Shown: one piece after another, positions 1 to 64,000 of the stretch
How positions within the stretch are numbered: position 1 is the first letter of the stretch
How the letters are laid out: every line of letters starts with the position of its first letter
Assembly (NCBI GenBank): GCA_028712365.1
Contig: JAQTQE010000003.1
Coordinates: 20,173 to 84,172, forward strand
DNA: 64,000 nucleotides
Reading direction: 5' to 3'
Source of the DNA: a bacterium
GTDB lineage: Bacteria > CAYTYR01 > UBA6262
The notes under the pieces: model-generated
Seen by the model: only the letters and a program-made list of their open reading frames with translations
Database searches by the model: none
What the model was told of the DNA's origin: nothing
Made by a program: the position numbers and the translations under genes

Positions 1-2
1 AG

Positions 3-467
3 AATATTGTCTTATGGCGAAATATAATCAATGCTATTGATTGGACAAAATACTCTGGTGAAACCATATGGCAGGCAAGAAATATCTCAACTATCAGCGC
101 TTATGGCCTAGATAGCGCTTTTGTTTTTAACACTATCATAAAAGTACATTACCAGTATTTAAACCATCATTCTGCATCCGGGAATTACCTGTCCAAATAT
201 AACACCAATTTCCTGAAACACCATGCTAGCTTGCATTGCAGTTATACCTTACCCGGACAGATAAAAAATGACTGGGTCGCTGCTTATCGCAAACCCAGTC
301 AACTTTCACCCTATACCCTGCTGGACCTGAAAATTTCCAGGCCATTCAGTCATAACTTAACAATTTATATTTCCGGCACTAACCTGCTTAACACTTATTA
401 CGAAGAAATCGCCGGGATACCACTGCCTGGCCGCTGGCTATTATTAGGATTACAATATCAGCACTAA
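3..467 (+). CDS. Outer-membrane β-barrel protein (TonB-dependent-receptor-like), C-terminal fragment; the gene runs off the window start
   Basis: Frame 3 is open from position 3 to the stop at 465-467, so the listed M231 start is probably internal. The β-strand-like C-terminus (…YISGTNLLNTYYEE…GRWLLLGLQYQH) resembles a TBDR barrel end. Confidence 0.4.
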   Translation, partial: NIVLWRNIINAIDWTKYSGETIWQARNISTISAYGLDSAFVFNTIIKVHYQYLNHHSASGNYLSKYNTNFLKHHASLHCSYTLPGQIKNDWVAAYRKPSQLSPYTLLDLKISRPFSHNLTIYISGTNLLNTYYEEIAGIPLPGRWLLLGLQYQH

Positions 468-502
468 TCCCTGCCTACCGGCAGGCAGACGAGTAATCTT
501 TA

Positions 503-1663
503 TCAAAAACTAGGTTCAATACAAAAGATCCGATATTTGAATTTGCTCATCCCCTGCCAGACACCTCTGATGAAATGCCAGTTAGAAAGATATTTTATCT
601 TGAACCAGTATAATAATTTGCTTTTCGGTTCCCAAAAGAAACACCAGTAGAAAAAGCGATAAGCGAAAAATACAAACAAGAGCAAGAGGATCATAAACCA
701 ACCGGCAGAAGTCCAAGTAGCGGTGGAAGCAAATAGTCGCACGATCAAATTGATCAAACTAATAACGGCTGCTAATCCAAAAATATGCATCATCTGGAAA
801 TTGCCGAAATAGACAAAGCCTTTAATAGGGAAAGGGATCTTGATCCGCGGGCAGGATTTCAGGAATTGGAATACCAGCTCAAAATGGTTGGTAGCGTATT
901 TATCCAACAGGGCCAGGTGCCCTTTAGCATAACTGGCCCAGACTTTATAAAGAGCGGTGTCTGTGGCCCGGTGCATATGATCAACGCTCGCTTTGGGCGC
1001 AAAGAAAGATTTCCAACCGTCTTTTTTGATCTTTAAGCCGAATTCTATATCCTCGCCGGTCGGCAGGTCCCAAAAACGCGCTTTGGCGCGTTCTACCGCG
1101 ACCCGGCGGAAAGCTACATTTGCCGTCACCATAAAATAAGCCCGGTGGCCACAGATTTCCGTGGGTGACCTATCAGACATCGGCGGGAAATAACTTTCCC
1201 CGATCCCGCCATAGCGCCAGCTGACATTATTAAATCCAAAATACTCACAAAAAGCTTCCACCAAATTATCTTTTTCCACCCGGATAGTCTTGATCTCGCC
1301 GCCGACAATGCCCACTTCCGGATCCTGACGGAAATGTTTAAGTATTTCATAAATCCAATTTTTAGTCGGGGCACAATCACCGTCAGTAAAAAAAAGGTAT
1401 TCTCCTTGCACTACATCCAGGGCTTTATTGCGGGCATATCCAGGCGAGGGACAATTCGGGACGTCTACCAACTTAATGAAGGGATATTTATTTTGCCAGG
1501 TTTTAATGATTTCTACAGTTTTATCAGTACTACCGCCGTCGGCGATCACTATCTCCATCCGGTCCCGGGGATAGTCAACCCCGAATAAGTATTCGAAAGT
1601 CTTTTCCAATGTTCTTTCCGCGTTGCGTACCGGGATAATGATAGAAATCATCGGATCTTTCAT
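503..1663 (-). CDS. Family 2 glycosyltransferase with a C-terminal membrane domain
   Basis: N-terminus SIIIPVRNAE…DGGSTDKT and the DxD region (FFTDGDC) are typical of GT2. The C-terminus has multiple hydrophobic helices. Confidence 0.8.
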   Translation of the reverse strand: MKDPMISIIIPVRNAERTLEKTFEYLFGVDYPRDRMEIVIADGGSTDKTVEIIKTWQNKYPFIKLVDVPNCPSPGYARNKALDVVQGEYLFFTDGDCAPTKNWIYEILKHFRQDPEVGIVGGEIKTIRVEKDNLVEAFCEYFGFNNVSWRYGGIGESYFPPMSDRSPTEICGHRAYFMVTANVAFRRVAVERAKARFWDLPTGEDIEFGLKIKKDGWKSFFAPKASVDHMHRATDTALYKVWASYAKGHLALLDKYATNHFELVFQFLKSCPRIKIPFPIKGFVYFGNFQMMHIFGLAAVISLINLIVRLFASTATWTSAGWFMILLLLFVFFAYRFFYWCFFWEPKSKLLYWFKIKYLSNWHFIRGVWQGMSKFKYRIFCIEPSF

Positions 1664-1809
1664 TACTGCCTCCTCTACTATTTTTATATTAATCAGTTAA
1701 AGGAGTTTCCTTAAGGGGTTTACTATGAATACGATTTTAGCAGAATACGCCAGCAGAGTCAATTATTTTAAACCGGGCTTAAAACCTTTTAGTAAACATA
1801 AATAACAAA

Positions 1810-1851
1810 CCGGGTACAAAATTATATAATTATTGTAACTTTTGTACCCGG
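1810..1851 (-). terminator. Rho-independent terminator downstream of the SOR gene
   Basis: Perfect 12-bp hairpin CCGGGTACAAAA / TTTTGTACCCGG followed by a T-rich tract on the minus strand. Confidence 0.5.
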
Positions 1852-1875
1852 CTATTTATTTTAATTTTAACGGAT

Positions 1876-2313
1876 TTATAATTGTACTTCCGCCAGCCAT
1901 TTGCCATGGATATTGCAGCTTTCAATAACCGTGATCTTGCCGGTGCCTGATTTAAAATGGATACTTACTACCGGATTGATCTTATCTGCGGACATTTGGT
2001 ACCTGGCAACCCATTTATAATCTTGGTATACATCGATCCACATGATCCAGTGCTTAGCCTCCATCACATGCAGGATCTCTCCGATCTTAATATGCACATC
2101 CACGCAACCCGGCGCCAGGCTGCATTGTTTATTCACTGTCAATGCCGGGATATGCTTTTTATCCAATTCAGACGGTTTTTGCGGGTCCGCTGGTTGCACT
2201 AAAGCCTTGGCCTCTTCTTTAAAACTCTTTTTTGGCGCGCCGCACACCGGACAATGCTCCGGGGCCTCTCCAAACTCTATATGCCCGCACATGCCGCAGA
2301 CAAACATCTTCAT
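1876..2313 (-). CDS. Superoxide reductase / desulfoferrodoxin-like protein with an N-terminal rubredoxin-type zinc ribbon
   Basis: N-terminal CxxC…CxxC (CGMCGH…CPVCG). SOR iron-site motifs are present: KHIP, HVMEAKHWIMWID and CNIHGKW. Confidence 0.75.
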   Translation of the reverse strand: MKMFVCGMCGHIEFGEAPEHCPVCGAPKKSFKEEAKALVQPADPQKPSELDKKHIPALTVNKQCSLAPGCVDVHIKIGEILHVMEAKHWIMWIDVYQDYKWVARYQMSADKINPVVSIHFKSGTGKITVIESCNIHGKWLAEVQL

Positions 2314-2645
2314 TTTACTGCCTCCTCCCGGACTGCGTAATCACCTTTACGCCGGTCGTCAAGTTCTCCCAGCTTGGACTTATTCCAATTACTGGTCTTA
2401 CTATAATATCCCACGATCCTCGTAATATGATCAATGATCCTGGCTTCCCCGCCATCTAATACCCGTTTCAAATTAAGCCAATCATAATTCAAGATACTAT
2501 CTATGGTGATCTTATATTTTTGGTTATCCCTGGTATTGAGCACTACCACATAATCATCTTTACTCGCGCCGCTGTGATCTTCAGCTACGAGCTGTAAATA
2601 TCCGCTCTTCTCGATTTCATCGACAAAGTTCTGGATATCTTGCAT
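2310..2645 (-). CDS. Small protein with a glycyl-radical-type C-terminal motif (resembles the NrdD/GrcA C-terminus); overlaps the SOR start by 4 nt
   Basis: C-terminal TRIVGYYSKTSNWNKSKLGELDDRRKG resembles the RxxGY…WN.GK..E..R glycyl-radical loop of class III RNR. It has no Zn-ribbon cysteines. Confidence 0.35.
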   Translation of the reverse strand: MQDIQNFVDEIEKSGYLQLVAEDHSGASKDDYVVVLNTRDNQKYKITIDSILNYDWLNLKRVLDGGEARIIDHITRIVGYYSKTSNWNKSKLGELDDRRKGDYAVREEAVK

Positions 2646-2676
2646 GTTTCTACCTCCTTTTTTTATGGTTATAAAA

Positions 2677-3102
2677 CTATTTTTCTGCCTGTAACCGGGC
2701 TTTAACCAATGCCGCTAATTTCACTTTATATAGAGCTTTGTCAATATTCTTTTGCACCTGGCGCAGCTGCTTATGGATCGGGCAATTCTTGATCCGGGAA
2801 CAGCGGTCATGTTCTATAAAACAACGGTTGATAGCGAATTTACCCTGGGAAATTTCCATTATTTCCAGTAAAGAGATATGGCGCATTTCCCGGTTTAAGG
2901 AAAATCCCCCGCCAAACCGGCCGCGATAAGATTTAATAATACCCCGCCGCTGCATTTTTTGCAGGATTTTATGCAAATATACCAACGGCACTCCTTCACT
3001 GGCAGCCAGTTCCCGGGCAAAAATAATATGGCCTTTTTTATATTTGCCCATCAGGGTCAGCACCCGCAGGGCATAATCAGTATTGCGCTTGATCAATTCC
3101 AT
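2677..3102 (-). CDS. Rrf2-family (IscR/NsrR-like) transcriptional regulator with three Cys ligands
   Basis: N-terminal wHTH (YALRVLTLM…GHIIFARELA) and a C(x5-6)C(x5)C cluster (CFIEHDRCSRIKNC). Confidence 0.8.
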   Translation of the reverse strand: MELIKRNTDYALRVLTLMGKYKKGHIIFARELAASEGVPLVYLHKILQKMQRRGIIKSYRGRFGGGFSLNREMRHISLLEIMEISQGKFAINRCFIEHDRCSRIKNCPIHKQLRQVQKNIDKALYKVKLAALVKARLQAEK

Positions 3103-3173
3103 AATATTTTTAACCTCTTATTTAAACAAGACTATAATAATCTAATATAAAATACTTGTCAAGACAATTCTTG

Positions 3174-4358
3174 CTATTTCCTAAAATAAGCGCTGAGGAC
3201 CCGGCTTAAAGCCGCACTTTTTACAAAATTCTTCGTCTGCCACGATTCACCCATGGCTTTGGTATTTTTATGCCAGAGCCGACCATAAGTTTCTACCCCC
3301 GTAGTCTGGCTCCAACGGTTGATCCAGGGAGGATTATCCAGGTATTGGTAAAGGCCATCCGGGAAAAGTCCGCCGGCCACCGCCTTATAGGTCCAATAAG
3401 TATAATGTATCCCATATTGATTGAAGATAGCGAGCACATCCCTGACCCAGGCCAGTTCCGTGCCACAATCGGGGCAACGCAAATTAACCCCGAATTCCCC
3501 GCAGTATATCGGGATCCGGTATTTTTGCTGGAGTTTGACGTAACGACGTAATATATTTTCCATTTTGTTTCGGTTCCAGAGTTCACCATTTATTTTCCCG
3601 GGATAACGTAAATTCCGCACGCAATTAAAAGTAAAATCACCGGGCAGGTAATAATGGAAGCTGAAGGCCAGGTTATCGTCCCAGGGTTTGCCTAAAAAAT
3701 CAAATTCCTGTGCCCAATTATTGCCTTCGATAAATATTATATGACGGTCACCGGTGGCCCTAATAGCCTTGGTGATCCGCGCATAAACTTCTTTAATGAT
3801 CCTGGTATTCTTACCGACCGCTTCATTCAGCACGTCATATCCGGCTATGACCGTTTCATTCTTGTAGCGCTCGGCCAGACGACGCCAGATATCGTAAAGC
3901 TCTTCCCGGTATTTTTTTTCTTGCCATAATTTGGCTTCACCGGATGAATCACTGTGCCAATCGCCGTTCTGGGCTCCGGGCGCCGCATGCAGATCCAAGA
4001 TCACATAAATGCCGTTCTTCTTGGCCCAGACAATAGCTTCATCCAGGAAAGACCATTTCCCGGTAGTAACGATATGGTAATGAAAAGGCAAGCGGACAAC
4101 ATTGGCCCGCAAATTCTTGATATTCACAAAATCGCCGGCAGCAATAAAATTCCGGCGGTATGTTTCTTCGAACCGCAATAAGCTTTTATGGCCGGAATTA
4201 CCGGCTATCTCTCTTTTAAATTGGTTCTCGGCTATGTTACGGCCACCCAGGATATAACCTTCCATCATGAGCCAACCGCCCAAATTCACCCCGCGCAGAT
4301 TAACCGGCTGGTTTTTCTGATCAACTATTTTGCCGTTTTTAATACTCAAGAAATCCAT
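3174..4358 (-). CDS. Glycoside hydrolase family 5 (cellulase/mannanase-like)
   Basis: RGVNLGGWL…E N-terminal motif and NEA/NEP-like acid/base region (DVLNEAV); (β/α)8 pattern. Confidence 0.7.
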   Translation of the reverse strand: MDFLSIKNGKIVDQKNQPVNLRGVNLGGWLMMEGYILGGRNIAENQFKREIAGNSGHKSLLRFEETYRRNFIAAGDFVNIKNLRANVVRLPFHYHIVTTGKWSFLDEAIVWAKKNGIYVILDLHAAPGAQNGDWHSDSSGEAKLWQEKKYREELYDIWRRLAERYKNETVIAGYDVLNEAVGKNTRIIKEVYARITKAIRATGDRHIIFIEGNNWAQEFDFLGKPWDDNLAFSFHYYLPGDFTFNCVRNLRYPGKINGELWNRNKMENILRRYVKLQQKYRIPIYCGEFGVNLRCPDCGTELAWVRDVLAIFNQYGIHYTYWTYKAVAGGLFPDGLYQYLDNPPWINRWSQTTGVETYGRLWHKNTKAMGESWQTKNFVKSAALSRVLSAYFRK

Positions 4359-4420
4359 GGCTGCTCCTCTGGTTGTAGTTACTAGCGTAACTATTGTATT
4401 GCTTTATTTTGCTTCTTGTC

Positions 4421-4470
4421 AATAAAAAGAAAGACCCATAAGGCTATTCTCATAGCTTAATGGGTCTTGA
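4421..4470 (-). terminator. Rho-independent terminator
   Basis: Hairpin AAGACCCAT…ATGGGTCTT followed by TCTTTTTATT on the minus strand, downstream of the small ORF. Confidence 0.5.
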
Positions 4471-4489
4471 AAGAGAACAATAAAACTTA

Positions 4490-4657
4490 TTACTTCTTTT
4501 TCCTGGCGATCGGTAAACCGGTCTTTTGGTTTTCAATTACTTCGAGTTCTGCCGGAATCTCTATCGCTCCGGTAGCATCCTTACTAAAATACTGCAAGTG
4601 CCCTTTCCTGTGAAAGTAATACGTCACCCCTTTTGAATTGGTGTGAGAATTAGCCAT
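4490..4657 (-). CDS. Small hypothetical protein (55 aa), not in the supplied ORF track
   Basis: ATG preceded by AGAGGTGA RBS; MANSHTNSKGVTYYFHRKGHLQYFSKDATGAIEIPAELEVIENQKTGLPIARKKK; followed by a terminator. Confidence 0.4.
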   Translation of the reverse strand: MANSHTNSKGVTYYFHRKGHLQYFSKDATGAIEIPAELEVIENQKTGLPIARKKK

Positions 4658-4738
4658 TGATTTCACCTCTTTTCCAATTTATTCTTTATTTACAGCGTTT
4701 TTATCATACTCTTATAGGTTCTTATTGTCAAGAACAAA

Positions 4739-5932
4739 TTAGTCGCGTAGGCCACGGGAAAATATAGTGCTGGCCAGCAGGCAAACACCCCCTCCCAGGC
4801 CAACGGCTGTGGGCACGCCAAACCATTCAGCTAAAAGACCAGCCAGGAAGCTTCCCACAGGGACCATCCCCAGGAACATCAGGGTATAAAAGCCCATAAC
4901 CCGGCCACGTAATTCATCAGGAGTGTCTTTTTGCAACAGGTTGTTGATCGTAGCTGTCTGGGTGATCAAACCCCAGCCTACGCCCACCAGCGCTAACAAT
5001 GAGAGTGGGACAGACCTGGAAAATCCAAAAATAAGCAGGCTGCCACCCAAAACCATTCCACCCAGCGAAACAAAGCGGCTACTTTTTGGCGAGTGACTGA
5101 CAAAGGTCAGGGAAAGCGCGGATAATAATGCGCCACAGCCTATCGCAGCTACCAGGATGCCCAATCCCTTAGGCCCAACTTGCAGGACATCCCTGGCAAA
5201 CACAGGCATTAATACTATATAACTCATACCAAACAAACTGGATACAGCAATAAGAATGATCAAATTCCTTATCTCTTTATTCCGCCACACATACCGCGCC
5301 CCGGCCAGAGTGCTCTCCTTAAGGGAATCATGATGTTGGTTCTTTGAAGAAAAATTGCCACGCATCATCCATAAGCCAGCGATCACTGCCAGGAAACTGA
5401 TCCCGTTAAAATAGAAACAAGCAGCTACTCCCAGTGTCCCCACCATAAAGCCGGCGATGATCGGACCCAGGATCCGGGCGATATTGAAAATGAGGGAATT
5501 CAAGGCAATGGCATTGCTCAAATCGTCTTTCCCGACCATTTCAATAATAAAAGACTGCCGGGCTGGTGAATCTAAAGCATTACTCAAACCCACGACCCCG
5601 GCAATAATAATGATCTGCCATAAAGCGATCAATTTTGTGGAAATGAGCACACCCATGGCAAAAGCTAATAGCATTTGTACGGTTTGGGTTAAAATAACAA
5701 GATTTCGTTTGTTCAGGCGGTCGGAAATAACTCCGCCCACTAGGGAGAAAAGCAGGATTGGCAAGGAAGCAACCGCATTGACAATACCCATTATAAATGG
5801 TGAATTGGTGATTTGCAGCACCAGCCAGCCCTGGGCAATATTTTGCATCCAACTGCCGGTGAGTGAGACCATTTGTCCGGAAAAGAATAAGCGGAAATCA
5901 CGATGTCTGAGAGAAGAAAAATATTTCTTCAT
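4739..5932 (-). CDS. MFS transporter
   Basis: About 12 TM segments in 6+6 architecture; conserved GxLxDRxGRR-like loop (GGVISDRLNKR). Confidence 0.8.
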   Translation of the reverse strand: MKKYFSSLRHRDFRLFFSGQMVSLTGSWMQNIAQGWLVLQITNSPFIMGIVNAVASLPILLFSLVGGVISDRLNKRNLVILTQTVQMLLAFAMGVLISTKLIALWQIIIIAGVVGLSNALDSPARQSFIIEMVGKDDLSNAIALNSLIFNIARILGPIIAGFMVGTLGVAACFYFNGISFLAVIAGLWMMRGNFSSKNQHHDSLKESTLAGARYVWRNKEIRNLIILIAVSSLFGMSYIVLMPVFARDVLQVGPKGLGILVAAIGCGALLSALSLTFVSHSPKSSRFVSLGGMVLGGSLLIFGFSRSVPLSLLALVGVGWGLITQTATINNLLQKDTPDELRGRVMGFYTLMFLGMVPVGSFLAGLLAEWFGVPTAVGLGGGVCLLASTIFSRGLRD

Positions 5933-6025
5933 ATCACCTCAAATAAAAACCGAATGACAGCGAACTACACGAATAAAATCATTCGCGATATTCGATTCTT
6001 TTCATTCGGCCTTCATTCGCTTTCC

Positions 6026-9000
6026 TTAGAAATATATATCGATCTGCTTGGCTTCCTGAGCCCTGATCTTTTTCGCTAATTCCTGGCTAACAGTACCGCC
6101 TATGATCTTCTCCTTGTTCCCATTGAGCCAGGTAACTTCAATAGTTTGTATTTTAAATTCACTGGCATAAGTATCCAGATGTTTACTATTATGATAAACC
6201 AACTTGGTGGTACCCAGGAATTGACAGCTGAAGATACCTTCCCTGGTAAAATAGCTTTTTGGCAGAGCTGGCTTAAACTCCAGGGTGAGTTCCTTTTGAG
6301 CATTTAATTTAAATGGTTTCCCTCCTACGGTCATCAAGATCCAAATTTCCAGGAATTCAGCTGTCGATCCGCTCAAGCGCGCTACACAGCCCCTACCCCA
6401 CATCCGGCTGTCCGGGAAAGCGCTGGAAACTATAAAAGAAGAATTTTCCAGTATACTGCGCCCATAAACCCCTGTTTTTTGGTAGCAGATCCCGGCTTTT
6501 TCAAATTCAGTGAAAAATTCCTCATATAAACCGCTATTAAGCAGTTCTAATAAATACTTGTATTCCATATGCAACCAGATCGATTCATTTTCCAGCCAGC
6601 CTGGTGAGAAAACTGTGCACCGGCCATAGTCAGCCGGTTCTTTGGCCAGAGACGCATTTACTTTATACATGCCGAGCTCCTGGTCATACAAGGGACTTCT
6701 TTTCATCGCTTCATATAGTTGTTTAACTTTATTATGGCTTTTCTCAGTCTTTAAATAATGCACTTCTGCTTCTAGGAATAAAGGCAGTGGCCGTTTACGG
6801 AATTTCTTGATTGTGACACAAGGCCAGCCTTTATGGCTGTGTTTTTTGCCTTTTTTATCCTTAATATAGCTGAATTTATCTGCTTCATGGGTATAATAGG
6901 TGTAATAGAGCCCTGATCCGGGATCCATAGCTTTGGTCAGGCCAGCATCAATTTTCTGTAAACATAATTCCAGGAATTTCATATACGCGGAACCAGTAAC
7001 TGGTTTTTCCTTGCCGCTTATGCCAAATTTGGTCTCTTCACGATATTTTTCTTTCAAGGTAGTAGCCTTATCCCAGAAAGAATAAGCCGGCATCTTTTTC
7101 GCGGCTGCTAATAACGCCTGGAGTCCCAGGAAAAATCGCTGCATTTCTTCAGGCAAATCGATCTTATAACCATTCTGTATGCCAAAATTCCCTAAATGGG
7201 CCTGCAGGAACTGGACCATTCTCTTTAATTCAAAGGTTTCCGGCACTGAAGAACCAAATACGCCAGGCAGTCCGTTAAGAGCATCGTACCAGCTGGGCTT
7301 ATCAGCTTCCATTTCAATACCAATGCCATCTGGATCCAGGGTGGCCAATTTGTTTAACAGTAAGCAGGTCATTTTAACCAACAAGGTGGTTTTATAAATA
7401 TTACCCCAGCCTTTTTTATCCCTTACCAGGTGCGCATTAGTAGCCCGTTCCTTAAGTACCGCCACTTTCTCCGGGCTGATTATGACCGAGCCAAACTGTC
7501 GGATCAGACCATTAGCGTCAACATATTTTTCGCGCCGCGGCAGTACGACGTGCGCGTTATCGTAAAAAGTAAATTCTTTTTTCTCCAGCAGGATCTCCCG
7601 TTCTCTCTCCGGATAAACTGACAGGTATGTTTCCACTAAATCTAAATTATAGGTCCAATGATCAGTCCAGAACCCTTCCCCATGTTCTGCTTCCTTGATC
7701 CGCTGGGCCCGGCCGAAGATCTCCCGCATAAATTGTTCTTCCGCTACTTTTAAATTAATCTTATTCCGTTCGATGAATAGGAGCAGACTGCCTGGCTCGA
7801 ATTGTTTGGCAAAAAACCTGGACAAGAGCTCCACGCCTTTTTTATCAGTCAACTTGGCCAATACTTTCTTATTCTCGGCTGTCCCGGTCTTAAAAATGAA
7901 ATATGTCCCCTTGACTAGCAGAGGATTATAGCCATCCAACTGGACTAAATTATAAAAAGTCAGGACATTGGTATCCTCTGTTTTGGGATCAAAGAAGATA
8001 TCGCTGCGTTTGTTCTGGTTGATATCCCGGAAATTACCGTCACCCTGGGAATAATAGGTCGGGGAGATCAGGTAATTATTATAATCGCGCTCCAGGTCGC
8101 CATGCTTGCGGGCATAGACAAAAAATGGGATACTGCCTGCGCCGGCAGGAAGGTTGATGGGCATGCCCCCGCGCAAAACATTATCCAGGTAGGTTTGCCG
8201 GCAATACAGGTTGAATTCCCGCCGGCTTGACTGGGTCTGGATCGGTAGCGTGATATCCTGCACGATCTGTTTATTCTCTTCACGTTTACGGTTAAAGTAT
8301 TCGATATGCTTCATTTTTTGGGAACACTCATTCAGCTGTTCTTCGCTGTCCACATGCCCGATCAGAGAATACAAAGTACGGCCTTGACCAGCTGGCAGAG
8401 TCCACTTAGCTAAACTCATGGCCGCAGGATATTTATTATCCCCGAACTGCTTTACGGGCAAGATAAAATCCTGTTGCTTGATAAATGCTGCCGGATAATT
8501 ATAATCAGTGACTTCACCAAAGATCAGTTCCGGGTCAATGATCATCTGTGCCGGTTGCAGCATTCCATTTATATTTTCCAGGGCAAAATAGAAATTACCT
8601 TCTTTAAGCGCCTGTACTTCAGGTCTATCGCTGATCTCAACTTTTAACTGGTAAAAAGGCAACCCGGTTTTATCAAAATTGGTCACCTTGGCCCAAGCCT
8701 GGGCAGTGTGACTCATATATTTCAGGACATCATTGCTCAGCCAGTAGGGGATCATCTTGGGCTGGCCATCAATTATTTCCAACTCAAGTTCATTATTACC
8801 GATATTGGTTATTTCAATGATACGCACCAGCGCGGCAATAGGTTCTTGCGGCAGGGTAAAATATTTAACCTGGATCTTTATGCCGAGAGTCTCATTAGTT
8901 TCTTCTAAGACCAGCTCAGCCGGCTGGATCAACATTTTTTGCCTGGTTTTATAAGAATTATTAGCGTTATTGTTCTGGAAAGGTTCATAGAACAGGGTTT

Positions 9001-9322
9001 GGTCCAGTTGTTTTACCTTGATAAAAGTACGAAATCCAATGTTTGGGGTCAATCCATATGAGCGGTTAGCTGGCTGGTACTCCATAATGGAGTAGTTCTT
9101 TCCCTTAATGCCAAAAGACGCTATACCTTGTCCCCGGTTAACGTAAAATAGCCACATAGGGATACCTTTAAGACCGGCAATCCCCGGGAAAAAGCTGGCA
9201 AATGGCCGGGCCAGATTGTAATTGTCTATTTCAAAGGTCCCATCATCATGCAATTGGTATTTAACTTCATCTTCTTCTTTCACATATGCGCTGACCATTT
9301 CATGCTCTCCTTGGTTCAACAT
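6026..9322 (-). CDS. Large (1098 aa) GH94-like glycoside phosphorylase/hydrolase, (α/α)6 family
   Basis: GDGNFRDINQN matches the GMGFRDSNQD catalytic-region motif of cellobiose/chitobiose phosphorylases. The size and N-terminal β-sandwich fit the family. Confidence 0.5.
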   Translation of the reverse strand: MLNQGEHEMVSAYVKEEDEVKYQLHDDGTFEIDNYNLARPFASFFPGIAGLKGIPMWLFYVNRGQGIASFGIKGKNYSIMEYQPANRSYGLTPNIGFRTFIKVKQLDQTLFYEPFQNNNANNSYKTRQKMLIQPAELVLEETNETLGIKIQVKYFTLPQEPIAALVRIIEITNIGNNELELEIIDGQPKMIPYWLSNDVLKYMSHTAQAWAKVTNFDKTGLPFYQLKVEISDRPEVQALKEGNFYFALENINGMLQPAQMIIDPELIFGEVTDYNYPAAFIKQQDFILPVKQFGDNKYPAAMSLAKWTLPAGQGRTLYSLIGHVDSEEQLNECSQKMKHIEYFNRKREENKQIVQDITLPIQTQSSRREFNLYCRQTYLDNVLRGGMPINLPAGAGSIPFFVYARKHGDLERDYNNYLISPTYYSQGDGNFRDINQNKRSDIFFDPKTEDTNVLTFYNLVQLDGYNPLLVKGTYFIFKTGTAENKKVLAKLTDKKGVELLSRFFAKQFEPGSLLLFIERNKINLKVAEEQFMREIFGRAQRIKEAEHGEGFWTDHWTYNLDLVETYLSVYPEREREILLEKKEFTFYDNAHVVLPRREKYVDANGLIRQFGSVIISPEKVAVLKERATNAHLVRDKKGWGNIYKTTLLVKMTCLLLNKLATLDPDGIGIEMEADKPSWYDALNGLPGVFGSSVPETFELKRMVQFLQAHLGNFGIQNGYKIDLPEEMQRFFLGLQALLAAAKKMPAYSFWDKATTLKEKYREETKFGISGKEKPVTGSAYMKFLELCLQKIDAGLTKAMDPGSGLYYTYYTHEADKFSYIKDKKGKKHSHKGWPCVTIKKFRKRPLPLFLEAEVHYLKTEKSHNKVKQLYEAMKRSPLYDQELGMYKVNASLAKEPADYGRCTVFSPGWLENESIWLHMEYKYLLELLNSGLYEEFFTEFEKAGICYQKTGVYGRSILENSSFIVSSAFPDSRMWGRGCVARLSGSTAEFLEIWILMTVGGKPFKLNAQKELTLEFKPALPKSYFTREGIFSCQFLGTTKLVYHNSKHLDTYASEFKIQTIEVTWLNGNKEKIIGGTVSQELAKKIRAQEAKQIDIYF

Positions 9323-9336
9323 AAAATAAAAAGGAC

Positions 9337-9370
9337 TCTCTCAAAAAGCTAGATAGAGAGTCCTATTATA
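9337..9370 (-). terminator. Rho-independent terminator after the oxidoreductase gene
   Basis: Hairpin GGACTCTCT…AGAGAGTCC followed by a T-tract on the minus strand. Confidence 0.5.
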
Positions 9371-9421
9371 TATACCCCAAGAAAGGGTAAAAATCAAGCA
9401 AATTATTGGTTCAAGCCAACC

Positions 9422-10543
9422 CTATAATAATGGGTTTACCAGGTTAGCCACGATCCTGGCTATTGATAATGACCCGGTTAGTCCCGGAGATTCGATCCCG
9501 ATCAGGTTAATTAAACCCGGATATCCCCTGCTTTCCTCATGCTGGATCACAAAATCCCTGAATTCTTCATTAGGACCTTGTAGTTTAGGCCTGATCCCTG
9601 ATGTATCAGGGGTAATATCTTCTACCGTTACCCCAGGAAAAAAACCTTTAATGCTTTCACAAAATACTGCGGCTTTGCCTGTATTTATTTGATAGTCTAT
9701 CCCCTGGACATATTCATCATCCGGGCCAAGCCGGACCGAACCGCCCAGATCAGGGGTAAGATGTATGCCTAAACCACCGCTTCTGGGTTTCGGTACCGGA
9801 TAAATCAAATGATTCACTAGCGATGCCTTGACCGGAGCCAGCCGGAAATAATCACCTTTACAATATTTAAGCCGGTATTCTTCCAGTTCCAGGCCGGCCA
9901 GCGCGGCTACTTTATCCGCTTGCAGCCCGGCACAATTGATAATTATTCTCGTGTCAAAAGAAAAACTTTCCTGCCCGTTATCTGTGACCGTAATTTCATA
10001 ACCGTCGTTTATCCTGGTTATTTTAGTCAATTCAGTATTATAAGCTATCTGCCCTCCGTCTTTTTTGAAAGAAGCAGCCAATTGCTTCATAAAACTGTGC
10101 GTATCAAATATGCCTGTGGACGGCAAAAACAAGGCTGCTTCAGCTTTAATATGCGGCTCCAATTCTTGTAACCTTGTTTTAGTCAATTGTTCCAGGTTTT
10201 TAACGTCATTTTCCCGGCCACGCTGGAAAAGCTTATAAAGATCTTCCTCCTCTTCTTTTACACTGGCGATGATCAATTTCCCTAAACGCTTAAAGGGAAT
10301 ATTATGCTTCTGGCAAAACTCATATAAAAGCCTGTTGCCTTCCAGGCAGGTTTTTAATTTTAACGTATCCAGCGGATAGTAAATGCCAGCATGGATCACT
10401 TCGCTGTTCCTGGAGCTTGTCTCCTGTCCGAAAGAGGGATATTTTTCCACTATAAAAATATCTTGTTGCTGGCGGGCCAATTCCGCCGCCACGCTTAGCC
10501 CTATTACTCCTGCGCCAATGATTGTGATGTTTACTTTTTCCAT
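9422..10543 (-). CDS. FAD-dependent oxidoreductase (L-2-hydroxyglutarate oxidase/dehydrogenase LhgO-like)
   Basis: N-terminal GxGxxG Rossmann (IIGAGVIGLSVA) plus the SSRNSEVIHAGIYYP motif typical of the LhgO/YgaF family. Confidence 0.7.
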   Translation of the reverse strand: MEKVNITIIGAGVIGLSVAAELARQQQDIFIVEKYPSFGQETSSRNSEVIHAGIYYPLDTLKLKTCLEGNRLLYEFCQKHNIPFKRLGKLIIASVKEEEEDLYKLFQRGRENDVKNLEQLTKTRLQELEPHIKAEAALFLPSTGIFDTHSFMKQLAASFKKDGGQIAYNTELTKITRINDGYEITVTDNGQESFSFDTRIIINCAGLQADKVAALAGLELEEYRLKYCKGDYFRLAPVKASLVNHLIYPVPKPRSGGLGIHLTPDLGGSVRLGPDDEYVQGIDYQINTGKAAVFCESIKGFFPGVTVEDITPDTSGIRPKLQGPNEEFRDFVIQHEESRGYPGLINLIGIESPGLTGSLSIARIVANLVNPLL

Positions 10544-10569
10544 AGTTCTGGATTATACCATGATTATGG

Positions 10570-11640
10570 CTACTGCGCCACTTTTTCCTTCTCTGGATCA
10601 AACCAATGGCGGGTCTTATTGGAAAATTTAACCAAACTCAGCATGATCGGCACTTCAGTGAGCACGCCTACGACAGTCGCCAGTGCTGCCCCGCTCTTTA
10701 ATCCAAACAGAGAAATTGCCACAGCCACGGATAATTCAAAAAAGTTGCTCGCGCCAATCATGGCGGCAGGAGAGGCAATAGCGTGGGGTAGATGCCACTT
10801 TTTTGACCACCAGTAGCCGATAAAGAAAATGAAATAGGTCTGGATGGTCAGGGGAACAGCGATGAGGAGGATATGCAAAGGATTCCCGAGAATAATATTA
10901 CCCTGGAAAGCAAAGAGGATAATCAGAGTCAACAATAACCCTATCACTGTAACCGGTTTAAGAGCCTTTAAAAATACCTGCTCAAACCACTCGGCCCCTT
11001 TTCGCTGCAATAAATATACCCTGGAAAGATACCCGCCAGTCAAAGGTACGACTACAAAAAGAATAGTAGAATAGATCAAGGTGTCATACGGCACGGTTAT
11101 CTGGTTCACACCCAATAAGAACTTAACGATCGGAACAAAGGCTATCAAGATCACCAGGTCATTAACCGCTACCTGTACCAAAGTATGGGCAGGATTGCCT
11201 TTTGTTAAATAGCTCCAGACAAAGACCATGGCTGTACAGGGCGCGGCTCCCAATAGTATGGCGCCGGCTATATATTCTTTGGCTAAGGCAGGATCAATAA
11301 TGGCAGAAAACAAATATTTTAAGAAGATTACGGCAAAAACAGCCATAGTAAATGGCTTGATCAGCCAGTTAACTACCAGGGTTACGGCCAATCCTTTAGG
11401 CTTTTTACCAACCCTGACAATGCTGGAAAAATCTATCTGCACCATCATGGGATAGATCATCAGCCAGATCAGGACCGCTACCGGAATATTCACCTGGGAG
11501 ATTTCCAAAGTGCTTAAGAAATTCACTCCCGCGGGAAATATTTTACCGATAATTATCCCGGCAATGATACAAAAAATAACCCACAGCGAAAGATATCTCT
11601 CAAAAAATGGGAGCTTCGCAGTGTTGGGAGTATCACTCAT
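10570..11640 (-). CDS. acr3: Arsenite efflux transporter, ACR3 family
   Basis: N-terminus LPFFERYLSLWVIFCI is the ACR3 signature. About 10 TM segments. Overlaps arsC. Confidence 0.85.
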   Translation of the reverse strand: MSDTPNTAKLPFFERYLSLWVIFCIIAGIIIGKIFPAGVNFLSTLEISQVNIPVAVLIWLMIYPMMVQIDFSSIVRVGKKPKGLAVTLVVNWLIKPFTMAVFAVIFLKYLFSAIIDPALAKEYIAGAILLGAAPCTAMVFVWSYLTKGNPAHTLVQVAVNDLVILIAFVPIVKFLLGVNQITVPYDTLIYSTILFVVVPLTGGYLSRVYLLQRKGAEWFEQVFLKALKPVTVIGLLLTLIILFAFQGNIILGNPLHILLIAVPLTIQTYFIFFIGYWWSKKWHLPHAIASPAAMIGASNFFELSVAVAISLFGLKSGAALATVVGVLTEVPIMLSLVKFSNKTRHWFDPEKEKVAQ

Positions 11641-12070
11641 GAGCAGATATCTCCTTAATAAAAGTTTCTATTTTGGCCTTGATCTGGTCACGTACTTCCC
11701 TGGTTTTCTGCAGTTTCTCCTCCCATGGTCCGGTAAAACCAGCTGGATCAGCAAAACTCCAATGAATAGTCTTGGCCACTCCAGGGAAAAGAGGGCATTT
11801 TTGGGCAGCCCCTTCATCACACACGGTAATGACATAACGATATAATTTCCCTTGTTTAAAAAAATCCATCACGCTTTTAGTCTGGTTTTGGGAGATATCA
11901 ATCCCGATCTCTTTCATCACTTCAATAACCAGAGGATTTAATACTCCTGGTTCCAGGCCCGCGCTTTCAGCGATAAATTTATCATTGGCCAGTTTATTCA
12001 TAAAGGCTTCGGCCATCTGGCTCCTGGCCGAATTATGGACGCAAACAAATAATATCGGTATCGTAGCCAT
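11633..12070 (-). CDS. arsC: Arsenate reductase, LMW-PTPase/thioredoxin-coupled type
   Basis: ILFVCVHNSARSQMAEAF P-loop (CX5R) and downstream Cys residues. Confidence 0.85.
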   Translation of the reverse strand: MATIPILFVCVHNSARSQMAEAFMNKLANDKFIAESAGLEPGVLNPLVIEVMKEIGIDISQNQTKSVMDFFKQGKLYRYVITVCDEGAAQKCPLFPGVAKTIHWSFADPAGFTGPWEEKLQKTREVRDQIKAKIETFIKEISAHE

Positions 12071-12108
12071 TTTTTTCCTCCTGGATATTCCAAAATATTT
12101 AATTAAGC

Positions 12109-12411
12109 TTATTTTTCTACTAAGTATTTCTCAAACAATTCTTTATCCCAATTAAGCTGGGTCCCGGCAGCCTGGAGCGAAGAAAGCAGGATAGCTTCCG
12201 CGACTTCCTGCTTGGTTGCTCCTGCGGCTAATGCGTCTTTGACATGATGTTCCGTGCAATGCGGGCACCTGAATACTGAAGCGACTGCCAACCTGATCAG
12301 TTCTTTAGTTTTCGCGTCTAAAACTGTCCCCTCTTTTGCCGCGTTCGAGAAATGCTGATACGCTGCTCCCAGTGGAGATTGTTTCAAATACCAGGGTGTC
12401 TCATTAGCCAT
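12109..12411 (-). CDS. Carboxymuconolactone decarboxylase / AhpD-like family protein (CxxC)
   Basis: CPHCTEHH motif in an all-α ~100-aa protein. Confidence 0.6.
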   Translation of the reverse strand: MANETPWYLKQSPLGAAYQHFSNAAKEGTVLDAKTKELIRLAVASVFRCPHCTEHHVKDALAAGATKQEVAEAILLSSLQAAGTQLNWDKELFEKYLVEK

Positions 12412-12446
12412 GTTATGCCTCCTTTAATAATTTCTTACAGTTCATT

Positions 12447-13157
12447 TTATCCTTGCTTAGCCGTATATATCAGGTAAACGCCCCCTAATAGAACCAAAAC
12501 ACCGCATATTTTCTTCACTATGACCGCGCCTTTTGATCTTTCAGTCCAGTTAAGATATCCCTGTACTACCTCAGTAAACGTGCCAGCCAGTACGATCACC
12601 GAGATATGCCCGAGCGCGTAAGCCAGTACCAGGATCGCTGCCAATAGCAGATTACTAGCTCCTACGGTAAATGCTACTCCCAGCATTGGCGCCATATAAG
12701 CGAAGGTACAAGGGCCAAGAGCGATGCCAAAGATCAATCCAAGTATGAATGCGGCCCATAATCCTTTTTTTTGGAAGGCCGGCTGGCCAGATTTCCCTAA
12801 AAAAGGCAAGGGGATAACGCCCAGCAGGTGCAAGCCGACCACCAAGAATATTATCGCTACAAAATAATTACCCCAGACACCGACATCTCCCATGATCCGG
12901 CCCAGCAAGCCGGTAATTATCCCAATAAGGGCAATCGTAATAAGAATACCGAATGAAAACAAAGTAGAGAGCAGGAAAGCCCTTTTCGTCGAAATGCGAC
13001 CCTGTTCATCAATAAAACCAATGATCAGGGGAATGCTGGCCAAATGGCATGGGCTCAAAATAATACTTAGCACCCCCCAAATAAAAGAAGCAGTTATGGC
13101 AATCAGAGGATTGGCATAAAGAGCATTACTGAGCCAGGTAAAGAGATTAACCAGCAT
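12447..13157 (-). CDS. ccdA: Cytochrome c biogenesis / thiol-disulfide transporter CcdA (DsbD β-domain)
   Basis: Six TM segments; conserved Cys in TM1 (LSPCHLASIP) and a second Cys (GPCTFAY). Confidence 0.75.
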   Translation of the reverse strand: MLVNLFTWLSNALYANPLIAITASFIWGVLSIILSPCHLASIPLIIGFIDEQGRISTKRAFLLSTLFSFGILITIALIGIITGLLGRIMGDVGVWGNYFVAIIFLVVGLHLLGVIPLPFLGKSGQPAFQKKGLWAAFILGLIFGIALGPCTFAYMAPMLGVAFTVGASNLLLAAILVLAYALGHISVIVLAGTFTEVVQGYLNWTERSKGAVIVKKICGVLVLLGGVYLIYTAKQG

Positions 13158-13531
13158 TATTTAACTCCCTGCTGTTTCAGTATCTTGACCAATTCCTCTT
13201 TAGGGAAAAATCCCATATGACGGAAATATTCCTTACCATCTTTGTCCAGGAAAACCTGGGTAGGGATAGCCCTTATTTGGTATTTTTCACCATATGGCCG
13301 TCCTGCCGCAGTCCATACATCATAAAAGACCACCTCTACCTGTCCCTGGTATTCTTTCTTGATATCTTCCATGATCGGTTGCATCATCTTGCAAGGGACA
13401 CATTTAACCGAGCCTAATTCAATAAAGGTCACTTTTGGGATTAGGTTCGTACTTTTTTTATTACTCGCGGCTATTAAAAATAAGCTTAATATTAATAGGT
13501 ACGCTACTTTTCCTGTTTTTCTAAAATCCAT
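13157..13531 (-). CDS. Exported thioredoxin-like protein
   Basis: Signal/anchor sequence, then a thioredoxin fold with CVPC active site (GSVKCVPCKMM). Confidence 0.7.
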   Translation of the reverse strand: MDFRKTGKVAYLLILSLFLIAASNKKSTNLIPKVTFIELGSVKCVPCKMMQPIMEDIKKEYQGQVEVVFYDVWTAAGRPYGEKYQIRAIPTQVFLDKDGKEYFRHMGFFPKEELVKILKQQGVK

Positions 13532-13749
13532 TGTTTAATCTCCTCTTTAGATGGGATCCTGCCAGCTACCACTACTTTACCATCAATAGCCAAAGCCGGA
13601 GTGATCATCATCCCATAATTCATAATGTCGCTGATTTGGTCTACCTTTACTATTTCAGCGGAGATCCCAAGTTCCTTAACAGTCTCAGTAACTATTCCTG
13701 TTAATTTTCTACATTTCGGGCAACCCATGCCCAGAATTTCAATTTTCAT
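13504..13749 (-). CDS. Small thioredoxin-family protein (redox-active disulfide protein 2-like)
   Basis: MKIEILGMGCPKCRKL… CPKC active site in an ~80-aa thioredoxin-like protein. Confidence 0.6.
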   Translation of the reverse strand: MKIEILGMGCPKCRKLTGIVTETVKELGISAEIVKVDQISDIMNYGMMITPALAIDGKVVVAGRIPSKEEIKQWILEKQEK

Positions 13750-13757
13750 ATTTACCT

Positions 13758-14711
13758 CTATTTTATTACTAGATTAAATAAATATCCTGTGAACATAATC
13801 CCTACGCCAACGATACTAGCAAAGATCAAGATCAATTTTACTTTCATCACTTTTTTCAGGATCAGGAATTCTGGCAAAGAAAGACCGGTAACCGCCATCA
13901 TAAATGCTAAAGCTGTCCCCAGTCCTACTCCTTTTTCTACCAAGGCTTTAACCATCGGAATAACACCCGCGGCATTGGAATAAAGGGGTATACCGATCAA
14001 AGTGGCCAGGGGAACAGCGAACCATTTATCTTTCCCGGCATATTGTGCCAGGAAATCAGCCGGTACATATCCATGTATCCACGCGCCTAAGCCAATACCT
14101 ATTAATACATAGATGGCTATTTTTTTCAAAATATCCAGGGTATAGCTTTTAGCAAAATCCACCCTTTCGCGAAAGCTGGTTTGTCCGGGGACTGCGGCAC
14201 AACAGGCCGGCGTCTTATGAACAATGGTTTCCACCAGGGTTTCTACTTTTAGCATACCTATGACTATCCCTGAAATTATGGCGATAACCAAGCCGCTAAA
14301 AATATAGATTACCGCTATTTTCCAGCCAAACATACCCCAGAGCATCACTAAAGCTACTTCATTGATCATGGGGGATGATACCAGAAAAGAAAAAGTCACA
14401 CCCAGCGGAATTCCGGCTTCAATAAAACCTAGGAATAAGGGAATAGCGCTACAGGTACAAAACGGCGTGACAATTCCCAGCAAGGCGGCTAAAATATTAC
14501 CGATATAGGTGCGTTTATGGCTTAAAATGGCCCTGGTTCTTTCTGGCGGGAAATAAGTACGGATAAAAGAGACTATAAAGATGATGGTGACCAGCAAGAA
14601 GAATATCTTAATCGTATCATAGACAAAAAAGTGGACAGCCGAGCCAAACAGGGTGCTAGCGGACAAGCCTAGTATCCTAAATACCAGCCAATCAGCGAAG
14701 GAAGTTATCAT
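13758..14711 (-). CDS. COG0701-type permease with a TPFCTCS motif (ArsP-like organoarsenical / two-Cys permease)
   Basis: VTPFCTCSAIPLF matches the ArsP/COG0701 TPFcSCS motif; multi-TM; it sits next to arsR. Confidence 0.65.
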   Translation of the reverse strand: MITSFADWLVFRILGLSASTLFGSAVHFFVYDTIKIFFLLVTIIFIVSFIRTYFPPERTRAILSHKRTYIGNILAALLGIVTPFCTCSAIPLFLGFIEAGIPLGVTFSFLVSSPMINEVALVMLWGMFGWKIAVIYIFSGLVIAIISGIVIGMLKVETLVETIVHKTPACCAAVPGQTSFRERVDFAKSYTLDILKKIAIYVLIGIGLGAWIHGYVPADFLAQYAGKDKWFAVPLATLIGIPLYSNAAGVIPMVKALVEKGVGLGTALAFMMAVTGLSLPEFLILKKVMKVKLILIFASIVGVGIMFTGYLFNLVIK

Positions 14712-15079
14712 CTTCCCCTCCCCTTACCGGTGAGACAAAGCCTCGACCGGTCAGCAGCCTTAGCCTGGCGTAAATCGTTTTGTATTACTATATCCTTTGC
14801 CAGCCAGCCTTGAACCAGTCCAGATAATGAGCGGGCATAATCATTTTGCGAATTAATGTAGTAGTTTGTCCATAAACCCTTCTGGTTATCTTCAATGATC
14901 CCGGCGTCTTTTAATATCTTCAGGTGTTTTGAAACACTTGGCTGGGATAATCCTAAAACTTCCCGGATCTCGCACACACACATTTCCCGTTGTTGCAGCA
15001 TTTTTATTATTCGGATCCGGTTTTTATCGGCTAAAGCTTTAATAACTTTTTCTAATTCTTTCAACATTTCTTCCTCCAT
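14708..15079 (-). CDS. arsR: ArsR/SmtB-family metalloregulator
   Basis: Metal site ELCVCEI followed by wHTH (LGLSQPSVSKHLKILKDAGII). Confidence 0.85.
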   Translation of the reverse strand: MEEEMLKELEKVIKALADKNRIRIIKMLQQREMCVCEIREVLGLSQPSVSKHLKILKDAGIIEDNQKGLWTNYYINSQNDYARSLSGLVQGWLAKDIVIQNDLRQAKAADRSRLCLTGKGRGR

Positions 15080-15092
15080 ATTACTATATAAC

Positions 15093-15106
15093 TATATAGC
15101 TATATA
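15093..15106. promoter_or_regulatory. Perfect 14-bp palindrome TATATAGCTATATA 14 bp upstream of arsR (candidate ArsR operator overlapping the promoter)
   Basis: Seen directly in the sequence; its position relative to the arsR start codon and RBS. Confidence 0.3.
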
Positions 15107-15120
15107 ATAGCAAATAAAAG

Positions 15121-15153
15121 AAGTGCTGTCAATAAAAACAGCACCTCTTTTTT
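15121..15153. terminator. Hairpin terminator between arsR and the cbiM/PDGLE operon
   Basis: GTGCTGT…ACAGCAC hairpin with T-tracts on both sides. Confidence 0.45.
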
Positions 15154-15437
15154 TACTTTATTTTTAGTACTTTAGCTAAACCATACCCCAGGACAAAAAC
15201 CAGCAAGGTACCAGCTATCCCGGCAGCAGCAGTGGCTACTTTTTCATTATGAATACCGGGAAAAGTATAATCAGGAATGGGAGAATACACTATCGGCTCA
15301 ACTTCTCCTTTTTCCAGGAAACCATTATCCTCAGCTACCCGCTCCAGACCATCAGGATGCGGTGAAGCGAATGGCGAGAGGATCATAGCTACGAGCAAGG
15401 CTATACCTAAACCGATCAGAATATCTCTCTTATTCAT
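15153..15437 (-). CDS. PDGLE-domain membrane protein (CbiN-like partner of CbiM)
   Basis: SPHPDGLE motif, two TM helices; overlaps the cbiM stop. Confidence 0.6.
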   Translation of the reverse strand: MNKRDILIGLGIALLVAMILSPFASPHPDGLERVAEDNGFLEKGEVEPIVYSPIPDYTFPGIHNEKVATAAAGIAGTLLVFVLGYGLAKVLKIK

Positions 15438-16083
15438 GACTCACCTCCACCAACTGATAGCTATACACCAGATCTGCCCTTACTTTTAGGACATAACTTA
15501 ATACTAAAAACGTAATAATAGCTTCACCGATACCAATGAAAGCATGCACCCCAACCATAGCCGTTAATACTACCTTTAAGGGAATAGTCCCGGAAAAAGC
15601 TAGCTCCAAAGAACAAGCAGTAGCTGCCAACAACACGGAAAACCAGCTCGCCGCAATTATTCCTATTTTCTTACCTACTGCTCCGGGTAATGAAGAGTTC
15701 AATAGTTTATATATTAAATATCCTCCACCAGTGCCGATTAAGGACATATTCACGATATTGGCTCCTAAAGCAGTTAATCCACCATCCTGGAAAATAAGAC
15801 ATTGAGTAGTTAACACCACGGCTATCACCAGGCTACCGGCATATGGGCCAAGCAGCACTCCGGCCAGTACGCCTCCAAGCAAATGCCCGGATGTCCCACC
15901 GGCTATCGGAAAGTTCACCATTTGCGCGGCAAAGATAAACGCGCTCATCACGCCCATTAATGGAATGGTTTTATCATTTAAAATTGCTCTGGTTTTCTTT
16001 AGACAATAGCTAATCCAGCCAATCGCTATAGCCCAGGTTGGAACCCAGGCATTCGGGGTTAAAAATCCATCAGGGATGTGCAT
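15430..16083 (-). CDS. cbiM: Cobalt/nickel ECF-type transporter substrate-capture component CbiM/NikM
   Basis: Canonical N-terminus MHIPDGFL; about 6 TM segments. Confidence 0.85.
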   Translation of the reverse strand: MHIPDGFLTPNAWVPTWAIAIGWISYCLKKTRAILNDKTIPLMGVMSAFIFAAQMVNFPIAGGTSGHLLGGVLAGVLLGPYAGSLVIAVVLTTQCLIFQDGGLTALGANIVNMSLIGTGGGYLIYKLLNSSLPGAVGKKIGIIAASWFSVLLAATACSLELAFSGTIPLKVVLTAMVGVHAFIGIGEAIITFLVLSYVLKVRADLVYSYQLVEVSHE

Positions 16084-16096
16084 TATTTTCTCCTTT

Positions 16097-16993
16097 TTAG
16101 AATGTATAAACCAGGGTCAGCACCAGAGCCGCGGTAGCATCCGTGTTTTTTCCTGAGACTATTCGTTGATAAGCCAGCAGCGCCTGTACTTGGTCATTCG
16201 ACCAGCCAATACCTGGAGTAAGCATAAGGTACTCACTGTTTGAATCATCTATTTTCGTGCCAGTGAGGTCTGTTTTACCCTGATAAAAACCATTAGCTTC
16301 AAAGAGTAAATTCAATCCTTGAAAGATAAAACATTCTATCCCGACATCGCCATTCAAATAAGTCCCGTATTTAGTGGGAACAGTATCAACATCCACTTTA
16401 AGCGGTTGGCTCACGCTGGCATCAGCATGGATAATAAAAGGCTTAGTTCGTTTAGTCAGGATAATCCCCAATCCGGGATCATAAGACCCGCTCCCCCTGG
16501 CATCTGTTCCTAAAACTTCAGGATTCAGGGTTTCGAATTTACCGGTTGGTACTTTTAATTGGCCGACAAGGGTCATCTGAGGAAGATTTGAAGTCTCTTC
16601 CTTCAGGCAGTACCTGGCAAAAATATAGCTATCTCCTAAACCAGCGCTATCCGCTTCCACTCCGGATTGCCGGACAAAATTCTTTTGATAAACAGCTTGC
16701 CCGTCTAATTCCAGTCTGTCTGTAAGACCATACTGCATAAAGATCACGAACTGGTTCGAATTACTCTTATCATCTCCAGGCAAAGAACTATAATTACCAG
16801 AATTATCATAGGTCCCGCGAGTGTTTAAAAAAAACATAATGGGCTGTGTTACAAAATCTCCTTTACTGCACACTGGCGCGGTCCAGGTAGTTACCGGGCC
16901 GGCTGAAGGCGGGCACCACTCTTCTTCGGCTGAAAAAACAGGGACCGAAAGACAACTGCCAGCCAATAATATCAGGACTATTCTGCGTACCAT
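16097..16993 (-). CDS. Outer-membrane β-barrel protein (putative transport channel, 'MetA-pathway/phenol-degradation-like' type); start trimmed to the internal Met with RBS
   Basis: GGAGTGAAAATG RBS at 16993; signal peptide MVRRIVLILLAGSCLSVPVFSAEEEW; alternating β-strand pattern with C-terminal aromatic residues. It is paralogous to 17208..18116. Confidence 0.45.
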   Translation of the reverse strand: MVRRIVLILLAGSCLSVPVFSAEEEWCPPSAGPVTTWTAPVCSKGDFVTQPIMFFLNTRGTYDNSGNYSSLPGDDKSNSNQFVIFMQYGLTDRLELDGQAVYQKNFVRQSGVEADSAGLGDSYIFARYCLKEETSNLPQMTLVGQLKVPTGKFETLNPEVLGTDARGSGSYDPGLGIILTKRTKPFIIHADASVSQPLKVDVDTVPTKYGTYLNGDVGIECFIFQGLNLLFEANGFYQGKTDLTGTKIDDSNSEYLMLTPGIGWSNDQVQALLAYQRIVSGKNTDATAALVLTLVYTF

Positions 16994-17099
16994 TTTCACT
17001 CCTTTTAGTGTTACATAATTATTAATCGTGCTACTCTTAGGCAAAAAAATATTGCCAGCTTCTAAATTTATTTTCCGGCATTTCATGTTTCCTCGCCTT

Positions 17100-17126
17100 G
17101 TGTTACAATTATTAATTAAGTAACAC
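17100..17126. promoter_or_regulatory. AT-rich imperfect palindrome GTGTTACAATTATTAATTAAGTAACAC upstream of the OMP-cbiM operon (candidate metalloregulator operator)
   Basis: 7-bp perfect arms GTGTTAC/GTAACAC flanking an AT-rich core; position upstream of the 16993 start. Confidence 0.25.
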
Positions 17127-17207
17127 AAGAGAGCACCTTTTGTCAATTAAAAAAAAGAAACTCCCATATATTATATGAGAGTTTCTTGCCAATACCCTAT
17201 ATGTCCT

Positions 17208-18116
17208 TTAAAAGGACACCATAAAATTTAATATCCATGTTTCATTAATTAAAGCGTTTTTCCCCGACAAAGGCATTTGGTAGGCAATTGATGTCGTAAA
17301 GTCTTTATAGGTATACCCTATAGCCGGAACAAATTGCAGGTAAGCCACATCAGAATCATCCAAAGAAACCCCATCATCTTCTTCCTCGCCCTGCCAGAAG
17401 CCATTGAGTTCAGCCATAAAATTCACACCGTTTTCCAGAAAATACTCTGCTGCCAGATCATAGGTTATCCAATTACCGTATTGGACCTTAACATCATCAA
17501 TTGTTGCCTCGAATGGATAAAACAGGGAGAAATCAGCATGCAGGATAGCTGGTTTAAATTTTTTAGTAGCAGCCATACCAACACCCAGGTCCATAGAACC
17601 TGTACCGGTAATATCAGTACCCATTTTATCGGCAGAAGCATGCTCATATTTTCCCGTCGGCAATTTCAATTGCAGCATAGCGGTAAGGCAGGGAATCTGC
17701 TTTTGCTCTTCTACCAGGCAATCACGCAAGATCAAATAAGAATCAGCCCAACCGGTTGAGTCTGCTGATTGGTCAGAGATCGTGGCCTGATTTTCAATTA
17801 AAGCGATCTGAGCATCAAGTTCCAGTTTATCGGTTAATCCATATGCGGCAAAGATCATTTGCTGTTGCTGGGTTAATGTAGTATCATCACCAATATTTTG
17901 CTTGTCTCCGTTATTATCATATTGTTTCTTAAAATTGGTGAAATAGAATCGTGGGACCGCATACCAGCTTTTCCCTTCGCAAACTGGCGCAGTCCAGGTA
18001 GTGATCGGCCCGATAGAAGTCGGGCTCCATTCAACCTCACCGGCTGCCAACAAATCGCCGACCGTGAACACCAACCAAAGCAAAGCAATAACAGATGAGT
18101 AAAATATCTGCCGCAT
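17208..18116 (-). CDS. Outer-membrane β-barrel protein, paralog of 16097..16993
   Basis: Signal peptide. Shared motifs with the neighbour: W.P.S.GP.TTWTAPVC and YGLTDKLELD. A terminator hairpin lies downstream (17155-17190). Confidence 0.45.
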   Translation of the reverse strand: MRQIFYSSVIALLWLVFTVGDLLAAGEVEWSPTSIGPITTWTAPVCEGKSWYAVPRFYFTNFKKQYDNNGDKQNIGDDTTLTQQQQMIFAAYGLTDKLELDAQIALIENQATISDQSADSTGWADSYLILRDCLVEEQKQIPCLTAMLQLKLPTGKYEHASADKMGTDITGTGSMDLGVGMAATKKFKPAILHADFSLFYPFEATIDDVKVQYGNWITYDLAAEYFLENGVNFMAELNGFWQGEEEDDGVSLDDSDVAYLQFVPAIGYTYKDFTTSIAYQMPLSGKNALINETWILNFMVSF

Positions 18117-18252
18117 GTTTCCTCCTTTTATGTATTAGCTGCCAATAGGCAAAATGATAGCATAAAATCGTTTTGGCCTCAACTTTTTTTATTTAATTAT
18201 TCCGGCGTTTTGTGCTATTATAAAAATAATTATTCAAGAGAAAGGGGTTGCC

Positions 18253-18807
18253 ATGAAGGAAAAGATCAAGCAGATCGCTATACGCATAAAAGAATTAAGG
18301 GAAATAGCCGGCCATTCCATTGAGACTCTGGCTGCGGAGTTTAAAGTGACTCAAGAAGAATACCTTAAATATGAAAGCGGAAAGGTGGATATCCCGGTCA
18401 GCTTCTTATATGAAGTAGCCCATAAGTTCAAGGTTGAGTTGACTACTCTTTTGACCGGAGGAGAACCACATTTGGAAGGTTATAACCTGGTGCGTAAAGG
18501 CGACGGCCCTAGCGTAGAACGAAGGAAAGAATATAAATATAATGACCTGGCTTATAATTTTAAACATAAGAAAGCAGAGATCTTTCTTGTCACCATAGAT
18601 CCGGATAAATCAGGCGTAACACCCCATTTCTATGCCCATCCCGGGCAGGAATTCAATTATATCCTGGCCGGTTCCGTAAAAATCATTTTGGATGGGCACG
18701 AATTGGATCTTGCGGCAGGTGATTCTTTATATTTCAATTCTACAAAAAAACACGCTTTACAGGCTACCGGGGATACCCCGGCGACCCTCCTAGCGGTTAT
18801 CCTATAA
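18253..18807 (+). CDS. XRE-family HTH regulator with a C-terminal cupin domain
   Basis: N-terminal HTH_3 (IRIKELREIAGHSIETLAAEFKVTQEEYLKYESG) and a C-terminal cupin β-barrel. Confidence 0.75.
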   Translation: MKEKIKQIAIRIKELREIAGHSIETLAAEFKVTQEEYLKYESGKVDIPVSFLYEVAHKFKVELTTLLTGGEPHLEGYNLVRKGDGPSVERRKEYKYNDLAYNFKHKKAEIFLVTIDPDKSGVTPHFYAHPGQEFNYILAGSVKIILDGHELDLAAGDSLYFNSTKKHALQATGDTPATLLAVIL

Positions 18808-18822
18808 TCTAAGGCGGCTATC

Positions 18823-20502
18823 ATGCTTCTCGATAATTTTGTCAAGGATAGTTTTAATTCCTTTGAAGAATTCGCGCAAAAGTTTAAAATTAACGTTCCA
18901 ACAGATTTTAATTTCGCTTTTGATGTAGTAGATGCCATTGCCGATAAAACTCCAGAGAAGAAAGCCCTGGTCTGGTGTAATGATATGGGCGCGGAAGCTT
19001 TATTTACCTTTGGAGATATAAAAAAATACAGCAACCAGGCGGCCATTTTTTTTAAATCCCTAGGGATCAAAAAAGGCGACCCGGTCATGCTCATACTTAA
19101 ACGCCGTTATGAATTCTGGTTTGCTTGTATAGCCCTGAATAAGATCGGAGCTGTTTGTATCCCAGCTACCCATTTATTAACCACTAAAGATATTATCTAT
19201 CGCAATAATGCCGCGGGAATTAAAATGATCGTTGCTGTGAACGAGCCGCTGGTGATCCAGCACATCAATGAAGCGCAGGCGCAATCCACTACGCTAAAAC
19301 ATAAAGCCTGTCTGGGAGAGGCTGGTGCCGGCTGGCTCAATTTCAATAAGGAAATTGAAAAAGCGGCCGGGACTTTCAGCCGGCCGCAAGGGAAAGAGGC
19401 AACAAGGAACGAAGATATGTTTTTGCTGTATTTTACTTCCGGGACTACCGGCATGCCTAAAATGGTCAGCCACAACCAATCTTACCCGCTGGGACATATC
19501 CTCACTGCTAAATATTGGCAAAATGTAGAAAATAATGGCTTGCACCTGACCGTGGCTGATACCGGGTGGGCCAAAGCAGCCTGGGGTAAGATCTACGGGC
19601 AATGGATCTGCGGAGCAGCAGTATTCGTGTATGATTATGATAAATTCATTCCCAAAAATATGCTGGAAGTCATCACGAAATATAAGCTAACCAGTTTTTG
19701 CGCGCCGCCTACTATTTTCCGTTATTTGATCAAAGAAGATCTGGCTAAATATGATTTTAGCCATTTACATTACTGTGCTGTGGCCGGCGAACCGCTTAAC
19801 CCGGAAGTCTATAGCCAATTCTTAAAAATGACCGGAATAAAACTCATGGAAGGTTACGGACAAACCGAGACTGTGGTCCAGGTAGCTACCTGGATCTGGG
19901 TAACCCCGAAGCCGGGATCAATGGGCAAACCAGCGCCAAACTGGGATATTGATATTGTTGATGACGCTGGAAAGCCTTGTGAGCCAGGCGAAGAAGGCCA
20001 AATCGTGATACGCACCAGCCAGGGCAAACCAGTAGGTATGTTTGACGGGTATTTTCGAGACCAGGCACTGACGGAAAAAGTATGGCATGATAACTTATAT
20101 TATACTGGTGATATGGCCTATAAAGATGAAGATGGTTATTACTGGTTCGTAGGCAGAGCGGATGACGTGATCAAAAGTTCCGGTTACCGCATTGGTCCGT
20201 TTGAAGTGGAAAGCGCTCTCCTCGAGCATCCGGCAGTAATGGAATGCGCTATTACAGCGGTCCCTGATGAAGAAAGAGGACAGATCGTCAAAGCCACTGT
20301 TGTCTTGACCAAAAATTACCAGGCTAGTGACCATTTAGCTAAAGAACTGCAAGAACATGTGAAAAAAGTTACTGCTCCATATAAATACCCGCGCATCATT
20401 GAATTTGTCACAGAATTGCCTAAAACTATCAGCGGCAAGATCAGGCGGATACAGATCAGGGAAACAGATAAGGACAAAATCCACACTGATTATACAGAAT
20501 AA
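18823..20502 (+). CDS. AMP-forming acyl-CoA synthetase / medium-chain acyl-CoA ligase
   Basis: AMP-binding motif [13 protein letters not shown]; GYGQTE; C-terminal SGK lysine. Confidence 0.8.
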
Positions 20503-20511
20503 GGAGGATTT

Positions 20512-20859
20512 ATGAAGCGGTTATTATTAGCGGTAATGTTCGTTTCGCTCTATGCTAACTTTGCTTTAGCACATCCACCCACAGCCATTCAGGTGAAAGC
20601 CATTGATGCCACCCAAATAGAAGTGACTATTCTCCACGGGACCAAGAATCCTGACGTCCATCATATAGAAGAAATCATCATTTTTTTAAACGAGCAAAAA
20701 ATTATTGCGCAAAAATTCAGCACCCAACAAGATAGCGGCACACAAAAAGCAGTCTATAATTTACCCGAATTGGTCAAAATTCCTAAAGCTGTTATCAAAG
20801 TATATGCTGATTGCAATAAAGGCGGGGACATGACCAAAGAATTTGTCCTGGGGAAATAA
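20512..20859 (+). CDS. Secreted small protein with a superoxide-reductase-like (neelaredoxin-like) fold, lacking one canonical His ligand
   Basis: Signal peptide. AHPP, VHHIEEI and ADCNKGG align with the SOR HxP / HHIxWI / CNxHG motifs, but the His after the Cys is absent. Confidence 0.35.
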   Translation: MKRLLLAVMFVSLYANFALAHPPTAIQVKAIDATQIEVTILHGTKNPDVHHIEEIIIFLNEQKIIAQKFSTQQDSGTQKAVYNLPELVKIPKAVIKVYADCNKGGDMTKEFVLGK

Positions 20860-20871
20860 ATTATTCCGGAA

Positions 20872-21372
20872 TTAAGACCATAGGCCGATAATCCCGCCAA
20901 TAAGTGCCAGGGAGGACAGATAATAGCCCAGATCAATAAGATATGCGATCACTGATTTGCGTTCCCACAAGACACTGCCCAATAAGACCGGAACGACGAT
21001 TCCCAGCCACAACCAAAAACCTATTTTAACTCCATCACTAAATGATGTAGCATGCAACAAACATTCCAAATAAGCCAGTATATAGCTCATCAGCAGTGCC
21101 GCGCAAAATTGAAGAACATAATATTTACCCAGGCTTTTTTGTTTTGTTTGGGCCAGGTCTTCAGGAGATAGTCTGGAATATTTTTGCCATTCATTACCAA
21201 ACAAAAGCGGTGAATACCAAACCGCTCCAGTGAGCATAGCCATGATCGCAGCTAATAATACCAGTAAATAATTAATGTCTGCTTGCCACATTACCATCCT
21301 CCTTGTAAAAAATCTGCGACTTTTCTTACAATTTCCCCAATGCCCGGTCAGTTCTCTGCACCCCAGCGGCAT
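20872..21372 (-). CDS. Hypothetical integral membrane protein (4 TM segments)
   Basis: Hydrophobicity pattern only. Confidence 0.4.
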   Translation of the reverse strand: MPLGCRELTGHWGNCKKSRRFFTRRMVMWQADINYLLVLLAAIMAMLTGAVWYSPLLFGNEWQKYSRLSPEDLAQTKQKSLGKYYVLQFCAALLMSYILAYLECLLHATSFSDGVKIGFWLWLGIVVPVLLGSVLWERKSVIAYLIDLGYYLSSLALIGGIIGLWS

Positions 21373-22189
21373 TATTTTTTTCCTGGTATAACTGCTTGGC
21401 TTTACTTAGCATTTTTACGGCCTGCTTCTTTGCTCCTAAAAGGTTATGGGTCATACCAAGATTATAATAAACATCCGCGCTGTTAGGTTTCAATTCTAAA
21501 GCTTTCTGATAGGCGGCTAAAGCCCGCTCATGATCATTCATATTACGATAAGTATTACCCATATTATTATACGCGTTAAAATTATCAGACTTCAGATCGA
21601 TCGAAGACTGATAAGAAGCTAAAGCCGCGGAGTATTTACCCATAGCATTCTGACAATTACCTATCCCGTTATAGACCTGAAAATCATCCGGCTGGGTCGC
21701 CAGGACCTTTCTATAGGCTTCTTCTGCTTCAGCATACCGGCCCAAAGAATAATATGTATTACCCAAATTAAAATAGGCGTCAATATTCACGATCTTAGCT
21801 TTTATGACTTTTTTCAGGGCGGCGGCTTTTGCACTTGGCTCAGGCCTGGGCACTGGCCTGGTTTCCATCTGCCTGGCCGGGACCTTCTCCGCAACAGGTT
21901 CTATTTGCTTCTTCATGGTCAGGACCTTAATAGCTTCAACCTGCTTTATAATACCAGCCAGCTCGTCGGCCTCTTTTATTTTCCCTTTGTTCCGGAATAT
22001 TTTTTCCGCTTTGGCATAAGCTTCCGCAGACTCCGGCCACTGGTTTTGCGCCAGGTACTTATCTCCTTCAGCTATAAAAGTCCTGGCCTTTTTAATCTCT
22101 GCCGGCGACTCTGCGACATTATTTATAAAATAGATCGCATTAATAAAAAGCAAGATCACTAATAAACTAATAGCGATTTTCTCTTTCAT
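21326..22189 (-). CDS. Exported TPR-repeat protein
   Basis: Signal peptide and repeated TPR consensus (AxxYxxLGxxYxxxGxYxEAxxxYxKAL). Confidence 0.7.
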   Translation of the reverse strand: MKEKIAISLLVILLFINAIYFINNVAESPAEIKKARTFIAEGDKYLAQNQWPESAEAYAKAEKIFRNKGKIKEADELAGIIKQVEAIKVLTMKKQIEPVAEKVPARQMETRPVPRPEPSAKAAALKKVIKAKIVNIDAYFNLGNTYYSLGRYAEAEEAYRKVLATQPDDFQVYNGIGNCQNAMGKYSAALASYQSSIDLKSDNFNAYNNMGNTYRNMNDHERALAAYQKALELKPNSADVYYNLGMTHNLLGAKKQAVKMLSKAKQLYQEKNNAAGVQRTDRALGKL

Positions 22190-22199
22190 GGCGATCTCC

Positions 22200-24230
22200 T
22201 TATATCAAGTGCAAAATATTCAATGCCTGGTTAGCCAAACCTCCCACTACCACAGCCAGGGTAATGGTAAAAAGCGTAATAAAAGCAGCTGTTTTCCAGC
22301 CAAGCTCCTTGATCAATACCGAGATAGCGGCCAGACAAGGGATATATAGCGTGGTTACTAAACCAAAAATAAAGATCTGCTGTTTATTCATAAAATTAAG
22401 CAGGTTTTGGACATTCGGCCCATATTGGACAATAGCCAGCGCCAGCAAAAGCTGGAGCGCCAGTTCTTTCCTAAGAATACCGAATAACAAACAGATCCCA
22501 GCCACCGCCGGCAGACCCAACCAATTTTCAACGATTAGGCTCATCGGACGAGTCAGATACCATAAGTACTTGGTCTCATATAAACTCCCTAATAACAAAC
22601 TGCCTATGGCAATGATGGGTATCGCGATAATAATGAATTCTTTAAATCTGTACCAGGTCTTTTTTAATACCGTAGACAAGCGCGGGATCCTAAAAGGGAA
22701 CATTTCCATTACTAATCCTGATGACTGCCCCGGCAAAAATACGGCCAGAGCGCGTCCGACCAGTATACCAACCAGAAAATCGATCAAATAAATAGCTACC
22801 GCCCATTTCCATCCCGCAAAAAACGCAACTGCTCCCATAATGATAGCGGTTCTCGCGCTGCATGGCACCAAGGTGATCAGAGTACAGGCAATGATCTTTT
22901 CCCGGCGCGTGGTCAAAACCCTGGTTCCAAGGATAGCCGGGACATTGCAGCCTGCGCCGGCGATAATAGGGATAATCGATCGCCCATGCAGCCCGATCTT
23001 GTGCATCAAGCTGTCAGTAAGAAAAGCTATCGAATTTAAATAGCCGGTATCTTCAAGAAAAGCCAGCATTAGATAAAAGATCAGGATATACGGGATCCCT
23101 ACTGAAAGCGCGGCCTGGATCCCCGCGTCAAATCCCCAAAGCAGAGTATTGGCTATAGTATTATGACCAAAAATAGCAAAGATAAGAAACTTAATGTAGG
23201 GCGAAATAAACCGCACCCAGAGAGTATCGAACCCCGCTGATAAAAAGCCGCCACAATAATACATGATCAGGAATACCGCCACAAGACCAGCCAATAAAAT
23301 AGGCAATCCAGTAACAGGCTCTAGCGAAAAACGCCAAAGTTTAGTAGATAGAGACACTTGACAAACCCCTATCTGTTGCACCTTGTCGGCTAAAAATCCT
23401 TCATAGCCATGCCGCTCCCGGGATATTCTGATAGCTGGTTTTTCTCCATGAGTTCTTTCAATTTCCTCCAGTATGGCTTTGGCTTTGTCGTATACTGCCG
23501 GGCCGTGCAGGCTTGTGGTCAGATAATTCAGGAATTCTTCATCTTGCTCCAGGACAAGAATAGCCAGGGCTCTGGCGGATAAGCCAAAAGGGATCTGTTT
23601 CACATTCTGGCTGATTATCCCCTCAAGATCATTAATATGATCCATAATATCTTTGCCATAAACAGGCAAATTAGCTTTCATTTTTACATTCTGCTGAAAG
23701 ATGTTAATACAAGTTTCAATCAGTTTTTCTATACCCTCGCCGGTAGTCGCGGTCATGGGAATAACCGGCACACCCAAATACTCGCTAAGTTTGTCGGTAT
23801 TAACGCAAATATTATGTTTAGCGGCAAGATCCATTAAATTACAGGCCACCACTACCGGGAAACCAAGATCAATAAGCTGGAGAACTAAATATAAATTTCG
23901 TTCCAAGTTGGTAGCATCTACGATCACTACCACCACATTGGCATGACCCTCGAATATTTCCTGTCTGGCCACAAACTGGTCTTCAGAAACTGATCCCAAT
24001 GAATATGTGCCGGGCAGGTCTATGATACCCATATAAATATTCTGGTACTTTGCCATACCGACATTTAGGGCAACTGTTTTACCAGGATAGTTAGCAGTAA
24101 CCGCGCCTAGCCCTGTCAAATGATTAAAGACAGTTGATTTGCCCACATTAGGATTGCCCACCAGGGCAATAGTAAAGCTGGTTTCCTGTCTGATCTTTTG
24201 TATTTCTGACTCGTAATTATTCTTGTTCAT
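22200..24230 (-). CDS. feoB: Ferrous iron transporter FeoB
   Basis: N-terminal G-protein motifs (ALVGNPNVGKSTVFN, DLPG) and a C-terminal polytopic membrane domain. Confidence 0.9.
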   Translation of the reverse strand: MNKNNYESEIQKIRQETSFTIALVGNPNVGKSTVFNHLTGLGAVTANYPGKTVALNVGMAKYQNIYMGIIDLPGTYSLGSVSEDQFVARQEIFEGHANVVVVIVDATNLERNLYLVLQLIDLGFPVVVACNLMDLAAKHNICVNTDKLSEYLGVPVIPMTATTGEGIEKLIETCINIFQQNVKMKANLPVYGKDIMDHINDLEGIISQNVKQIPFGLSARALAILVLEQDEEFLNYLTTSLHGPAVYDKAKAILEEIERTHGEKPAIRISRERHGYEGFLADKVQQIGVCQVSLSTKLWRFSLEPVTGLPILLAGLVAVFLIMYYCGGFLSAGFDTLWVRFISPYIKFLIFAIFGHNTIANTLLWGFDAGIQAALSVGIPYILIFYLMLAFLEDTGYLNSIAFLTDSLMHKIGLHGRSIIPIIAGAGCNVPAILGTRVLTTRREKIIACTLITLVPCSARTAIIMGAVAFFAGWKWAVAIYLIDFLVGILVGRALAVFLPGQSSGLVMEMFPFRIPRLSTVLKKTWYRFKEFIIIAIPIIAIGSLLLGSLYETKYLWYLTRPMSLIVENWLGLPAVAGICLLFGILRKELALQLLLALAIVQYGPNVQNLLNFMNKQQIFIFGLVTTLYIPCLAAISVLIKELGWKTAAFITLFTITLAVVVGGLANQALNILHLI

Positions 24231-24879
24231 ATTTTTTCACCCAGATCGATTCGGCGATCTTTTTACCAAGAGCGTATGTTGCCTCACCGATCCTAACCAT
24301 GATCGGCCCGTCAAAAGGAGCTTTTTCTTCAATGCGTATTTTCATTTTAGGCATTAAGCCTAACGTAGCTAAATAACAAAGAAGTTTCGGGTCTTCATCT
24401 GTTATTTTCACTATTTTGGCTTTATCATTCTTTTGCAGGGTATTAAGTGGATATGACCGTTCTTCTTTAATATGACCTTTGGCATCAGGAAGAGGATTAC
24501 CGTGCGGACAGGTTTTAGGTTTTCCTAACACCTCATATAATTTATTACCGACCACTTTGGAGATACCATGTTCTATTTTATGGGCTTCTTCATGCACTTT
24601 TTCCCATTTTAGGCCTAGCTTATCAACCAAGAATCGCTCTGCCAGCCGGTGTCGCCTTACTACATCAACGGCAATATTTTTTCCTTTAAGCGTAAGAGCA
24701 ACACCTTTATATGGGGAATGTTTTACCAGCTCTTCCTTGGCCAGCTTTTTCAGGTTTTCAGAAACTGAGGCCGGGGAGATCTTGAGATGCTGGGCTATGT
24801 CCTGCGTGGTTGGTGTTTTTCCCTCTGATTCAAGGTGGAATATTGTTTCCAGGTAGTCTTCTTGGTTTTTTGTCGCCAT
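24217..24879 (-). CDS. DtxR/MntR-family metal-dependent repressor fused to a C-terminal FeoA (SH3-like) domain
   Basis: N-terminal EDYLETIFHL…TQDIAQHLKISPASVSE wHTH, the DtxR dimerisation region, and a C-terminal FeoA-like β-barrel. Overlaps feoB. Confidence 0.8.
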   Translation of the reverse strand: MATKNQEDYLETIFHLESEGKTPTTQDIAQHLKISPASVSENLKKLAKEELVKHSPYKGVALTLKGKNIAVDVVRRHRLAERFLVDKLGLKWEKVHEEAHKIEHGISKVVGNKLYEVLGKPKTCPHGNPLPDAKGHIKEERSYPLNTLQKNDKAKIVKITDEDPKLLCYLATLGLMPKMKIRIEEKAPFDGPIMVRIGEATYALGKKIAESIWVKKYEQE

Positions 24880-24900
24880 ATTAGGATTCCTTATGAAATA

Positions 24901-24914
24901 TTAGGTATACCTAA
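24901..24914. promoter_or_regulatory. DtxR-box-like perfect palindrome TTAGGTATACCTAA 22 bp upstream of the DtxR-FeoA gene
   Basis: Resembles the TTAGGTTAGCCTAACCTAA DtxR/IdeR operator half-sites (TTAGG…CCTAA). Confidence 0.45.
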
Positions 24915-24949
24915 ATATACCTATAACCCGGGATTCTGTCAAGCGAAAT

Positions 24950-24978
24950 AAAAACTCCCGTATTTAATACGGGAGTAG
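24950..24978 (-). terminator. Rho-independent terminator after the lipoprotein gene
   Basis: CTCCCGTATTTAATACGGGAG hairpin followed by a T-tract on the minus strand. Confidence 0.5.
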
Positions 24979-24999
24979 TAATCTTTAGTACCGTTAAAA

Positions 25000-25626
25000 T
25001 TATTCCGCTATTTTTTCAAACTCCAGTTTACTTAAAATGCTTTCCTTCAACTGCTTGGCAACATCCCGAAAAGCCTCGGACAATTCCGCTCCCGCGTCGC
25101 CGGCTTTAAAATTATATATATTATAAGTGTTAGTCGCTTCAGATGCTTCGGTAAATGATTTTAAGATTTTACCGGTCTTATTGTCTTTTATTTTTAAAGT
25201 TATCTCTGCTTCACCCTTAATAGTATAGGTAGGAGCACCAAAAAGCTGTAAAAGACTCAAGATTGGGATGAAGGATAACGGGCTAGGCGTAGCTTTCCAT
25301 TTAAACCTATTGATAGTGCCGCTGATCACCAGGTCATCTTCCGCTTTCTTGCGATTATGGATCTCGGTAAATATCTCTGAATCTTTAAAATCTTCCAGCA
25401 ACTTGGCTGTCACTTTTTCCGGAAGATCTTTAATGCTTTTAGTATTATCAACATCGTCCTTTGGCCGGTTGTCTTTTAACATAACCATGCCCACTGATTT
25501 GTCAATTTTATTATCAGAAGCGGATAAGGACGGCTGATATTGAAACGGCACATTCCCGTTCAAGCTGGCGCAGCCAGTTAAAAGCAAGATGCTTAATAGT
25601 ATCAGGTAAATCGCTTTTCTATTCAT
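25000..25626 (-). CDS. Lipoprotein of unknown function (start trimmed to the Met preceded by an AGGAGG RBS)
   Basis: Lipobox LLLTGC after a signal peptide; AGGAGGAGAGACAAATG RBS. Confidence 0.5.
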   Translation of the reverse strand: MNRKAIYLILLSILLLTGCASLNGNVPFQYQPSLSASDNKIDKSVGMVMLKDNRPKDDVDNTKSIKDLPEKVTAKLLEDFKDSEIFTEIHNRKKAEDDLVISGTINRFKWKATPSPLSFIPILSLLQLFGAPTYTIKGEAEITLKIKDNKTGKILKSFTEASEATNTYNIYNFKAGDAGAELSEAFRDVAKQLKESILSKLEFEKIAE

Positions 25627-25681
25627 TTGTCTCTCCTCCTTATTTGATACTTTACTGATAATAATACTTCGGATCATGATT

Positions 25682-26200
25682 TTAGGCAAGTTCTTTCCTC
25701 ATAAAATCCAGGAGCGCCTGCATGATCCTTGAAGGGCTGGGCGGACAGCCGGAGATATGCAATGCCACCGGCACAATCTCATTAATTTTCTTATCAATAT
25801 AATATGATCCTTTAAAGAGCCCCCCGTCCAAAGCGCAATCACCAACAGTTATGACAAATTTCGGCTCAGGCATGGCATCGTAAGTCTTTTTTAAGGCGAT
25901 CTCCATATTTTTAGATAACGGGCCGGTCACCATTAGGGCGTCAGCATGCCGTGGGGAGGCTACAAAATTAATACCAAATCTTTGCAGGTCATATATAGGA
26001 TTATTAACAGCCATAATCTCTGATTCACAAGCACCACAAGAGCCAGTATCCACTTCCCGGAGATGCAGGGACCGGCCAAATTTCCGGCGAATCTCTTTTT
26101 TAAGTTCCAAACCTATAGATTCAAGCGCGGCGGCTTGCTCCGGTTTTAATGACCGGGTCACTATTTTTTTTAATAATCTGGTTTTAATTATACTATACAT
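25682..26200 (-). CDS. Group-4 hydrogenase-type small subunit (NuoB/HycG/HyfI-like), [4Fe-4S] ligands retained
   Basis: CGAC (hydrogenase-type CxxC rather than complex-I CC), DCALDGG and GCPPSP motifs. Confidence 0.8.
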   Translation of the reverse strand: MYSIIKTRLLKKIVTRSLKPEQAAALESIGLELKKEIRRKFGRSLHLREVDTGSCGACESEIMAVNNPIYDLQRFGINFVASPRHADALMVTGPLSKNMEIALKKTYDAMPEPKFVITVGDCALDGGLFKGSYYIDKKINEIVPVALHISGCPPSPSRIMQALLDFMRKELA

Positions 26201-26211
26201 GGCAGTGTCCT

Positions 26212-27789
26212 CTAAAGATCATTCCCGGCATAAGATAAGTCAAAGCTTTTATTACAGAGCGGGAAATCAGGAATAATTTCTCCTATAACCGCGTAAGATA
26301 ATCCTGGCCAGTTATGAAAAGACGGATCTGTGATCTTACATCTTTCAATAATTCCGGCAGGATTAGTTTTTAGCCAGTAAAGCACAGGCCCTCTCCACCC
26401 TTCGCTATAACCCAAAGCCTTGCCGCTCACAGGATTGATCTTGCTGTCCTCTGTCTCGGCAGAGCTGATCTTGTTTAAAAATTCAGCGATCAGGCGTCCT
26501 GACTCATTAAATTCCTCTATTCTCACTTTTAACCTGGCCAGAACATCCCCGGCTCGGCCAGTGATAATTTTGTGCTTGGCTTCGTGATATAGGCTTGGAA
26601 AATGCTTGCGCAAGTCAATTTTTACGCCAGCAGCGCGGCCAGCCAGTCCCAGTACTCCCAAGTCCTCGGCTATTTCCATTTTTAGGGTGCCTGTGCCGTC
26701 AACTCTATCCACAAAAGAAACACTATTATCCAGAATTTCGACTAAAGCCGTAAAATCTTCCTTGATCTTGCTTAACGCGGCAGTTAATTCTTCTTGCTGT
26801 TCAGGATTCATCTCCAATGATATCCCACCCAGCTTATTCATTCCTTTTAGATACCTGCTGCCAGTGAGTTTTTCATTAGCCTGCAAGATAGATTCTTTAA
26901 TTATAGCGGCCAGGGCAGCCGGGAAACTAAAACCGACATCCAGGGCAATTCCACCTATATCATTGACATGATTATACATTCTTTCCAGTTCCAATACTAT
27001 TGCCCGGCAATAAGCTGTTTTTTTACCTATTGTTATACCAGCTATCTTTTCGGCAGCCAGGCTATAAGCCAAACTATGGGCAATAACTGAATCTCCAGAG
27101 ACACATTCGGCTAATAGCAACCCTGCGGCCAGGGATTTACCCTCAAATAGTTTTTCCACACCACGGTGGGTAAATCCTAACCTGGATTCAAGATGGATGA
27201 TCGGTTCGCCGGCAACACTAAACCGGAAATGCCCGGGGCCGATAATACCCGCGTGAACTGGTCCAACAGGTACTTCAAATATCCCCTCGCCTTCCACCCT
27301 GGCGAATTTGTAGTCTTTCTTTTCCCCGGCAATTATCTCCCGGAAATCTTTGCGTAACGGATAATTGCCAGTGGGCCAGACCTCGTCATGCAATCTCAGT
27401 CTTCTCAGGTCTGGATTACCTCTGGGCTCTAATCCGAACATCTCCCATATTTCCCTTTCAAAGAGATGAGCTGAATAAATATCCTTAGCCAGAGAATCAA
27501 AATAAGGATCAACCGAGGGGATATCCAAGCTAACCGCTACCCATTGCCCCTGCGGTATATTGAGAAAATAGCAATAAATAGTAAATTTAGCCTGCTTTTG
27601 CCGGTCATCTACAGCAAAGAACGCCATTACCGGGGAAGACAAGGATTCGTGCAAAACCAGGCATACCTTTCTAAAATCTTCCGCTTTGACCTGTATCACT
27701 ATCTCATCAGCATAAGGAATAGTAACAGCTATAGCTTTAAAGTTTGGCTGTTTATTATTTATAATGGTAATAAGATCTGTACCAGGCAT
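26212..27789 (-). CDS. Fused NuoC-NuoD / HycE-HyfG-like large subunit lacking the NiFe-binding cysteines (Ehr-like)
   Basis: The GPVHAGIIGPGHFRF…THRGVEKL…AECVSGDSVIAHSLAY block aligns gaplessly to ERVCGICSFAHSTAY, giving SxxS in place of CxxC. The C-terminus has …PLCNKSFD in place of DPCxSCxxR. Confidence 0.8.
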   Translation of the reverse strand: MPGTDLITIINNKQPNFKAIAVTIPYADEIVIQVKAEDFRKVCLVLHESLSSPVMAFFAVDDRQKQAKFTIYCYFLNIPQGQWVAVSLDIPSVDPYFDSLAKDIYSAHLFEREIWEMFGLEPRGNPDLRRLRLHDEVWPTGNYPLRKDFREIIAGEKKDYKFARVEGEGIFEVPVGPVHAGIIGPGHFRFSVAGEPIIHLESRLGFTHRGVEKLFEGKSLAAGLLLAECVSGDSVIAHSLAYSLAAEKIAGITIGKKTAYCRAIVLELERMYNHVNDIGGIALDVGFSFPAALAAIIKESILQANEKLTGSRYLKGMNKLGGISLEMNPEQQEELTAALSKIKEDFTALVEILDNSVSFVDRVDGTGTLKMEIAEDLGVLGLAGRAAGVKIDLRKHFPSLYHEAKHKIITGRAGDVLARLKVRIEEFNESGRLIAEFLNKISSAETEDSKINPVSGKALGYSEGWRGPVLYWLKTNPAGIIERCKITDPSFHNWPGLSYAVIGEIIPDFPLCNKSFDLSYAGNDL

Positions 27790-29216
27790 AACAAATCCTC
27801 TCTAAAATAGATCAGTGCCGGGCCGGTGGCACAAATCAAAATAAGCAAAAATGCAAAAGCTATTTTCCCGCTAAGTGGTTCTTTTTGCACCGTCATATTC
27901 TTAGGAAGATGGCCAAAAAGCATTTCACTGAAACGGTAAATAAAAGCTCCGAAAATGACCACTAAAAACAGTAATATGGCTCCAGCTACGACATAAGCGC
28001 CTTTATTAAAAGCTCCCATAATGATCAGGAATTCACTTATAAATATGGAGAATGGCGGGAACCCGGTCAAGGCGAACATCCCCAATAAAACAATAATCCC
28101 GGTATAAGGCAAAGCCTTGATCACTCCGCGTATACTATGCAGGTTATGAGTATTATAAGCTCTCACCATATTGCTGGCGCCAAAAAACATTAATGATTTG
28201 GTCACTGCGTGATTAAAAATGTGCAGCAAAGCTCCCAGGAATCCCCATGGTGTTCCCAAACCAAGACCAATGGCAATAATACCTATATGTTCGATACTGC
28301 TATACGCCAATAATCGTTTCAGGTCCTTTTGGATCAGGATAAAACAGCAGGAAATAGCCAACGAAACTATCCCCAACAAGAGCAGTAAATGTCCAAAATA
28401 GGCAAATCCCACGCTTTTAATCACTATAAATCCGAATCTAAGGATCGCATAAATAGCAGTTTTCAATAAAACCCCGGAGAGCAGCGCGCTCACCGGGCCA
28501 ACTGCCTGGCTGTGCGCATCAGGCAGCCAGTTATGCATAGGAGCCAAACCTGCTTTAGTCCCATATCCAACTAAAATAAAGATAAAAGCTATTTTAATGA
28601 CTTTTGGGTCCAGAGCACTGGCGGTAGAAACCGCTTCTGTCCAGTTCAGGCTCTTCATACATCCGGAAATAGAAAACGCATATGAAAACAAGATCGTGCC
28701 TAATAAGGCAAAAATGATCCCGGCTGAACAAATAATAATGTATTTCCAGGCCGCTTCTACTGATTTCTTAGTATTATAGAATCCGACCAAAAAAGCGGAA
28801 ACCAGGGTGGTCATTTCTATGGCCACCCACATCAAACCAAGGTTATTGACCAAAGGCACTAAAAACATAGAAAAGCAAAACAGGTTAAAAAGCAAATAGT
28901 ATGTCTTCGCTTTTTTCCCAGAGATGCTACCCTGCGCTATATCTTTATTGATATACCCGATGGAATAAAGAGCAGTAGCCAGAGCAACTACGGCAATGAC
29001 AAAAATAAAGTAAGCGCTTAGGGTGTCAGCCACTAAGAAATGATACGCTGTTACCAATCCATTATTAACAACTACTTCCCGCAACAGCAAAACGCTGGCG
29101 ATAAGCATGCCAAAATACCCCAGGACATTTACTATCCCGAAAGACCTGGCATCCCTGGCCAGGAAAATCCCGGCTGCCAGTAAAAGCGGTACACCCAACA
29201 GGAATATCAGTAGCAT
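27759..29216 (-). CDS. Antiporter-like membrane subunit (NuoN/NuoM / HyfF-HyfD-like)
   Basis: About 14 TM segments; conserved Mrp/NuoLMN-type motifs (WLPDAHSQAVGPVSALLSG). Confidence 0.75.
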   Translation of the reverse strand: MLLIFLLGVPLLLAAGIFLARDARSFGIVNVLGYFGMLIASVLLLREVVVNNGLVTAYHFLVADTLSAYFIFVIAVVALATALYSIGYINKDIAQGSISGKKAKTYYLLFNLFCFSMFLVPLVNNLGLMWVAIEMTTLVSAFLVGFYNTKKSVEAAWKYIIICSAGIIFALLGTILFSYAFSISGCMKSLNWTEAVSTASALDPKVIKIAFIFILVGYGTKAGLAPMHNWLPDAHSQAVGPVSALLSGVLLKTAIYAILRFGFIVIKSVGFAYFGHLLLLLGIVSLAISCCFILIQKDLKRLLAYSSIEHIGIIAIGLGLGTPWGFLGALLHIFNHAVTKSLMFFGASNMVRAYNTHNLHSIRGVIKALPYTGIIVLLGMFALTGFPPFSIFISEFLIIMGAFNKGAYVVAGAILLFLVVIFGAFIYRFSEMLFGHLPKNMTVQKEPLSGKIAFAFLLILICATGPALIYFREDLLCLVQILLPL

Positions 29217-29223
29217 CTATGTC

Positions 29224-29883
29224 TTATCCCCTTAACCGTGATAATCTATTTACATCAATGTGCGTAAAAAGCTTATTAATCCTGTACACAAAGAAACCCA
29301 TAATGACCACACTGACGAAAACATCAAAAAAGATGGCTATCTCCACAAAAAACGGCATCCCGCCCAATACTGCAGACGCCAACAGGAATAATCCGTTCTC
29401 CATTACCAGCAAGCCAATGATCTGCGCCATGGCTGTTAACCTGAAGATCATCAGGAACATTCCGGTTAGAAGTATAAAAAAAGCCACGGCCGGAAGAATA
29501 GCCATAGCTTCTGAAAAGGACATAAGCTGCTTACTAAAGACCCAGGACATATAAGCAAAACCCAAAGCTAAAAGTAAGGAAACCTGGATATTCGCTATCA
29601 AGCCAAGATTCTCCCGCACGTTTATTTTTTTCATGGTATATTGTAAAAAATATGGTATCCCTATTACTTTCAGGATAAAGATCAAACCAGCTACGATATA
29701 AAGGCTTGTTTGCTTCTCTTCTAACGCTATAATCAGGGTAGCCAAGAAGAGGAAAAACGATTGGTAACGGAAACTCCTGACCAGTGCCGGAGTTCTTTTG
29801 GCAATAACCATTAAGAAGGTGGCAACTAATAATCCAAATATACTTACTTCCTGCATTCTTTCAACTCCTTGAGATTGTGTCAT
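29224..29883 (-). CDS. HyfE-like small membrane subunit (hydrogenase-4 component E type)
   Basis: About 216 aa with 6-7 TM segments. Its position between the NuoH-like and NuoN-like genes matches the hyf operon. Confidence 0.6.
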   Translation of the reverse strand: MTQSQGVERMQEVSIFGLLVATFLMVIAKRTPALVRSFRYQSFFLFLATLIIALEEKQTSLYIVAGLIFILKVIGIPYFLQYTMKKINVRENLGLIANIQVSLLLALGFAYMSWVFSKQLMSFSEAMAILPAVAFFILLTGMFLMIFRLTAMAQIIGLLVMENGLFLLASAVLGGMPFFVEIAIFFDVFVSVVIMGFFVYRINKLFTHIDVNRLSRLRG

Positions 29884-29955
29884 AACATATTTTTAAAGCG
29901 AGCATATATAATCAATATATGTAAGTTGAAAAAGGTGTTGTGACACAGTCTCAGT

Positions 29956-30828
29956 TCAATATCCGAGCACAGCACATAAAGCAGCAATCGCTGCCAGGAC
30001 AAAACCAAAACCAAAAAAATCAACCGCCCGGAATAACCGCATTTTAGCGACCGCTATTTCTAATAACGATATAACTATGGCCACTAAAATGACCCTGACT
30101 GCATACCAAAATCCCCATAAGATCAATGGCAGACCGGTTATACCAACCGGATCAGCTACCGGCAATAATACCTGGGCTATGATCAAAATCCAGACCATTT
30201 GCCGAATATAGGAAGCTAATTCTATCAGGGCCAGTGAACGACCCGAATATTCCAGGATCATGGCTTCATGGATCATAGTTAATTCCAAATGGGTTTCCTG
30301 GTTGTCTATCGGGATACGCGCTGTTTCCGCGATCATTACCAGGAACAGGGCAACTCCGGCGATAAGAGCGGAAATAGTCGCTAAAGGGAAGCTTTTCCAT
30401 GCCAGCAGGTCAGTAGATCCGCTCTGCAAAGACACGGCAAAACAAGCTAAGCAAGCGACTGGTTCGCTTAAGCTGGAGATAAACATCTCCCGGGAGGAAC
30501 CCATACCACCAAAAGTGCTGCCAGTGTCCAAAGCAGCTAAAGATAAGAAAAAACGGCCCAGGGAAAAAATAAAGATCAGAGCCAGGAATTCACCCAAATA
30601 AAACAATGAGGCCAGAGCTGAAGCAAAGATCACAAAAGGAGCTATCCTGAATATCCAGGAAGCAGTTCCTGAAACTACCTCTCCTTTATTAAAATATTTT
30701 GCCAAATTATAATATGGCTGGAGAATACTTTGCCCCTGGCGCATCCTGAGATCATTCTTGATCTTGGTGATCAATCCACCCAGTAGCGGAGCAATGATTA
30801 TACCCACCAGTATCATTAGTAATTTCAT
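29956..30828 (-). CDS. NuoH/HycD-like membrane subunit
   Basis: N-terminus resembles HycD (…IIAPLLGGLITKIKNDLRMRQGQSILQPYYNLAKYF…). Confidence 0.75.
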   Translation of the reverse strand: MKLLMILVGIIIAPLLGGLITKIKNDLRMRQGQSILQPYYNLAKYFNKGEVVSGTASWIFRIAPFVIFASALASLFYLGEFLALIFIFSLGRFFLSLAALDTGSTFGGMGSSREMFISSLSEPVACLACFAVSLQSGSTDLLAWKSFPLATISALIAGVALFLVMIAETARIPIDNQETHLELTMIHEAMILEYSGRSLALIELASYIRQMVWILIIAQVLLPVADPVGITGLPLILWGFWYAVRVILVAIVISLLEIAVAKMRLFRAVDFFGFGFVLAAIAALCAVLGY

Positions 30829-32673
30829 TTAAAACTTCCTTACGAACAGGATCAATAAAAAAATTGTGATCGCGATGTACGCCAAGTAAACATGAATACT
30901 GCCTGGTTGGATCCTTCTCATGAATCTGGCAGACTTAAAGGTCAAGCCTAAAGCCGGTTCGTATATATACTTCTTAAAAACTAATGTAGTATGGGTTTCA
31001 TAAGTCATGGAGCGGATGTGGTAAAAAGAATCTCCGATTTTTTTGGTAGCCCGGTACGGCCGCAGGAAGAAACTAAAAGCGATCCGGAATGGTTTAGAAA
31101 ATCCGGTAGCCGTATATTCATGACGCTCATCCAGCTGGTAATAGCCGCAATCCCAGGTATTATAAGGTATGCTTGTTTTTTTCCGGAAGGCCCTATACAC
31201 CGCGAAACCCAATAATCCACACAAGATCAGGATGAGCGCTATGATCAATGGGGCTAAGACCGCTTTATTACCAGCCAGAGGTTGGATAGTAATATTATTC
31301 AAGCTAAAGTCCAGGCCAGTAGTATTAACGCCTAAAGAGAACCCGGCAACTTGCGATAAGGGATTAATTATAATCGCGGCTCCCAATCCAAAAATAATGG
31401 TTAATCCCGCCAGGAACAACATGCCTATTCTCATCGATATTGGTACTTCCACTGCTTTGACCGCGTAATCGCTTCTGGGCTTAGCTAAAAAAATTATTCC
31501 AAAAGCCTTAACAAAACAAGCCGCGGCCAAACCGCTGGTTAAAGCCAGCATCGCCGCGCAAAATCCTAAAAATACTTTACCATCCCCGGCAATATGCCAG
31601 GCTCCCATAAAAAACGCCTGCAGAGCCAGCCATTCACTGACAAACCCGTTTAAGGGAGGCAAGGCTGAAATACCCATAGCGCCAATAAGGAAACAAAAAG
31701 CAGTTAACGGCATAGTACGGATCAGGCCCCCTAGTTTTTCCATATTTCTGGTCCCAGTGGCTTTATATACGCTTCCCGCGCATAAAAATAGCAATCCTTT
31801 AAATATGGCATGATTTATTAAATGATATAAACCAGCAAGCAAGGCCAATATGGCCCAATAAGCCATATTTTTACTCATAAAATACATAGCTAACCCTACT
31901 CCGAGCAGGATGATACCGATGTTTTCCACACTGCTATAAGCCAAGAGCTTTTTAAGGTCTTGGTCCATTAAAGCGTAAATCACTCCTACCAGGCAGGAAA
32001 TAATAGCCAAAACCAGAATAAGTGTGCCCCACCATGTATTATTAACACCAAGCAAGTAGAGCACAAACCGGATCAGGCCGTAAATCGCTGTCTTGATCAT
32101 AACCCCGGACATCATGCTGGATATATGGCTGGGTGCCTGGGGATGCGCATAAGGCAGCCATATATGTAAAGGGACAATCCCAGCCTTAGTCCCGAATCCG
32201 ATCAACAAAAAAATGAAAACAATATTTTTAATATACGCAGGCAGGCTTTGGCTGGCCATTTTTACCAGCTTAAAATCAAAAGAGTGCGCGTGTTTATATA
32301 AAATTAAAAAAGCGGCTATTAAAAAAGCAGTGCCTGCATGCGTCATGACCACGTAAATTGTCCCTGCTCGTATTGACTTTTCATGTTCAGAATCAAACAC
32401 CACCAGGAAATATGAAAGCAGGGACATTATTTCCCAGGCAACAAGAAAAGCCAGCATATTACTGACCGTGACTACAACCAGCATAGACAAGACAAACAAA
32501 AAGGTCAGAATTTGCCCTATTAATATTTTAGCCGGGGAATATTCTTTTTTAAGATAGCCGAACGAATAGACAAACGAAGGTATGGTAACAATAAGGATTG
32601 TAGCCAAGAAGAAGAGCGAAAGTGGATCTATGGGGAATAAAATAATATTATTAAAAAGATTACTCATAGACAT
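30829..32673 (-). CDS. NuoL/HyfB-like antiporter-type membrane subunit
   Basis: 614 aa, about 16 TM segments, WLPYAHPQAPSHISSMMSG motif. Confidence 0.75.
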   Translation of the reverse strand: MSMSNLFNNIILFPIDPLSLFFLATILIVTIPSFVYSFGYLKKEYSPAKILIGQILTFLFVLSMLVVVTVSNMLAFLVAWEIMSLLSYFLVVFDSEHEKSIRAGTIYVVMTHAGTAFLIAAFLILYKHAHSFDFKLVKMASQSLPAYIKNIVFIFLLIGFGTKAGIVPLHIWLPYAHPQAPSHISSMMSGVMIKTAIYGLIRFVLYLLGVNNTWWGTLILVLAIISCLVGVIYALMDQDLKKLLAYSSVENIGIILLGVGLAMYFMSKNMAYWAILALLAGLYHLINHAIFKGLLFLCAGSVYKATGTRNMEKLGGLIRTMPLTAFCFLIGAMGISALPPLNGFVSEWLALQAFFMGAWHIAGDGKVFLGFCAAMLALTSGLAAACFVKAFGIIFLAKPRSDYAVKAVEVPISMRIGMLFLAGLTIIFGLGAAIIINPLSQVAGFSLGVNTTGLDFSLNNITIQPLAGNKAVLAPLIIALILILCGLLGFAVYRAFRKKTSIPYNTWDCGYYQLDERHEYTATGFSKPFRIAFSFFLRPYRATKKIGDSFYHIRSMTYETHTTLVFKKYIYEPALGLTFKSARFMRRIQPGSIHVYLAYIAITIFLLILFVRKF

Positions 32674-32782
32674 AAATGAAATAAAGACCCCCGCCTGCTT
32701 CTAAAAAGGAGTCTTTAGATATATTAAATAATACTCGTTTTCTGGTGTTTTTGCAAGACTTTTATTTAGGTCTGGGGATCCC

Positions 32783-33493
32783 TTACTTCGTCGGCTGCTT
32801 TATTTTCTTTTCCAAGGTATCCACCAGAGAAGAAACCAGGTATTCGGCTGCTGTCTGGATGTTGGTCCCCTCATAGGTATCAGAGGCGATCCAGATAACT
32901 TCTCCTGTTTTGACATCGATCATTTTAGCGGTAATACCTATCTCGGCATCTATGATATGAGTAACGGGAGTGTCCTGCTCATTGAACGTACGAGTCACTG
33001 TTTTCTGGGTTTCATTATAATATTCTTGGTTAGTTTGGCCTTCACTTTTATTAGGCTTTGGTCTTTTTACAGTATTATAAGTAGTATTAGTATTGAATGA
33101 TGTTTCATTAACTAAGACGACTTCCTTTCTGGCCGGTGTATATACTGGGACCGATCCTGTAATAATCGCGTCAACTCCGGATACTTTCCCAATCGTTCTT
33201 AGCTGGTCATTGCTGATTGCGCCAACTGTATCCAGTTTTTGCTCCGCTAATACTTTTGCCAGATCATTCCTCTCGACTACATCATATCCTGTCCGCAGAA
33301 GATTCTTGGCAAATATATCGGCAACCATTACTCCGGAGTTTGGATTATCAGGGGATGGATTGAATGCCAGGACCGCGACTTTTTTTACCTGAGTAAAATC
33401 ATACCCGCTTTTAATGGCAATATTCGATGTCGCGCATGATATAGTCAAACAGGTCAAAAGCAATATAAGGATGAGAGAAAGTTTACTTTTCAC
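32783..33493 (-). CDS. Lipoprotein of unknown function
   Basis: Signal peptide + lipobox (LTISCATSN). Confidence 0.5.
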   Translation of the reverse strand: MKSKLSLILILLLTCLTISCATSNIAIKSGYDFTQVKKVAVLAFNPSPDNPNSGVMVADIFAKNLLRTGYDVVERNDLAKVLAEQKLDTVGAISNDQLRTIGKVSGVDAIITGSVPVYTPARKEVVLVNETSFNTNTTYNTVKRPKPNKSEGQTNQEYYNETQKTVTRTFNEQDTPVTHIIDAEIGITAKMIDVKTGEVIWIASDTYEGTNIQTAAEYLVSSLVDTLEKKIKQPTK

Positions 33494-33986
33494 TTAGTTC
33501 CTCTTTTAATAAACTAATATGCTTTTCGGCGATCTCAATCTTGCTCTTATCCCTTTTATCAGCATCAGCGAACTTTATAAAGTCTTGCCAGGAAGATAAG
33601 GCCTTAGTTTTTAGCGCTCTAACTTGCTGGGGATCTTTTTCTGATAGGGCTTTGGCTTCATAGATCAGCCCGGTGAAATAATAAGGCATTCCTTTAGTCG
33701 GATCCAGGGTTTCAGTAGTAATAAACTCTTTAAGCGCTTCATCATACCGGCCGCTGCTATAATACGCCAATCCCAGATGGAAATGGATCGCCGGATTTTT
33801 CATATAATCGTCTTTTTTCAATAGCTCGCTAAATATAATGATCGCGCCCTGGTAATCACCGCTCTTAGAAAGCCGAATCGCTTCTCTGACGGAATTAATA
33901 TCATTATCTTCACCAGATAAAGCCAGCGGCAACAGCAGCAGGCACATTATCAGCACAATTTTTATTATTTTGGTTTTTTTAAACAT
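33483..33986 (-). CDS. Exported TPR-repeat protein
   Basis: Signal peptide; TPR consensus repeats. Confidence 0.6.
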   Translation of the reverse strand: MFKKTKIIKIVLIMCLLLLPLALSGEDNDINSVREAIRLSKSGDYQGAIIIFSELLKKDDYMKNPAIHFHLGLAYYSSGRYDEALKEFITTETLDPTKGMPYYFTGLIYEAKALSEKDPQQVRALKTKALSSWQDFIKFADADKRDKSKIEIAEKHISLLKEELSEK

Positions 33987-34133
33987 CTATTTACTCCTAA
34001 CAGACTTGTTATCCTTTAATAGCATCCTACTGCAACCATTCTGCTTTGTCAAGGTTACTGTTTAAAAATTAGACAATAGTGGCGCGTAAATAGTTGCTTA
34101 AAACAAAAAACTCCCGCGTTTTACTGCAGGAGT

Positions 34134-34412
34134 TTAAGTTCTCTTTTTGCTTAGTCTTTTGAGTTCTTTTATATCGCCTTTTATCAACTCAAGTTTTTTC
34201 AGCTTACTCCATCTTTTAATCTGTCTTTCTCTATCATATGCTTGTAGTTCTTCGTCGAAATGTTCTGTATAGATAATTTTATTAGGCTTGCTGCTCTTTG
34301 TATACCCTCCGCCCTTACCAGAAACATGTTCTTGAAATCTTCTTTTTAAATTCCCAGTAACTCCGGTGTAATACTTTCCATTTCCACATTCAAGAATATA
34401 CAAATACCACAT
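34134..34412 (-). CDS. Small GIY-YIG nuclease-family protein (YhbQ/UPF0213-like)
   Basis: WYLYILECGNGKYYTGVTGNLKRRFQEH…RERQIKRWSKLKKLELI fits the ~95-aa stand-alone GIY-YIG family. Confidence 0.75.
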   Translation of the reverse strand: MWYLYILECGNGKYYTGVTGNLKRRFQEHVSGKGGGYTKSSKPNKIIYTEHFDEELQAYDRERQIKRWSKLKKLELIKGDIKELKRLSKKRT

Positions 34413-34527
34413 AATTTATGTACCCTTCGATGCGTTCGTTCCTCTCACTTACTCAGGGTAGTTCGACGAAATGCTTGTAGTGAGCAAAGAGGGTGGTCAA
34501 TTAAATGACCACCCTCTGCGTCGAACT

Positions 34528-34848
34528 ACTGCCTGGGTAGGACTCGAACCTACAACCTAGCGGTTACAAGTATCCTCTGAGTTTCTTCAGAGCTTGGACT
34601 ATCTCATTCTCTTGTCCGAATGATCCCGGATTTAGAGAGTGGGCGCTTCCCCTAAATATTTCTAGAGTACTCCCTTGCGGGATAGTCTCTGCGCCTTCTC
34701 CGATTTTCCTTCGGAGCTTGGCTCAGGGTTACCTTACACCTTCCGGCAATCAGGGTTCCCTGAATTCACCCACTTTTTCAACCACGATTTCTCGTGGAAG
34801 CTGCAATTTTAATCACAGCCGCTCGCTCCACCATTGAGCTACCAGGCA
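34528..34848 (-). tRNA. tRNA-Asn(GUU) interrupted in the anticodon loop by a group I intron (exons 34815-34848 and 34528-34565)
   Basis: 5' exon UGCCUGG-UA-GCUC-AAUGGUG-GAGC-G-AGCGG-CUGU; 3' exon UAA-CCGCU-AGGUU-GUAGG-UUCGAGU-CCUAC-CCAGGCA-G. Joined, this gives a cloverleaf with loop CUGUUAA (GUU), U1:A72 and discriminator G73 as in bacterial tRNA-Asn. Confidence 0.7.
34566..34814 (-). ncRNA. Group I intron (249 nt, no ORF) within tRNA-Asn
   Basis: Splice site follows U (…GCUGU|), and the IGS GCAGC pairs with exon GCUGU including a U·G wobble. P2 hairpin CCACGAGAAATCGTGG. R element GCGCAGAGACTA and S element GAGATAGTCC form P7. P9 hairpin CTCTGAAGAAACTCAGAG. Terminal ωG. Confidence 0.65.
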
Positions 34849-34899
34849 ATCTCGTTATACATATCACTTTCACTTATGCTTATTACTTTTATTTTAGAA

Positions 34900-35841
34900 C
34901 TATACACCTGCTTTATTCGAGCATTCTTCCATCATTTGCAGCCAAGCCCAGTTTTCGTCAATATTCTTCTGGATCTCCGCTACTATACCAGCATTTTCCG
35001 GACGTAACAGATGCTTAAATCTTGTTTGCAGTTTTAAATATTCGGTTATCGGCTTCTTTTCTTTCGGTTTTACATTAATTTTGTATTTACCATCGACTAC
35101 TTCATAGATCGGCCAGAAACATGTCTCTACTGCGAGTCGACCCAAGACCGCTGTGTCTGCCGGATTATAACCCCAGCCCAAACGGCATGGCTGCAAGACA
35201 TTTATAAAAGTAGGCCCATCTGTTTCCAAAGCTTTTTGTACTTTAGTGGTAAGATCGTTCCAGTAGCCAACCGCAGTTTGGCCGACATAAGGAATATTAT
35301 GCGCGACCATGACTTTAGTCAAATCTTTCTTGATCTGTTCCTTCCCTTTTTTCACTTTGCCTACCGGGGAAGTGGAAGCATACGCTCCCAGGGGAGTAGC
35401 TGATGATCTTTGTATACCGGTATTCATATAGGCTTCATTATTATAACAAACATACAGCATCCTGTGCCTGCGTTCCATTGCCCCGGATAATGACTGGAAT
35501 CCTATATCATACGTGCCGCCATCACCGCCGAAGGTAATAAAACGAATATCCTTGTCAACTTTCCCTGTTCTCTTTAAAGCTTTATACGCTGCCTCCATAC
35601 CACTGCAAGAAGCCGCCGCGTTTTCAAACGCACTATGGAACCATGAGGTTTTCCAAGCGCTGAACGGGTAAATGGTGGTAGATACTTCCAGGCAACCGGT
35701 AGCATTAGCTACGACCACTGGCTTATCTGCTGCCGCCATCATTACCTGCCGGGCAATTATTCCCGCGCCGCAACCAGCGCAAAGCCTATGCCCGCCACTG
35801 AGTAATTCCGGCCTTTTAGATAATTCTTTTAGATTTGCCAT
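34900..35841 (-). CDS. porB: 2-Oxoacid (pyruvate/ketoisovalerate):ferredoxin oxidoreductase, β subunit (TPP-binding)
   Basis: CAGCG…GDGG TPP-binding motifs; four-gene γ-δ-α-β operon. Confidence 0.85.
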   Translation of the reverse strand: MANLKELSKRPELLSGGHRLCAGCGAGIIARQVMMAAADKPVVVANATGCLEVSTTIYPFSAWKTSWFHSAFENAAASCSGMEAAYKALKRTGKVDKDIRFITFGGDGGTYDIGFQSLSGAMERRHRMLYVCYNNEAYMNTGIQRSSATPLGAYASTSPVGKVKKGKEQIKKDLTKVMVAHNIPYVGQTAVGYWNDLTTKVQKALETDGPTFINVLQPCRLGWGYNPADTAVLGRLAVETCFWPIYEVVDGKYKINVKPKEKKPITEYLKLQTRFKHLLRPENAGIVAEIQKNIDENWAWLQMMEECSNKAGV

Positions 35842-35875
35842 TATTTTAAATCCTCCTTAAGATTGCACAGTCTTA

Positions 35876-37054
35876 CTACTCCCTGACGCCGATATATTTC
35901 GTATTAGTATCTGTCTTACCGCTTAATAATTCCTGATAGATATCAGTGATCATTTCTACGGTGATATCCCGGCCGCCTAAACCATAGACATAACTGGCGA
36001 TCTTTGGTTTCTTGTCCAATTCGTACAAGCAAGACCGTACTTCAGAACAAACTGGCGGAACGTAACCATTATATCCGTCATGCCGGTCCATTACGCCAAC
36101 TACTTTGACATTTTTTAATGCTTCCCTGATATCATCAAAGGGGAATGGACGAAAAACTCTTATTTTAAGCATGCCTATTTTCTTGCCTTGTTTTCTCATT
36201 TCATCTATAACCACTTTTGCCGTACCGGCAGTTGAGCCGAGGACAACGATCGCGGCCTCAGCGTCTTCTAATTTATAGGTTTCGATCATATCATAACTGC
36301 GACCGAATTTCTGCCCGAATTCTTTGCCAATTTCCTTGATCACTTTGGTAGCCTTGCGCATCGCTTCGATCTCTTGCCGTTTGTGTTCAAAATAATAATC
36401 CTGGAGGTCTATCGCCCCCAGGGTGAAAGGATGATCCACGTCCAGTAGCCAGTTTTTTGGTTTATATGAACCAACGAATTCTTTTACTTGCTCGTCTGGC
36501 AGCATTTCAATAGCTTCCATGCAATGGCTGATAATGAATCCGTCCGTAGATACGGTAGCTGGCAAGAGCACGTCAGGATGTTCACATATTCTAACTGCCT
36601 GGATCATGCTGTCATACGCTTCCTGTGAGTTTTCACAATAGATCTGCAAAAATCCGGAATCACGCGCGCCCATAGTGTCGCTCTGGTCCCCATGGATATT
36701 GATCGGCGCGGACAAAGCGCGGTTAACTTCAGCGATTACGATCGGCAGCCTTAATCCAGCGGCAATATACATCATTTCATACATGAGTGCCAGCCCTTGG
36801 CTGGAAGTACCAGTCATAGCCCTGGCTCCGGCCGCTGAAGCACCGATACAGGCGCTCAAAGCGCTGTGTTCGCTTTCTACAGCGACGAATTCCGTGTTAA
36901 CTAATCCATCAGCCACGAACTGCGAAAAAATCTGCACTATTTCAGTGGCTGGAGTGATCGGATATGCTGCTACTACGTCAGGATTGATCTGGCGCATGGC
37001 CTCAGCCATGGCTTCATTTCCTGTTTTTGCTTTTAAATTCTTTTTTTCTGGCAT
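35876..37054 (-). CDS. porA: 2-Oxoacid:ferredoxin oxidoreductase, α subunit
   Basis: N-terminus GNEAMAEAMRQINPDVVAAYPITPATE is typical of PorA/VorA. Confidence 0.85.
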   Translation of the reverse strand: MPEKKNLKAKTGNEAMAEAMRQINPDVVAAYPITPATEIVQIFSQFVADGLVNTEFVAVESEHSALSACIGASAAGARAMTGTSSQGLALMYEMMYIAAGLRLPIVIAEVNRALSAPINIHGDQSDTMGARDSGFLQIYCENSQEAYDSMIQAVRICEHPDVLLPATVSTDGFIISHCMEAIEMLPDEQVKEFVGSYKPKNWLLDVDHPFTLGAIDLQDYYFEHKRQEIEAMRKATKVIKEIGKEFGQKFGRSYDMIETYKLEDAEAAIVVLGSTAGTAKVVIDEMRKQGKKIGMLKIRVFRPFPFDDIREALKNVKVVGVMDRHDGYNGYVPPVCSEVRSCLYELDKKPKIASYVYGLGGRDITVEMITDIYQELLSGKTDTNTKYIGVRE

Positions 37055-37071
37055 TATATTATATCCTCCAT

Positions 37072-37380
37072 TTACTTCTTCTCGGCTTCCATCTTAATGG
37101 CTTTATTGCCTTTTTTCCCCGGGCACTCTGTCGCGCATATACCGCAACCTTTGCAATGTTTATAATCAAATCCTGTCATCTGGCCATCTTTAACAATGAC
37201 CGATGAATCCGGGCAATAGACCCAGCAAAATAAGCATTGGATACAGTTTTCAGGGATCCATACCGGCTTTTCACTGCGCCAATCACCGGTTTCAAACGCT
37301 GCCGCGCTGCCAGCTTCCAGGTAGTCACAGGCTGGCAAGTCTTTCCAGCCTTTTTTCTTTTCTACTTTAATATCTGCCAT
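37072..37380 (-). CDS. porD: 2-Oxoacid:ferredoxin oxidoreductase, δ subunit (2×[4Fe-4S] ferredoxin)
   Basis: CIQCLFCWVYCP and CKGCGICATECP motifs. Confidence 0.8.
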   Translation of the reverse strand: MADIKVEKKKGWKDLPACDYLEAGSAAAFETGDWRSEKPVWIPENCIQCLFCWVYCPDSSVIVKDGQMTGFDYKHCKGCGICATECPGKKGNKAIKMEAEKK

Positions 37381-37384
37381 ATAT

Positions 37385-37966
37385 TTACTCCTCGCCTTTC
37401 ACTTCTTGGTATGCCCGTTGAATGGATTTAATATTACCTTCCACTATTTCTGGACGATTCTTAAATTTAGCTGTCAATTTCTTGCGGTTATCTTCCACCA
37501 TGCGCTCAAAATTGATCAAGCCGGTTACTTTGGCCAATGCTCCTAACATAGGAGTATTGGGAATGTCTTTACCAATAGTCTCACGTGAAATCGCTGAAGC
37601 GTCAACAGTATATACTTTACCTTTGGTCAATCCCAGCTTCGCTTTGATGTCTTTTGGCGTTTCACTGGTATTAATAATGATCGCCCCATCATCAGGCAAT
37701 CCCTGGGTTACGTCTACCTTGCCGATCAAAGTAGGGTCCAGCACTACCACTACACTGGGATTAGTAACTCCGCAATGAATAGTGATCGGTTCATTACTCA
37801 ACCGGTCAAAGGACTGCACCGGAGCGCCCATACGTTCCGGGCCGTATTCCGGAAAAGCTTGAATATACAAGCCTTCTCCCAACGCTGCATCAGCAAACAA
37901 CAAGGCCGCTGTTTTAGCACCTTGTCCGCCACGCCCATGCCAGCGGATTTCTGTTAACTTGCCCAT
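37385..37966 (-). CDS. porG: 2-Oxoacid:ferredoxin oxidoreductase, γ subunit
   Basis: PorG-like pattern EIRWHGRGGQGAKTAA…. Confidence 0.8.
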   Translation of the reverse strand: MGKLTEIRWHGRGGQGAKTAALLFADAALGEGLYIQAFPEYGPERMGAPVQSFDRLSNEPITIHCGVTNPSVVVVLDPTLIGKVDVTQGLPDDGAIIINTSETPKDIKAKLGLTKGKVYTVDASAISRETIGKDIPNTPMLGALAKVTGLINFERMVEDNRKKLTAKFKNRPEIVEGNIKSIQRAYQEVKGEE

Positions 37967-38086
37967 ACTTCTGCTCCTTTTGGTGTTTTAATATAATGAA
38001 ATAGGCCTCTGATAGATTAACAACCAGAGACCCTGAGGAAACTACTTAAGTATATCAGCTTTTACTTACTTTGTCAAGTTCTACTA

Positions 38087-39577
38087 CTAAAACTTAAAAG
38101 CGATCTTCCCCAGCATCATGGGATTATAATAAGTCAAACTAAAAAACCGCCAGGCGGTACTAGCTATCGATCCCACCCATTCACCATTTGCTCCACGAGG
38201 TATTTCCCATTCATATTGATACGTTATGAGCCGTTCTTTATCACCCGGCTTAGCTGAGGTATAAGGCAAGGCCTTTCGCGGGAGATTGACTAATTCAGCT
38301 ATTTTATCCAATTCCTTGGAAATTTTGATAGCTTTCTTTTTGTATTCATCAGCTTTGTTTTTCTTGCCTATACTGGCGCTATATTTAGCCATGATCTTAT
38401 AGGCTAGGACCATTTGCGCGGTTCCTTCTATCCAAATGAACCTTTTACGAGGATTGCCGATCTCCTGCGGAATAGTAAAATCAAATCCTTCTACCAGTTT
38501 TTCTTCGATTGCGTCCTTGACTAATAAATATTTTTCCGCAAAATCCACAAGGCGGAATGGGTCAATGCCCCATTGGGCTAGGCGCGCCGGACCAATAACC
38601 GACAAACTGTTAGAAATCGTATCCAAGGCTTTAGTCGGATCAACTCCAGCCTCATTATAACCGGCATTAAATCCACCGCTATCTTTATTATAGGCTACTT
38701 CCCTAAACCAACGTTCCAATCCAGCCAGTTCCCGGGAAATTATTTTATCCGTAAGTCCCCGTTCCACAAATTCTTGTTTGACTTGCTCTGAACATTGTTT
38801 GCAAATATTTTGTAAGATCAGCAATATGGAATAATAATCAATGCAATTTTCAGTGGAATAAACCTTACTCCAGTCCGGTCCCCAGCCAGAACCCATGGCT
38901 ACCGCGCCTTTTTGGCCATCCGCAAAAGTAAAATGCGGTAAGATGGAAACCCATTTAGCCATGTCTATCACCCAGGTCAAGTAGCTGCCATCTCCCGTAA
39001 TCCTGATATACTGGATCGCGGCCAAAGCTACCCACATATTCGGGCCTACGTGTATCCGGTCCCCGTCAATACCGATCACCAGAGTATTATCTTCGGCTAT
39101 CTGGTCGCTTAAATATGAAGTATAAAGTCCCGGGGCGCCGTTCTTGGTCCAATAAAAATCTTTTTGCAGATTATCCAGGATCATTTTAGCTTTTTCTCGT
39201 TGACCGCAGGCAATATAGATCATCGCCGCGGTAGCAAGATCATAAGTAAAGGCCTGGCGTGCCAGATGTGGTTCATGTCCCAGTTCATAGGTGCCTTTTT
39301 CAGAGATCAAATAATATAAACTGGAATCACTATAGCTTTCCACTAGCCCGGTTACTGGAGACCTCTGGTCATCTAAAAAGAGTAAGGTATCATGTCTTAT
39401 ATCACTGTATTTTTCTTTTAGATCAGAATCCATATATTCTTCATCTGGTTGCGCATATATAGCTTCCTGGGCCTGGATCGGGCCGGTCAGCAACAGAGAA
39501 AACACAATAAGAATTTCTACTAGTAATCTTACCTGTACGAAATCTGTGTAATCTTTTTTTAGAATCCGGGTAATCAT
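38087..39577 (-). CDS. Exported hypothetical protein (possible (α/α)6 glycosidase-like fold)
   Basis: Signal/anchor sequence; no firm family assignment from sequence alone. Confidence 0.35.
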   Translation of the reverse strand: MITRILKKDYTDFVQVRLLVEILIVFSLLLTGPIQAQEAIYAQPDEEYMDSDLKEKYSDIRHDTLLFLDDQRSPVTGLVESYSDSSLYYLISEKGTYELGHEPHLARQAFTYDLATAAMIYIACGQREKAKMILDNLQKDFYWTKNGAPGLYTSYLSDQIAEDNTLVIGIDGDRIHVGPNMWVALAAIQYIRITGDGSYLTWVIDMAKWVSILPHFTFADGQKGAVAMGSGWGPDWSKVYSTENCIDYYSILLILQNICKQCSEQVKQEFVERGLTDKIISRELAGLERWFREVAYNKDSGGFNAGYNEAGVDPTKALDTISNSLSVIGPARLAQWGIDPFRLVDFAEKYLLVKDAIEEKLVEGFDFTIPQEIGNPRKRFIWIEGTAQMVLAYKIMAKYSASIGKKNKADEYKKKAIKISKELDKIAELVNLPRKALPYTSAKPGDKERLITYQYEWEIPRGANGEWVGSIASTAWRFFSLTYYNPMMLGKIAFKF

Positions 39578-40177
39578 TTAAAGCTCTTTTCTTCCTTCTA
39601 AGGCTTTGCTTAAGGTCATTTCATCGGCATATTCCAAGCTGGATCCTATCGGCAGGCCATAGGCAATACGCATAACTTTCACACCCAAAGGCTTGATCAA
39701 ACGGGACAAGTAAAGAGCTGTGGCCTCACCTTCTACATTGGGGTTGGTGGCAATGATCACTTCTTGCACATTATCTTTCTCAATGCGGACAAGCAGGTCT
39801 TTTATTTTCAAGTCCTCCGGGCCAATACCGCCGAGAGGAGAAAGAGCACCTAATAGTACATGATATACGCCTTTATGTCCCCTGGTTTTTTCCAGAGCAA
39901 TGACATCAAATGGTTCTTCCACAACACAGATCTGGGTGTGATCCCGTTCAAGATTTTGGCAAATCGCGCAAGGATCCATATCAGTGACATTGTTGCAGAT
40001 AGAACAATACCGGATATTTTCTTTGGCTAATTTAATCGCCTCAGCCAGATCCACTACTTCTTCTTTGTTGGTTTTGAGGATATAATAAGCTAGCCGTTCG
40101 GCAGTCTTGGGCCCGATACCAGGCAGCCGATGCAAAGCTTCAACTAATTTTTGGAGACTTTGAATCTGGTAAACCAT
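39578..40177 (-). CDS. recR: Recombination protein RecR
   Basis: HhH motif RLPGIGPKTAERLAYY, C4 zinc finger and Toprim domain. Confidence 0.9.
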   Translation of the reverse strand: MVYQIQSLQKLVEALHRLPGIGPKTAERLAYYILKTNKEEVVDLAEAIKLAKENIRYCSICNNVTDMDPCAICQNLERDHTQICVVEEPFDVIALEKTRGHKGVYHVLLGALSPLGGIGPEDLKIKDLLVRIEKDNVQEVIIATNPNVEGEATALYLSRLIKPLGVKVMRIAYGLPIGSSLEYADEMTLSKALEGRKEL

Positions 40178-40195
40178 ATATCCTCTTAGACTACC

Positions 40196-40466
40196 TAGGG
40201 TAGTGAGACTAATATTTCTTTACATTTGCAGGGACTATTTTTTCCTGATTCAAGGCGCGAGGAGTGAGGCGTAGTAGCACTACGTAAACGACGAGTAACA
40301 CCGAAGCAGGGGAAAAGAGCCCCGCCCGTAGGGAAGGATGTATTTGGCCGACTACTGTGTCGCTTCTCCTTGACGTATCTACAGATACGCCAGCGTCGTC
40401 GCTTCTTGTATTCGCCTCAAATCCATTCCTTCAAATGCAAAGAAATATTAGCCTCACTACCCTAAT
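40196..40466. mobile_element. MITE-like non-autonomous element (~267 bp) with ~27-33-bp terminal inverted repeats and a TA target duplication, inserted at the 3' end of ybaB
   Basis: Left TIR TAGGGTAGTGAGACTAATATTTCTTT(ACATTTGCA) and right TIR TGCAAAGAAATATTAGCCTCACTACCCTA. TA is present on both flanks, and the internal sequence is strongly self-complementary. Confidence 0.5.
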
Positions 40467-40759
40467 CCCGGAATGTTCAGTCCCCCGGATATTTTCTTCA
40501 TTTCACTGGCCATTAGATCTTGCGCCTTGGTAATAGCTTCGTTAAAAGCACGTAAAAACACTTTTTCCAATTTATCTGTAGTAGCTCCATTGAGCAGTTC
40601 TGGATTGATCTTTAAAGATTGCACTTCCTGTTTGCCGTTCATAATGATCTGCACGCCCTGACAGTCAATCTGAATAGTCTTGTTCTTCAGTTCTTCTTGC
40701 ACTTTCTTCATTTGGGATTGCATTTCTTTGGCTTGTTTGAGCAGCTTGAACATATCCAC
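40457..40759 (-). CDS. ybaB: Nucleoid-associated protein YbaB/EbfC
   Basis: …MKKVQEEL… coiled coil and a C-terminal GGLNIPGLG tail; classic dnaX-ybaB-recR synteny. The last codon and the stop lie inside the element's TIR. Confidence 0.85.
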   Translation of the reverse strand: MDMFKLLKQAKEMQSQMKKVQEELKNKTIQIDCQGVQIIMNGKQEVQSLKINPELLNGATTDKLEKVFLRAFNEAITKAQDLMASEMKKISGGLNIPGLG

Positions 40760-40764
40760 GCTAT

Positions 40765-42450
40765 TTATTCCCCTTTCCTTACATTATTATTAATTATCTC
40801 GCCTCCAAATATATCCAGTACCCGGCGTACAACCGGATCCCCTTCAACTTGAGCCGTAGCAGCTATAGGAGCCTGGGGACCAGCGTCATTCACTACGGGT
40901 TCCTCAACCTCTTCTTCCACGGTCACTCCTTCTTCACCAGTTAATTCTGCTGGAAGTATATCTATGTTACTGGTTAGGCTACTGATTTTGATCGGTTTTT
41001 GGAAAACTTGACGCGCTAACATTTCTATCACTTTAGCATTTTCTGCACGCTCTATGGTCTGTTTCTGAAATTTATCCTGAGAACTAAATTCCAAGGTCAG
41101 GGTCGTACCGATCAAATCTTTTACTTTAGCTTGTTCCATAGAAGCTGCCAGTCCGGGTTTCTTCTTACGTACCTCTTCAAGCACCATTTGCCACTGTTGC
41201 TTCAATGACGCGTTTTCAGGAGTAGTTTTATACCCGGGAGCCGGTTCAGTATTAACCAATGGGCTTTTTTTTACCGGCGGTTGTTTGCCAGCAGCATTGT
41301 TACCGCCATTGCTGTTTTCTATCGCTTCTAAGCGAGTGACTAATTCCTCTATGGAGATATAAGGACGTGCTATCCTTAATAACCCCATTTCCAGCACAAT
41401 CTTCGGCTGGTCAGTATATTTCATCTCCCGCTCCAGAGTTCCCAGCAAGTCAATATAATGCAATAAAGCTTCTTCTGGTCTTGGGGCAACCTGAGCTTTG
41501 AGATCATCGATCGCTTCCACTGGTAATTTTATCAGTTCTTGGGGTTGAGCGCTTATTTTAGCCATTATTAAATTACGAAAATGCCCGTGTAAATCTTTGG
41601 TCAGTTGGTACAGATCTAATCCTTGCTCTTGGGCTTCATTGATTAAAGCTAATATATCTTTACTTTCCTGCGCAAAAATAGCCCCGCTAAATCTAAGCAA
41701 CAATTCCTGGCTGGTAATCCCTAATATAGAACGGACTGTTTTCCCGTCTATTTGCTGGCCGGTTCCCACAAAAGATATTACCTGGTCAAGAGTACTCTGG
41801 GCATCGCGCATACTGCCTTGGGCAGCCTGGCTAATTATATCCAAGGCTTCATCAGAAACGATTATTTTTTCTTTGGCTGCCAGAGTTTTGAGATGTTTTT
41901 CTATGACTGTCGCAGAAATAAGTTTAAAATTAAACCGCTGGCAACGGGAGAGGATTGTTTCCGGGATCATTTGTGGCTCAGTCGTAGCGAAAATAAAAAT
42001 GACGTGGGAAGGAGGTTCTTCCAGGGTTTTTAGTAAGGCATTAAATCCTGCCTCAGTGACCTGGTGTACTTCGTCTATAATATATATTTTATACCGGGCC
42101 ACCGCCGGGGCAAATTTAACATTTTCACGTAAAGCGCGAATTTCATCAATGCCGCGATTAGAAGCGCCATCAATTTCCAGCACATCTAAAGCATTACCTT
42201 CGGTGATTTCTTTACATAACTGGCAGGTATTATCAGGTTCAACAGTAGGCCCCTTTTGACAGTTCAAGGCTTTAGCAAAGATCCTGGCAGCCGTGGTCTT
42301 GCCTACACCCCGCGGGCCTGAGAAGAGATAAGCATGTCCGATCTTGCCACTGGTAATAGCATTTTGTAAAGCCTGAGCTACTATTTCCTGCCCAATGATC
42401 TCATTGAACAACTGGGGCCTGTATTTTCTAGCTAATACTAAATAATTCAT
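40765..42450 (-). CDS. dnaX: DNA polymerase III subunit γ/τ
   Basis: AAA+ motifs (GPRGVGKTT, DEVH), sensor regions, and a CxxC-type zinc module (CQLCKEI). Confidence 0.9.
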   Translation of the reverse strand: MNYLVLARKYRPQLFNEIIGQEIVAQALQNAITSGKIGHAYLFSGPRGVGKTTAARIFAKALNCQKGPTVEPDNTCQLCKEITEGNALDVLEIDGASNRGIDEIRALRENVKFAPAVARYKIYIIDEVHQVTEAGFNALLKTLEEPPSHVIFIFATTEPQMIPETILSRCQRFNFKLISATVIEKHLKTLAAKEKIIVSDEALDIISQAAQGSMRDAQSTLDQVISFVGTGQQIDGKTVRSILGITSQELLLRFSGAIFAQESKDILALINEAQEQGLDLYQLTKDLHGHFRNLIMAKISAQPQELIKLPVEAIDDLKAQVAPRPEEALLHYIDLLGTLEREMKYTDQPKIVLEMGLLRIARPYISIEELVTRLEAIENSNGGNNAAGKQPPVKKSPLVNTEPAPGYKTTPENASLKQQWQMVLEEVRKKKPGLAASMEQAKVKDLIGTTLTLEFSSQDKFQKQTIERAENAKVIEMLARQVFQKPIKISSLTSNIDILPAELTGEEGVTVEEEVEEPVVNDAGPQAPIAATAQVEGDPVVRRVLDIFGGEIINNNVRKGE

Positions 42451-42453
42451 TTA

Positions 42454-43068
42454 TTATCCTATTATGTGGGTGATTTTATTCAGTAATTCGTATTCTAAAG
42501 GTGTCCGGGCGGAACTTTCCAGTATTCTTTTAATACTCGCCACACTGCCCGGAATAATAGTGGTTTTCGGTTTAGCAGATGACATTTGAGAGTTTATCGT
42601 GTTTATTTCCGATTGCAGCATAGACTTTTGCTCAACTGTCATATTAAGCTGGTCTAATGAAGAATTAAGTACCTGCAATAATTCGTCCAATTCCTTGTAG
42701 CGGCTTTCCCCAATTGTGATCCCCTGGGTTTTTTCATAACTCTCTTGTTGCATTTGCAGATCCATGGTTTGTTTGGCCATAGTATTGCCGCGGGCAGGGA
42801 AATGCGTTGTTGCCTTATCTGGCTCCATTAATGCTGCTTCTACTTCTTCAGCCCCGGCAGGAGTAATGTTAATCAGGTTCCCGGATGACTGATAAGCGAC
42901 CAATTTTTCATTTTCCAGGTAAAAAATAATATCCTGCATTAAAGTAGAACTAAAACCTAATTGCTCCTGTACTTTATTAAAATGAACAGGCTGTCCTTCT
43001 TCGCCTTCAGTCAGTTCATATAACCGGCGCATAAAATTAAATCTTTTTCTAGCTATTTCTTCAGACAT
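42454..43068 (-). CDS. Hypothetical protein (possible wHTH N-terminus), translationally coupled upstream of dnaX
   Basis: ORF only; 4-nt gap to dnaX. Confidence 0.35.
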   Translation of the reverse strand: MSEEIARKRFNFMRRLYELTEGEEGQPVHFNKVQEQLGFSSTLMQDIIFYLENEKLVAYQSSGNLINITPAGAEEVEAALMEPDKATTHFPARGNTMAKQTMDLQMQQESYEKTQGITIGESRYKELDELLQVLNSSLDQLNMTVEQKSMLQSEINTINSQMSSAKPKTTIIPGSVASIKRILESSARTPLEYELLNKITHIIG

Positions 43069-43119
43069 AATGTGTTTTCCTGTGTATTAAATAAGGGTCG
43101 GCGGAATTTACCCGCCAAT

Positions 43120-43387
43120 CGTTTGCAGCGGAAATCCCTCTTCGAAGAAAAGCTGGTGGAGGTGAAGGGATTTCTCCTCACCCGCCCCGCATCTCGCGGG
43201 CCTCCTTCGTCGCCGGCCGCCTTCGCTCGGACCAATGGCGCTCAGGTCGGCTTCAAATCCCTCTTCGAAGAAAAGCTGGTGGAGGTGAAGGGATTTCTCC
43301 TCACCCGCCCCGCATCTCGCGGGTCTCCTTCGTCGCCGGCCGCCTTCGCTCGGACCAATGGCGCTCAGGTCGGCTTCAAATCCCTCT

Positions 43388-43407
<20 letters not shown>
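43120..43407. repeat. GC-rich 123-bp tandem direct repeat (2 full copies + 42-bp partial) whose unit begins with the last ~21 nt of tRNA-Ala
   Basis: Copies at 43120-43242, 43243-43365 and 43366-43407, differing by one C/T substitution. Local GC is about 60% against about 42% for the window. Confidence 0.8.
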
Positions 43408-43469
<62 letters not shown>

Positions 43470-43925
43470 ACCCCCATCGCGGCAAAAACTAATTGCGCCG
43501 CTCTCCGTAGGGGGAACCTTAGGTTCCCCTCTCTCGGCGCTTAGTCGTCTTACTTTCGGAGTGATTGCAGAGTTTATCGCTCCCTGCGCTGTCACCCCCT
43601 CCTGATATTTTGCTATCAACCTTCTCAGTATATAATGTTAAAAAATATTATAGTTTCTGGCAACCTCAAGTCATCCTCTTCCAGTTAAAGAGCTCATCAC
43701 GCTTTCACAAGCTAACAAGGTAAATGCTTCTGTTACCCCTTGGGGTGTTTCTGAAAAATCTGGAACTCTTAGCAACTCTCGCGGTCACCCTCTTCCATTT
43801 AGTTTGCTTTTAGCTTTTCCGGGCCAAATGGATTATTTATTACAACCCTCACTGTCAACCCCTTCCGGGTTTAGTATAAAACGTTTTTCCTTTACACCTC
43901 TACACCTTATACCTTTATACCTGCT

Positions 43926-44285
43926 TTATTGTTCGGCGAGCCAGTCTTTGGCGGCTTGTTGCGTGTCAAATAATCTTATTTTATTTTTTTTATCCGCCAG
44001 GATCGTGTCATAGATCACTTTTAATATACCCGAAGCCCCGATCACTGCTTCAGCCTTAGCAAAAAGACGATTATGGGTAGCCAGCTCTTGCATCATGTCT
44101 TTGGTCTTTTTATCAAACATCATTTCGGTAACGTTAATCAGGGTTAAAACTGAGCCAGGGGTTTGGTGGGCAAGTATTTTTTTTGCGTCATCTATTACCG
44201 GTCGTACATCTCGCGAACGACAATCAGAAAAATTAATATATACGATCGTCTTACCTTTATGGTCTATGTAGGTTATTCTATCCAC
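43926..44285 (-). CDS. Hypothetical protein, paralog of 44296..44670 (possible STAS-like fold)
   Basis: The two adjacent ORFs share …IRLFD.QQAAKDWL.EQ C-termini and their overall pattern. Confidence 0.35.
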   Translation of the reverse strand: MDRITYIDHKGKTIVYINFSDCRSRDVRPVIDDAKKILAHQTPGSVLTLINVTEMMFDKKTKDMMQELATHNRLFAKAEAVIGASGILKVIYDTILADKKNKIRLFDTQQAAKDWLAEQ

Positions 44286-44295
44286 TTTAGAGTCT

Positions 44296-44670
44296 CTATC
44301 CTTTTTGTTCTGTCAGCCAGTCTTTGGCTGTTTCCTCGCTGTCAAATAAATGAATATCTCTATGGGCTAGAGCAGTTACAGTATCAAAAAGCACTTTAGT
44401 TTGGCTGCTTATACCAAACACGGCAGAAGCGAGAATAAATGGTTTGTTAAGATGGATATATTCTTTCAAAACTTTTACTGAGTCTTTATTGATCCGCAAA
44501 TTAGTTAGATTAGTAATTACCCGAAGGGAATTAGGAGGTTGTTGAATGATAATATCCCGCGCTTTTGTTATCTGGGCTACTAATTCTTCATATGAACATT
44601 CGGAAAAATCAAGCTGTAATATTTCCTTTTGTTTATGTCTGATAAACATTACCCTGGTAAAATTCGGCAC
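44296..44670 (-). CDS. Hypothetical protein, paralog of 43926..44285
   Basis: See above. Confidence 0.35.
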   Translation of the reverse strand: MPNFTRVMFIRHKQKEILQLDFSECSYEELVAQITKARDIIIQQPPNSLRVITNLTNLRINKDSVKVLKEYIHLNKPFILASAVFGISSQTKVLFDTVTALAHRDIHLFDSEETAKDWLTEQKG

Positions 44671-44757
44671 TTGATCCCATCCTGTCTTATTGAATTTGCT
44701 TAGCGGAGTTTATCCGCCAGTCCTGTAGGCGGAAATCCTATACTTACATTATTAAAA

Positions 44758-44848
44758 CGGAGAGGCTGGGATTCGAACCCAGGGTACAAGTTTTCACTCG
44801 TACAACCGCTTAGCAGGCGGCTGCCTTCAGCCACTCGGCCACCTCTCC
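44758..44848 (-). tRNA. tRNA-Ser(GCU), class II with a long variable arm
   Basis: GGAGAGG-UG-GCCG-AGUGGCUGAA-GGC…GCCGC-CUGCUAA-GCGGU-long arm-CUGGG-UUCGAAU-CCCAG-CCUCUCC-G. Confidence 0.8.
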
Positions 44849-44865
44849 ATTATGCTGGTTAAAAA

Positions 44866-45462
44866 TTAATTCCCTTTATTCATTTCACGAAAACGGATAT
44901 CAAACCATTTTTGGTCAGCTAATACTACTGAGGTTTGTGCTTGACGTTCTGGTATATTCCAATATTTTCTCAGGATCTCTTCTTTTTCATTTGAAGAAAC
45001 CATTTGGAATCCGCATTTCTCATAGAAGTACGTTGCCCATTTCGCATCTTCCCACGTGCCTATTAACATCGGCTTGTGAGCCAATTTTTTCAAAAACATC
45101 AGTAATTCTTTGCCTACGCCCTTATTCCGTTTCACAGTACGAACATAAGCATGCCTGATCAGGGCAACGTCTTGGATATTCTGGATACCCATAACGCCTA
45201 CCAGTTGCCCTTCTTCTTCATATCCCCAGAACTCTACTCCTGCTCCTATTTCGTGCAGTAATTCTTCTTTGGACATATAAGGTTCTTTCCATCGATCCTG
45301 GGGAATGACTCCTTTGTACGCTTGGGCAGAATCATTTATGATTTCAAAAATCACATCAATGTCTGACTTATCGCATTTTCTGATCATAGTCCCCTCGCAA
45401 TGGAGGATGAAAACGGACGCGGTTGCAACCAATTCGAACCGCCGGTGAAATAACCGCCACAA
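44866..45462 (-). CDS. GNAT-family N-acetyltransferase
   Basis: Acetyl-CoA binding motif RNKGVGKELLMFL. Confidence 0.75.
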   Translation of the reverse strand: MWRLFHRRFELVATASVFILHCEGTMIRKCDKSDIDVIFEIINDSAQAYKGVIPQDRWKEPYMSKEELLHEIGAGVEFWGYEEEGQLVGVMGIQNIQDVALIRHAYVRTVKRNKGVGKELLMFLKKLAHKPMLIGTWEDAKWATYFYEKCGFQMVSSNEKEEILRKYWNIPERQAQTSVVLADQKWFDIRFREMNKGN

Positions 45463-45620
45463 TCAGGGTCCAACCCACCCAAAGTATATATTTATATCAA
45501 AAACTCTCCCAAAAAGCAAGAGAACTCTTTCTATTGGGGATGTCCTATAACAAAATAGCCGAAACCCTAAAAGTTAGTAAAAATACTATTATCAAGGCTT
45601 GCAAAGCCAAAAGGAGCTAA
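45423..45620 (+). CDS. Small HTH protein (sigma-70 region-4 / resolvase-type HTH), possibly a remnant
   Basis: C-terminal ELFLLGMSYNKIAETLKVSKNTIIKA is a classic HTH. Confidence 0.3.
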   Translation: MQPIRTAGEITATIRVQPTQSIYLYQKLSQKARELFLLGMSYNKIAETLKVSKNTIIKACKAKRS

Positions 45621-45623
45621 ATT

Positions 45624-45827
45624 ATGTCTTGGCCATATATTATTTATAGCCTGCTATATTCAAAAGAAAAGCCTGTATGGGTCAAAATCCGCATCTTACA
45701 CGAAACCGATAAAGCTATCTTAGTCTACTGTGGCAGAAAACTCTGGATCCCAAAATCCCGGATATACGGAATAAGACTAAGGAACAGTACCTTTGAGATC
45801 TATGTTAAAGAAAGTACCATTGGGTAA
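45624..45827 (+). CDS. Small hypothetical protein
   Basis: ORF only. Confidence 0.25.
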   Translation: MSWPYIIYSLLYSKEKPVWVKIRILHETDKAILVYCGRKLWIPKSRIYGIRLRNSTFEIYVKESTIG

Positions 45828-45834
45828 TACCCAA

Positions 45835-46929
45835 TTATGCCTTATCCGTCTTCAATTCTATTATTAAATCTTCATGCCGTTTTACAAAGTCTTTTACAAG
45901 GTTTAAATGTCCTACTTTAAGTGCCAAAATACCTTTTATTCTTGATAATCTTTCTGCTGGTTTGAGAGAATTTATTTTATCGTCAAGTAAAGGCTTTAAC
46001 TCCGCCAAAAGACACGGTACTATTCTTTTTGCTGATTTATCAAAACGAATGGCGAACTGGTCTAGATAATCGGGGATCGCAGAAGTTAAAAGCTGTTTTA
46101 TTCCTTTTAAACTCTGCGCTGCTGAATTATTTGATAGTGAATTCACCTTTATAGGTAACACTGCTCTTACAGAGAGTAAGGCTTTATCTTTCTTATTAAG
46201 TACTTCTTCCTTAATCTCATCTATGCTTTGCTCAGTAAAGGGGCCATATGTTGTTCTGGCTAAGACACCTAATGCTTTAAACAAGGGGAAACAAGACCCA
46301 TGTATTTTAGATGCGACTATAATTGGTATGCAACGTTCCTTATTTGCTTTTTGATATACATCCCAAATCTGCCAAGAATCAGGATAAATCCATTCTACCG
46401 TATTATAAATCCTAATAAGAATATTCCCTGCATTATTTCTTGTTTTTAGTAAAAACTCAAGATGATTTTTATTCTTATTTATAAGAGATTCAATGATTAA
46501 ATAATTCGATTCTTTACATATTGATTCTATCTTTTGCTTAAGAAGCGTCGCTGTTTTTTGTGAGTATATTTGTTGATTTACAGATTTCACTATTTTAGAT
46601 TTTACTTGCAATGTTTCAGCATTTAAACCCCCAACATGTGAATGGAAATATTTATTTTTAAATTCAATCCCATTTTCCGCAAGCAATTCCTGCCCTATTT
46701 TCGAATTAATAAAAATGGTCACACTCAATGGATCAAAACGAAGATTCCCTGGCCCAACTTCACATAAACGGTATATAAGCTCATCATACCCAACTACACA
46801 TTCCCTATTTATAAGGTCTATTAGACGAATGGATAAGTATAAAGATACCTCTTCGGAAGACAATCTAAAAACACTTGATTGTTTCACTTTGTTTACAACA
46901 TTATTTGTATTTTGCTTTGTCATTTTCAT
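45835..46929 (-). CDS. Hypothetical protein (364 aa), AT-rich island gene preceded by iterons
   Basis: ORF; no recognisable motif. Confidence 0.4.
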   Translation of the reverse strand: MKMTKQNTNNVVNKVKQSSVFRLSSEEVSLYLSIRLIDLINRECVVGYDELIYRLCEVGPGNLRFDPLSVTIFINSKIGQELLAENGIEFKNKYFHSHVGGLNAETLQVKSKIVKSVNQQIYSQKTATLLKQKIESICKESNYLIIESLINKNKNHLEFLLKTRNNAGNILIRIYNTVEWIYPDSWQIWDVYQKANKERCIPIIVASKIHGSCFPLFKALGVLARTTYGPFTEQSIDEIKEEVLNKKDKALLSVRAVLPIKVNSLSNNSAAQSLKGIKQLLTSAIPDYLDQFAIRFDKSAKRIVPCLLAELKPLLDDKINSLKPAERLSRIKGILALKVGHLNLVKDFVKRHEDLIIELKTDKA

Positions 46930-47049
46930 ATTTTATGGCTCATAGGATTGTACAAGGTTATAATATTATAACCTTTACAATCCTATAACAAACATTCTAT
47001 TTAATTAGAGTATTTATAATATTATAAATACTCTTTTACCTTATTTGTA

Positions 47050-47141
47050 TTTCGGACACTATTTCGGACAATTTCATACTATTTCGGACATCTTCATTTC
47101 GGACACTATTTCGGACAAAACTAAAGCATTTTGGACATTCT
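47050..47141. repeat. Five direct copies of TTTCGGACA (plus one degenerate copy) at irregular 12-20-bp spacing: an iteron-like array upstream of the 364-aa gene
   Basis: Copies at 47050, 47062, 47082, 47097 and 47109; the degenerate copy is TTTTGGACA at 47130. Confidence 0.7.
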
Positions 47142-47142
47142 T

Positions 47143-48672
47143 TTAAGATTTCTTTCTAAAGAAGGCTCCTTTAGTAGCACCAATCTTCTCTATATACCCA
47201 ATTAGAAGCATCTTCTTAAAATCCCTCCGAGCGGTTTTTTCGTTTACCTTGAATTTCTTACAATAGGTTCCTATTTCCATGGTTTCATTTTTATTTATCA
47301 TTAACCTTAAAGCCTCTATTTGCCGTTCATTTAAACCTAACTTTCTAAGATCAGTCTGCCGTTCTTCCGGGACACTCGGCACTAAATCCAGAATCTTGTC
47401 TCCGGGGCCAAAAAAGCGGGTTACAAAGAACTCACCTTCTTCTTCAAACACAGGTACAGACAGCCCATGGGCTTTCATTAGCTTTTTCATTTTGCTGATT
47501 CCGGTACCAAAGCGCTCCATGTCCATAGTTTCATGGAAAATATGACAGATTGCTTTATTGCGCGTAGCATGATGCCCTTCAAGCTTCTTTATATTAAGGC
47601 CTGGTAATAAACCGCCAGGATTACTGACTTCCACTCGATCATCGAAAATTGAAACCATAATTGGAGCTCCGCTTTTTGTATAATCGCGATGTGCTATGGC
47701 ATTAATGATGGATTCGCGTACAGCTTCGTATGGATATTCAGGTATATCGACCCGTTTGAACTCGACGATTTTATTGGCTAATCTAGTATTGCGGATGAAA
47801 AAAGATTTCACTTCATCAAGCATCTTATAAATCGGACCTTTAATTTCCTGTGAGTCAATAAACTCCGAGCGAGTCGTTCCTTTATAGCGAGCTATACGGA
47901 TTTCATGATGGGAAATATGGTCAGAAGGAGCTTTACCAAAGAAAAGAAGAGCGGTATTAGTGGGATGCAAATCCCCATCTTCCTTTCTTATTACCTTAAG
48001 GGTGTCAATAAGAAATTTCCTTATTGTTATTTTTGGAATGGCAACTTTCAATTTAACTGCACGATTTTGAAGAAAATCTCTTACTGCCTGCTCATCGATA
48101 GACTCATATCCAAGATCTCGATGTATTGCTTTATCAAAGGGGCCTTTTGTGGATTCTATTTTATCTTCAAGAAAAGAATTAAGGCTGTTAAGAACCTGAG
48201 TTTTTAATTCATCAATATTTAGAAAACGCTTATAAATAAAGTCCGCTCTGATATTTTTAACAAAGTTCTGTGTGTCCTGGTCTCGCCTGAAATCATCTGT
48301 AGAATCACCTTTGATAAATGCAATTATTTCCCTGTCTGAGTGCGTTTTTAAAAAATGTTGAAATTCCCTTTCCGTAGCGGAGAGATTATCCTTCCCTTTA
48401 TACCCATAATTCTTACCAATTATGCACACATAAATATTGCTATCAGCGACGTTTTTAAGATAAGTTACTGCTGGTGACTTTCCTTTAGCAGGCAGATCTT
48501 CAAATAGAAAAACATCAAAAAACTTCTGAAGAGTGGCATTGTTGTCTACTACTCCTTTTATGGCAAAGCGTTCAGCTTTTAGTTCTTTCTGATTTGCGCT
48601 TACGAATATTTTATATGTCATATCCCAGCCTTTGAGATTTATTTTTGTTCTTGGACTCTCAAATACTTTCAA
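47143..48672 (-). CDS. DUF4062-like N-terminal domain fused to Schlafen/AlbA_2 and a HATPase_c_4-type C-terminal domain (RecG-C-terminal-like 'transcriptional regulator')
   Basis: N-terminal IFVSANQKELKAERFAIKG matches the VFISSTFxDLxxER DUF4062 motif. The middle and C-terminal regions (…IAHRDYT…VSNPGGL…GTGI…) fit the AlbA_2 + HATPase_c_4 architecture. Confidence 0.55.
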   Translation of the reverse strand: MKVFESPRTKINLKGWDMTYKIFVSANQKELKAERFAIKGVVDNNATLQKFFDVFLFEDLPAKGKSPAVTYLKNVADSNIYVCIIGKNYGYKGKDNLSATEREFQHFLKTHSDREIIAFIKGDSTDDFRRDQDTQNFVKNIRADFIYKRFLNIDELKTQVLNSLNSFLEDKIESTKGPFDKAIHRDLGYESIDEQAVRDFLQNRAVKLKVAIPKITIRKFLIDTLKVIRKEDGDLHPTNTALLFFGKAPSDHISHHEIRIARYKGTTRSEFIDSQEIKGPIYKMLDEVKSFFIRNTRLANKIVEFKRVDIPEYPYEAVRESIINAIAHRDYTKSGAPIMVSIFDDRVEVSNPGGLLPGLNIKKLEGHHATRNKAICHIFHETMDMERFGTGISKMKKLMKAHGLSVPVFEEEGEFFVTRFFGPGDKILDLVPSVPEERQTDLRKLGLNERQIEALRLMINKNETMEIGTYCKKFKVNEKTARRDFKKMLLIGYIEKIGATKGAFFRKKS

Positions 48673-48714
48673 CTTTCAGTGCCTGACCTCGTTGTTTTTC
48701 CGATTAGCTAAATA

Positions 48715-49248
48715 CTATTTTATCATTAAATTATTTAACTCAGTTTTTTTATTACTAAATTTGTCAGCTATTCTTTGTATAAATTCAGGCCGCATAAATG
48801 AAATATTTCCAACTTTATTATAAACGGACAACGGAGTCCTTAATCTACCACTTTCGTCTTTTTCAATATTTAATCTTATATGGTGTTCATAAAATAATGC
48901 AAATATTTCTATATCATCTGGATCAATGAAAGCATAATTATTATTTAGTATTTCATATATTTTGTTATTGTTTTCCCTAACTTGCTTTATAAAATCATTT
49001 GCAATTTCAATGGTTTTACTAATAGTTGAACTATTATCATCTACATTTAAAAACTTATTATTCAATTCAAATAGCTTTGAAATTTGAAAGGTAAGAAAAT
49101 ATATGGGCCCATATAATTTCCTTATTTGTTCATTAAGAAAAATTATTCTTCTTTCTTTTTTATCGGAACGTTCTGCTCTTGCCCAATTTATAGCCGCACT
49201 TACAATACCTCCACCCAAGAAACTGATAATTAGACTTAATACATTCAT
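48715..49248 (-). CDS. Hypothetical protein with a single N-terminal TM helix
   Basis: TM at residues ~4-24, soluble remainder; the shared island cis-element lies upstream. Confidence 0.4.
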   Translation of the reverse strand: MNVLSLIISFLGGGIVSAAINWARAERSDKKERRIIFLNEQIRKLYGPIYFLTFQISKLFELNNKFLNVDDNSSTISKTIEIANDFIKQVRENNNKIYEILNNNYAFIDPDDIEIFALFYEHHIRLNIEKDESGRLRTPLSVYNKVGNISFMRPEFIQRIADKFSNKKTELNNLMIK

Positions 49249-49312
49249 TATTTACTCCATTTAACGACGAATTGATCGAAAATATGGCAGTTTAATCTGG
49301 GTGACACATTAC

Positions 49313-49340
49313 AATAAATGATTATCGTGTCCCCAGATAT
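49313..49340 (-). promoter_or_regulatory. Island cis-element copy (a): GGGGACACGATAATCATTTATTG (gene orientation)
   Basis: Shared 25-bp motif (see findings). Confidence 0.45.
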
Positions 49341-49366
49341 GGACTCCTTTGGTTTGGGACAGTCCC

Positions 49367-50218
49367 CTAAAACTGTAATTTATTCAGTTGGATCAACAAA
49401 TTAGAGTCAAGATTACATAATTGTACTTTATTATTAAAATAGTTTATAAGATAGATGTATTTCTCAATAATCTCCGGTTTTACCCTATTTTCATCTAACT
49501 GATCATATATTTTTGTTTTCATAATGCTTAACCAATCAAGTAAATCCTTGCCCTTGGACATATATTGTTCCCTGTTTGGCAAATCAAAGAAAATATCAAA
49601 ACATCTAATACCAGTATGGTCAATAAAGGGCATTCTATGCCTAATAGTATCTGAGACCCCCTTTCTATATTCCTTATCAATTAAATCGTATAAATCCGTA
49701 ATTAATTTATAAATACTATCATCAAATATTATTCTCGGATATACTGCTTTATCCTGCAATTGATAGGCATTTATTAAAGCAGGACTAAATATAAAACGAT
49801 TGCCCGAACCATCTTGAAACTTTTTATCAAAATGGGCCCCCTTTACAATTGCGCCTCGACAAAAGTGACCAGTCTTTATTATAACTTGGATATAGACATA
49901 TCTAACAAAAAACAAGTAATAATAATATGCTAAAAGCTCATCAAATTCTTTTGGCACACCATTTAACTCATTACTATATCTACTTATCGGTATCGTTATA
50001 AGAATGGAATCTGATAGTATTATTAGTTGAACTTTTTCAAAAACCCGATGAAGAATCTCATCTTTAATTTCCAACTGTTGTTTTAAGAAACTGTCAATGT
50101 TTTCAAAAGCCTCCATTAATTCAGTAGCCTTTTCCGCATCACTACCATATTTATTAACGAGCCCTTTGTAACCAAGAATATCTAAATAACAAACAATATG
50201 TTCTTCCATGGTATTCAT
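49367..50218 (-). CDS. Hypothetical protein with a class-III nucleotidyl-cyclase-like (palm-domain) N-terminus
   Basis: IVCYLDILGYKGLV resembles the VFSDIVGFTAL metal-binding strand. LIILSDSILITI resembles the KTIGDAYM second-Asp strand. CRGAIVKGAHF resembles RIGIHTGPVVAG. Confidence 0.4.
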   Translation of the reverse strand: MNTMEEHIVCYLDILGYKGLVNKYGSDAEKATELMEAFENIDSFLKQQLEIKDEILHRVFEKVQLIILSDSILITIPISRYSNELNGVPKEFDELLAYYYYLFFVRYVYIQVIIKTGHFCRGAIVKGAHFDKKFQDGSGNRFIFSPALINAYQLQDKAVYPRIIFDDSIYKLITDLYDLIDKEYRKGVSDTIRHRMPFIDHTGIRCFDIFFDLPNREQYMSKGKDLLDWLSIMKTKIYDQLDENRVKPEIIEKYIYLINYFNNKVQLCNLDSNLLIQLNKLQF

Positions 50219-50255
50219 TTTAACAATTATCCTTTATCCACTTTTTCAGCATTCT

Positions 50256-51545
50256 TTATGTTATATTGTCTAACACAGCCCGCGCTGGGAGCAAAGCCAA
50301 CAAATTTTCAGTTTTTGCGCGATAACCTTTATCCGTCTGCACTATAAGATCAAGATGCATAAGCTCGTTTAAATCTCTACTTAACATTTTAGAGGAACCC
50401 TGTTTATAATAATCAACAATTTTAGGACTTAATGCCACCAATCCCTCTTTAGGTACGGGTTCATTTTTATCTGCAAGTTCGATAACGAGTGCCCGCATTC
50501 GCTTTGATGGTGTCTCAGATCTCTTATGTTCTTTAAATTTATCATATACGTAACTTTCCCAGGAAATTTCTAATACTTGCTTAAAAATATATTGCAATTG
50601 CTCAGCGAGCCCATCACGAAATCCTTGTATAGCATAGGTAATAAATTCGCAAATATTTCGTTTTTGAGTTGCAACGCTTAATTGCCTGTAATATTCGCTA
50701 CGGGTCAGATTGTAATGATTACTAAGAAGATGCGCGGCCGGAGAAGGAACTCCTGAGGCAATCAGGATGGCAAATTCCAGCAAACGCCCGACTCTTCCAT
50801 TGCCATCTCCAAATGGATGTACCCATTCAAGGTATAAATGTGCCACTATCGCTTTAATAATACTATTGGCAATTGGATGGGCGTCGGGGATTATAAAATA
50901 GTCACTATTTAACCAAATGCACATCTTATCCATTAAAAAATCAACATCTTGCGAATCAACTGCTTTATATACCCCAGCTACAACTGGAACGCTTCTAAAT
51001 TCACCCGGGATAGCATAATCAGGACAAGGAACATTTTGCAGGATAATTTTATTAAATCGCTTAATCTCTTCTTTGGATACTACGAATTTTTTGCCATTAC
51101 AAATTGTATCTTTTAGTTCGTTACATAAAAACAATATATTTTCTACTTCTTGTTTTAAATATTCTCGCGAAGGAGGAACTTCCAATTTATTATCTATAAT
51201 TTGCCTAACCTGTCCTTCTGAAAGCGTATTACCTTCAATAGCTGTTGTTGCACTAGCACCTTTAGCTAGGTATACCTTGTGCATTTCTTCCGCAATTGCT
51301 GGCTTTAGGGGTATGCGAGAAAGATGCTCACATTTCGACAAACACTCCCCAATTTGGACCCATGTTAAGGAAGGCAGGGCATTTAAGTTAACCTCAAATG
51401 CCAACCAAGGATATTTGCTAATAATGTCTTTATTTATGTCCATTAAATTGTCCTCAATAATGCCAATAATATCAACTAAATTACAATATATGTCATATAT
51501 TATGTCCAATATTAAGATATCATAAAATAATATATTTGTCAACAA
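50256..51545 (-). CDS. Fic/Doc-family protein (AMPylase-type)
   Basis: Canonical Fic motif HPFGDGNGRVGR. Confidence 0.8.
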   Translation of the reverse strand: MLTNILFYDILILDIIYDIYCNLVDIIGIIEDNLMDINKDIISKYPWLAFEVNLNALPSLTWVQIGECLSKCEHLSRIPLKPAIAEEMHKVYLAKGASATTAIEGNTLSEGQVRQIIDNKLEVPPSREYLKQEVENILFLCNELKDTICNGKKFVVSKEEIKRFNKIILQNVPCPDYAIPGEFRSVPVVAGVYKAVDSQDVDFLMDKMCIWLNSDYFIIPDAHPIANSIIKAIVAHLYLEWVHPFGDGNGRVGRLLEFAILIASGVPSPAAHLLSNHYNLTRSEYYRQLSVATQKRNICEFITYAIQGFRDGLAEQLQYIFKQVLEISWESYVYDKFKEHKRSETPSKRMRALVIELADKNEPVPKEGLVALSPKIVDYYKQGSSKMLSRDLNELMHLDLIVQTDKGYRAKTENLLALLPARAVLDNIT

Positions 51546-51595
51546 AAATTACGTGGATTTATGACGGGTATATACTGGAAGTAGGTCAATTCTAG

Positions 51596-51778
51596 TTAAT
51601 AGCGAGGGCTTACTTTATTTGCTTTTATATAATTCTCGACATCTATAATGTCAAATTTTGTTAATCTGCCAACCTTTACATACGGGAATTTCTTCATAGA
51701 TACCCAGCTATATAGTGTATTTACACTTATATTCAGTATTGAGGCAGTTTCTTTTATTCCCATAAGCCTTGATGCCAT
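51596..51778 (-). CDS. AlpA/Xis-family small HTH DNA-binding protein
   Basis: 60 aa; IKETASILNISVNTLYSWVSMKKFPYVKVGRLTKFDIIDVENYI resembles excisionase/AlpA HTH_17. Confidence 0.65.
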   Translation of the reverse strand: MASRLMGIKETASILNISVNTLYSWVSMKKFPYVKVGRLTKFDIIDVENYIKANKVSPRY

Positions 51779-51817
51779 TTTCTAAGTCTATCCATCCGCT
51801 TTCGGATTTTACCTGTT

Positions 51818-51861
51818 TATTTAATTAGTATCGTGTCCCCGGAATTTGTGTCCCCAGATAT
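51818..51861 (-). promoter_or_regulatory. Island cis-element copy (b), with a duplicated GGGGACAC half-site
   Basis: ATATCTGGGGACACAAATTCCGGGGACACGATACTAATTAAATAAA. Confidence 0.45.
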
Positions 51862-51874
51862 ATCCTATATACTT

Positions 51875-53599
51875 TCATGAATGTCCCTTATCTTTCCAGT
51901 ACTGTGCATCAACCTTAATGAACTCCAAACGAGCCGGGTCAATCCACGAGATGAAAGAGGACGGCGTTTTCCATTTGCCAGCGAAGTTTCGGGTGCGAAT
52001 CAGGGTGCATTTTTTGCGTGTGCGAGTGAGCCCGACCACAAACTTGCAGATCTCGAGATCCTTGATTGAAGCCGAATCATGCGGTAATTCCCCATTGTGC
52101 AGACCAGCGATGTACACGTGTTGTGCGGAGAGGCCCTTGGCTCCCTCGAAGGAGGTCACTTTGACAGTAGGGATGTCCACTGATGCGTGAGTCTCTGCTT
52201 CAGCTTCTAGCTCCTCTGCCGGTTGGTACGCATTGGCCTCAGCCAGCACGTGCTCGCGGTATTCACTTGGGAGTACGTCAACAAGACGGTGCCTACCAGC
52301 TGCAGTCGCGACAATAGCTTCATGGAGAAAGGAAGGAGAGTCTGTACCAAGAACAATTCGCCAACCGAGATTAGAGAACTGATCAACTTTCAGAATCAAT
52401 AGACCCACTTCCCGATTGAGCTTGGTATCGGAGTCGCGCCGTGTGTCGACATTGTACCCCACGCTTTCAAGATGGCTGACGACTTGATCGCGGTAAGGCT
52501 GTGCCGCGATGACTAGTGCCGCAGGGTAGCCACCACGCAAAGCTGTCTCAATCTCATCCGATGGAATCTGGGCAATAGCTTGCGTGAGGTAGCGCCCCAT
52601 GTAGTTCACTTTCTGTCTCTGAACCGACGTCTCCACGTGCGCAATTTTCGGGTACTTTGCGCTGTCAGATCCCTTTGCAGGAGGAAAGTGTTTGTAGGGC
52701 TTATCAATCCTCCCTTCGAGACTGTCCAGCTCCTTAGCCTGGGTCAGCACGTCATTGACTGCATCGACGATCACCTTTGGGCAACGCATACAGAACGGAA
52801 GCTTGAAGACCTGATACTCCCCGGCATTGCTGAGGAGCCGGATATGATCCCAACTAGCATCGCGCAGCTGACTATACAGAGCCTGGTCATCATCACCGGC
52901 AATCAGGATGGGGCTACATTCAGCCAAAATGTCGATAACCCCCGCCTCAAGTGCGTTGAAGTCCTGGTACTCGTCAATTAGAATAAGCTTGTAGGAATTG
53001 GGCACAACATGCCCTGATGATAGTCCCTTATACACTCTGTAAACGGTATCGTCGAAATCGACCGCGTCGTAGTACTTGCCACGAGATAGGTAGAATGGAA
53101 TATGGTTCTCTTCTTTAAGCGAACGCATCTCGCTAACAAACTGAGGAGCATCATTTTGAGTGATAATCTCCCAGTCCGCTGCGATAAGGCTCGCAAGCCC
53201 GGGACAGCAGCGAAAATCTGTCGATAGAGACTTTCTGAGTGCCGGTTCGCGGTGCAGTAGGCCTAGGCAGTATGAGTGAAGCGTGAATACCTTAGCCAGT
53301 TCGCTTAGATCGTCCTCCAAATCGTTCTTTAGGTTGTTAATAAATGTGAGGACAATCCGCTGATCAGGCGTACCAGGTGCAAGCTCGAGCATCTGCTTGA
53401 AAAGCGTCGTCTTGCCGGTACCTGGGCCGGCAATCACCAGTTTCTTCTCACTGGGGGAACTCAGTACAGCCTTGATGGCGGCTCTGAGTTCAGCCATTTC
53501 CGGACCCTGCTTCTTGTCCTCTGACATGTCCCCCTCCAACTCCAGGCAATCAATCCAACGACAAAACTCACAGTTGCGGCTCTGCCGCATCCTGTACAT
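51875..53599 (-). CDS. UvrD/Rep-family (SF1) DNA helicase, GC-rich relative to its surroundings
   Basis: Walker A AGPGTGKTT; LILIDEYQDFN (motif II); C-terminal VTSFEGAKGLSAQHVYIAGL…GLTRTRKKC, typical of UvrD_C. Confidence 0.75.
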   Translation of the reverse strand: MYRMRQSRNCEFCRWIDCLELEGDMSEDKKQGPEMAELRAAIKAVLSSPSEKKLVIAGPGTGKTTLFKQMLELAPGTPDQRIVLTFINNLKNDLEDDLSELAKVFTLHSYCLGLLHREPALRKSLSTDFRCCPGLASLIAADWEIITQNDAPQFVSEMRSLKEENHIPFYLSRGKYYDAVDFDDTVYRVYKGLSSGHVVPNSYKLILIDEYQDFNALEAGVIDILAECSPILIAGDDDQALYSQLRDASWDHIRLLSNAGEYQVFKLPFCMRCPKVIVDAVNDVLTQAKELDSLEGRIDKPYKHFPPAKGSDSAKYPKIAHVETSVQRQKVNYMGRYLTQAIAQIPSDEIETALRGGYPAALVIAAQPYRDQVVSHLESVGYNVDTRRDSDTKLNREVGLLILKVDQFSNLGWRIVLGTDSPSFLHEAIVATAAGRHRLVDVLPSEYREHVLAEANAYQPAEELEAEAETHASVDIPTVKVTSFEGAKGLSAQHVYIAGLHNGELPHDSASIKDLEICKFVVGLTRTRKKCTLIRTRNFAGKWKTPSSFISWIDPARLEFIKVDAQYWKDKGHS

Positions 53600-53604
53600 G
53601 CTGG

Positions 53605-54480
53605 TTAGGTATTTTGTTTTGCATACACTTGTTCAAATGAATCAAATAATCTCATATTAACAGAATTTATCCATTTAAATAAATTTTCAAAATAATCCAA
53701 GTCTACGTCTATTCTTTTTAACCATAATATATATGGCTCATTTGTAAATCGTAGTAAAGGAGTGATGAATCTCATATCTACAGACTGATAATGAGGGTAT
53801 GTTGAAAATGTGCCGTCTTTATTACGTATTAAATTAAAATCCATAGACTCGTTCCAAGAACCATGTATTGATTCTGAAGGAATTCCATATAAATATTTAT
53901 ACATATCCTCACGAAATAGTTCTTTAAATATTTGATAAAAACTTTTCCCTGAGAGTTTCCATTTATTTTTCTTTTGCTCACTAAATGAAGCTACTGTTAG
54001 CTCTTCAGCATTCATTTTTTCTAAAATTGACTTTTTTAACCTAACACCCGCTGGAGTTTTAAAAAAGCCGGAAGATCTTTGTGAATCAACAATTATGTTT
54101 AACCGATCCTTGTATGAACACTTCCTGTAGTCTTCCACAACATTATCTCCATTAAGCAAAAGATATTTTGCAATAACAGCAGATTCCAATATTTGTCTAT
54201 CCAGAAGAGAAATTATATCACCTTTGTTTTCCTTATAATAGTAAACAACTTCTTTAAGAATTTTCCAAACCCTTATTAATAAACCCAATATTGCAGCATC
54301 ATTAAAATTATATCCGGTGGGATTTCTATCAATATTTATTATTCTTGTTATTGCATCATATATATCAGCAACATCTCCATAAAAATTATTAGAAAAGTCT
54401 TTCATTCTATCAAGTGAGGATAGCGCAAGGCTTATGTCAATTTCTTTATATTGATCAATAATATTTTGTATTTCTTCCAT
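53605..54480 (-). CDS. Hypothetical protein (291 aa), 5 bp upstream of the helicase
   Basis: ORF; the island cis-element lies upstream. Confidence 0.4.
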   Translation of the reverse strand: MEEIQNIIDQYKEIDISLALSSLDRMKDFSNNFYGDVADIYDAITRIINIDRNPTGYNFNDAAILGLLIRVWKILKEVVYYYKENKGDIISLLDRQILESAVIAKYLLLNGDNVVEDYRKCSYKDRLNIIVDSQRSSGFFKTPAGVRLKKSILEKMNAEELTVASFSEQKKNKWKLSGKSFYQIFKELFREDMYKYLYGIPSESIHGSWNESMDFNLIRNKDGTFSTYPHYQSVDMRFITPLLRFTNEPYILWLKRIDVDLDYFENLFKWINSVNMRLFDSFEQVYAKQNT

Positions 54481-54507
54481 TTTATTTGCCTAACATTGAA
54501 TCTGGGA

Positions 54508-54550
54508 GCATAATACTCATTTATTTAATTATTATTGTGTTCCCCGATTT
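54508..54550 (-). promoter_or_regulatory. Island cis-element copy (c)
   Basis: AAATCGGGGAACACAATAATAATTAAATAAATGAGTATTATG. Confidence 0.45.
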
Positions 54551-55334
54551 CATCTACTTTCTTAATTGAATTTAGGATGTCTTGTTGGTTTCTAAAGGAT
54601 TGCACGGGAAGTGTCTTTGCCCATTGTTCTAAAGTTCTTATCTTGAAATTGTAGTTTATAAGTAATTGCCTCTTAGTGAACCTTAATAGGCTTGGATCCT
54701 TAATAATAAATTGTAGCCGAGTAAATAAAATCTCATACTGAGCGAACAATGCAACACAATATATAAACGGCAGGAACATCAATAACATTACCGGTGGTAA
54801 AGCCAAGTCCTTTAGGGTCTGTATCTTCGCAAGGTTTCTGAAATCGCTGAGAATATGATAGAAGGCATAGCCGAAAATCCATAGACCAAACATTATTAGG
54901 ATATCATTTAACAGTTTCTGGACAGGCTTGTACTTCTCATTAGTTTCCGCTACTGCAAGCATTCCCCCGATAAGTGCAGCAATAGGCACTAGAATGAACT
55001 CAATGATTAAGCTAAATACATATAAGTTAACGATGAAGTCAATAAACACAGTGAATCTTATACTATCTTTTACAGCCTTTGTAAAAAAGTGCGAATCTTC
55101 AATGATATTATTAATTTGGAAAAGCATTATTGTAGCAATAGTCATACCCCAGATGATGGTTGATTTCAGCTGAGATATATCCCAGAGTCCAATGCGAGAA
55201 AGTACTACGACCTCTAAAACGATATAAAATAGCATCAAAACCGCTGAGACTATGATTGGCGTTACAAAAAGTGCTTTAAAAACCTGCTCTAGTGACTGCC
55301 TAATATGATTTTTAGTTAATGCCCAAATTAGCAA
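54525..55334 (-). CDS. Hypothetical polytopic membrane protein (about 7 TM segments)
   Basis: Hydrophobicity pattern; the island cis-element lies upstream. Confidence 0.45.
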   Translation of the reverse strand: MLIWALTKNHIRQSLEQVFKALFVTPIIVSAVLMLFYIVLEVVVLSRIGLWDISQLKSTIIWGMTIATIMLFQINNIIEDSHFFTKAVKDSIRFTVFIDFIVNLYVFSLIIEFILVPIAALIGGMLAVAETNEKYKPVQKLLNDILIMFGLWIFGYAFYHILSDFRNLAKIQTLKDLALPPVMLLMFLPFIYCVALFAQYEILFTRLQFIIKDPSLLRFTKRQLLINYNFKIRTLEQWAKTLPVQSFRNQQDILNSIKKVDEIGEHNNN

Positions 55335-55430
55335 AGCACTTAACCAAAAAATAATTGCTATCTCTCTGTTATCAAAAATCGTAATAGCACCTCATTTGGC
55401 ATCTTATTATCAATTATCTGTTATCTAAGA

Positions 55431-55488
55431 ACATAATACTCATTTATTAAATTGATACTGTGTCCCTCCGTTTTACGTCCCCGATTTT
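55431..55488 (-). promoter_or_regulatory. Island cis-element copy (d)
   Basis: AAAATCGGGGACG…GGGACACAGTATCAATTTAATAAATGAGTATTATG. Confidence 0.45.
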
Positions 55489-55540
55489 AAAAACCGCGAT
55501 GAAGCATACTCTTTACTCCAGTCATATTTTTTCCGCAATC

Positions 55541-56578
55541 TTAGCAACAGTCGCATAAATTTATTTCATTAAAAACTGAACAGCCACCCTTGCAGACTGA
55601 GAAATGTAAACACGCTTTACATTTCTCATAAATGATCTTGCTACGCATATCACGAAACACGGAGGCGTTTTGCCAAGCATCTAAAATCGAAACGCTTCTC
55701 AGATCTATCCCAGTAACCTCGCGTTCCATAAAGGAACATGGGTAAAACATCATTTTTTCAGAAATAAAGGCAGAAAAACGCCCCGCTTCACACGCTTCAA
55801 CCGATATGGGGTTATATTTAAGTTGACTAACTATGCCAGGAACGCAACAACTATCAAACCCAATCTTTATCTTGGAAGTACTAATTAGCGAAAAGAATAA
55901 CTCGGCGTCGGAAGACATCCTTAAGATATTTGAATGACTTCCTTTTCCAGCAGGTTTAAATAATAAAAATATTAGAGCGTTAACTCCAGATACCTTTTGA
56001 ATGCCCCTTGATAAAAATTCTATCGCAGAATCAAGTGTGCTGGCAGACAACACAAAATGAACATTTGTTTTAATTCCTGCATCTATCAATTTATTCAAAT
56101 TTGAATAAAACAAAGTTTCCGGCTCATAAAAACTAATTGCAACAGCTCCACAATGCATCCTTGATGCGGCAAGAATTCTGTCAGATAAGCCATCCCCATT
56201 CGTGGTATAAGAAGGGACGATATTATATTTCTCTCGCGTTACTTCAAGGATCCTTTCAAAGCTAGAATGTTGATTAGGATTTCCGCCGCCAAGGGCTACT
56301 TGCAAGGCCCCACAGTCCCTCGCTTGTTTTAAAATGTATTCATAATCAGCAAGAGACATCTCCTTCCCATTTATTGACGATGCCCTATAGCAAAAAGAAC
56401 AGCTCCTTTCACAATAATTTGTTATTGATATATCAAGAAGCTCAGGACCATGCACGGAATAGACCGGCTCGACAGTATTTTCATCTTCAACACGAGCAAA
56501 AAAACCGGTATTTTGATTGAAAATAACGGTATATCTTTCCTTATCATATCGCTTAAGCAACAAAGAGTTCATTTTCAC
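55541..56578 (-). CDS. Radical SAM enzyme with a C-terminal SPASM domain (anSME/peptide-maturase-like)
   Basis: CX3CX2C radical-SAM motif CERSCSFC. Full SPASM Cys set: C…YPC and CKACLHFSVCKGGC (CX2CX5CX3C). Confidence 0.8.
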   Translation of the reverse strand: MKMNSLLLKRYDKERYTVIFNQNTGFFARVEDENTVEPVYSVHGPELLDISITNYCERSCSFCYRASSINGKEMSLADYEYILKQARDCGALQVALGGGNPNQHSSFERILEVTREKYNIVPSYTTNGDGLSDRILAASRMHCGAVAISFYEPETLFYSNLNKLIDAGIKTNVHFVLSASTLDSAIEFLSRGIQKVSGVNALIFLLFKPAGKGSHSNILRMSSDAELFFSLISTSKIKIGFDSCCVPGIVSQLKYNPISVEACEAGRFSAFISEKMMFYPCSFMEREVTGIDLRSVSILDAWQNASVFRDMRSKIIYEKCKACLHFSVCKGGCSVFNEINLCDCC

Positions 56579-56994
56579 CAGCTTGAATTCGATGCATCAA
56601 TGTAAATGCTTTTTCCCTCAATCTTAAAAGAATCACAGCAAAAAAATGTTTCCATAGCATTTACATCTGAAGATAAAGTCCCGAAATAGAGGGAATCGCC
56701 CCTTTCCTTAGCAAGCTTGATCCTCTCGACTAAATCGTTAGAAAAAATATCGCTAATAAAAGCGTCCCATTGTTTACCTTTATTCCACCGATGGGAAGTC
56801 ACAGCGGAGTCGAAGGGTTCCTTATTAGAAGCAAACGTTCTATACAATTCTTTAAACATAGAATAAACTGGCGATTTATTGTTAATGCCAACGCACCTCA
56901 TAAACTGATCTTCCGTGAATTCTTGGCCCTTCCTGAGAACTATAACAAAACATGTAGACGAGCTGTTTGTTACAAAGTCGAATTTAATCTTCAT
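56575..56994 (-). CDS. Hypothetical protein (139 aa), translationally coupled
   Basis: 4-nt overlap with the rSAM gene; 11-nt overlap with the upstream ORF. Confidence 0.4.
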   Translation of the reverse strand: MKIKFDFVTNSSSTCFVIVLRKGQEFTEDQFMRCVGINNKSPVYSMFKELYRTFASNKEPFDSAVTSHRWNKGKQWDAFISDIFSNDLVERIKLAKERGDSLYFGTLSSDVNAMETFFCCDSFKIEGKSIYIDASNSSW

Positions 56995-57424
56995 CTGACA
57001 CTCCTAGCACGGAACTTAATATATTCTGGGCGCCATCAGAACTCATAATAAACATTTCTAAATTGTAATCGCCTGTAACGTGCTCTTTCCGCCACAACAA
57101 CGCCGTGTTCTTATACTTTAATAACTTCTTCTCCCCAACCACGGCTACTTTGGCGGGAAGATTGTACTTCTTTTGAAGAAAGTCACTAAATGTTCCATAT
57201 TCACGATTGTGATACTTTCTATACTCATCAAACAAATCGATCATCTCAGAATAAAAACAATCATAGACTCTACTAAATAGATTCCACGCAAAGAAACCAG
57301 AACGGACCTTTATTGCCTTTAATAAATTACGTTTACTAATATTCTTTACGACATGAAAAATATAAGTTTTATCATGGTCTTTCTTATACTCGTAGAAGAT
57401 CAATTGACACCTCTTATTTTCCAC
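56984..57424 (-). CDS. Hypothetical protein (146 aa), translationally coupled
   Basis: Overlaps both neighbours. Confidence 0.4.
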   Translation of the reverse strand: MENKRCQLIFYEYKKDHDKTYIFHVVKNISKRNLLKAIKVRSGFFAWNLFSRVYDCFYSEMIDLFDEYRKYHNREYGTFSDFLQKKYNLPAKVAVVGEKKLLKYKNTALLWRKEHVTGDYNLEMFIMSSDGAQNILSSVLGVSDED

Positions 57425-59639
57425 CGAATTCCTTTATTAAAGTAATGGCCTTCCCCTTGTAATAACGATTACTACATTTCGCATACTTCTCAAGTATCTT
57501 TAAAGCAGGTTCAGGATACTTTTTATAAAATGACGAAAGAATGTGCTTCGCAGTTGAAGCCATACCTATCTTTTCTCCAGATGCGATGAAAAATAATAAT
57601 TCTAAGGCCTGATTATTTGCATCTTGGCTCCTTATAGCCTCATCGATAAATTCAAAATAATGATCTAATTTTATGCCAGTTTCACTATTACCATAGGCAA
57701 CAGACAGATGTTCGTTGTAAAAATGATTCTCAAATTTATCCAAACGCTCATCATCAGACAATTCGATTAAGATCGGGAAAAGCATAGTAATATTCAGGTT
57801 TTTATACGTCTGCGGATCATATCGATAATAAATTAGCATTTCCAAAATGAACTCGGCTTTATCTCTAGATGACAAATATTCCTCTTTAACTTTATTGACA
57901 TCTTCACTAGTTAAGTCACCATCATTTGTTTCAAACAAATAATGAAGGTATTTGTCCTTGTGCCATGCTGTTGCTTCTAATATTGGCTCAAGCTTCATGT
58001 TTTTACGGTCCTTTTTCGAGAAGAAAAACAGGTATTTACTTACCCCTTCGAACAAAGGTTTCTGAGGCAAAATCTCATCAGTAATAAATCTTGTGCATTT
58101 TGACTCATCCTCGGATAGCAATATATTGACCAAATAGTCGGCAATCAAATAATCTCTGATTTCGTCAAAAGTAAAACTTATGACTTCCCCATCCCGCAAA
58201 ACGCCAGCCTTATCAGCTACATCTCTTCTAAAAAATATGTTTTCATCTATTAACTTGCGCAATACATTTTTATCAGTCGTGGCTTTATCAATAATCATTT
58301 GCATGGGAACGTCTTTATATAATTTGGAATCAATCATATGTCGCACTACTTCACAAATAACTTTTTGAATAGAAGTATTTCCATCAACCTTTCCCCTTAT
58401 TCCATCCCTGATCTGTCTATAGTATTCTTGAAAAAGATCCAACATGTATACGTTTAATATTGAACCAATGCTTTGGCCTTGATGCACCTCACAAAAAATA
58501 CGCAATAATAAGAAATTATTTACTAGCTTCTCGTAGACTCTTCCATCAAACGACTTCCATTCTATTTTAAATAACGAAAGATACTTTCTGAACAAATTGT
58601 CTTTTTCATGTTCCTCAAGTTTCGAATTTATGCCATTAATTATATTTATCTCTGAAGCAAACGACGATTTTTCTATGCTCTTAAAATTCAAATTATAATA
58701 TTCTGTTCTACATGTCAGGATTATCCTAACAAAAGGATTGCTGAGCAAATCTCTGATAAATATGTCTAATGCGTTAGGGAAGTTTGCATCACTCGATTCA
58801 TTCATAGCATCGACAATAAAAATGAAAATTGTTTTTCTTTGTTTGCATTCATTATCTATAAAATTATTTAAAGAATTAAAATCTAGTCCGCCGGTTATTC
58901 TTTCTGTAACAAAATCTTTCATAGAGTTATTATGTATTCCATAGAAGTCGGCCCCATAAAATAAGGCAACGGGGATCTCCAGTTTTAACAAAAATTCTCT
59001 TGTGAGGTCACATATTAGGTTTGTTTTACCTTGACCCGCGTCATCTAACAGCACAAGAACGCGCGACTTTAATAAATTAAACTTTGCATTGGTCTCTTCC
59101 ATCTTCCAGCGAGCTTGCCAAGGGAAATCATTGCTTTTTTCTGGCATACTTTCCAAAACTTTTGAGTTTTGAAAAATTACAACGCGTAACTCCTCGATCT
59201 TAGCTTTAAATGCTCTTAAAGAAGGATGCGAGAGCTTCCGAAAAACCTTAAAAACGATTCTCTGTTTAATCTCTCTTTTGAGCACAGAATTTGTGTATGT
59301 AAAATCGCGCCTATTTAAATGATCTATGAACTTATTACAAAATAAAAACGGATGACAAAAATATCTGAGCCCCTCTTTAATTTGATTGATTTCAATATAA
59401 GAATCGGGCAGGTATTTTTTTGAATTGATTTGTTTTTGAAGTTGATCCTGCGTAAATAACAGTAGTTTCTTTCTAATAGCGATATGCTGTTTATTACGTT
59501 TGAAGCGCTCTTGAATAAAATTAAAAAGCCCTTTAACAAGTCCTTTCAAAAAAGGCACCACAGTCAAAGTTACTACTAGGCCGACTCCTAGCGCAACGGA
59601 ATTCTGGTAAACATATTGTTTTACTGATTGCCAATCCAT
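57414..59639 (-). CDS. Membrane-anchored P-loop NTPase (STAND/KAP-like) with a C-terminal helical-repeat region
   Basis: N-terminal TM helix; Walker A LLDDAGQGKTNL; Walker B IFIFIVDAMNE; long α-helical C-terminus. Its start overlaps the hsdR stop by 1 nt. Confidence 0.6.
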   Translation of the reverse strand: MDWQSVKQYVYQNSVALGVGLVVTLTVVPFLKGLVKGLFNFIQERFKRNKQHIAIRKKLLLFTQDQLQKQINSKKYLPDSYIEINQIKEGLRYFCHPFLFCNKFIDHLNRRDFTYTNSVLKREIKQRIVFKVFRKLSHPSLRAFKAKIEELRVVIFQNSKVLESMPEKSNDFPWQARWKMEETNAKFNLLKSRVLVLLDDAGQGKTNLICDLTREFLLKLEIPVALFYGADFYGIHNNSMKDFVTERITGGLDFNSLNNFIDNECKQRKTIFIFIVDAMNESSDANFPNALDIFIRDLLSNPFVRIILTCRTEYYNLNFKSIEKSSFASEINIINGINSKLEEHEKDNLFRKYLSLFKIEWKSFDGRVYEKLVNNFLLLRIFCEVHQGQSIGSILNVYMLDLFQEYYRQIRDGIRGKVDGNTSIQKVICEVVRHMIDSKLYKDVPMQMIIDKATTDKNVLRKLIDENIFFRRDVADKAGVLRDGEVISFTFDEIRDYLIADYLVNILLSEDESKCTRFITDEILPQKPLFEGVSKYLFFFSKKDRKNMKLEPILEATAWHKDKYLHYLFETNDGDLTSEDVNKVKEEYLSSRDKAEFILEMLIYYRYDPQTYKNLNITMLFPILIELSDDERLDKFENHFYNEHLSVAYGNSETGIKLDHYFEFIDEAIRSQDANNQALELLFFIASGEKIGMASTAKHILSSFYKKYPEPALKILEKYAKCSNRYYKGKAITLIKEFGGK

Positions 59640-62608
59640 TAATAATACTCCCTAATGTAACCATAAGCCCGATCGAATAGATCTTGGTCAGTGTGCAGGC
59701 TATACTTAAGAAGGGTCTTGCGCAGGGCTTTTTTGACTTCACGTTCACCGGCTGCGGTAGATTGCCACCCGGGGAAACGCACCACCTTAACGATTTCATC
59801 TATATCATTTACTATGCGCTCAACAATCGCAGGCGTCTGGTCTGTGCGTACTTGCAAGAATAGATCTGTGAGGGCTGACTTGGCCCCCTTGCGTTCTTCC
59901 TGCGTTTCTTCGTCTTTCTCAGCCTGAACAACTTCCTTGGCCAACTCAATCAAATGCTTAAGGAAATCAACGCTATTGATCAGTCCGCGCTCTACCTTAT
60001 CGCGCAATTCTTCAAGCCGCTGACCAAGTTCCTCGAATTTGGGATTACCTTTATGCTTCCGCAGGCGATTAACAATTTCGATTTCAATCAGCTGAGTTTT
60101 TTTGGTATCCTTGGTTTTCATTAAATCCTCGACAACATCAGCATCGAGGATGATCTTTTCCAAATCATCGCTAATCTTCTCGACATGAATATGTTCATGA
60201 ATGAGCTTCATGGTCTGAGCGCCCAATGCATGCCACAAAAGACGGCCAGTATCGCTGGACGGCGGCTTTACCGATTCATAGACTTTAGTTAGCCAGCGAT
60301 AATCCTTCTCGTACACATTAAGAATGGCATCCGGCGACAACGCCTCCCAAAGAAGCGACAAATAGCTGTAATCATTCGCAAAAGCATCCCTCTTTGTATT
60401 CGTATTCACGCATTCCTGCGCAAGTAAAAGCCCCTCGTATCCTTCAACGCTTCTATCCACGTTCGGGAAATGCTCCAGACACATGGTCATCGCATGCTTC
60501 AATTTTTCTTTCAGGGTGCCAATATTTGTGATCACTTGCCGCACCGAAGCCTCGTCAAATTCCAAAGCCCGGGCTACATTATCAAAAACTCCGTAATAAT
60601 CCACGATCAATCCATGCGTTTTGTCTTTGTAAACACGGTTTGTGCGGCAAATAGCCTGCAACAGATTGTGATCCTTCATCGCCTTATCCAAATACATAGC
60701 CTGCAAAATCGGCGCATCGAAACCCGTTAAAAGCTTGGCTGTTACAATTACAAATTTAAGCGGATCCATTGGATCGCGGAATCTGTCTAAAAGTTTCTCC
60801 TGCTCATCCCGATCCATTCGATACTTCTTTTTGAAAGACTCATCATCTGAATGATTTATTGAGATTACTACCGCGCTCTCCTCGGGTGGAATAAGTTTGT
60901 CCAGTTCCTGCTTATACTGTTCGCAGGCAAAACGATCCGGACAGACGATCTGTGCCTTGAAACCTTGTGGCTCAATCTTCTCGTGGAAGTGCTGAACAAT
61001 GTCCTCTGCAATCTTCCTCACCCGATCTGGTGACTTTAAAAACGCAGACATCTGCGCCGCCTTTTGCACAAGCAATGCTTTCTGCTCATCCGATAGAGTT
61101 TCTGTCATCTGAGCAAATTCCGCGTCTATCAACTCTTTATCAACGTGTATGTCCAGAAGCCGCGGTTCAAAATGAAGTGGGAGCGTTGCTTTATCCCGCA
61201 AAGATTCTTCAAATGAATATCTGGATAAATATCCGGACAAATCCTCTTCCGCGCTGAAAGTCCTAAAGGTATTTCTGTCGCGCTTATTAATGGGCGTACC
61301 GGTAAGACCAAAGAAAAAAGCATTCGGCAACGCATTACGCATCTTACGTCCCAAGTCGCCTTCTTGAGTCCGGTGCGCCTCATCAACTAATGCGATAATG
61401 TTCTCCCGATCATTCAGAAGACCATCCGCTTCGGCAAATTTATGCATGGTAGTAATGATAATCTTGCGCGTGTCCTGCTTTAAAAGACGTTGTAATTCTT
61501 CCCGGCTATCCGTAGCTACGATATTGGGAACATCAGACGCATTAAACGTGGCGGTAATCTGGGTATCAAGGTCAATGCGGTCAACAACGATTAAAACCGT
61601 AGGACTCTTTAGCTCTGGTGCCTGACGCATCTTCTGCGCGGCAAAAACCATCAAAAGCGACTTGCCTGAGCCTTGGAAATGCCAAATGAGCCCTTTCTTA
61701 ACCACGCCCTCTTTGACACGCTGAACGATTTGGTTTGCGCCTTCAAACTGCTGATAACGAGCGATGATCTTGATTCGTCGATTTTTTCTATCTGTCGCAA
61801 AGATTGTAAAATTCTCCAGCATATCCAAAATAACAGACGGCTTGAGCATTGATTCGATGGCAACCTCAACCTCTTTAAGGCCGAGAAGCTCTTTTAATGC
61901 AGTGTCATTCTTTGACTCATCGCGCCAAGGCCCCCATATTTCAAGCGGCATGCGGATTGAGCCATAACGGAATGTTTTCCCTTCAGACGCAAACGAAAAG
62001 ATATTCGGGACAAAAAGCTCTGGAATTGTGTTCTCATAATCATCATGGATCTGCACCGCACCATCCAGCCAAGAGATAGACGGTCTCACTGGAGTCTTGA
62101 ACTCGCCAACAACCACCGGAATGCCATTAATAAGCAAAACCATATCTGGAATTTTGGTGACGCCACGGATAATCTTGTATTGATTGGTCGCAATAAAGCT
62201 ATTGTTGGACAACTTTTCAAAATCAATCAATCGCACAGGAACATGCTGGTTATTTTCTCCAAAGGGCATTGTCTTTTCGCCCTGAAGCCATTTTGTAAAC
62301 TCCTCATTCGCCTTTACTAATCCAACATCATTAACTGATAGAAGAATAGCGCGGAGCTTATAAATAACTTCATCCGCGCGCTCAGGCAACGCACAAATCT
62401 CTGGATTGATCCGGATAAGCGCGTCTTTTAGCATCTTCTCAATAAGAACTTCGCCTTCATCGCGACCCAGATCATCTGCTGACACATATTTCCATTGAAC
62501 CGTTTCGGCGTATTCCGGACGCGCGCTGTCTCCAATACCACCAGAGCCTTGACCGAGTAGCTTAGAGATTACATATTGCTCGATTGTGTTTTGCTCGTTA
62601 AAAATCAT
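59639..62608 (-). CDS. hsdR: Type I restriction enzyme R subunit
   Basis: SF2 helicase motifs (FQGSGKS, DEAH-like VDEAHR), an N-terminal nuclease-domain pattern, and a size of about 989 aa. Confidence 0.9.
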   Translation of the reverse strand: MIFNEQNTIEQYVISKLLGQGSGGIGDSARPEYAETVQWKYVSADDLGRDEGEVLIEKMLKDALIRINPEICALPERADEVIYKLRAILLSVNDVGLVKANEEFTKWLQGEKTMPFGENNQHVPVRLIDFEKLSNNSFIATNQYKIIRGVTKIPDMVLLINGIPVVVGEFKTPVRPSISWLDGAVQIHDDYENTIPELFVPNIFSFASEGKTFRYGSIRMPLEIWGPWRDESKNDTALKELLGLKEVEVAIESMLKPSVILDMLENFTIFATDRKNRRIKIIARYQQFEGANQIVQRVKEGVVKKGLIWHFQGSGKSLLMVFAAQKMRQAPELKSPTVLIVVDRIDLDTQITATFNASDVPNIVATDSREELQRLLKQDTRKIIITTMHKFAEADGLLNDRENIIALVDEAHRTQEGDLGRKMRNALPNAFFFGLTGTPINKRDRNTFRTFSAEEDLSGYLSRYSFEESLRDKATLPLHFEPRLLDIHVDKELIDAEFAQMTETLSDEQKALLVQKAAQMSAFLKSPDRVRKIAEDIVQHFHEKIEPQGFKAQIVCPDRFACEQYKQELDKLIPPEESAVVISINHSDDESFKKKYRMDRDEQEKLLDRFRDPMDPLKFVIVTAKLLTGFDAPILQAMYLDKAMKDHNLLQAICRTNRVYKDKTHGLIVDYYGVFDNVARALEFDEASVRQVITNIGTLKEKLKHAMTMCLEHFPNVDRSVEGYEGLLLAQECVNTNTKRDAFANDYSYLSLLWEALSPDAILNVYEKDYRWLTKVYESVKPPSSDTGRLLWHALGAQTMKLIHEHIHVEKISDDLEKIILDADVVEDLMKTKDTKKTQLIEIEIVNRLRKHKGNPKFEELGQRLEELRDKVERGLINSVDFLKHLIELAKEVVQAEKDEETQEERKGAKSALTDLFLQVRTDQTPAIVERIVNDIDEIVKVVRFPGWQSTAAGEREVKKALRKTLLKYSLHTDQDLFDRAYGYIREYY

Positions 62609-62734
62609 ACCTTCCCCTCGTCAATCTCAGCATTTTCACAATATCAAATAAGCCAATGGTTACGCCTGCGACAATCGGATTATCTGTTCCCACATCAGAT
62701 ATTTTTTTTAATTTTAAACGGCCTTTTGCCATGC

Positions 62735-63898
62735 TTATCCAAATATTTGGTTGATGATTTGTTTTTGAATTTGATATTGTAAACCTATGTTTTCAGTAAC
62801 AGCATCTATATTACCCATTAGTCCGATTATGCCGTTGACAATTTTGTCCTGATCCTTTTTAGTAGGGCAATAAACTTGTATCGCCTCCAAATTTTTTCTG
62901 CTTATTCTTGATCGTGTCGTACCGGAAGCCAATGACTCAATCTTTCTTTTCATAGAATCTGAATTTAGCAAATGTACCCAGTAAAGTTTATTATGTAGAT
63001 TTTCATCGATCCGAATAATGCAGCAGTCAACCGCTGTAATCATTTTATATCCAATATCGGGAACAATGCATGCTCGTCCAATAGGATCTGGCATTCTTGC
63101 TAAAAGTATATCTCCCGGCAAAACTTCGAAACAATTCAGGCGCTTAAAAGTATCCTCTGTTATAAAACGCCTTGATTTGTCTAAAAACACTCCTACGCCA
63201 ATATCAGCCAATTGGAGCAACCGGATTCCTTCTTCAGATTGATCCTTTGATTCAATCCAATCCCCATCCATAAAACCATTCACTGTCTTAGAAGCAATAT
63301 CTCGAAGCTGAATACTTTCACATTTGACATTTACAATGGTTTTTTCAACAACTACCCTAAATAACTGTTTCAGTTCACTCAAAAGGCACTTCTTTTTTTC
63401 TGTCGCCTCATCAATACTCCACAACAAATCCGCGATGCGCTTTTGGTCGCCAAGATGCGGCATTCTGAATTCTTGCTCGGCCAAAATCTTCCATTTAATC
63501 GTTGGTGACAAGGATCCTTCCGAGACATCAACTGCTCTGTGCATAAATACATCCGAATGTATGAAAAACGGCATAAGCTCTGGAAGAATCACTTTAGGAT
63601 TGGCCCGCACAACCATCGCATGCGCCGAACATATGCCATCAAAGTCGACAATAGCCGCCTTACGTTGATAAGCACGACGCTTGCCAAAAATAATATCCCC
63701 CGGATACACTCGTAACTTTGTCCCTTTAACATCAGACGGATGCCCTTTTCTCTTTATGTGGATACAATCCGGATCAATGTGCTCTAAGCCAACATAAATA
63801 TCCAGCTTCGTTTCCTTGGGTTCGGCGCGTTCGGATATGCTCAAGGCTATATCTCCAAACTTATATGTTTTCCTCTGGGACTTATTAATTTTAATCAT
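62735..63898 (-). CDS. hsdS: Type I restriction-modification specificity subunit
   Basis: Two target-recognition domains separated by conserved coiled-coil repeats; start overlaps the hsdM stop (ATGA). Confidence 0.85.
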   Translation of the reverse strand: MIKINKSQRKTYKFGDIALSISERAEPKETKLDIYVGLEHIDPDCIHIKRKGHPSDVKGTKLRVYPGDIIFGKRRAYQRKAAIVDFDGICSAHAMVVRANPKVILPELMPFFIHSDVFMHRAVDVSEGSLSPTIKWKILAEQEFRMPHLGDQKRIADLLWSIDEATEKKKCLLSELKQLFRVVVEKTIVNVKCESIQLRDIASKTVNGFMDGDWIESKDQSEEGIRLLQLADIGVGVFLDKSRRFITEDTFKRLNCFEVLPGDILLARMPDPIGRACIVPDIGYKMITAVDCCIIRIDENLHNKLYWVHLLNSDSMKRKIESLASGTTRSRISRKNLEAIQVYCPTKKDQDKIVNGIIGLMGNIDAVTENIGLQYQIQKQIINQIFG

Positions 63899-64000
63899 GA
63901 ATTTTTCTCAAGTGCCTTAAATAGACCAGCCATATCATTTCTCAGGGCTTCGCTACCTTCTTGCCATGCAAGCACCATGTCTTTGAGGTGAACGTCACCG
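63895..64000 (-). CDS. hsdM: Type I R-M methyltransferase subunit, C-terminal fragment only (window edge)
   Basis: Open frame to the window end terminating …LFKALEKNS*; position upstream of hsdS. Confidence 0.45.
   Translation of the reverse strand, partial: GDVHLKDMVLAWQEGSEALRNDMAGLFKALEKNS

Follow-up and report, generated by a model that had tools for sequence, protein, structure and literature searches.

What does a membrane complex laid out like a Hyf-type hydrogenase do when its large subunit holds none of the cysteines that ligate the [NiFe] centre? This question is raised by a complete ehrABCDLS operon in the genome of an uncultured Candidatus Omnitrophota bacterium, located on the minus strand of the 64-kb stretch of DNA analysed here (the window; Table 1). 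ORF calls placed six intact co-directional genes at 25682–32673, exactly the limits given in the initial annotation, and their coordinates, together with subunit assignments by Pfam and NCBIfam profiles, agree with the hyfB-C-E-F-G-I order claimed there. The genes are tightly packed, with intergenic gaps (5'→3') of 0, 72, 7, −31, and 11 nt. A promoter scan of the 109-nt spacer upstream of ehrA was overall not above shuffled expectation.

Table 1. Features of the ehr locus, in window positions.
Feature	Coordinates	Strand	Evidence
ehrA: NuoL/HyfB-like antiporter-type membrane subunit, 614 aa	30829–32673	−	Pfam Proton_antipo_M 2.8e-57; NCBIfam HyfB 5e-189, under equivalog cutoff
ehrB: NuoH/HyfC-like membrane anchor, 290 aa	29956–30828	−	Pfam NADHdh 4.3e-28
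ehrC: HyfE-like small membrane subunit, 219 aa	29224–29883	−	NCBIfam hydrogenase-4 membrane subunit HyfE 2.8e-22, under cutoff
ehrD: NuoN/M/HyfF-like antiporter-type subunit, 485 aa	27759–29216	−	Pfam Proton_antipo_M 1.5e-51; NCBIfam HyfF 1.4e-140
ehrL: fused NuoC-NuoD/HycE-like large subunit without [NiFe] ligands, 525 aa	26212–27789	−	Pfam Complex1_30kDa and Complex1_49kDa
ehrS: NuoB/HycG-like small subunit, one [4Fe-4S] site, 172 aa	25682–26200	−	Pfam Oxidored_q6 2.7e-29
Promoter-like site, in the 109-nt spacer 5' of ehrA	32728–32756	−	TTGCAA-17-TATTAT, 9/12 matches; weak evidence
Former N-terminal [NiFe] motif of EhrL, now ECVSGDSVIAHS (C229, S231, G232, D233, S234)	27073–27108	−	HycE alignment; coordinates confirmed by translation
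Former C-terminal [NiFe] motif of EhrL, now DLSYAGNDL (S519, Y520, G522, D524), stop codon directly after	26215–26241	−	Alignment to HycE DPCYSCT
EhrL beta1-beta2 coupling loop, VGPVHAGIIGPGHFRF, with clade-specific G184 replacing a conserved Glu	27220–27267	−	Alignments
EhrS N-terminal stub, MYSIIKTRLLKKIVTR, ~16 residues, Cys-free: vestige of a fused HycF/NuoI-like domain	26153–26200	−	N-terminal pattern shared with long EhrS

Family, selection, and neighbourhood

In a 151-sequence alignment and a rough NJ tree, EhrL falls within one large Cys-less clade, beside Cys-containing group-4f-like relatives. The order ehrA-B-C-D-L-S recurs in ~80 loci fetched from many phyla, and at least 594 species, likewise of many phyla, carry the cassette. 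Identity is 61% for the best reference-genome match and 42–44% for Nitrospira MAG loci that have this cassette, and the HyqG-type protein of Rhizobium johnstonii 3841 pRL11 shares 37% identity with EhrL (E 1e-94), including identical SGDS and NKSF..SYSG.DL motifs. The Cys-less clade, the conserved gene order, and the fit to published Ehr compositions bear out the original assignment to the Ehr class. The Ehr of Geobacter sulfurreducens (GSU0739-0745; Coppi 2005; Marreiros et al. 2013) has the same NuoL-, NuoH-, HyfE-, and NuoN-like, large, and small subunits, and its large subunit likewise lacks the [NiFe] cysteines, a comparison by description and not by sequence; it differs in having two EhrA copies (EhrA-1/A-2; seven genes) where this locus has one. 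Its subunits were detected, regulated, and more abundant in formate-grown cells (PMC7894505). The Nitrospira Ehr has been described as 'close to group 4f, lacks CxxC' (PMC10284858).

The Hyq 'endo-hydrogenase' (hyqRBCEFGI; Ng 2009, Sprecher 2012), known from Azorhizobium caulinodans and further alpha-proteobacterial diazotrophs, has six structural genes in identical order, as does the hyq-type locus on R. johnstonii pRL11 as annotated. HyqG is a NuoC-NuoD fusion that lacks both CxxC motifs, like EhrL, and HyqI is of the short stub type with Cys55-x-x-Cys58 ... Cys152 (PMC3357923), with which the EhrS numbering coincides. There are differences: the rhizobial operon includes a regulator gene and is NifA-controlled, whereas no such regulator accompanies the ehr locus; three residues retained in rhizobial HyqG, namely the loop Glu (IIEPGHFRF) and the conserved cysteines Cys258 and Cys497, are missing from EhrL; and Hyq hosts are microaerobic diazotrophs with quinones, while the ehr host looks like a ferredoxin-based anaerobe. 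Judged from sequence, the locus is a member of the already described Ehr ('energy-converting/Ech hydrogenase related') family and of the same kind as rhizobial hyqBCEFGI. The class had initially been called poorly characterised; it is not wholly so, given the in vivo genetics available for Hyq (PMC2650096, PMC3357923).

Absence of the catalytic cysteines could also mark an evolutionary relic, that is, a hydrogenase operon without an active site that is drifting towards loss, as said of G. sulfurreducens KN400; the same paper regards Ehr as non-functional, with missense mutations after long-term culture (PMC13194489). We consider this very improbable. All six genes show dN/dS of 0.065–0.097 against a relative with a 79% identical large subunit, which contradicts drift, the ORFs are intact and tightly coupled, the replacement residues are themselves conserved across phyla, and both the breadth of the species distribution and the regulated Geobacter proteins speak against decay. 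The cassette is under strong purifying selection and is functional.

The neighbourhood was searched with Pfam for all ORFs of at least 90 aa and in all frames for CxxCxxCxxxC. Neither scan found a hyp, NuoI/HycF/HyfA/HyfH, or formate dehydrogenase gene in the 64-kb window, in line with the earlier statement that the locus has no hyp maturation genes, and HycI-type genes as well as NuoA, I, J, or K homologues were also absent from the window. Its only 2x[4Fe-4S] ORF (37072–37380) encodes the delta subunit of a 2-oxoacid:ferredoxin oxidoreductase (POR), the operon of which lies 2.2 kb upstream of the ehr operon. This neighbourhood is syntenic in the closest relative, and the adjacency is restricted to very close relatives. 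With POR and desulfoferrodoxin in the window, the host has the appearance of an anaerobe relying on ferredoxin. Across the ~80 loci, the cassette has no conserved neighbouring module that would donate or accept electrons, and the lipoprotein and TPR genes on either side are incidental, not conserved partners. Genes for metal or redox regulators often lie nearby (ArsR-type on the upstream side in 12 loci, Rrf2 in locus L002); the window itself also encodes DtxR/Feo.

The [NiFe] site of EhrL is replaced by a conserved polar pocket

The best solved relative of EhrL is E. coli HycE (7z0s_E; phmmer E 1.9e-56), which is also the top Foldseek match of its AF2 model (pLDDT 91.3; TM 0.93, 29% identity). 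In the phmmer alignment, HycE RVCGICGFAH falls on EhrL ECVSGDSVIAH, so that both Cys are replaced by Ser and the Arg by Cys, just as initially read; the flanking hydrogenase motifs are also kept, as proposed. The C-terminal reading needs correction. The initial annotation had taken this block as PLCNKSFD (CxxS) and concluded that at most one of the four ligands remains. In the same alignment, however, HycE DAPLIIGSLDPCYSCT pairs with EhrL DFPLCNKSFDLSYAGN, which places the ligand positions at S519 and G522 within DLSYAGNDL, and the PLCNKS Cys (C512) sits opposite an Ile of HycE. The count is therefore zero of four (S231, S234, S519, G522), with which the 151-sequence MAFFT alignment agrees. 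The EhrL terminus (...GNDL) coincides with the end of mature HycE, implying that there is no protease-cleaved extension.

These substitutions form no chance pattern: the EhrL motifs are identical in 120/120 close homologues, as is the tail KSF[DN]LSY.G.DL, and Y520, G522, and D524 are invariant in the EhrL alignment (A1). Of 124 Cys-less representatives, 109 have D233, where Cys-containing relatives have V or A. In place of the [NiFe] site, the family has a conserved polar pocket (S-G-D-S and L-S-Y-x-G-x-D-L). In the coupling loop, G184 occurs in 120/120 Omnitrophota-type homologues, where HycE and at least 90% of the wider family have Glu; together with C229, it is a feature of this clade. 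The closest Cys-containing relatives in the tree, 'Ehr'/group 4f-type hydrogenases (e.g., Desulfotomaculum ruminis Desru_3260-3265), have the same six-gene cassette and share with EhrL the DFPL.NKSF motif and the absence of a C-terminal extension, but they retain ER.CG.C and LCY.C.DR with four ligands (S, S, S, G in EhrL) and carry V/A at the D233 site.

The top family matches, to HyfB/HyfE/HyfF-type models and HycE, would suit a conventional Hyf-type [NiFe] hydrogenase, with a frame or alignment error hiding its motifs and with maturation genes just beyond the locus. We give this reading almost no weight: HMMER against HycE and the MAFFT alignment both yield S, S, S, G at the ligand positions, which refutes a hidden pair of intact CxxC motifs, the ehrL ORF is uninterrupted, and the whole window is devoid of hyp and HycI-type genes. 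Membership of the canonical group 4 [NiFe] hydrogenases was likewise rejected, as EhrL fails both ligand motifs, RxCGxCxxxH (L1) and [DP]xCxxCxxR (L2), and a separate HycF/NuoI-type relay subunit is absent. Compared with E. coli Hyc (formate hydrogenlyase, 7Z0S) and Hyf, the locus has the hyfB-C-E-F-G-I gene order in common and lacks the [NiFe] site, HycF/HyfH, HyfA/HycB, HyfD, an FdhF partner, and the HycI-cleaved extension.

Membrane arm and single-cluster peripheral arm

The membrane arm consists of the antiporter-type subunits EhrA and EhrD (best solved relative of the latter, MbhH; 6cfw_H, 3.4e-37), the anchor EhrB, and EhrC, with every canonical ion-pumping residue present. E81, K163, K292, and E347 of EhrA are invariant in 66 homologues, and E134, K221, K340, and E395 of EhrD are kept in 64–70 of 70. 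Across 68 EhrB homologues, there is little or no variation at D175, E182, E188, and E193-Y-S-G of the TM5-6 loop or at E122, E168, and E257, and for EhrC at least 90% of 59 homologues share K72, R148, E162, and D187.

The peripheral arm comprises EhrL and EhrS, and its sole predicted cofactor is one fully Cys-ligated CxxC [4Fe-4S] cluster. EhrS (MbhJ 1.2e-30, HycG 1.6e-29) carries C55-x-x-C58, C122, and C152, confirming that it has all four cluster cysteines and the hydrogenase-type CxxC instead of the complex-I CC; the four are kept in 72–77 of ~80 homologous small subunits. A ferredoxin of the HycF/NuoI type had been reported as missing from the locus. There is indeed no separate gene, but a Cys-free stub remains fused to the EhrS N-terminus. 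Its pattern, MF.I.KK.LKTG.VT, also starts long EhrS proteins bearing one or two [4Fe-4S] motifs; in one of them (locus L047), residues 1–111 match HycF (7z0s_F, 6.3e-14). Such a fused domain with one or two clusters persists in relatives from other phyla. The HycF-like clusters are missing in 43 of 71 Cys-less loci, whereas seven retain the full three-cluster wire. One locus (L062) pairs a Cys-containing EhrL with a stub EhrS, and six relatives without three or four of the cluster cysteines still have all pump residues and the EhrL motifs.

Complex I and one of its relatives were also rejected as homes for the locus. Complex I (Nuo/Nqo) shares homologous NuoB, C, D, H, and L/M/N modules, the loss of the four [NiFe] cysteines, and conserved pump residues. 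Ehr lacks NuoA, E, F, G, I, J, and K (six genes against at least 11 subunits), has CxxC in place of the tandem CC in the NuoB homologue, and shows I183/G232 in EhrL at the quinone-site residues His38/Tyr87 (T. thermophilus numbering; ungapped Nqo4 alignment); a quinone site like that of complex I is therefore not apparent. Pyrococcus furiosus MBS (6U8Y) is also a complex-I relative without [NiFe] catalysis, in which the proximal [4Fe-4S] region does new chemistry, and it has the three-loop coupling system in common with Ehr. MbsL, however, retains two of four Cys, while EhrL has no ligand Cys; the shortened Cys loop of MbsJ gives a three-Cys catalytic cluster, while EhrS has normal CxxC spacing; and MBS comprises 13 subunits with NuoI-type MbsN and a full Mrp-like module, while Ehr has no MbsN and only four membrane subunits. 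EhrL–MbsL identity is low (E 1.7e-19).

Proposed function and competing explanations

We propose, with a probability of roughly 55%, that the complex is a minimal ion-translocating single-cluster redox module coupled to H+ or Na+ movement, and no canonical [NiFe] hydrogenase. Ehr would work as a stripped-down complex I or membrane-bound hydrogenase, in which two loops, the conserved beta1-beta2 loop in EhrL and the TM5-6 loop in EhrB, would convey the redox or charge state of the EhrS cluster and the EhrL pocket to EhrA and EhrD. Electron transfer could thereby be coupled, probably reversibly, to H+ or Na+ translocation. Since the relay subunit is absent, the EhrS cluster would trade electrons directly with a soluble one-electron carrier, for which reduced ferredoxin is our best guess given the POR operon nearby; a second redox partner would bind in the remodelled EhrL pocket. 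As no donor or acceptor module is conserved beside the cassette, both partners are guesses.

Ion translocation is likely, considering the invariant Glu/Lys set of EhrA and EhrD and the acidic residues of EhrB across 66–70 homologues. Electron flow is indicated by the retention of the cluster cysteines here and in most homologous small subunits and by the 2x[4Fe-4S] or single-cluster HycF-like domains on EhrS of Cys-less relatives, a wire that would otherwise be purposeless, and the L062 pairing suggests that the proximal cluster may be served without a relay. The syntenic POR operon, the higher abundance of Ehr subunits in formate-grown G. sulfurreducens, and the NifA regulation of hyq and its role in diazotrophic growth also speak for the proposal. 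Against it stand the lack of conserved partner genes, the narrow range of the POR adjacency, and the substituted quinone-site residues; in addition, the six relatives lacking cluster cysteines imply that the scaffold may not need redox chemistry, and the Omnitrophota clade has lost, through E184G, the loop Glu that is the proton donor in hydrogenases.

The loss of cluster cysteines bears on a possible but distinctly less probable explanation, namely that Ehr is a redox-independent ion transporter, an Mrp-like cation/proton antiporter or channel, whose peripheral arm serves as a structural plug, as an ion entry, or as a regulatory cap sensing redox state, iron, or O2, with a structural or regulatory cluster. 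Stepwise cofactor loss ([NiFe] in all, the HycF-like clusters in many, the proximal Cys in six), the missing donor and acceptor genes, the metal and redox regulators nearby, and the conserved Asp and Ser pocket gained in EhrL would all be in keeping with it. Yet the cluster cysteines are present in >90% of members, this locus included, the full wire survives in seven Cys-less loci, and a 525-aa peripheral subunit held at dN/dS ~0.1 would be a costly cap, given that Mrp operates without any such arm (PMC7684303). Membership of the Mrp antiporters themselves (MrpA-G) was rejected, as an EhrL/EhrS arm and a NuoH homologue are present and MrpB, C, E, F, and G are not.

More doubtful still is a non-canonical hydrogenase with its catalytic site in the EhrL/EhrS pocket. 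Support comes from A. caulinodans, in which hyq is NifA-regulated and required for full diazotrophic growth, its deletion slowing such growth (PMC2650096); in a hupSL mutant, whose H2 output under microaerobic conditions is very high, the deletion cuts this output by ~80%, and H2 evolution persists in a nifK hupSL mutant (PMC3357923). These data come solely from in vivo genetics and may reflect an indirect effect, e.g., through reductant supply to another enzyme, and the Hyq authors judged a Ni,Fe site 'uncertain, if not unlikely' (PMC3357923). HyqG shares the loss of both CxxC motifs with EhrL, the hydrogenase-type flanking motifs persist, the cluster loop is still CxxC, and most of the family has the proton-donor Glu. 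However, no Ni/Fe ligand or processing extension remains here, the window has no hyp gene, and the Glu is gone from this clade. In addition, H2 does not raise Ehr expression in N. moscoviensis, and HydDB leaves out Ehr as a family not metabolising H2. The link between Hyq and H2 output in A. caulinodans is itself not explained by a plain 'not a hydrogenase' reading.

The cassette and its membrane arm

The initial annotation had described six co-directional genes, and all six are real, intact ORFs on the minus strand, separated along the order ehrA-B-C-D-L-S by 0, 72, 7, −31 and 11 nt. The 31-nt overlap of ehrD and ehrL is also found in an Omnitrophota relative (L002). All NCBIfam Hyf matches of the encoded proteins fall below the equivalog cutoffs, and the proteins are Hyf-like rather than Hyf. 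Rfam detected no RNA element, riboswitches included, 5' of ehrA, and promoter and terminator scans did not exceed shuffled background, leaving weak hints only.

Coordinates of the ehr cassette (genes assigned by Pfam and NCBIfam) and of other features in the window
Feature	Position	Strand	Remark
ehrA	30829-32673	minus	antiporter-type, closest to HyfB
ehrB	29956-30828	minus	NuoH-type
ehrC	29224-29883	minus	HyfE-type
ehrD	27759-29216	minus	antiporter-type, closest to HyfF
ehrL	26212-27789	minus	Complex1_30kDa + Complex1_49kDa fusion (NuoC-NuoD)
ehrS	25682-26200	minus	NuoB-type
POR, a 2-oxoacid:ferredoxin oxidoreductase operon (gamma, delta-ferredoxin, alpha, beta)	34900-37966	minus	four subunits; 2.2 kb upstream of ehrA
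DtxR-family iron-dependent repressor with FeoA domain, and FeoB	22200-24879	minus	directly downstream of cassette; syntenic in L084/L085
Desulfoferrodoxin	1876-2313
tRNA-Asn(GUU)	34528-34849	minus	group I intron core 34575-34824
GIY-YIG endonuclease ORF	34134-34412	minus	free-standing
CbiM, PDGLE-domain protein, ArsR-type regulator, ArsP-type permease	13758-16083	minus	~10 kb downstream of cassette
1098-aa ORF	6026-9322	minus	no Pfam match at E ≤0.01
HsdR	59639-62608		type I restriction-modification
HsdS	62735-63898		type I restriction-modification

The ion-pumping membrane arm is complete and under selection. EhrD, whose best alignment partners are MbhH and MbsH, has the TM5 Glu, TM7 Lys, TM11 Lys and His, and TM12 Glu, each kept in 64–70 of 70 homologues, and the same residue set is present in all EhrA homologues (66/66). 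The TM5-6 loop and the E-channel acidic residues of EhrB are invariant or nearly so among 66–70 homologues from many phyla, and four charged residues of EhrC are kept in at least 90% of homologues. For all six genes, dN/dS against the closest long relative (L084) is 0.065–0.097, with dS near saturation. The coupling-loop system is intact as well. Few stretches of the family are as conserved as the beta1-beta2 loop of EhrL (VGPVHAGII.PGHFRF), and the system is the three-loop coupling apparatus known from MBH, MBS and complex I (PMC7684303).

Redox sites of the large and small subunits

Among all PDB sequences searched with phmmer, E. coli HycE is the top match of EhrL (7z0s_E, 1.9e-56), followed by complex I NuoD/Nqo4 and MbhL. 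The alignment bears out the earlier claim that the N-terminal block lacks the [NiFe] cysteines, with RVCGICGFAH of HycE lying opposite ECVSGDSVIAH. At the C-terminus, DAPLIIGSLDPCYSCT of HycE lies opposite DFPLCNKSFDLSYAGN of EhrL, which puts S519 and G522 at the ligand positions. The initial annotation had allowed for C512 (PLCNKS) as one remaining ligand; this residue pairs with an Ile of HycE, and zero ligands are left. A frame or alignment error masking intact CxxC motifs was ruled out by both the HycE alignment and the family alignment. EhrL ends in ...GNDL, corresponding to the mature HycE end, and thus carries no protease-processed tail. In an ungapped alignment with Thermus thermophilus Nqo4, the complex I quinone-site residues His38 and Tyr87 correspond to I183 and G232, so that the complex I quinone residues are absent from this EhrL.

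A confident AlphaFold2 model of EhrL built on 47 family members (pLDDT 91.3) matches HycE best (TM 0.93, 29% identity), and a structural search with this model found no Ehr-type structure in the PDB. A conserved polar pocket occupies the former [NiFe] position. Across Cys-less EhrL sequences, the N-terminal replacements read S or A, G, D, then S, T, N or E, and the C-terminal replacement reads L-S-Y-x-G-x-D-L. D233 is found in 109 of 124 Cys-less sequences; Cys-containing relatives have V or A there.

Omnitrophota-type EhrL carries further substitutions. The loop Glu at position 184, which HycE shares with no less than 90% of the family, is replaced by Gly (G184, 27235-27237) in 120 of 120 close homologues; in hydrogenases such as MBH this Glu is the proton donor. 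The Arg of the RxCGxC motif is replaced by Cys (C229, 27103-27105) in 105 of the 120, and C484 (26338-26340) and C512 (26254-26256) are likewise conserved in this clade.

EhrS has one fully ligated electron-transfer-type [4Fe-4S] site. As initially annotated, all four cysteines are present (C55-x-x-C58, C122, C152), with the hydrogenase-type spacing of MbhJ and HycG and not the tandem CC of NuoB. Comparison of about 80 homologous small subunits (for example L041, L055, L047 and L016) showed that many phyla have a fusion of HycF/NuoI with NuoB, and yielded a graded series of N-terminal domains with two clusters, one or none, of which we found no description in the literature searched. Two full CxxCxxCxxxCP motifs occur in Thermincola, Acetobacterium, Desulfitobacteriia and some Acidobacteriota. 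A remnant with the cysteines of one cluster is found in many EhrS of Acidobacteriota, Verrucomicrobiota and Thaumarchaeota, and residues 1-111 of L047 EhrS match HycF (7z0s_F, 6.3e-14). In all others, among them the window EhrS and those of Nitrospirota, Rokubacteria and rhizobia, what remains is a Cys-free linker of about 50 residues. The start of the window linker, MYSIIKTRLLKKIVTR (26153-26200), fits MF.I.KK.LKTG.VT, the pattern that heads the long EhrS forms. It follows that the HycF/NuoI subunit did not just vanish: it became fused to the small subunit and was then pared down. The earlier statement that no NuoI/HycF-type subunit is present holds for a separate gene within the 64 kb, but a Cys-free vestige is fused to EhrS.

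The loss extends to the last cluster in six loci (L013, L019, L036, L039, L052 and L061), all with the order S-A-B-C-D-L. Their EhrS have lost three or four of the four cysteines of the proximal [4Fe-4S] cluster, giving the patterns TCDD, DCGD, TEGD and SEGD in which Cys is replaced by T, D, G, E or S, and they keep the Cys-less EhrL motifs and all pump residues. The six loci encode a complex-I-like machine without a predicted redox cofactor.

Distribution and known relatives

The window EhrL is annotated by NCBI as 'NADH-quinone oxidoreductase subunit C', and the organism-named sequences among its best 120 homologues (60–85% identity) are mostly from Candidatus Omnitrophota. An exhaustive search of 1.84 billion representatives returned 873 clusters below 1e-30. 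Among the best 150 of the 873 representatives, ~27 have Cys at both N-terminal ligand positions and 22 have all four; the rest are Cys-less. The Cys-containing ones read ER.CG.C...H and NKSFELCY.C.DR, and a rough NJ tree places almost all Cys-less sequences in one clade beside a Cys-containing grade. A scan of GTDB, with one genome for each species, confirmed relatives in at least 594 of them, including Omnitrophota, Saganbacteria, Nitrospirota, Acidobacteriota, Verrucomicrobiota, Rokubacteria, Chloroflexota, Firmicutes, Actinomycetes and Thaumarchaeota, with nitrifiers, acetogens, rhizobia and ammonia-oxidising archaea among the hosts. The gene order is A-B-C-D-L-S or S-A-B-C-D-L in 80 loci drawn from these relatives. 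In Nitrospirota (L018 and L069), two complete cassettes occur in tandem, ~40–50% identical to the window proteins. The Omnitrophota locus L002/L003 has a second complex-I/Mrp-like cluster (15769-21590) 3.5 kb downstream of its ehr cassette, with three antiporter-type genes followed by NuoJ-like and NuoK-like ones. The cultured Bacillota Ectobacillus funiculus JCM 11201 (L062) has six genes, all four [NiFe] cysteines and a stub-type EhrS, and might serve as a tractable minimal hydrogenase for comparison.

The Cys-less clade, the cassette order and published Ehr/Hyq descriptions together support the initial assignment to the Ehr class. The name Ehr comes from Geobacter (EhrA-1/A-2, B, C, D, L and S; GSU0739-45), where the complex is described as a Cys-less energy-converting hydrogenase relative; its subunits are more abundant in formate-grown Geobacter cells (PMC7894505). 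HydDB leaves Ehr out on purpose. Ehr has also been reported in Elusimicrobia, in Margulis-, Sagan- and Melainabacteria, where an FDH-Ehr idea is speculative (PMC6349859), and in about half of Nitrospirales genomes, with expression that does not respond to H2 (PMC12342949, PMC10284858). A six-gene 'Ehr' of D. ruminis retaining four cysteines fits the Cys-containing grade found here, which includes a Desulfotomaculum MAG (L056).

The rhizobial hyqRBCEFGI operon encodes the same kind of complex, with six structural genes in the order of the window cassette. HyqG (504 aa) fuses NuoC with NuoD and 'lacks both Cys-X-X-Cys motifs', and HyqI has Cys55, Cys58 and Cys152 (PMC3357923). On pRL11 of R. johnstonii 3841, a regulator is followed by hyfB, NuoH, HyfE, HyfF, NuoC(D) and NuoB genes, and the large subunit (37% identity to window EhrL, E 1e-94) carries the motifs GRTSGDSTVAY and DFPLCNKSFNCSYSGHDL. 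The hyq genes of A. caulinodans depend on NifA, and mutants lacking them grow more slowly as diazotrophs (PMC2650096); in a hupSL mutant, deleting hyq cuts ~80% of a large microaerobic H2 output, which persists in a nifK background (PMC3357923). These data are in-vivo genetics only, and their authors doubt a Ni,Fe site (PMC3357923). Ehr has been described since 2005 and Hyq since 2009, so what is new in the window locus is confined to its host lineage and to some substitutions particular to its clade.

Genomic neighbourhood and possible coupling

Neither a relay subunit nor maturation genes lie near the cassette. A Pfam scan of every window ORF of at least 90 aa and a ferredoxin-motif scan of all frames found no hyp, HyfA or HyfH genes in the 64-kb window, in agreement with the initial annotation, and no formate dehydrogenase or separate NuoI/HycF gene. 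Besides the POR operon, the upstream same-strand genes are an intron-containing tRNA-Asn (group I), a GIY-YIG ORF, a TPR protein and a CsgG-like lipoprotein; downstream lie a lipoprotein (probable start 25626), the DtxR/FeoA regulator, FeoB and a TPR protein. Synteny of the POR...ehr...DtxR-FeoB-TPR backbone extends to L084/L085, the closest long relative (large subunit 79% identical), which has neither the TPR/CsgG-like pair nor the co-directional lipoprotein. In more distant Omnitrophota the flanks are unrelated and POR synteny is absent. The flanking lipoprotein, CsgG-like and TPR genes were rejected as system parts, given their absence from L084/L085 and the lack of homologues adjoining the cassette in ~80 loci. 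Clustering of 674 flanking ORFs from 80 loci revealed no conserved redox or electron-input partner; an ArsR-type regulator is the most frequent neighbour (12 loci), and sigma-54 regulators and ABC components also occur. Rrf2 regulators adjoin the cassette in other relatives.

We infer that the redox or charge state at the EhrS cluster and the EhrL pocket would be coupled to H+ or Na+ translocation, as in complex I, MBH and MBS. With the relay lost, electrons would be taken directly from a soluble one-electron carrier, for which ferredoxin is our best guess in an anaerobe-like genome with POR next door and a desulfoferrodoxin. A redox role is favoured by members that combine a Cys-less EhrL with a full three-cluster wire, and by one Cys-containing member (L062) that has a stub EhrS only; against it stand the lineages without any cluster ligands and the lack of a conserved partner among the flanking ORFs. 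Ehr members also occur in Acetobacterium, a genus not known to have quinones. The Azorhizobium data could reflect either direct H2 chemistry or, indirectly, the working of a low-potential electron module that is reversible and coupled to a gradient.

We consider it unlikely that Ehr/Hyq is no conventional oxidoreductase but an ion machine of the complex I type that is powered or controlled by chemistry in the new Cys-free pocket (S-G-D-S, S-Y-x-G-x-D). This reading takes two forms. One, suggested by the relatives without a predicted redox centre, is an ion or substrate-coupled pump that needs no cofactor; the other, a genuinely new non-[NiFe] H2-producing site, would follow from the Azorhizobium genetics. 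The Omnitrophota clade would then be a further variant, with its Gly in place of the loop Glu and its conserved C229, C484 and C512.

Within the complex I superfamily, few members without an assigned function are as widespread as Ehr/Hyq. Metabolic models of many uncultured lineages have a gap here that would close once it is known what the complex couples to ion translocation, and the answer would also bear on the evolution of complex I from hydrogenases. The window locus alone is an added Omnitrophota example; the function of the family is a worthwhile question that the locus, coming from an uncultured organism, does not on its own render more testable. The family patterns, namely the conserved EhrL replacement pocket, a HycF-like relay (and, in some lineages, also the final Fe-S cluster) lost step by step, and the invariant pump residues, offer concrete handles for work in tractable hosts, for example Geobacter, Rhizobium and Nitrospira.

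Several other features of the window were recorded. The CbiM and PDGLE-domain proteins (Co/Ni uptake) lie with regulator and permease genes, and a large ORF matches no Pfam family (table). A low-GC region at ~46000-60000 (31–36% versus ~43%) looks like a defence island, with HsdR and HsdS, Fic, DUF4062/HATPase_c_4, a UvrD-like helicase, a radical SAM protein and several ORFs without family matches. The anticodon loop of the tRNA-Asn is split by a 248-nt group I intron (Rfam RF00028, 79.9 bits), and ARAGORN detects the tRNA only with its intron option. The GIY-YIG ORF follows a hairpin 3' of this tRNA, and the arrangement of POR-beta followed by GIY-YIG is also found in L084.

What the first reader, a model, noticed from the sequence alone, without database searches (positions are those of the whole stretch)
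34528..34848. Group I intron inside the anticodon of tRNA-Asn(GUU)
Joining 34815-34848 to 34528-34565 on the minus strand gives a canonical tRNA-Asn: loop CUGUUAA, U1:A72 and G73. The intervening 249 nt carry group I hallmarks. The splice site follows U, which pairs as U·G with an internal guide GCAGC. There is a P2 hairpin. R (CAGAGACUA) and S (AUAGUCC) elements form P7. There is a P9 hairpin and a terminal G. Bacterial tRNA group I introns are best known in tRNA-Leu(UAA), tRNA-fMet, tRNA-Ile(CAU) and tRNA-Arg. To my knowledge a tRNA-Asn host with insertion after position 35 is unusual. The intron has no ORF.
Basis: seen in the sequence. Interest (0 to 1): 0.7.

Follow-up and report, generated by a model that had tools for sequence, protein, structure and literature searches.

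The report
Self-splicing intron inside a tRNA-Asn gene
The window's asparagine tRNA gene is split in its anticodon by a 248-base group I (self-splicing type) intron; this is a real but already described kind of element (catalogued 2020, splicing of relatives shown 2026), here found in a new uncultured bacterial lineage.

Summary
On the minus strand, 34848-34815 plus 34566-34529 join into a canonical bacterial tRNA-Asn(GUU) with U1-A72 and G73. The 248 nt between them (34814-34567) are a group I intron: Rfam Intron_gpI scores 79.9 bits, E=1e-18. U35 pairs as U·G with the guide GCAGC, and the intron ends in G. P1-P9 fold as expected. Two extra hairpins between P7 and P3' (P7.1/P7.2) mark subgroup IA, not the classical IC3 tRNA introns. 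Across 21 relatives, 91% of cells pair and 47 of 74 pairs show compensatory changes.

The class is not new. It is "Asn.4Ug" in Williams 2020. Nakagawa et al. 2026 showed precise in vitro self-splicing of 35/36 tRNA-Asn introns in Patescibacteria.

This copy has no ORF and sits in an unclassified, non-Patescibacteria lineage. A relative with the same gene order carries an intronless allele with the predicted junction. Among 120 metagenome contigs sharing this 5' half, only 2 carry the intron.

A capped GTDB scan found at least 112 further cases across many phyla; 21 carry an HNH-like ORF.

By-product: small GIY-YIG genes abut tRNA-Asn genes whether or not the intron is present.

The parts
34815..34848 (-). 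5' exon of tRNA-Asn(GUU), tRNA positions 1-35 (ends ...C32 U33 G34 U35)
   Evidence: Sequence. ARAGORN on joined and unspliced DNA. It is near-identical to the 5' half of the intronless tRNA-Asn in L303; the halves differ only at position 31, G versus A.
34567..34814 (-). Group I intron, 248 nt, no ORF, subgroup IA-like; omega-G at 34567
   Evidence: Rfam RF00028 79.9 bits, E=1.1e-18. The MFE fold reproduces P1-P9, z=-4.56. Covariation on 21 homologues.
34529..34566 (-). 3' exon of tRNA-Asn, positions 36-73 (U36 A37 A38 ... G73); CCA is not encoded
   Evidence: The junction CUGU|UAA is identical to the intronless allele in L303/L304.
34799..34820 (-). P1: exon G30-U35 plus intron nt 1-3 paired with intron nt 8-16 (AUUGCAGCU; internal guide). 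U35·G wobble at the 5' splice site; loop UAAA.
   Evidence: P1 was found in 110 of 113 homologues. Exon position 31 covaries with guide position 5: G with C or U, C with G, A with U.
34782..34797 (-). P2 hairpin CCACGA-GAAA-UCGUGG
   Evidence: Five of 6 pairs show compensatory changes; 99% of cells pair (helix 2).
34767..34773 (-). P3, 5' strand (GUGGGUG)
   Evidence: Pairs with 34645..34639. 100% of cells pair and 3 pairs are compensatory (helix 3).
34693..34763 (-). P4-P5-P5a-P6-P6a domain
   Evidence: helices 4-8: all 6 pairs of P6a are compensatory.
34683..34687 (-). P7, 5' strand (GACUA within CAGAGACUA, the 'R' element)
   Evidence: Pairs with UAGUC at 34601..34597. It is invariant in all homologues because the search pattern required it, so it carries no covariation information.
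34650..34682 (-). P7.1 (UCCC-GCAA-GGGA, 34682..34671) and P7.2 (CUCUAGA-AAUA-UUUAGGG, 34667..34650), inserted between P7 and P3'
   Evidence: Appears as a 35-nt insertion relative to the Rfam model. Both hairpins are in the MFE fold. P7.1 has 4 of 4 compensatory pairs and P7.2 has 5 of 6 (helices 10-12). L414 carries a U-A to C-G change in P7.2.
34639..34645 (-). P3, 3' strand (CGCCCAC)
34609..34637 (-). P8 (CUCU/AGAG base with UCCGG/UCGGA tip)
   Evidence: The base helix pairs in 94% of cells with 3 compensatory pairs. The tip is variable and poorly aligned (helices 14-16).
34597..34601 (-). P7, 3' strand (UAGUC within GAGAUAGUCC, the 'S' element)
34575..34592 (-). P9 hairpin CUCUGA-AGAAAC-UCAGAG, followed by GAUACUUG ending in omega-G
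   Evidence: Five of 6 pairs are compensatory (helix 17).

Best explanation
This is a tRNA-Asn(GUU) gene interrupted between anticodon nucleotides U35 and U36 by an ORF-less, 248-nt group I intron of the IA structural type. The proposed mechanism follows; its steps are inferred from the anatomy and from experiments on homologues. The gene is transcribed as a precursor of about 320 nt. Anticodon-arm nucleotides G30-U35 pair with the intron's guide (5'-GCAGCU) to form P1, with a U35·G wobble. The intron folds into the P3-P8 core, buttressed by P2, P7.1/P7.2 and P9. A free guanosine bound at P7 attacks after U35. The terminal G (34567) then takes that site, and the 3'-OH of U35 attacks the 3' splice site. 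This rejoins U35-U36 and restores the anticodon loop CUGUUAA. Ordinary end-processing and CCA addition then finish the tRNA. The intron belongs to a widespread family that appears specific to tRNA-Asn. Larger members of that family carry an HNH-like endonuclease ORF in the P1 loop. The window copy is a derivative without that gene. It probably entered this lineage recently and is now inherited vertically.
For: SHOWN IN THE SEQUENCE
- Exons, junction and tRNA identity elements U1-A72 and G73.
- Rfam group I model 79.9 bits, E=1e-18, full length.
- The thermodynamic fold gives the textbook P1-P9 topology, z=-4.56.

COMPARATIVE SUPPORT
- On 21 homologues below 85% pairwise identity, 91.2% of cells pair, against 31-51% when partners are slid. 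47 of 74 pairs show double changes, against 30±2.5 in shuffles (0 of 500 reach it). This includes P7.1 and P7.2.
- P1 is present in 110 of 113 homologues, with exon/guide covariation.

JUNCTION CHECK
- A relative encodes a GIY-YIG neighbour 93% identical. Its aligned DNA around the tRNA gene is about 91-93% identical, with the same gene order. It has an uninterrupted tRNA-Asn reading ...GACUGUUAAUCGC..., exactly the predicted ligation product.

FAMILY
All 112 that parsed cleanly are tRNA-Asn(GUU) interrupted at 35/36.
- 21 of the 22 introns longer than 400 nt carry a conserved ORF with CxxC...HH...CxxCH. Pfam HNH matches 13 of 21, weakly.

SPORADIC OCCURRENCE
- Of 120 metagenome contigs with the same tRNA-Asn 5' half, 118 are intronless. 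One is the window's own contig. One (L414) has an intron 92.7% identical.

EXPERIMENT ON HOMOLOGUES
[quoted passage not shown] An omega-G to C change blocks exon ligation. 25 of 28 such introns classify as IA (PMC13011429, read).
Against: - No splicing experiment or RNA data exist for this copy. Its activity is inferred from intact core elements and from homologues.
- I could not measure how similar it is to the two introns actually tested.
- P7 is invariant in my set because the search pattern required it, so it has no covariation support.
- A convincing P10 is not evident. Exon alignment may rely on the tRNA anticodon stem.
- Only 64 kb of the genome is available, so I cannot say whether this is the only tRNA-Asn gene.
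- No sigma-70-like promoter was flagged upstream of the tRNA.
- Gain rather than loss is only the more parsimonious reading. The one outgroup contig (L312) breaks inside the anticodon loop.
Confidence: 0.9

Rival explanations
1. The intron is an inactive relic and the interrupted gene is a tRNA pseudogene. A second, intact tRNA-Asn elsewhere in the genome does the work.
For: Only 64 kb of the genome can be inspected, and no other tRNA-Asn lies in it. No RNA evidence exists.
Against: All core elements and both splice-site nucleotides are intact. The exons are a perfect tRNA, near-identical to the intronless allele of a relative apart from one compensated stem pair. The sister copy L414 differs by compensatory, structure-preserving changes, as expected under selection for folding. 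Nakagawa et al. report that intron-containing and intronless copies of the same anticodon rarely coexist in a genome (PMC13011429).
Confidence: 0.05
2. The host is really tRNA-Thr(UGU) with the intron at 33/34. This is the two-base-shifted solution that ARAGORN and tFind often prefer for this family.
For: ARAGORN gives exactly this call for the homologous loci L270 and L278. The ambiguity is documented in PMC13011429.
Against: In the window the shifted boundary would end the intron in U (...GAUACU|UGUAA) instead of G. ARAGORN itself calls Asn i(36,248) here. U1-A72 and G73 match bacterial tRNA-Asn, for example the E. coli tRNA-Asn recalled from my own knowledge. The intronless allele in L303 reads CUGUUAA.
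Confidence: 0.01
3. The adjacent free-standing GIY-YIG gene (34412..34134) is the intron's mobility partner, in 'collaborative homing'. On this view the intron is there because it disrupts or accompanies that endonuclease's target.
For: A 92-aa GIY-YIG ORF lies 116 nt downstream on the same strand. GIY-YIG ORFs abut the intron-bearing tRNA-Asn in about 10 of the 120 GTDB loci and occur nowhere else in those loci apart from one second copy about 1 kb downstream in L291.
Against: The same GIY-YIG family abuts intronless tRNA genes: tRNA-Asn in L303/L304, tRNA-Gln in L305, L306, L308, L309 and L310, and tRNA-Leu in L307. It also abuts 39 of 118 intronless tRNA-Asn contigs. The association is therefore with the tRNA gene, not with the intron. 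The protein is a bare catalytic domain with no recognisable DNA-binding domain. The family's own endonuclease is HNH-like and lies inside the intron.
Confidence: 0.04

Closest known systems
[quoted passage not shown]
   Same: Same host tRNA, same insertion site, U at -1 and G at omega. IA-type architecture (they classify 25 of 28 such introns as IA). Usually ORF-less and about 250 nt. Missed or mis-called by standard tRNA finders, as here.
   Different: The host here is not Patescibacteria: the window carries complex I and pyruvate:ferredoxin oxidoreductase genes, and its nearest named relatives are Ratteibacteria, TA06, Edwardsbacteria and Omnitrophota at 64-69% protein identity. The paper found 35/36 introns rare outside Patescibacteria in complete genomes, and HNH-bearing ones only there. 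In draft genomes I find both widely. Splicing of this copy is untested.
'Asn.4Ug' class in the tFind survey (Williams, bioRxiv 2020, 10.1101/2020.01.27.920355)
   Same: Same definition: tRNA-Asn, splice site after the fourth anticodon-loop nucleotide, U at -1 and g at omega.
   Different: That work is a catalogue only, with no structure, subgroup or experiment. Its counts per phylum are in a figure I could not read.
Classical bacterial tRNA introns of subgroup IC3: Anabaena/Nostoc tRNA-Leu(UAA) 34/35, cyanobacterial tRNA-fMet 33/34, Azoarcus tRNA-Ile(CAU) and Agrobacterium tRNA-Arg(CCU) 36/37
   Same: Small self-splicing introns in the anticodon loop. P1 is built from anticodon-arm nucleotides. 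Mostly ORF-less.
   Different: Different insertion position and different subgroup. From established knowledge, IC3 introns lack the P7.1/P7.2 hairpins that are present and covariation-supported here.
Phage subgroup IA introns (T4 td/nrdB, Twort orf142; established knowledge)
   Same: P7.1/P7.2 insertion between P7 and P3'. The intron core gives weak blastn matches to introns in phage genomes, for example in a Ralstonia phage DNA polymerase gene and in a tRNA(CAU) of Klebsiella jumbo phages.
   Different: Those interrupt protein-coding genes or other tRNAs and often carry homing endonuclease genes. Sequence identity is only 71-78% over partial cores.

Membership tests
Group I intron (Rfam RF00028) | Covariance-model score above the curated gathering threshold over the full model | tested here: met
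   79.9 bits against 50, model positions 1-253, E=1.1e-18.
Group I intron (Rfam RF00028) | P1 with U·G wobble at the 5' splice site, formed with an internal guide sequence | tested here: met
   GGCUGU|GAU pairs with AUUGCAGCU. Exon position 31 covaries with the guide in 110 of 113 homologues.
Group I intron (Rfam RF00028) | Conserved core P3-P8, including the P3/P7 pseudoknot | tested here: met
   P3, P4, P6 and the P8 base pair in 94-100% of cells, with compensatory changes. P7 (GACUA/UAGUC) is present but invariant by construction of the search.
Group I intron (Rfam RF00028) | Terminal guanosine (omega-G) before the 3' splice site | tested here: met
   G at 34567, followed by UAACCGC.
Group I intron (Rfam RF00028) | Guanosine-dependent self-splicing | not testable with these tools
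   Shown in vitro only for Patescibacteria homologues (PMC13011429).
tRNA-Asn(GUU) 35/36 intron class ('Asn.4Ug') | The host is tRNA-Asn: GUU anticodon after joining, U1-A72, G73 | tested here: met
   ARAGORN tRNA-Asn(gtt). The exons match the intronless tRNA-Asn of L303 except for one compensated stem pair.
tRNA-Asn(GUU) 35/36 intron class ('Asn.4Ug') | Insertion between tRNA positions 35 and 36 | tested here: met
   This is the only boundary that satisfies U-1, omega-G and a 7-nt loop. It is confirmed by the intronless allele.
tRNA-Asn(GUU) 35/36 intron class ('Asn.4Ug') | Sequence homology to other members | tested here: met
   70-74% identity over essentially the full length to L276, L243, L262 and L193. 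92.7% to L414. Shared invariant core.
Subgroup IA | Extra helices P7.1 and P7.2 between P7 and P3' (Michel-Westhof definition, from established knowledge) | tested here: met
   Two hairpins at 34682..34650. P7.1 has 4 of 4 compensatory pairs and P7.2 has 5 of 6.
Subgroup IA | Best score with subgroup-specific covariance models | not tested
   The models are not available here. PMC13011429 reports IA for 25 of 28 introns at 35/36.
Subgroup IC3 (classical tRNA introns) | Compact core without P7.1/P7.2 | tested here: not met
   35-nt structured insertion between P7 and P3'.
Mobile (endonuclease-encoding) group I intron | Intron-encoded homing endonuclease ORF | tested here: not met
   There is no ORF in the 248-nt intron. 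Relatives of 535-564 nt carry an HNH-like ORF in the P1 loop.

The most novel reading that the evidence does not exclude
The tRNA-Asn locus is a target for two independent selfish elements that may interact. One is the IA intron. The other is a family, undescribed as far as I can find, of about 90-aa free-standing GIY-YIG genes. These insert directly against the ends of tRNA-Asn, tRNA-Gln and tRNA-Leu genes. A subset related to the window copy shares a conserved leader that sequesters the ribosome-binding site. In the most novel reading, the GIY-YIG enzyme cuts tRNA-Asn genes, and the anticodon-loop intron spreads with it or protects against it, as in collaborative homing.
Probability: 0.07. 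Interest if true: 0.6.

Novelty: new member of a known kind. Interest (0 to 1): 0.25.

Why it matters
For the finding itself, the importance is modest. It is one more example of a documented intron class.

In practice, the gene is invisible to default tRNA annotation. A genome from this lineage would therefore appear to lack tRNA-Asn and would score as less complete.

The wider results add something to the 2026 picture. The tRNA-Asn 35/36 intron family is not essentially a Patescibacteria trait. It occurs in at least 112 species-level genomes labelled as Nitrospirota, Acidobacteriota, delta-proteobacteria, Binatia, Elusimicrobia, Planctomycetota, Ignavibacteria/Bacteroidota and others. Only about a tenth of them are CPR lineages. 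Variants bearing the HNH-like ORF are spread across the same phyla. Intron-plus and intron-minus alleles coexist at about 93% DNA identity. Together this fits ongoing horizontal mobility.

Tried and rejected
- Default ARAGORN and the Rfam tRNA model miss the gene. ARAGORN needs the intron option.
- My first exon parser failed on class II tRNAs. About half of the 60 viral hits to the general three-part pattern were chance matches.
- **Co-conversion idea, rejected.** The window has G31-C39 and the intronless relative has A31-U39. But G31 is the common state in 115 of 118 intronless genes and in the outgroup L312.
- **Intron-specific link to the GIY-YIG neighbour, rejected**.
- The leader pattern in viral contigs gave only chance matches.
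- Rfam at a permissive E-value finds no family in the tRNA to GIY-YIG spacer.
- Polarising gain against loss with outgroups failed. P0023 had no DNA available, and L312 ends inside the anticodon loop.
- The sigma-70 promoter scan found nothing upstream of the tRNA. The terminator scan did not flag the post-tRNA hairpin because its U-run is weak.
- The host phylum could not be resolved. The best named hits are at 64-69% identity.

Full report
**1. Observation**

Reading the minus strand gives three segments.
- The 5' segment is 34848..34815: UGCCUGGUAGCUCAAUGGUGGAGCGAGCGGCUGU.
- An intervening 248 nt run from 34814 to 34567.
- The 3' segment is 34566..34529: UAACCGCUAGGUUGUAGGUUCGAGUCCUACCCAGGCAG.

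The joined exons are called tRNA-Asn(gtt) by ARAGORN. With introns allowed, the unspliced DNA is called tRNA-Asn(gtt) i(36,248).

With those coordinates the loop would have six nucleotides. The intron is 248 nt, not 249.

Default ARAGORN and the Rfam tRNA model both miss the gene. Rfam Intron_gpI matches 34824..34575 over the whole model at 79.9 bits (gathering score 50), E=1.1e-18.

**2. Anatomy**

The minimum-free-energy fold of exon tail plus intron has z=-4.56 against shuffles. It reproduces the group I topology without any constraint.
- P1: GGCUGU|GAU with AUUGCAGCU, with a U35·G wobble.
- P2: a hairpin with a GAAA loop.
- P3: 34773..34767 with 34645..34639.
- P4, P5, P5a, P6 and P6a.
- P8 and P9.
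- P7: GACUA (34687..34683) with UAGUC (34601..34597). It crosses P3 and was added by hand.

Rfam shows a 35-nt insertion between P7 and P3'. It folds into two hairpins:
- UCCC-GCAA-GGGA
- CUCUAGA-AAUA-UUUAGGG

From established knowledge (Michel and Westhof; the T4 td and Twort introns), P7.1/P7.2 at this position is the hallmark of subgroup IA.

The shifted alternative, tRNA-Thr(UGU) with the intron at 33/34, is excluded here because it would end the intron in U. ARAGORN does make that call for homologues L270 and L278.

**3. Relatives**

I scanned one genome per GTDB species with this pattern:

AGACTA N60-90 GATAGTC N15-45 GTAA N13 GGTTCRA

The pattern fixes P7, the omega-G, U36-A37-A38 and the T-loop. 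It does not fix the 5' exon or anticodon positions 34-35.

All 112 loci that parsed cleanly are tRNA-Asn(GUU) with U1-A72 and G73, interrupted at 35/36. The other eight have Asn-like 3' halves but were cut or carry longer introns. L263, for example, has a 570-nt intron.

The record titles name:
- Nitrospirota (about 17) and Acidobacteriota including Aminicenantes (about 16);
- delta-proteobacteria (about 11) and Binatia (6);
- Elusimicrobia, Planctomycetota, Ignavibacteria/Bacteroidota, Rokubacteria, Burkholderiales and Cyanobacteria;
- Stahlbacteria, Omnitrophota, Edwardsbacteria and Ratteibacteria;
- only about 12 CPR/Patescibacteria.

The nearest introns to the window copy are from Ca. Stahlbacteria (L276, 74% over 251 nt), an unnamed MAG (L243), Omnitrophota (L262) and Edwardsbacteria (L275).

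**4. Covariation**

Sixty-four introns below 85% pairwise identity fall into two variants of the P7-P3' insert.
- The window type has two simple hairpins joined by GUAC (21 sequences).
- The second type has a conserved UGAGGA...CCAAUAA motif (43 sequences).

I tested the window structure on the 21 window-type sequences (alignment A1).
- 91.2% of cells form standard pairs, against 31-51% when partners are slid by 1-3 columns.
- 47 of 74 pairs show changes on both sides, against 30.0±2.5 in shuffles. None of 500 shuffles reached this.
- P2, P3, P6a, P7.1 (4 of 4 pairs), P7.2 and P9 are all supported.
- P7 never varies, because the search pattern required it.

P1 was found in 110 of 113 homologues. 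Exon position 31 covaries with guide position 5.

**5. Mobility**

Twenty-two of the 112 introns are longer than 400 nt: 21 of 535-564 nt and one of 462 nt (L287). In 21 of them, all but L287, the extra roughly 300 nt lie in the P1 loop.
- The guide sequence sits at about intron position 303-328.
- The ribozyme core aligns from about position 300 onward.

The extra sequence encodes a conserved ORF of about 110-130 aa (21 sequences, 45% mean column identity). It has invariant CxxC...HH...CxxCH. Pfam HNH matches 13 of 21, weakly: best E=8.7e-5, and the one member whose score was shown (17.5 against 21.4 bits) is below the curated cut-off.

The hosts include Nitrospira, delta-proteobacteria, Elusimicrobia, Blastocatellia, Ignavibacteria/Bacteroidota and gamma-proteobacteria as well as CPR lineages. 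The window intron has no ORF.

**6. Presence/absence polymorphism**

The window sequence recurs identically in two independent metagenome assemblies.

A relative (GCA_964441745.1, L303; also L304) has these properties:
- a GIY-YIG neighbour 93% identical;
- aligned DNA around the tRNA gene about 91-93% identical;
- the same gene order, PFOR-beta then tRNA-Asn then GIY-YIG;
- an intronless tRNA-Asn reading ...GCGACUGUUAAUCGC....

This confirms the predicted junction independently.

- 118 are intronless.
- One is the window's own contig.
- One (L414) carries an intron 92.7% identical, with compensatory differences such as U-A to C-G in P7.2.

The intron is therefore sporadic among close relatives. 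That favours recent gain, although loss cannot be formally excluded. The only outgroup contig (L312) ends inside the anticodon loop.

The G31-C39 (window) versus A31-U39 (L303) difference is not evidence of co-conversion, because G31 is the common state.

**7. Host**

The neighbouring genes encode:
- a four-subunit pyruvate:ferredoxin oxidoreductase;
- NADH dehydrogenase subunits;
- a CsgG-like lipoprotein;
- a TPR protein.

The PFOR-alpha protein is 96% identical to proteins from MAGs labelled only "bacterium". It is 64-69% identical to those of Ratteibacteria, TA06, Edwardsbacteria, Omnitrophota and Elusimicrobia. The host is an unclassified uncultured bacterium. On gene content it is not a Patescibacterium.

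**8. What is known**

Williams (bioRxiv 10.1101/2020.01.27.920355, read) expanded the known tRNA group I intron settings from 4 to 21. "Asn.4Ug" is this setting; the label is quoted from that preprint by PMC13011429.

Nakagawa et al. (mSystems 2026, PMC13011429, read) reported the following.
- They showed precise in vitro self-splicing, abolished at exon ligation by omega-G to C.
- They classified 25 of 28 such introns as IA.
- In 4,934 complete genomes the distribution was 19 Patescibacteria, 3 Cyanobacteriota, 3 Nitrospirota and 3 others.
- HNH genes occurred only in Patescibacteria copies.
- They noted that draft genomes might change this picture.

The window feature is thus a new member of a known kind. 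My scans extend the known distribution but do not change the kind.

**9. By-product: the GIY-YIG neighbour**

Downstream of the tRNA by 116 nt, on the same strand, lies a 92-aa GIY-YIG protein (34412..34134; Pfam E=1.5e-18).

In the 120 GTDB loci, a profile search finds 11 such ORFs in 9 loci.
- All are on the tRNA's strand.
- All directly abut the tRNA-Asn gene on one side or the other, except a second copy about 1 kb downstream in L291.
- None occurs elsewhere in those loci.

The link is to the tRNA gene, not to the intron.
- Homologues of the window protein sit 100-150 nt downstream of intronless tRNAs: tRNA-Asn (L303/L304, L311), tRNA-Gln (L305, L306, L308-L310) and tRNA-Leu (L307).
- In the sample of 120 metagenome contigs, 40 carry 44 GIY-YIG ORFs next to tRNA-Asn. 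Of these ORFs, 25 are downstream and about 15 upstream, always on the same strand.
- None was found next to any of the other tRNA genes in those contigs, at least 90 of them and mostly tRNA-Ser.

The closest homologues share a structured spacer that starts right after the discriminator base:

UGGUUCGACGC - variable hairpin - UUGCUCAC ... GUCGAACCA CCYGAGCAAGUG ... GAACGCGUCGARGG - AUG

RNAalifold on six sequences predicts three features.
- A long-range stem, with one AU-to-GC compensation.
- A fully covarying hairpin.
- A helix pairing CCYG with the Shine-Dalgarno GARGG. CCUG goes with GAAGG and CCCG goes with GAGGG.

No Rfam family matches this spacer. I found no description of it in the searched literature. 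The nearest analogue is T4 SegB, a free-standing GIY-YIG endonuclease in a tRNA gene cluster (PMC2330249).

**10. Verdict**

The finding is correct and well observed, but it belongs to a class that is published and experimentally validated. Interest is low to moderate. The GIY-YIG/tRNA association is the more novel lead.

Noticed in passing
window 34134-34412 (-); L303-L311; L324-L443; L186, L194, L243, L263, L270, L278, L279, L288, L291: Small (about 85-100 aa) GIY-YIG catalytic-domain ORFs lie directly against tRNA genes, always on the tRNA's strand. In 120 metagenome contigs chosen only by a tRNA-Asn 5' half, 40 contigs carry 44 such ORFs next to tRNA-Asn. None lies next to the at least 90 other tRNA genes in those contigs. 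Homologues of the window protein follow intronless tRNA-Asn, tRNA-Gln(UUG/CUG) and tRNA-Leu(GAG). The association is independent of the intron. It looks like a selfish-gene family that targets tRNA flanks. I found no description of it in the searched literature.
   Followed up: partly
window 34413-34528 (-); same region of L303, L305, L306, L307, L309: A conserved structured spacer lies between the tRNA 3' end and the GIY-YIG start codon. It has a long-range stem (UGGUUCGAC with GUCGAACCA), a variable terminator-like hairpin (window 34517-34488), and a helix pairing CCYG with the Shine-Dalgarno GARGG, with U-A to C-G compensation. UUCGACGC could alternatively pair with GCGUCGAA just upstream of the SD. 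There is no Rfam match. Only six sequences were tested.
   Followed up: partly
They are labelled as many phyla, and only about 12 are CPR/Patescibacteria. This is much wider than the 'rare outside Patescibacteria' picture from complete genomes. One hit is labelled Woesearchaeota and one Klebsiella; both are probably mis-binned contigs.
   Followed up: partly
L186, L191, L192, L204, L212, L216, L221, L229, L235, L236, L239, L241, L242, L259, L260, L274, L275, L284, L291, L297, L302: tRNA-Asn introns of 535-564 nt carry a conserved ORF of about 110-130 aa with an HNH-like CxxC...HH...CxxCH motif, in the P1 loop. They occur in Nitrospira, delta-proteobacteria, Elusimicrobia, Acidobacteria, Bacteroidota/Ignavibacteria and gamma-proteobacteria as well as CPR. 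The 2026 paper saw HNH-bearing copies only in Patescibacteria.
   Followed up: partly
alignment of 64 introns: The family has two structural variants of the P7-to-P3' insert. One is the window type, with two plain hairpins joined by GUAC (21 of 64). The other has a conserved UGAGGA...CCAAUAA motif (43 of 64).
   Followed up: no
L312 (end of contig, 5225-5260): A related contig (PFOR-alpha 86% identical) ends exactly inside the tRNA-Asn anticodon loop (...AGCGGCT). Such an assembly break is what one would expect if intron-plus and intron-minus alleles coexist in that sample.
   Followed up: no
L405 3412-3485; L422 1445-1518: ARAGORN calls a tRNA-like gene with an 8-nt anticodon loop ('gtta'). 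It overlaps or lies just upstream of a GIY-YIG ORF that is itself followed by a normal tRNA-Asn in L405. This may be a duplicated or damaged tRNA-Asn copy left by insertion of the GIY-YIG element.
   Followed up: no
L444 = Klebsiella phage Muenster MT708547.1, about 302826-303180; similar hits in phiKp_21, KP13-7, RCIP0023, TH47, Turkey5: An unannotated tRNA(CAU) interrupted at 36/37 by a group I intron (Rfam 104 bits) lies in the tRNA cluster of jumbo phages. An HNH endonuclease gene lies nearby.
   Followed up: partly
L008, L009, L012, L015, L018, L025, L034, L035, L055, L013, L022, L024, L028, L033, L036, L053 (IMG/VR contigs): Viral contigs carry several tRNA genes with group I introns that share the same P7 sequences: tRNA-Leu(UAA), tRNA(CAU) and others. 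In L006, L026 and L059 an intron ending in GATACTTG lies immediately before a T-arm-like sequence. That could be an insertion in a T-loop or a tmRNA-like gene.
   Followed up: no
window about 45000-60000: A low-GC stretch (31-36%, against about 43% elsewhere) lies next to tRNA-Ser(GCU) at 44757-44849 and tRNA-Ala(CGC) at 43400-43475. It encodes DUF4062/HATPase_c_4, Fic, a UvrD-like helicase, DUF5677 and a radical-SAM protein. It looks like an island of defence-type genes integrated at a tRNA.
   Followed up: partly

Follow-up and report, generated by a model that had tools for sequence, protein, structure and literature searches.

The dnaX-ybaB-recR operon studied here lies in a 64,000-nt stretch of bacterial DNA (the window), and its ybaB and recR genes are separated by a gap of 279 nt. 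In this gap lies a sequence that is bounded by long inverted repeats and overlaps the ybaB stop codon. The locus raises the question of what this sequence is, how it came to lie across a stop codon, and how the operon accommodates it. A preliminary description, made from the window alone, had read it as a MITE-like insertion flanked by a TA target duplication. We examined this reading by comparing the window's own locus (WIN) with related loci that we fetched (numbered L001 onward).

The ybaB-recR junction in the window and its relatives

The features of the locus, in window coordinates, are as follows.

40765-42450, minus strand: dnaX, 561 aa, the operon's first gene
40457-40759, minus strand: ybaB/ebfC, 100 aa, PF02575
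39578-40177, minus strand: recR, 199 aa, with its start at 40177
40198-40462, minus strand: the element proper, non-coding, 265 bp, reading GGGTAGTGAGGCTAAT...ATTAGTCTCACTACCC in the operon sense
40428-40464, no strand: ybaB-proximal arm of the terminal inverted repeat, 37 nt, holding the ybaB Gly codon and TAG stop
40196-40232, no strand: recR-proximal arm of the terminal inverted repeat, 37 nt including TA
40233-40427, minus strand: interior with a GC content of about 0.57, compared with about 0.42 in the surroundings, and with local hairpins
40463-40464, no strand: TA, ybaB-side copy of the putative target duplication, part of the last Leu codon TTA (40463-40465, minus strand)
40196-40197, no strand: TA, recR-side copy of the putative 2-bp target duplication, from in-silico excision against the empty alleles L002 and L023
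40457-40462, minus strand: GGG TAG, the last sense codon (40460-40462) and stop (40457-40459) of ybaB, from the element end
40186-40195, minus strand: the displaced original ybaB end, GGT-AGTC-TAA, now non-coding
40181-40185, minus strand: recR Shine-Dalgarno sequence GAGGA, as read from the sequence, a few nt past the helix base

The inverted-repeat element is present as described: its arms are 92% complementary, with 195 nt between them, and its end sequence is GGGTAG[T/C]GAGGCTAAT. The arms are AT-rich and form the longest inverted repeat within 1.5 kb across the whole 64-kb window; a 24-nt arm motif is found at exactly two places there, whereas 100 shuffles gave an expectation of zero. TA stands on both flanks, and the last GGG codon and the TAG stop of ybaB lie inside an arm, both as had been noted. 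TA is palindromic, and the flanking TAs therefore also lengthen the inverted repeat, so that the case for a duplication rests on the comparison with empty sites rather than on the window. Directly upstream of dnaX lies a 204-aa ORF (42454-43068, minus strand) that has no Pfam match and holds the same position in every relative examined.

RecR homologs of the locus form a tight clade at 85-100% identity, beyond which identity drops to 67%; one member is labeled Elusimicrobia. We compared eleven related junctions. The element is present in WIN, L001 and L004, which are 99.8% identical to one another, and in a second lineage, P0007, represented by L011-L013 and L024-L026 from five samples. It is absent from L002, L006, L008, L014, L016-L018, L020, L022 and L023. 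The ybaB-recR spacer in relatives without the element measures 0-22 nt, and in the more distant ones (L016-L018, L020 and L022) 0-17 nt. Individual junctions read as follows.

L002 and L023: clean empty sites, TTA GGT TAA plus 6-7 nt, then ATG
L006 and L017: TTA ACN TAG plus 17 nt
L020: a 10-nt spacer
L016 and L018: TAGATG, with ybaB and recR abutting
L008: TTA GGG TAG CAGCAG ATG
L014: TTA GGC TAG CTACCC TAGGC TAA GAGGAAAC ATG

Because the junction is short in all of the more distant relatives, the short state is ancestral. Removal of the element and one TA from L011 leaves GGGATTA/GGATAACATAAATATG, which is nearly the same as the empty alleles L023 (GGGATTAGGTTAATAATAATATG) and L002. A displaced Gly-stop, GGN TAA, follows directly past the element position: it reads GGA TAA in L011 and GGC TAA in L014, and in the window 4 nt come between its two codons (GGT-AGTC-TAA). 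The empty alleles encode the last Gly-stop as GGT TAA. These comparisons show that the 265-bp sequence is an insertion accompanied by TA duplication, and not ancestral spacer. The target was the TA of the final ybaB leucine codon TTA, which was duplicated; the original Gly-stop was moved 267 nt downstream, its place being taken by the first six bases of the element, GGG TAG. Since GGG TAG stands in exactly for the displaced GGN TAA, the YbaB protein is unchanged. The preliminary description had held that the insertion replaced the native C terminus of YbaB; it did not, as the empty alleles L002 and L023 also end in NIPGLG. Comparison with relatives, which had been proposed as a check, thus bears out the insertion but not the altered protein. 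The gain took place within one genus of uncultured bacteria, whose nearest named relative is labeled Elusimicrobia. Finally, given the 4-nt interruption of the displaced stop in WIN, ybaB and recR would have formed an in-frame fusion before the insertion, and this suggests that the insertion in WIN is not very young.

Two junctions without the element retain pieces of it. In L014, the remnant TA-GGCTAG-CTACCC-TA consists of both TAs and 6 nt of each element end; in L008, only GGGTAG is kept (GGGTAG/CAGCAG). Excision footprints of mariner and Stowaway elements keep both duplications together with short pieces of the element ends (PMC4561436), and by analogy the L014 remnant fits this format, though it is longer than usual. 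A central deletion of a long hairpin would equally yield it. Counting these two remnants, at least four of the seven lineages of the in-group once carried the element. We also considered a different boundary, in which the insertion lies between TAG and CTACCC in a pre-existing palindrome and L014 is an empty site. We think this less likely, because the TA model accounts for the displaced GGN TAA and yields two clean empty alleles that are independent of each other, and because L014 fits a footprint.

The terminal helix and the search for kin

The predicted fold of the 281-nt region on the operon (minus) strand has a free energy of -116.7 kcal/mol (z = -8.05), and none of 200 shuffles was as stable; the opposite strand reaches -105.5 kcal/mol (z = -6.45). 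On the operon strand the arm helix spans 37 positions, with 34 Watson-Crick pairs, 2 G-U pairs and 1 mismatch, and the arm mismatches of WIN become G-U on that strand only. The 195-nt interior, folded without the arms, shows no convincing structure against shuffles (z = -2.0 on the operon strand and -1.35 on the other). Essentially all of the excess fold stability is due to the 37-bp terminal helix, and an independently structured interior was rejected for lack of a significant z-score. The long hairpin expected from the window alone is therefore found in the arms, but the interior, which had been called highly self-complementary, does not contribute to it. Between WIN and L011 the helix shows one compensatory change, U-A to C-G (the chance that 12 random substitutions strike both sides of any one helix pair is 0.066). 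On the operon strand, five other changes are G-U/G-C exchanges and none breaks a pair; these counts are biased, because the two sequences compared also served to derive the consensus structure, and the covariation is thin, with only two sequence variants of the element. The predicted fold thus provides the long double-stranded stem in an operon transcript that is characteristic of Correia- and ERIC-like elements.

How might the operon accommodate such an insert? In E. coli, ybaB and recR overlap and are translationally coupled (PMC9610160), and by analogy a 267-nt insertion would normally break this coupling. We detected no promoter- or terminator-like site in or beside the element; we therefore rejected the possibility that it carries an outward promoter or terminator, and think it probably co-transcribed with dnaX-ybaB-recR. 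In the RNA, the arms would pair as a 37-bp helix with the insert looped out, and the helix would bring the ybaB UAG, located where the 5' arm begins to pair, up against the recR ribosome-binding site. In WIN the recR Shine-Dalgarno sequence follows the helix closely on its 3' side, and the partition function leaves most of it unpaired; in L011 it overlaps the base of the helix. A terminating ribosome would then melt the helix base beside the recR start. Such a juxtaposition would explain how an insertion between normally coupled genes is tolerated. The arm helix is also of a length that, by analogy, would suit an RNase III substrate.

We found no second copy of the element in the 64-kb window, either with the arm motif at 3 mismatches or by sensitive blastn, and none by sensitive blastn in the related loci (24 sources, 269 kb, about ten related genomes). 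An exact 20-mer arm scan of GTDB representatives gave only one chance match, in a coding region of an Izemoplasmatales MAG and without a partner arm, and JGI metagenomes gave only the same locus and the same chance match; both scans needed an exact 20-mer and would miss an L011-type arm (GGGTAGCGAGG, with C at position 7). The JGI sample that holds the window's species (L004) contained no further copy by exact 20-mer. IMG/VR had no match in exact scans with both arm variants and two interior patterns, and plasmid and phage collections had none to the element. An autonomous parent with the same ends and a DDE transposase was likewise not found with the 20-mer end in GTDB representatives, JGI or IMG/VR, and a scan of nine window ORFs gave no transposase. 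In six samples (WIN, L001, L004, L011, L012 and L013) the assembly runs across the element, which disfavors a high-copy repeat.

An rve-type IS, the only one close to the operon in a relative, occupies positions 12100-13550 of L008, between a 496-aa gene and porG. It encodes a 421-aa HTH_28/HTH_23/rve_3 protein, has inverted ends TGTAATCCCAAAATG... and is bounded by a long direct repeat, AGTTTTAGTGTGGTAC. We considered this HTH/rve IS as a partner transposon and rejected it: its ends, TGTAATCCC..., are unrelated to the element.

The element is neither a coding sequence nor a member of a known RNA family. Its ORFs measure only 23-31 aa and have GTG or TTG starts, the two variants show no synonymous excess in any of six frames, and its concatenated six-frame open-frame peptides matched nothing among 5.8 billion predicted proteins; on these three grounds we rejected a coding sequence or gene fragment. 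Rfam 15 (4227 families) gave no match on either strand of positions 39500-41000, even at E<=1 with permissive filters. A scan of the whole window at the gathering score returned nothing at the element, only a group I intron and two tRNAs elsewhere. The intron match (RF00028, 79.9 bits, E 1e-18) is full-length and intergenic at 34575-34824 on the minus strand, between a porB-like TPP gene (34900-35841) and a 92-aa GIY-YIG ORF (34134-34412); it interrupts no tRNA, rRNA or protein gene, lies 5 kb from the element and is unrelated to it. A small GIY-YIG gene also directly follows porB in L008, L016 and L017 but not in L011.

Likeness to known elements

The 35-37-nt terminal inverted repeats and the TA duplication are in the style of IS630/Tc1-mariner-type miniature transposons. 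Properties given for bacterial MITEs (PMC2229807) include inverted ends, a TA duplication, small size, lack of coding capacity and the existence of filled and empty sites, and this element has terminal inverted repeats, a TA duplication relative to the empty site, a small non-coding body and a presence/absence polymorphism; an autonomous parent with a DDE transposase did not emerge from the collections scanned. The MITE-like label thus holds for the anatomy of the insertion, its TA duplication and its filled and empty sites, but no second copy or parent accompanies it in the collections searched. The element is best described as an orphan, apparently site-bound foldback element with no documented membership in a repeat or RNA family.

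The closest systems are the IS630/Tc1-mariner MITEs, such as RUP of Streptococcus pneumoniae, and the eukaryotic Stowaway elements, with which the element has in common inverted repeats, TA ends, a non-coding body and filled and empty sites. The L014 remnant, with both TAs and short element ends, adds to the Stowaway/mariner likeness (PMC4561436; PMC2229807), although it retains 6 + 6 nt where a footprint usually has 2-5 nt. Unlike IS630-type MITEs, the element has neither other copies nor a transposase with matching ends that we could find; bacterial MITEs are typically under 200 bp and AT-rich, whereas this element has 265 bp and a GC-rich interior. It also departs from MITEs in its site: the two species that carry it at one and the same TA have flanks 16% diverged but elements that differ by just 4.4%.

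Correia elements of Neisseria (CREE/NEMIS) are likewise TA-flanked inverted repeats that are co-transcribed with their neighbors, as this element probably is. In their RNA, the terminal repeats pair into a double-stranded stem, which RNase III cuts (PMC2649163, PMC10969869), and the 37-bp helix here would be a comparable substrate. They differ in being about 100-155 bp long and present in hundreds of copies, with IHF sites and promoter-forming ends, whereas we know of one copy here and see no promoter-like site. ERIC/IRU sequences of Enterobacteria and Yersinia are also imperfect palindromes; they lie within operons, in intergenic regions that are transcribed and often close behind the 3' end of a gene, and their RNA hairpins alter the stability of upstream or downstream message in an orientation-dependent manner (PMC2229807). 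ERIC sequences, however, are about 127 bp long, number 30-700 per genome, do not overlap or re-create stop codons and have no sequence similarity to the element.

In its population pattern, and only there, the element resembles homing elements such as group I introns and inteins: these also occupy one fixed site, are patchy among close relatives, have copies far more alike than the host genes, leave remnants after loss and do not harm the host gene product. Unlike them, it lacks splicing and sits after the last sense codons, and we found neither a ribozyme core (by Rfam) nor an endonuclease ORF within it.

Conservation and possible histories

The element is far more conserved between its two carrier lineages than the genes beside it. 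WIN and L011 differ at 12 of 272 element positions (K = 0.045), and 10 of these 12 differences are transitions; the interior differs at 7 of about 194 positions, a divergence of 3.6% against 6.4% in the arms. Across ybaB and recR, the same two loci have 84.4% nucleotide identity and a four-fold-site K of 0.60, with a value of 0.047 for the flanking genes at codon positions 1+2. In a sliding comparison, identity runs at 95-97% over the element, as against 60-88% over the genes, and it collapses again in the 11-18-nt spacer directly after the element, so that the bounds of conservation are those of the helix. With a four-fold K of 0.60, a neutral shared relic would be expected to be about 40% diverged, against the 4.4% seen. 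In addition, each carrier has a closer relative that lacks the element: WIN has 90.8% nucleotide identity to L002 (four-fold K = 0.38, also greater than the K of 0.045 within the element), and L011 has 86.4% identity to L008, which keeps only a remnant. Samples within a lineage are 99.8-100% identical, and their polymorphism is uninformative as a clock. The spacer that follows the element is of two types, TAAGAGGA in WIN and the distant L014, and TAA plus an AT-rich run in L011, L002 and L023; this division conflicts with the tree of the flanks. No recombination tract is visible in those flanks, where WIN is closest to L002 up to the junction on both sides, and in the absence of a tract of altered similarity beside the junction we rejected ordinary homologous recombination as the route of transfer.

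The explanation that we favor, while giving it only about half of our confidence, is that a foldback insertion at the ybaB TA, co-transcribed as a hairpin, has recently spread horizontally into the same site and has repeatedly been lost. The element, or an allele bearing it, would have moved recently between species into this site and would have been lost again through hairpin-promoted deletion or excision. Its patchy distribution, the remnants, the uniform conservation that includes the unpaired interior, the preponderance of transitions, the intact displaced stops and the conflicting spacer types suggest such spread, and a vertically inherited relic is less likely. Against this view, the collections searched hold no second copy, no autonomous partner and no donor pool, and we know of no mechanism that places a TA-targeting element at the same TA in separate lineages. 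The flanks without a recombination tract, the 4-nt break in the displaced stop of WIN and the assemblies that cross the element in six samples also weigh against it. Our preference for recent horizontal arrival over one old, selected insertion is a slight lean between two histories that these sequence data, with just two variants of the element and no polymorphism inside a lineage, cannot separate.

In the second of these histories, which we consider possible though somewhat less probable, a single ancient insertion in the in-group ancestor was domesticated as a cis-acting RNA or DNA element, kept under purifying selection in two lineages and deleted elsewhere; by analogy it might serve as an RNase III processing site or as a keeper of ybaB-recR translational coupling. 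Both carrier lineages do share the site, the orientation and the TA, and the L014 and L008 remnants imply a wider past distribution. The element K of 0.045 matches that of codon positions 1+2 rather than the 0.60 of four-fold sites, and conservation starts and stops exactly at the helix. The pattern of helix changes (one compensatory pair, five G-U/G-C exchanges and none that breaks a pair on the operon strand), the G-U nature of the WIN arm mismatches on that strand only and the stronger fold there (z = -8.05 against -6.45) point the same way. Domestication requires, however, four or five independent losses (L002, L023, L008, L014 and the P0003 contig) in the face of selection of protein strength. 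The empty site of L002 has the spacer type of L023 and L011, not the one beside the element in WIN; the interior, better conserved than the arms (3.6% against 6.4% divergence), nevertheless has no significant structure; and the pair counts carry the bias noted above. There is also no Rfam family for such an RNA and no detectable coding function in the interior.

We regard as unlikely that the element is an ordinary dead MITE, a relic of a dispersed multi-copy family that is neutral save for a possible polarity on recR and has its other copies in parts of the genomes that were not searched. Its terminal inverted repeats, TA flanks, AT-rich arms, small size, lack of ORFs and filled/empty polymorphism are what such a relic would show. 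Copy number can fall to 1 per genome in some families (MITEAba12, 1-22 copies; PMC10969869), and the exact 20-mer scans of GTDB and JGI would have passed over L011-type arms. A neutral relic would nonetheless be about 40% rather than 4.4% diverged at a four-fold K of 0.60, and independent insertions that require only TA would be very unlikely to strike the identical TA. No other copy turned up in 333 kb of the genus (window plus loci) or in the JGI sample of L004, short-read assemblers pass through the element, and its 265 bp and GC-rich interior set it apart from typical bacterial MITEs, AT-rich elements of less than 200 bp (PMC2229807).

The preliminary description had allowed that a lack of other copies, together with a spacer common to relatives, would point to a conserved structured RNA. 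Part of this picture is what we found: there are no other known copies, and the element recurs, with 95.6% identity and at the same site, in a species whose flanks are only 84% identical. The remainder is not, as closer relatives lack the element and no known RNA family matches it. A known structured RNA gene in the operon (SRP, 6S, ribozyme or riboswitch) in place of an insertion is accordingly very improbable: the long terminal helix and length of about 270 nt are reminiscent of large SRP or 6S RNAs, the fold reaches a z-score of -8 and SRP RNA adjoins dnaX in some Firmicutes. Such RNAs are nevertheless effectively refuted, for the Rfam search against 4227 families on both strands at E<=1 gave no match, L002, a close relative with an identical RecR protein, is entirely without the element, and the interior has no significant structure.

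Whether the element exemplifies a new kind of sequence is a more doubtful matter. We put forward, tentatively and expecting rather that it will not hold, that it is either a new single-site non-coding hairpin with homing-like invasion of, and loss from, the ybaB stop, or a domesticated transposon hairpin that bridges ybaB-recR coupling or RNA processing. In the former case, it may be a selfish element that repeatedly enters this site in related species, regenerates the Gly-stop, leaves the host protein untouched and later disappears through hairpin-promoted deletion, while having no ribozyme or endonuclease of its own; in the latter, about as novel, the hairpin may be under protein-like purifying selection. 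Even a mere stray miniature transposon would show an insertion surviving on a stop codon within a conserved, translationally coupled operon, by way of an element end that re-creates the lost codons and arms that fold the insert aside. The paradox is that the element is 13-fold less diverged than neutral sites between species, yet has been lost repeatedly. This would imply either a highly site-specific mobile element without recognizable machinery or a functional, transposon-derived RNA in a replication and repair operon, and both outcomes can be tested in complete genomes and metatranscriptomes of this little-known lineage.

Three further observations concern the sequences around and within the element. 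First, the RecR proteins of WIN (39578-40177) and L002 (1740-2339) are 100% identical, while the genes differ at about 9% of nucleotides, and ybaB plus recR together show 99.7% amino-acid identity at a four-fold K of 0.38; purifying selection on the dnaX-ybaB-recR operon is evidently very strong. Second, the identity between WIN and L002, 89-92% along recR, falls to 64% where the next gene downstream of recR, of 496 aa, begins (window positions about 39400-39577), and there WIN is 86% identical to the distant L014 and 81% to L011. This drop may reflect a recombination tract or a hypervariable N terminus of a conserved protein without Pfam match. Third, two independent Logan assemblies of the P0007 lineage (L025, 1-59, and L026, 1-59) break at the identical base of the element, at the A-run GGAAAAAATAG just inside the recR-side arm. 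The perfect stretch common to both arms is only 26 nt, too short for a k=31 graph break, and the breaks may instead stem from length polymorphism of the A-run or from a drop in coverage at the hairpin.
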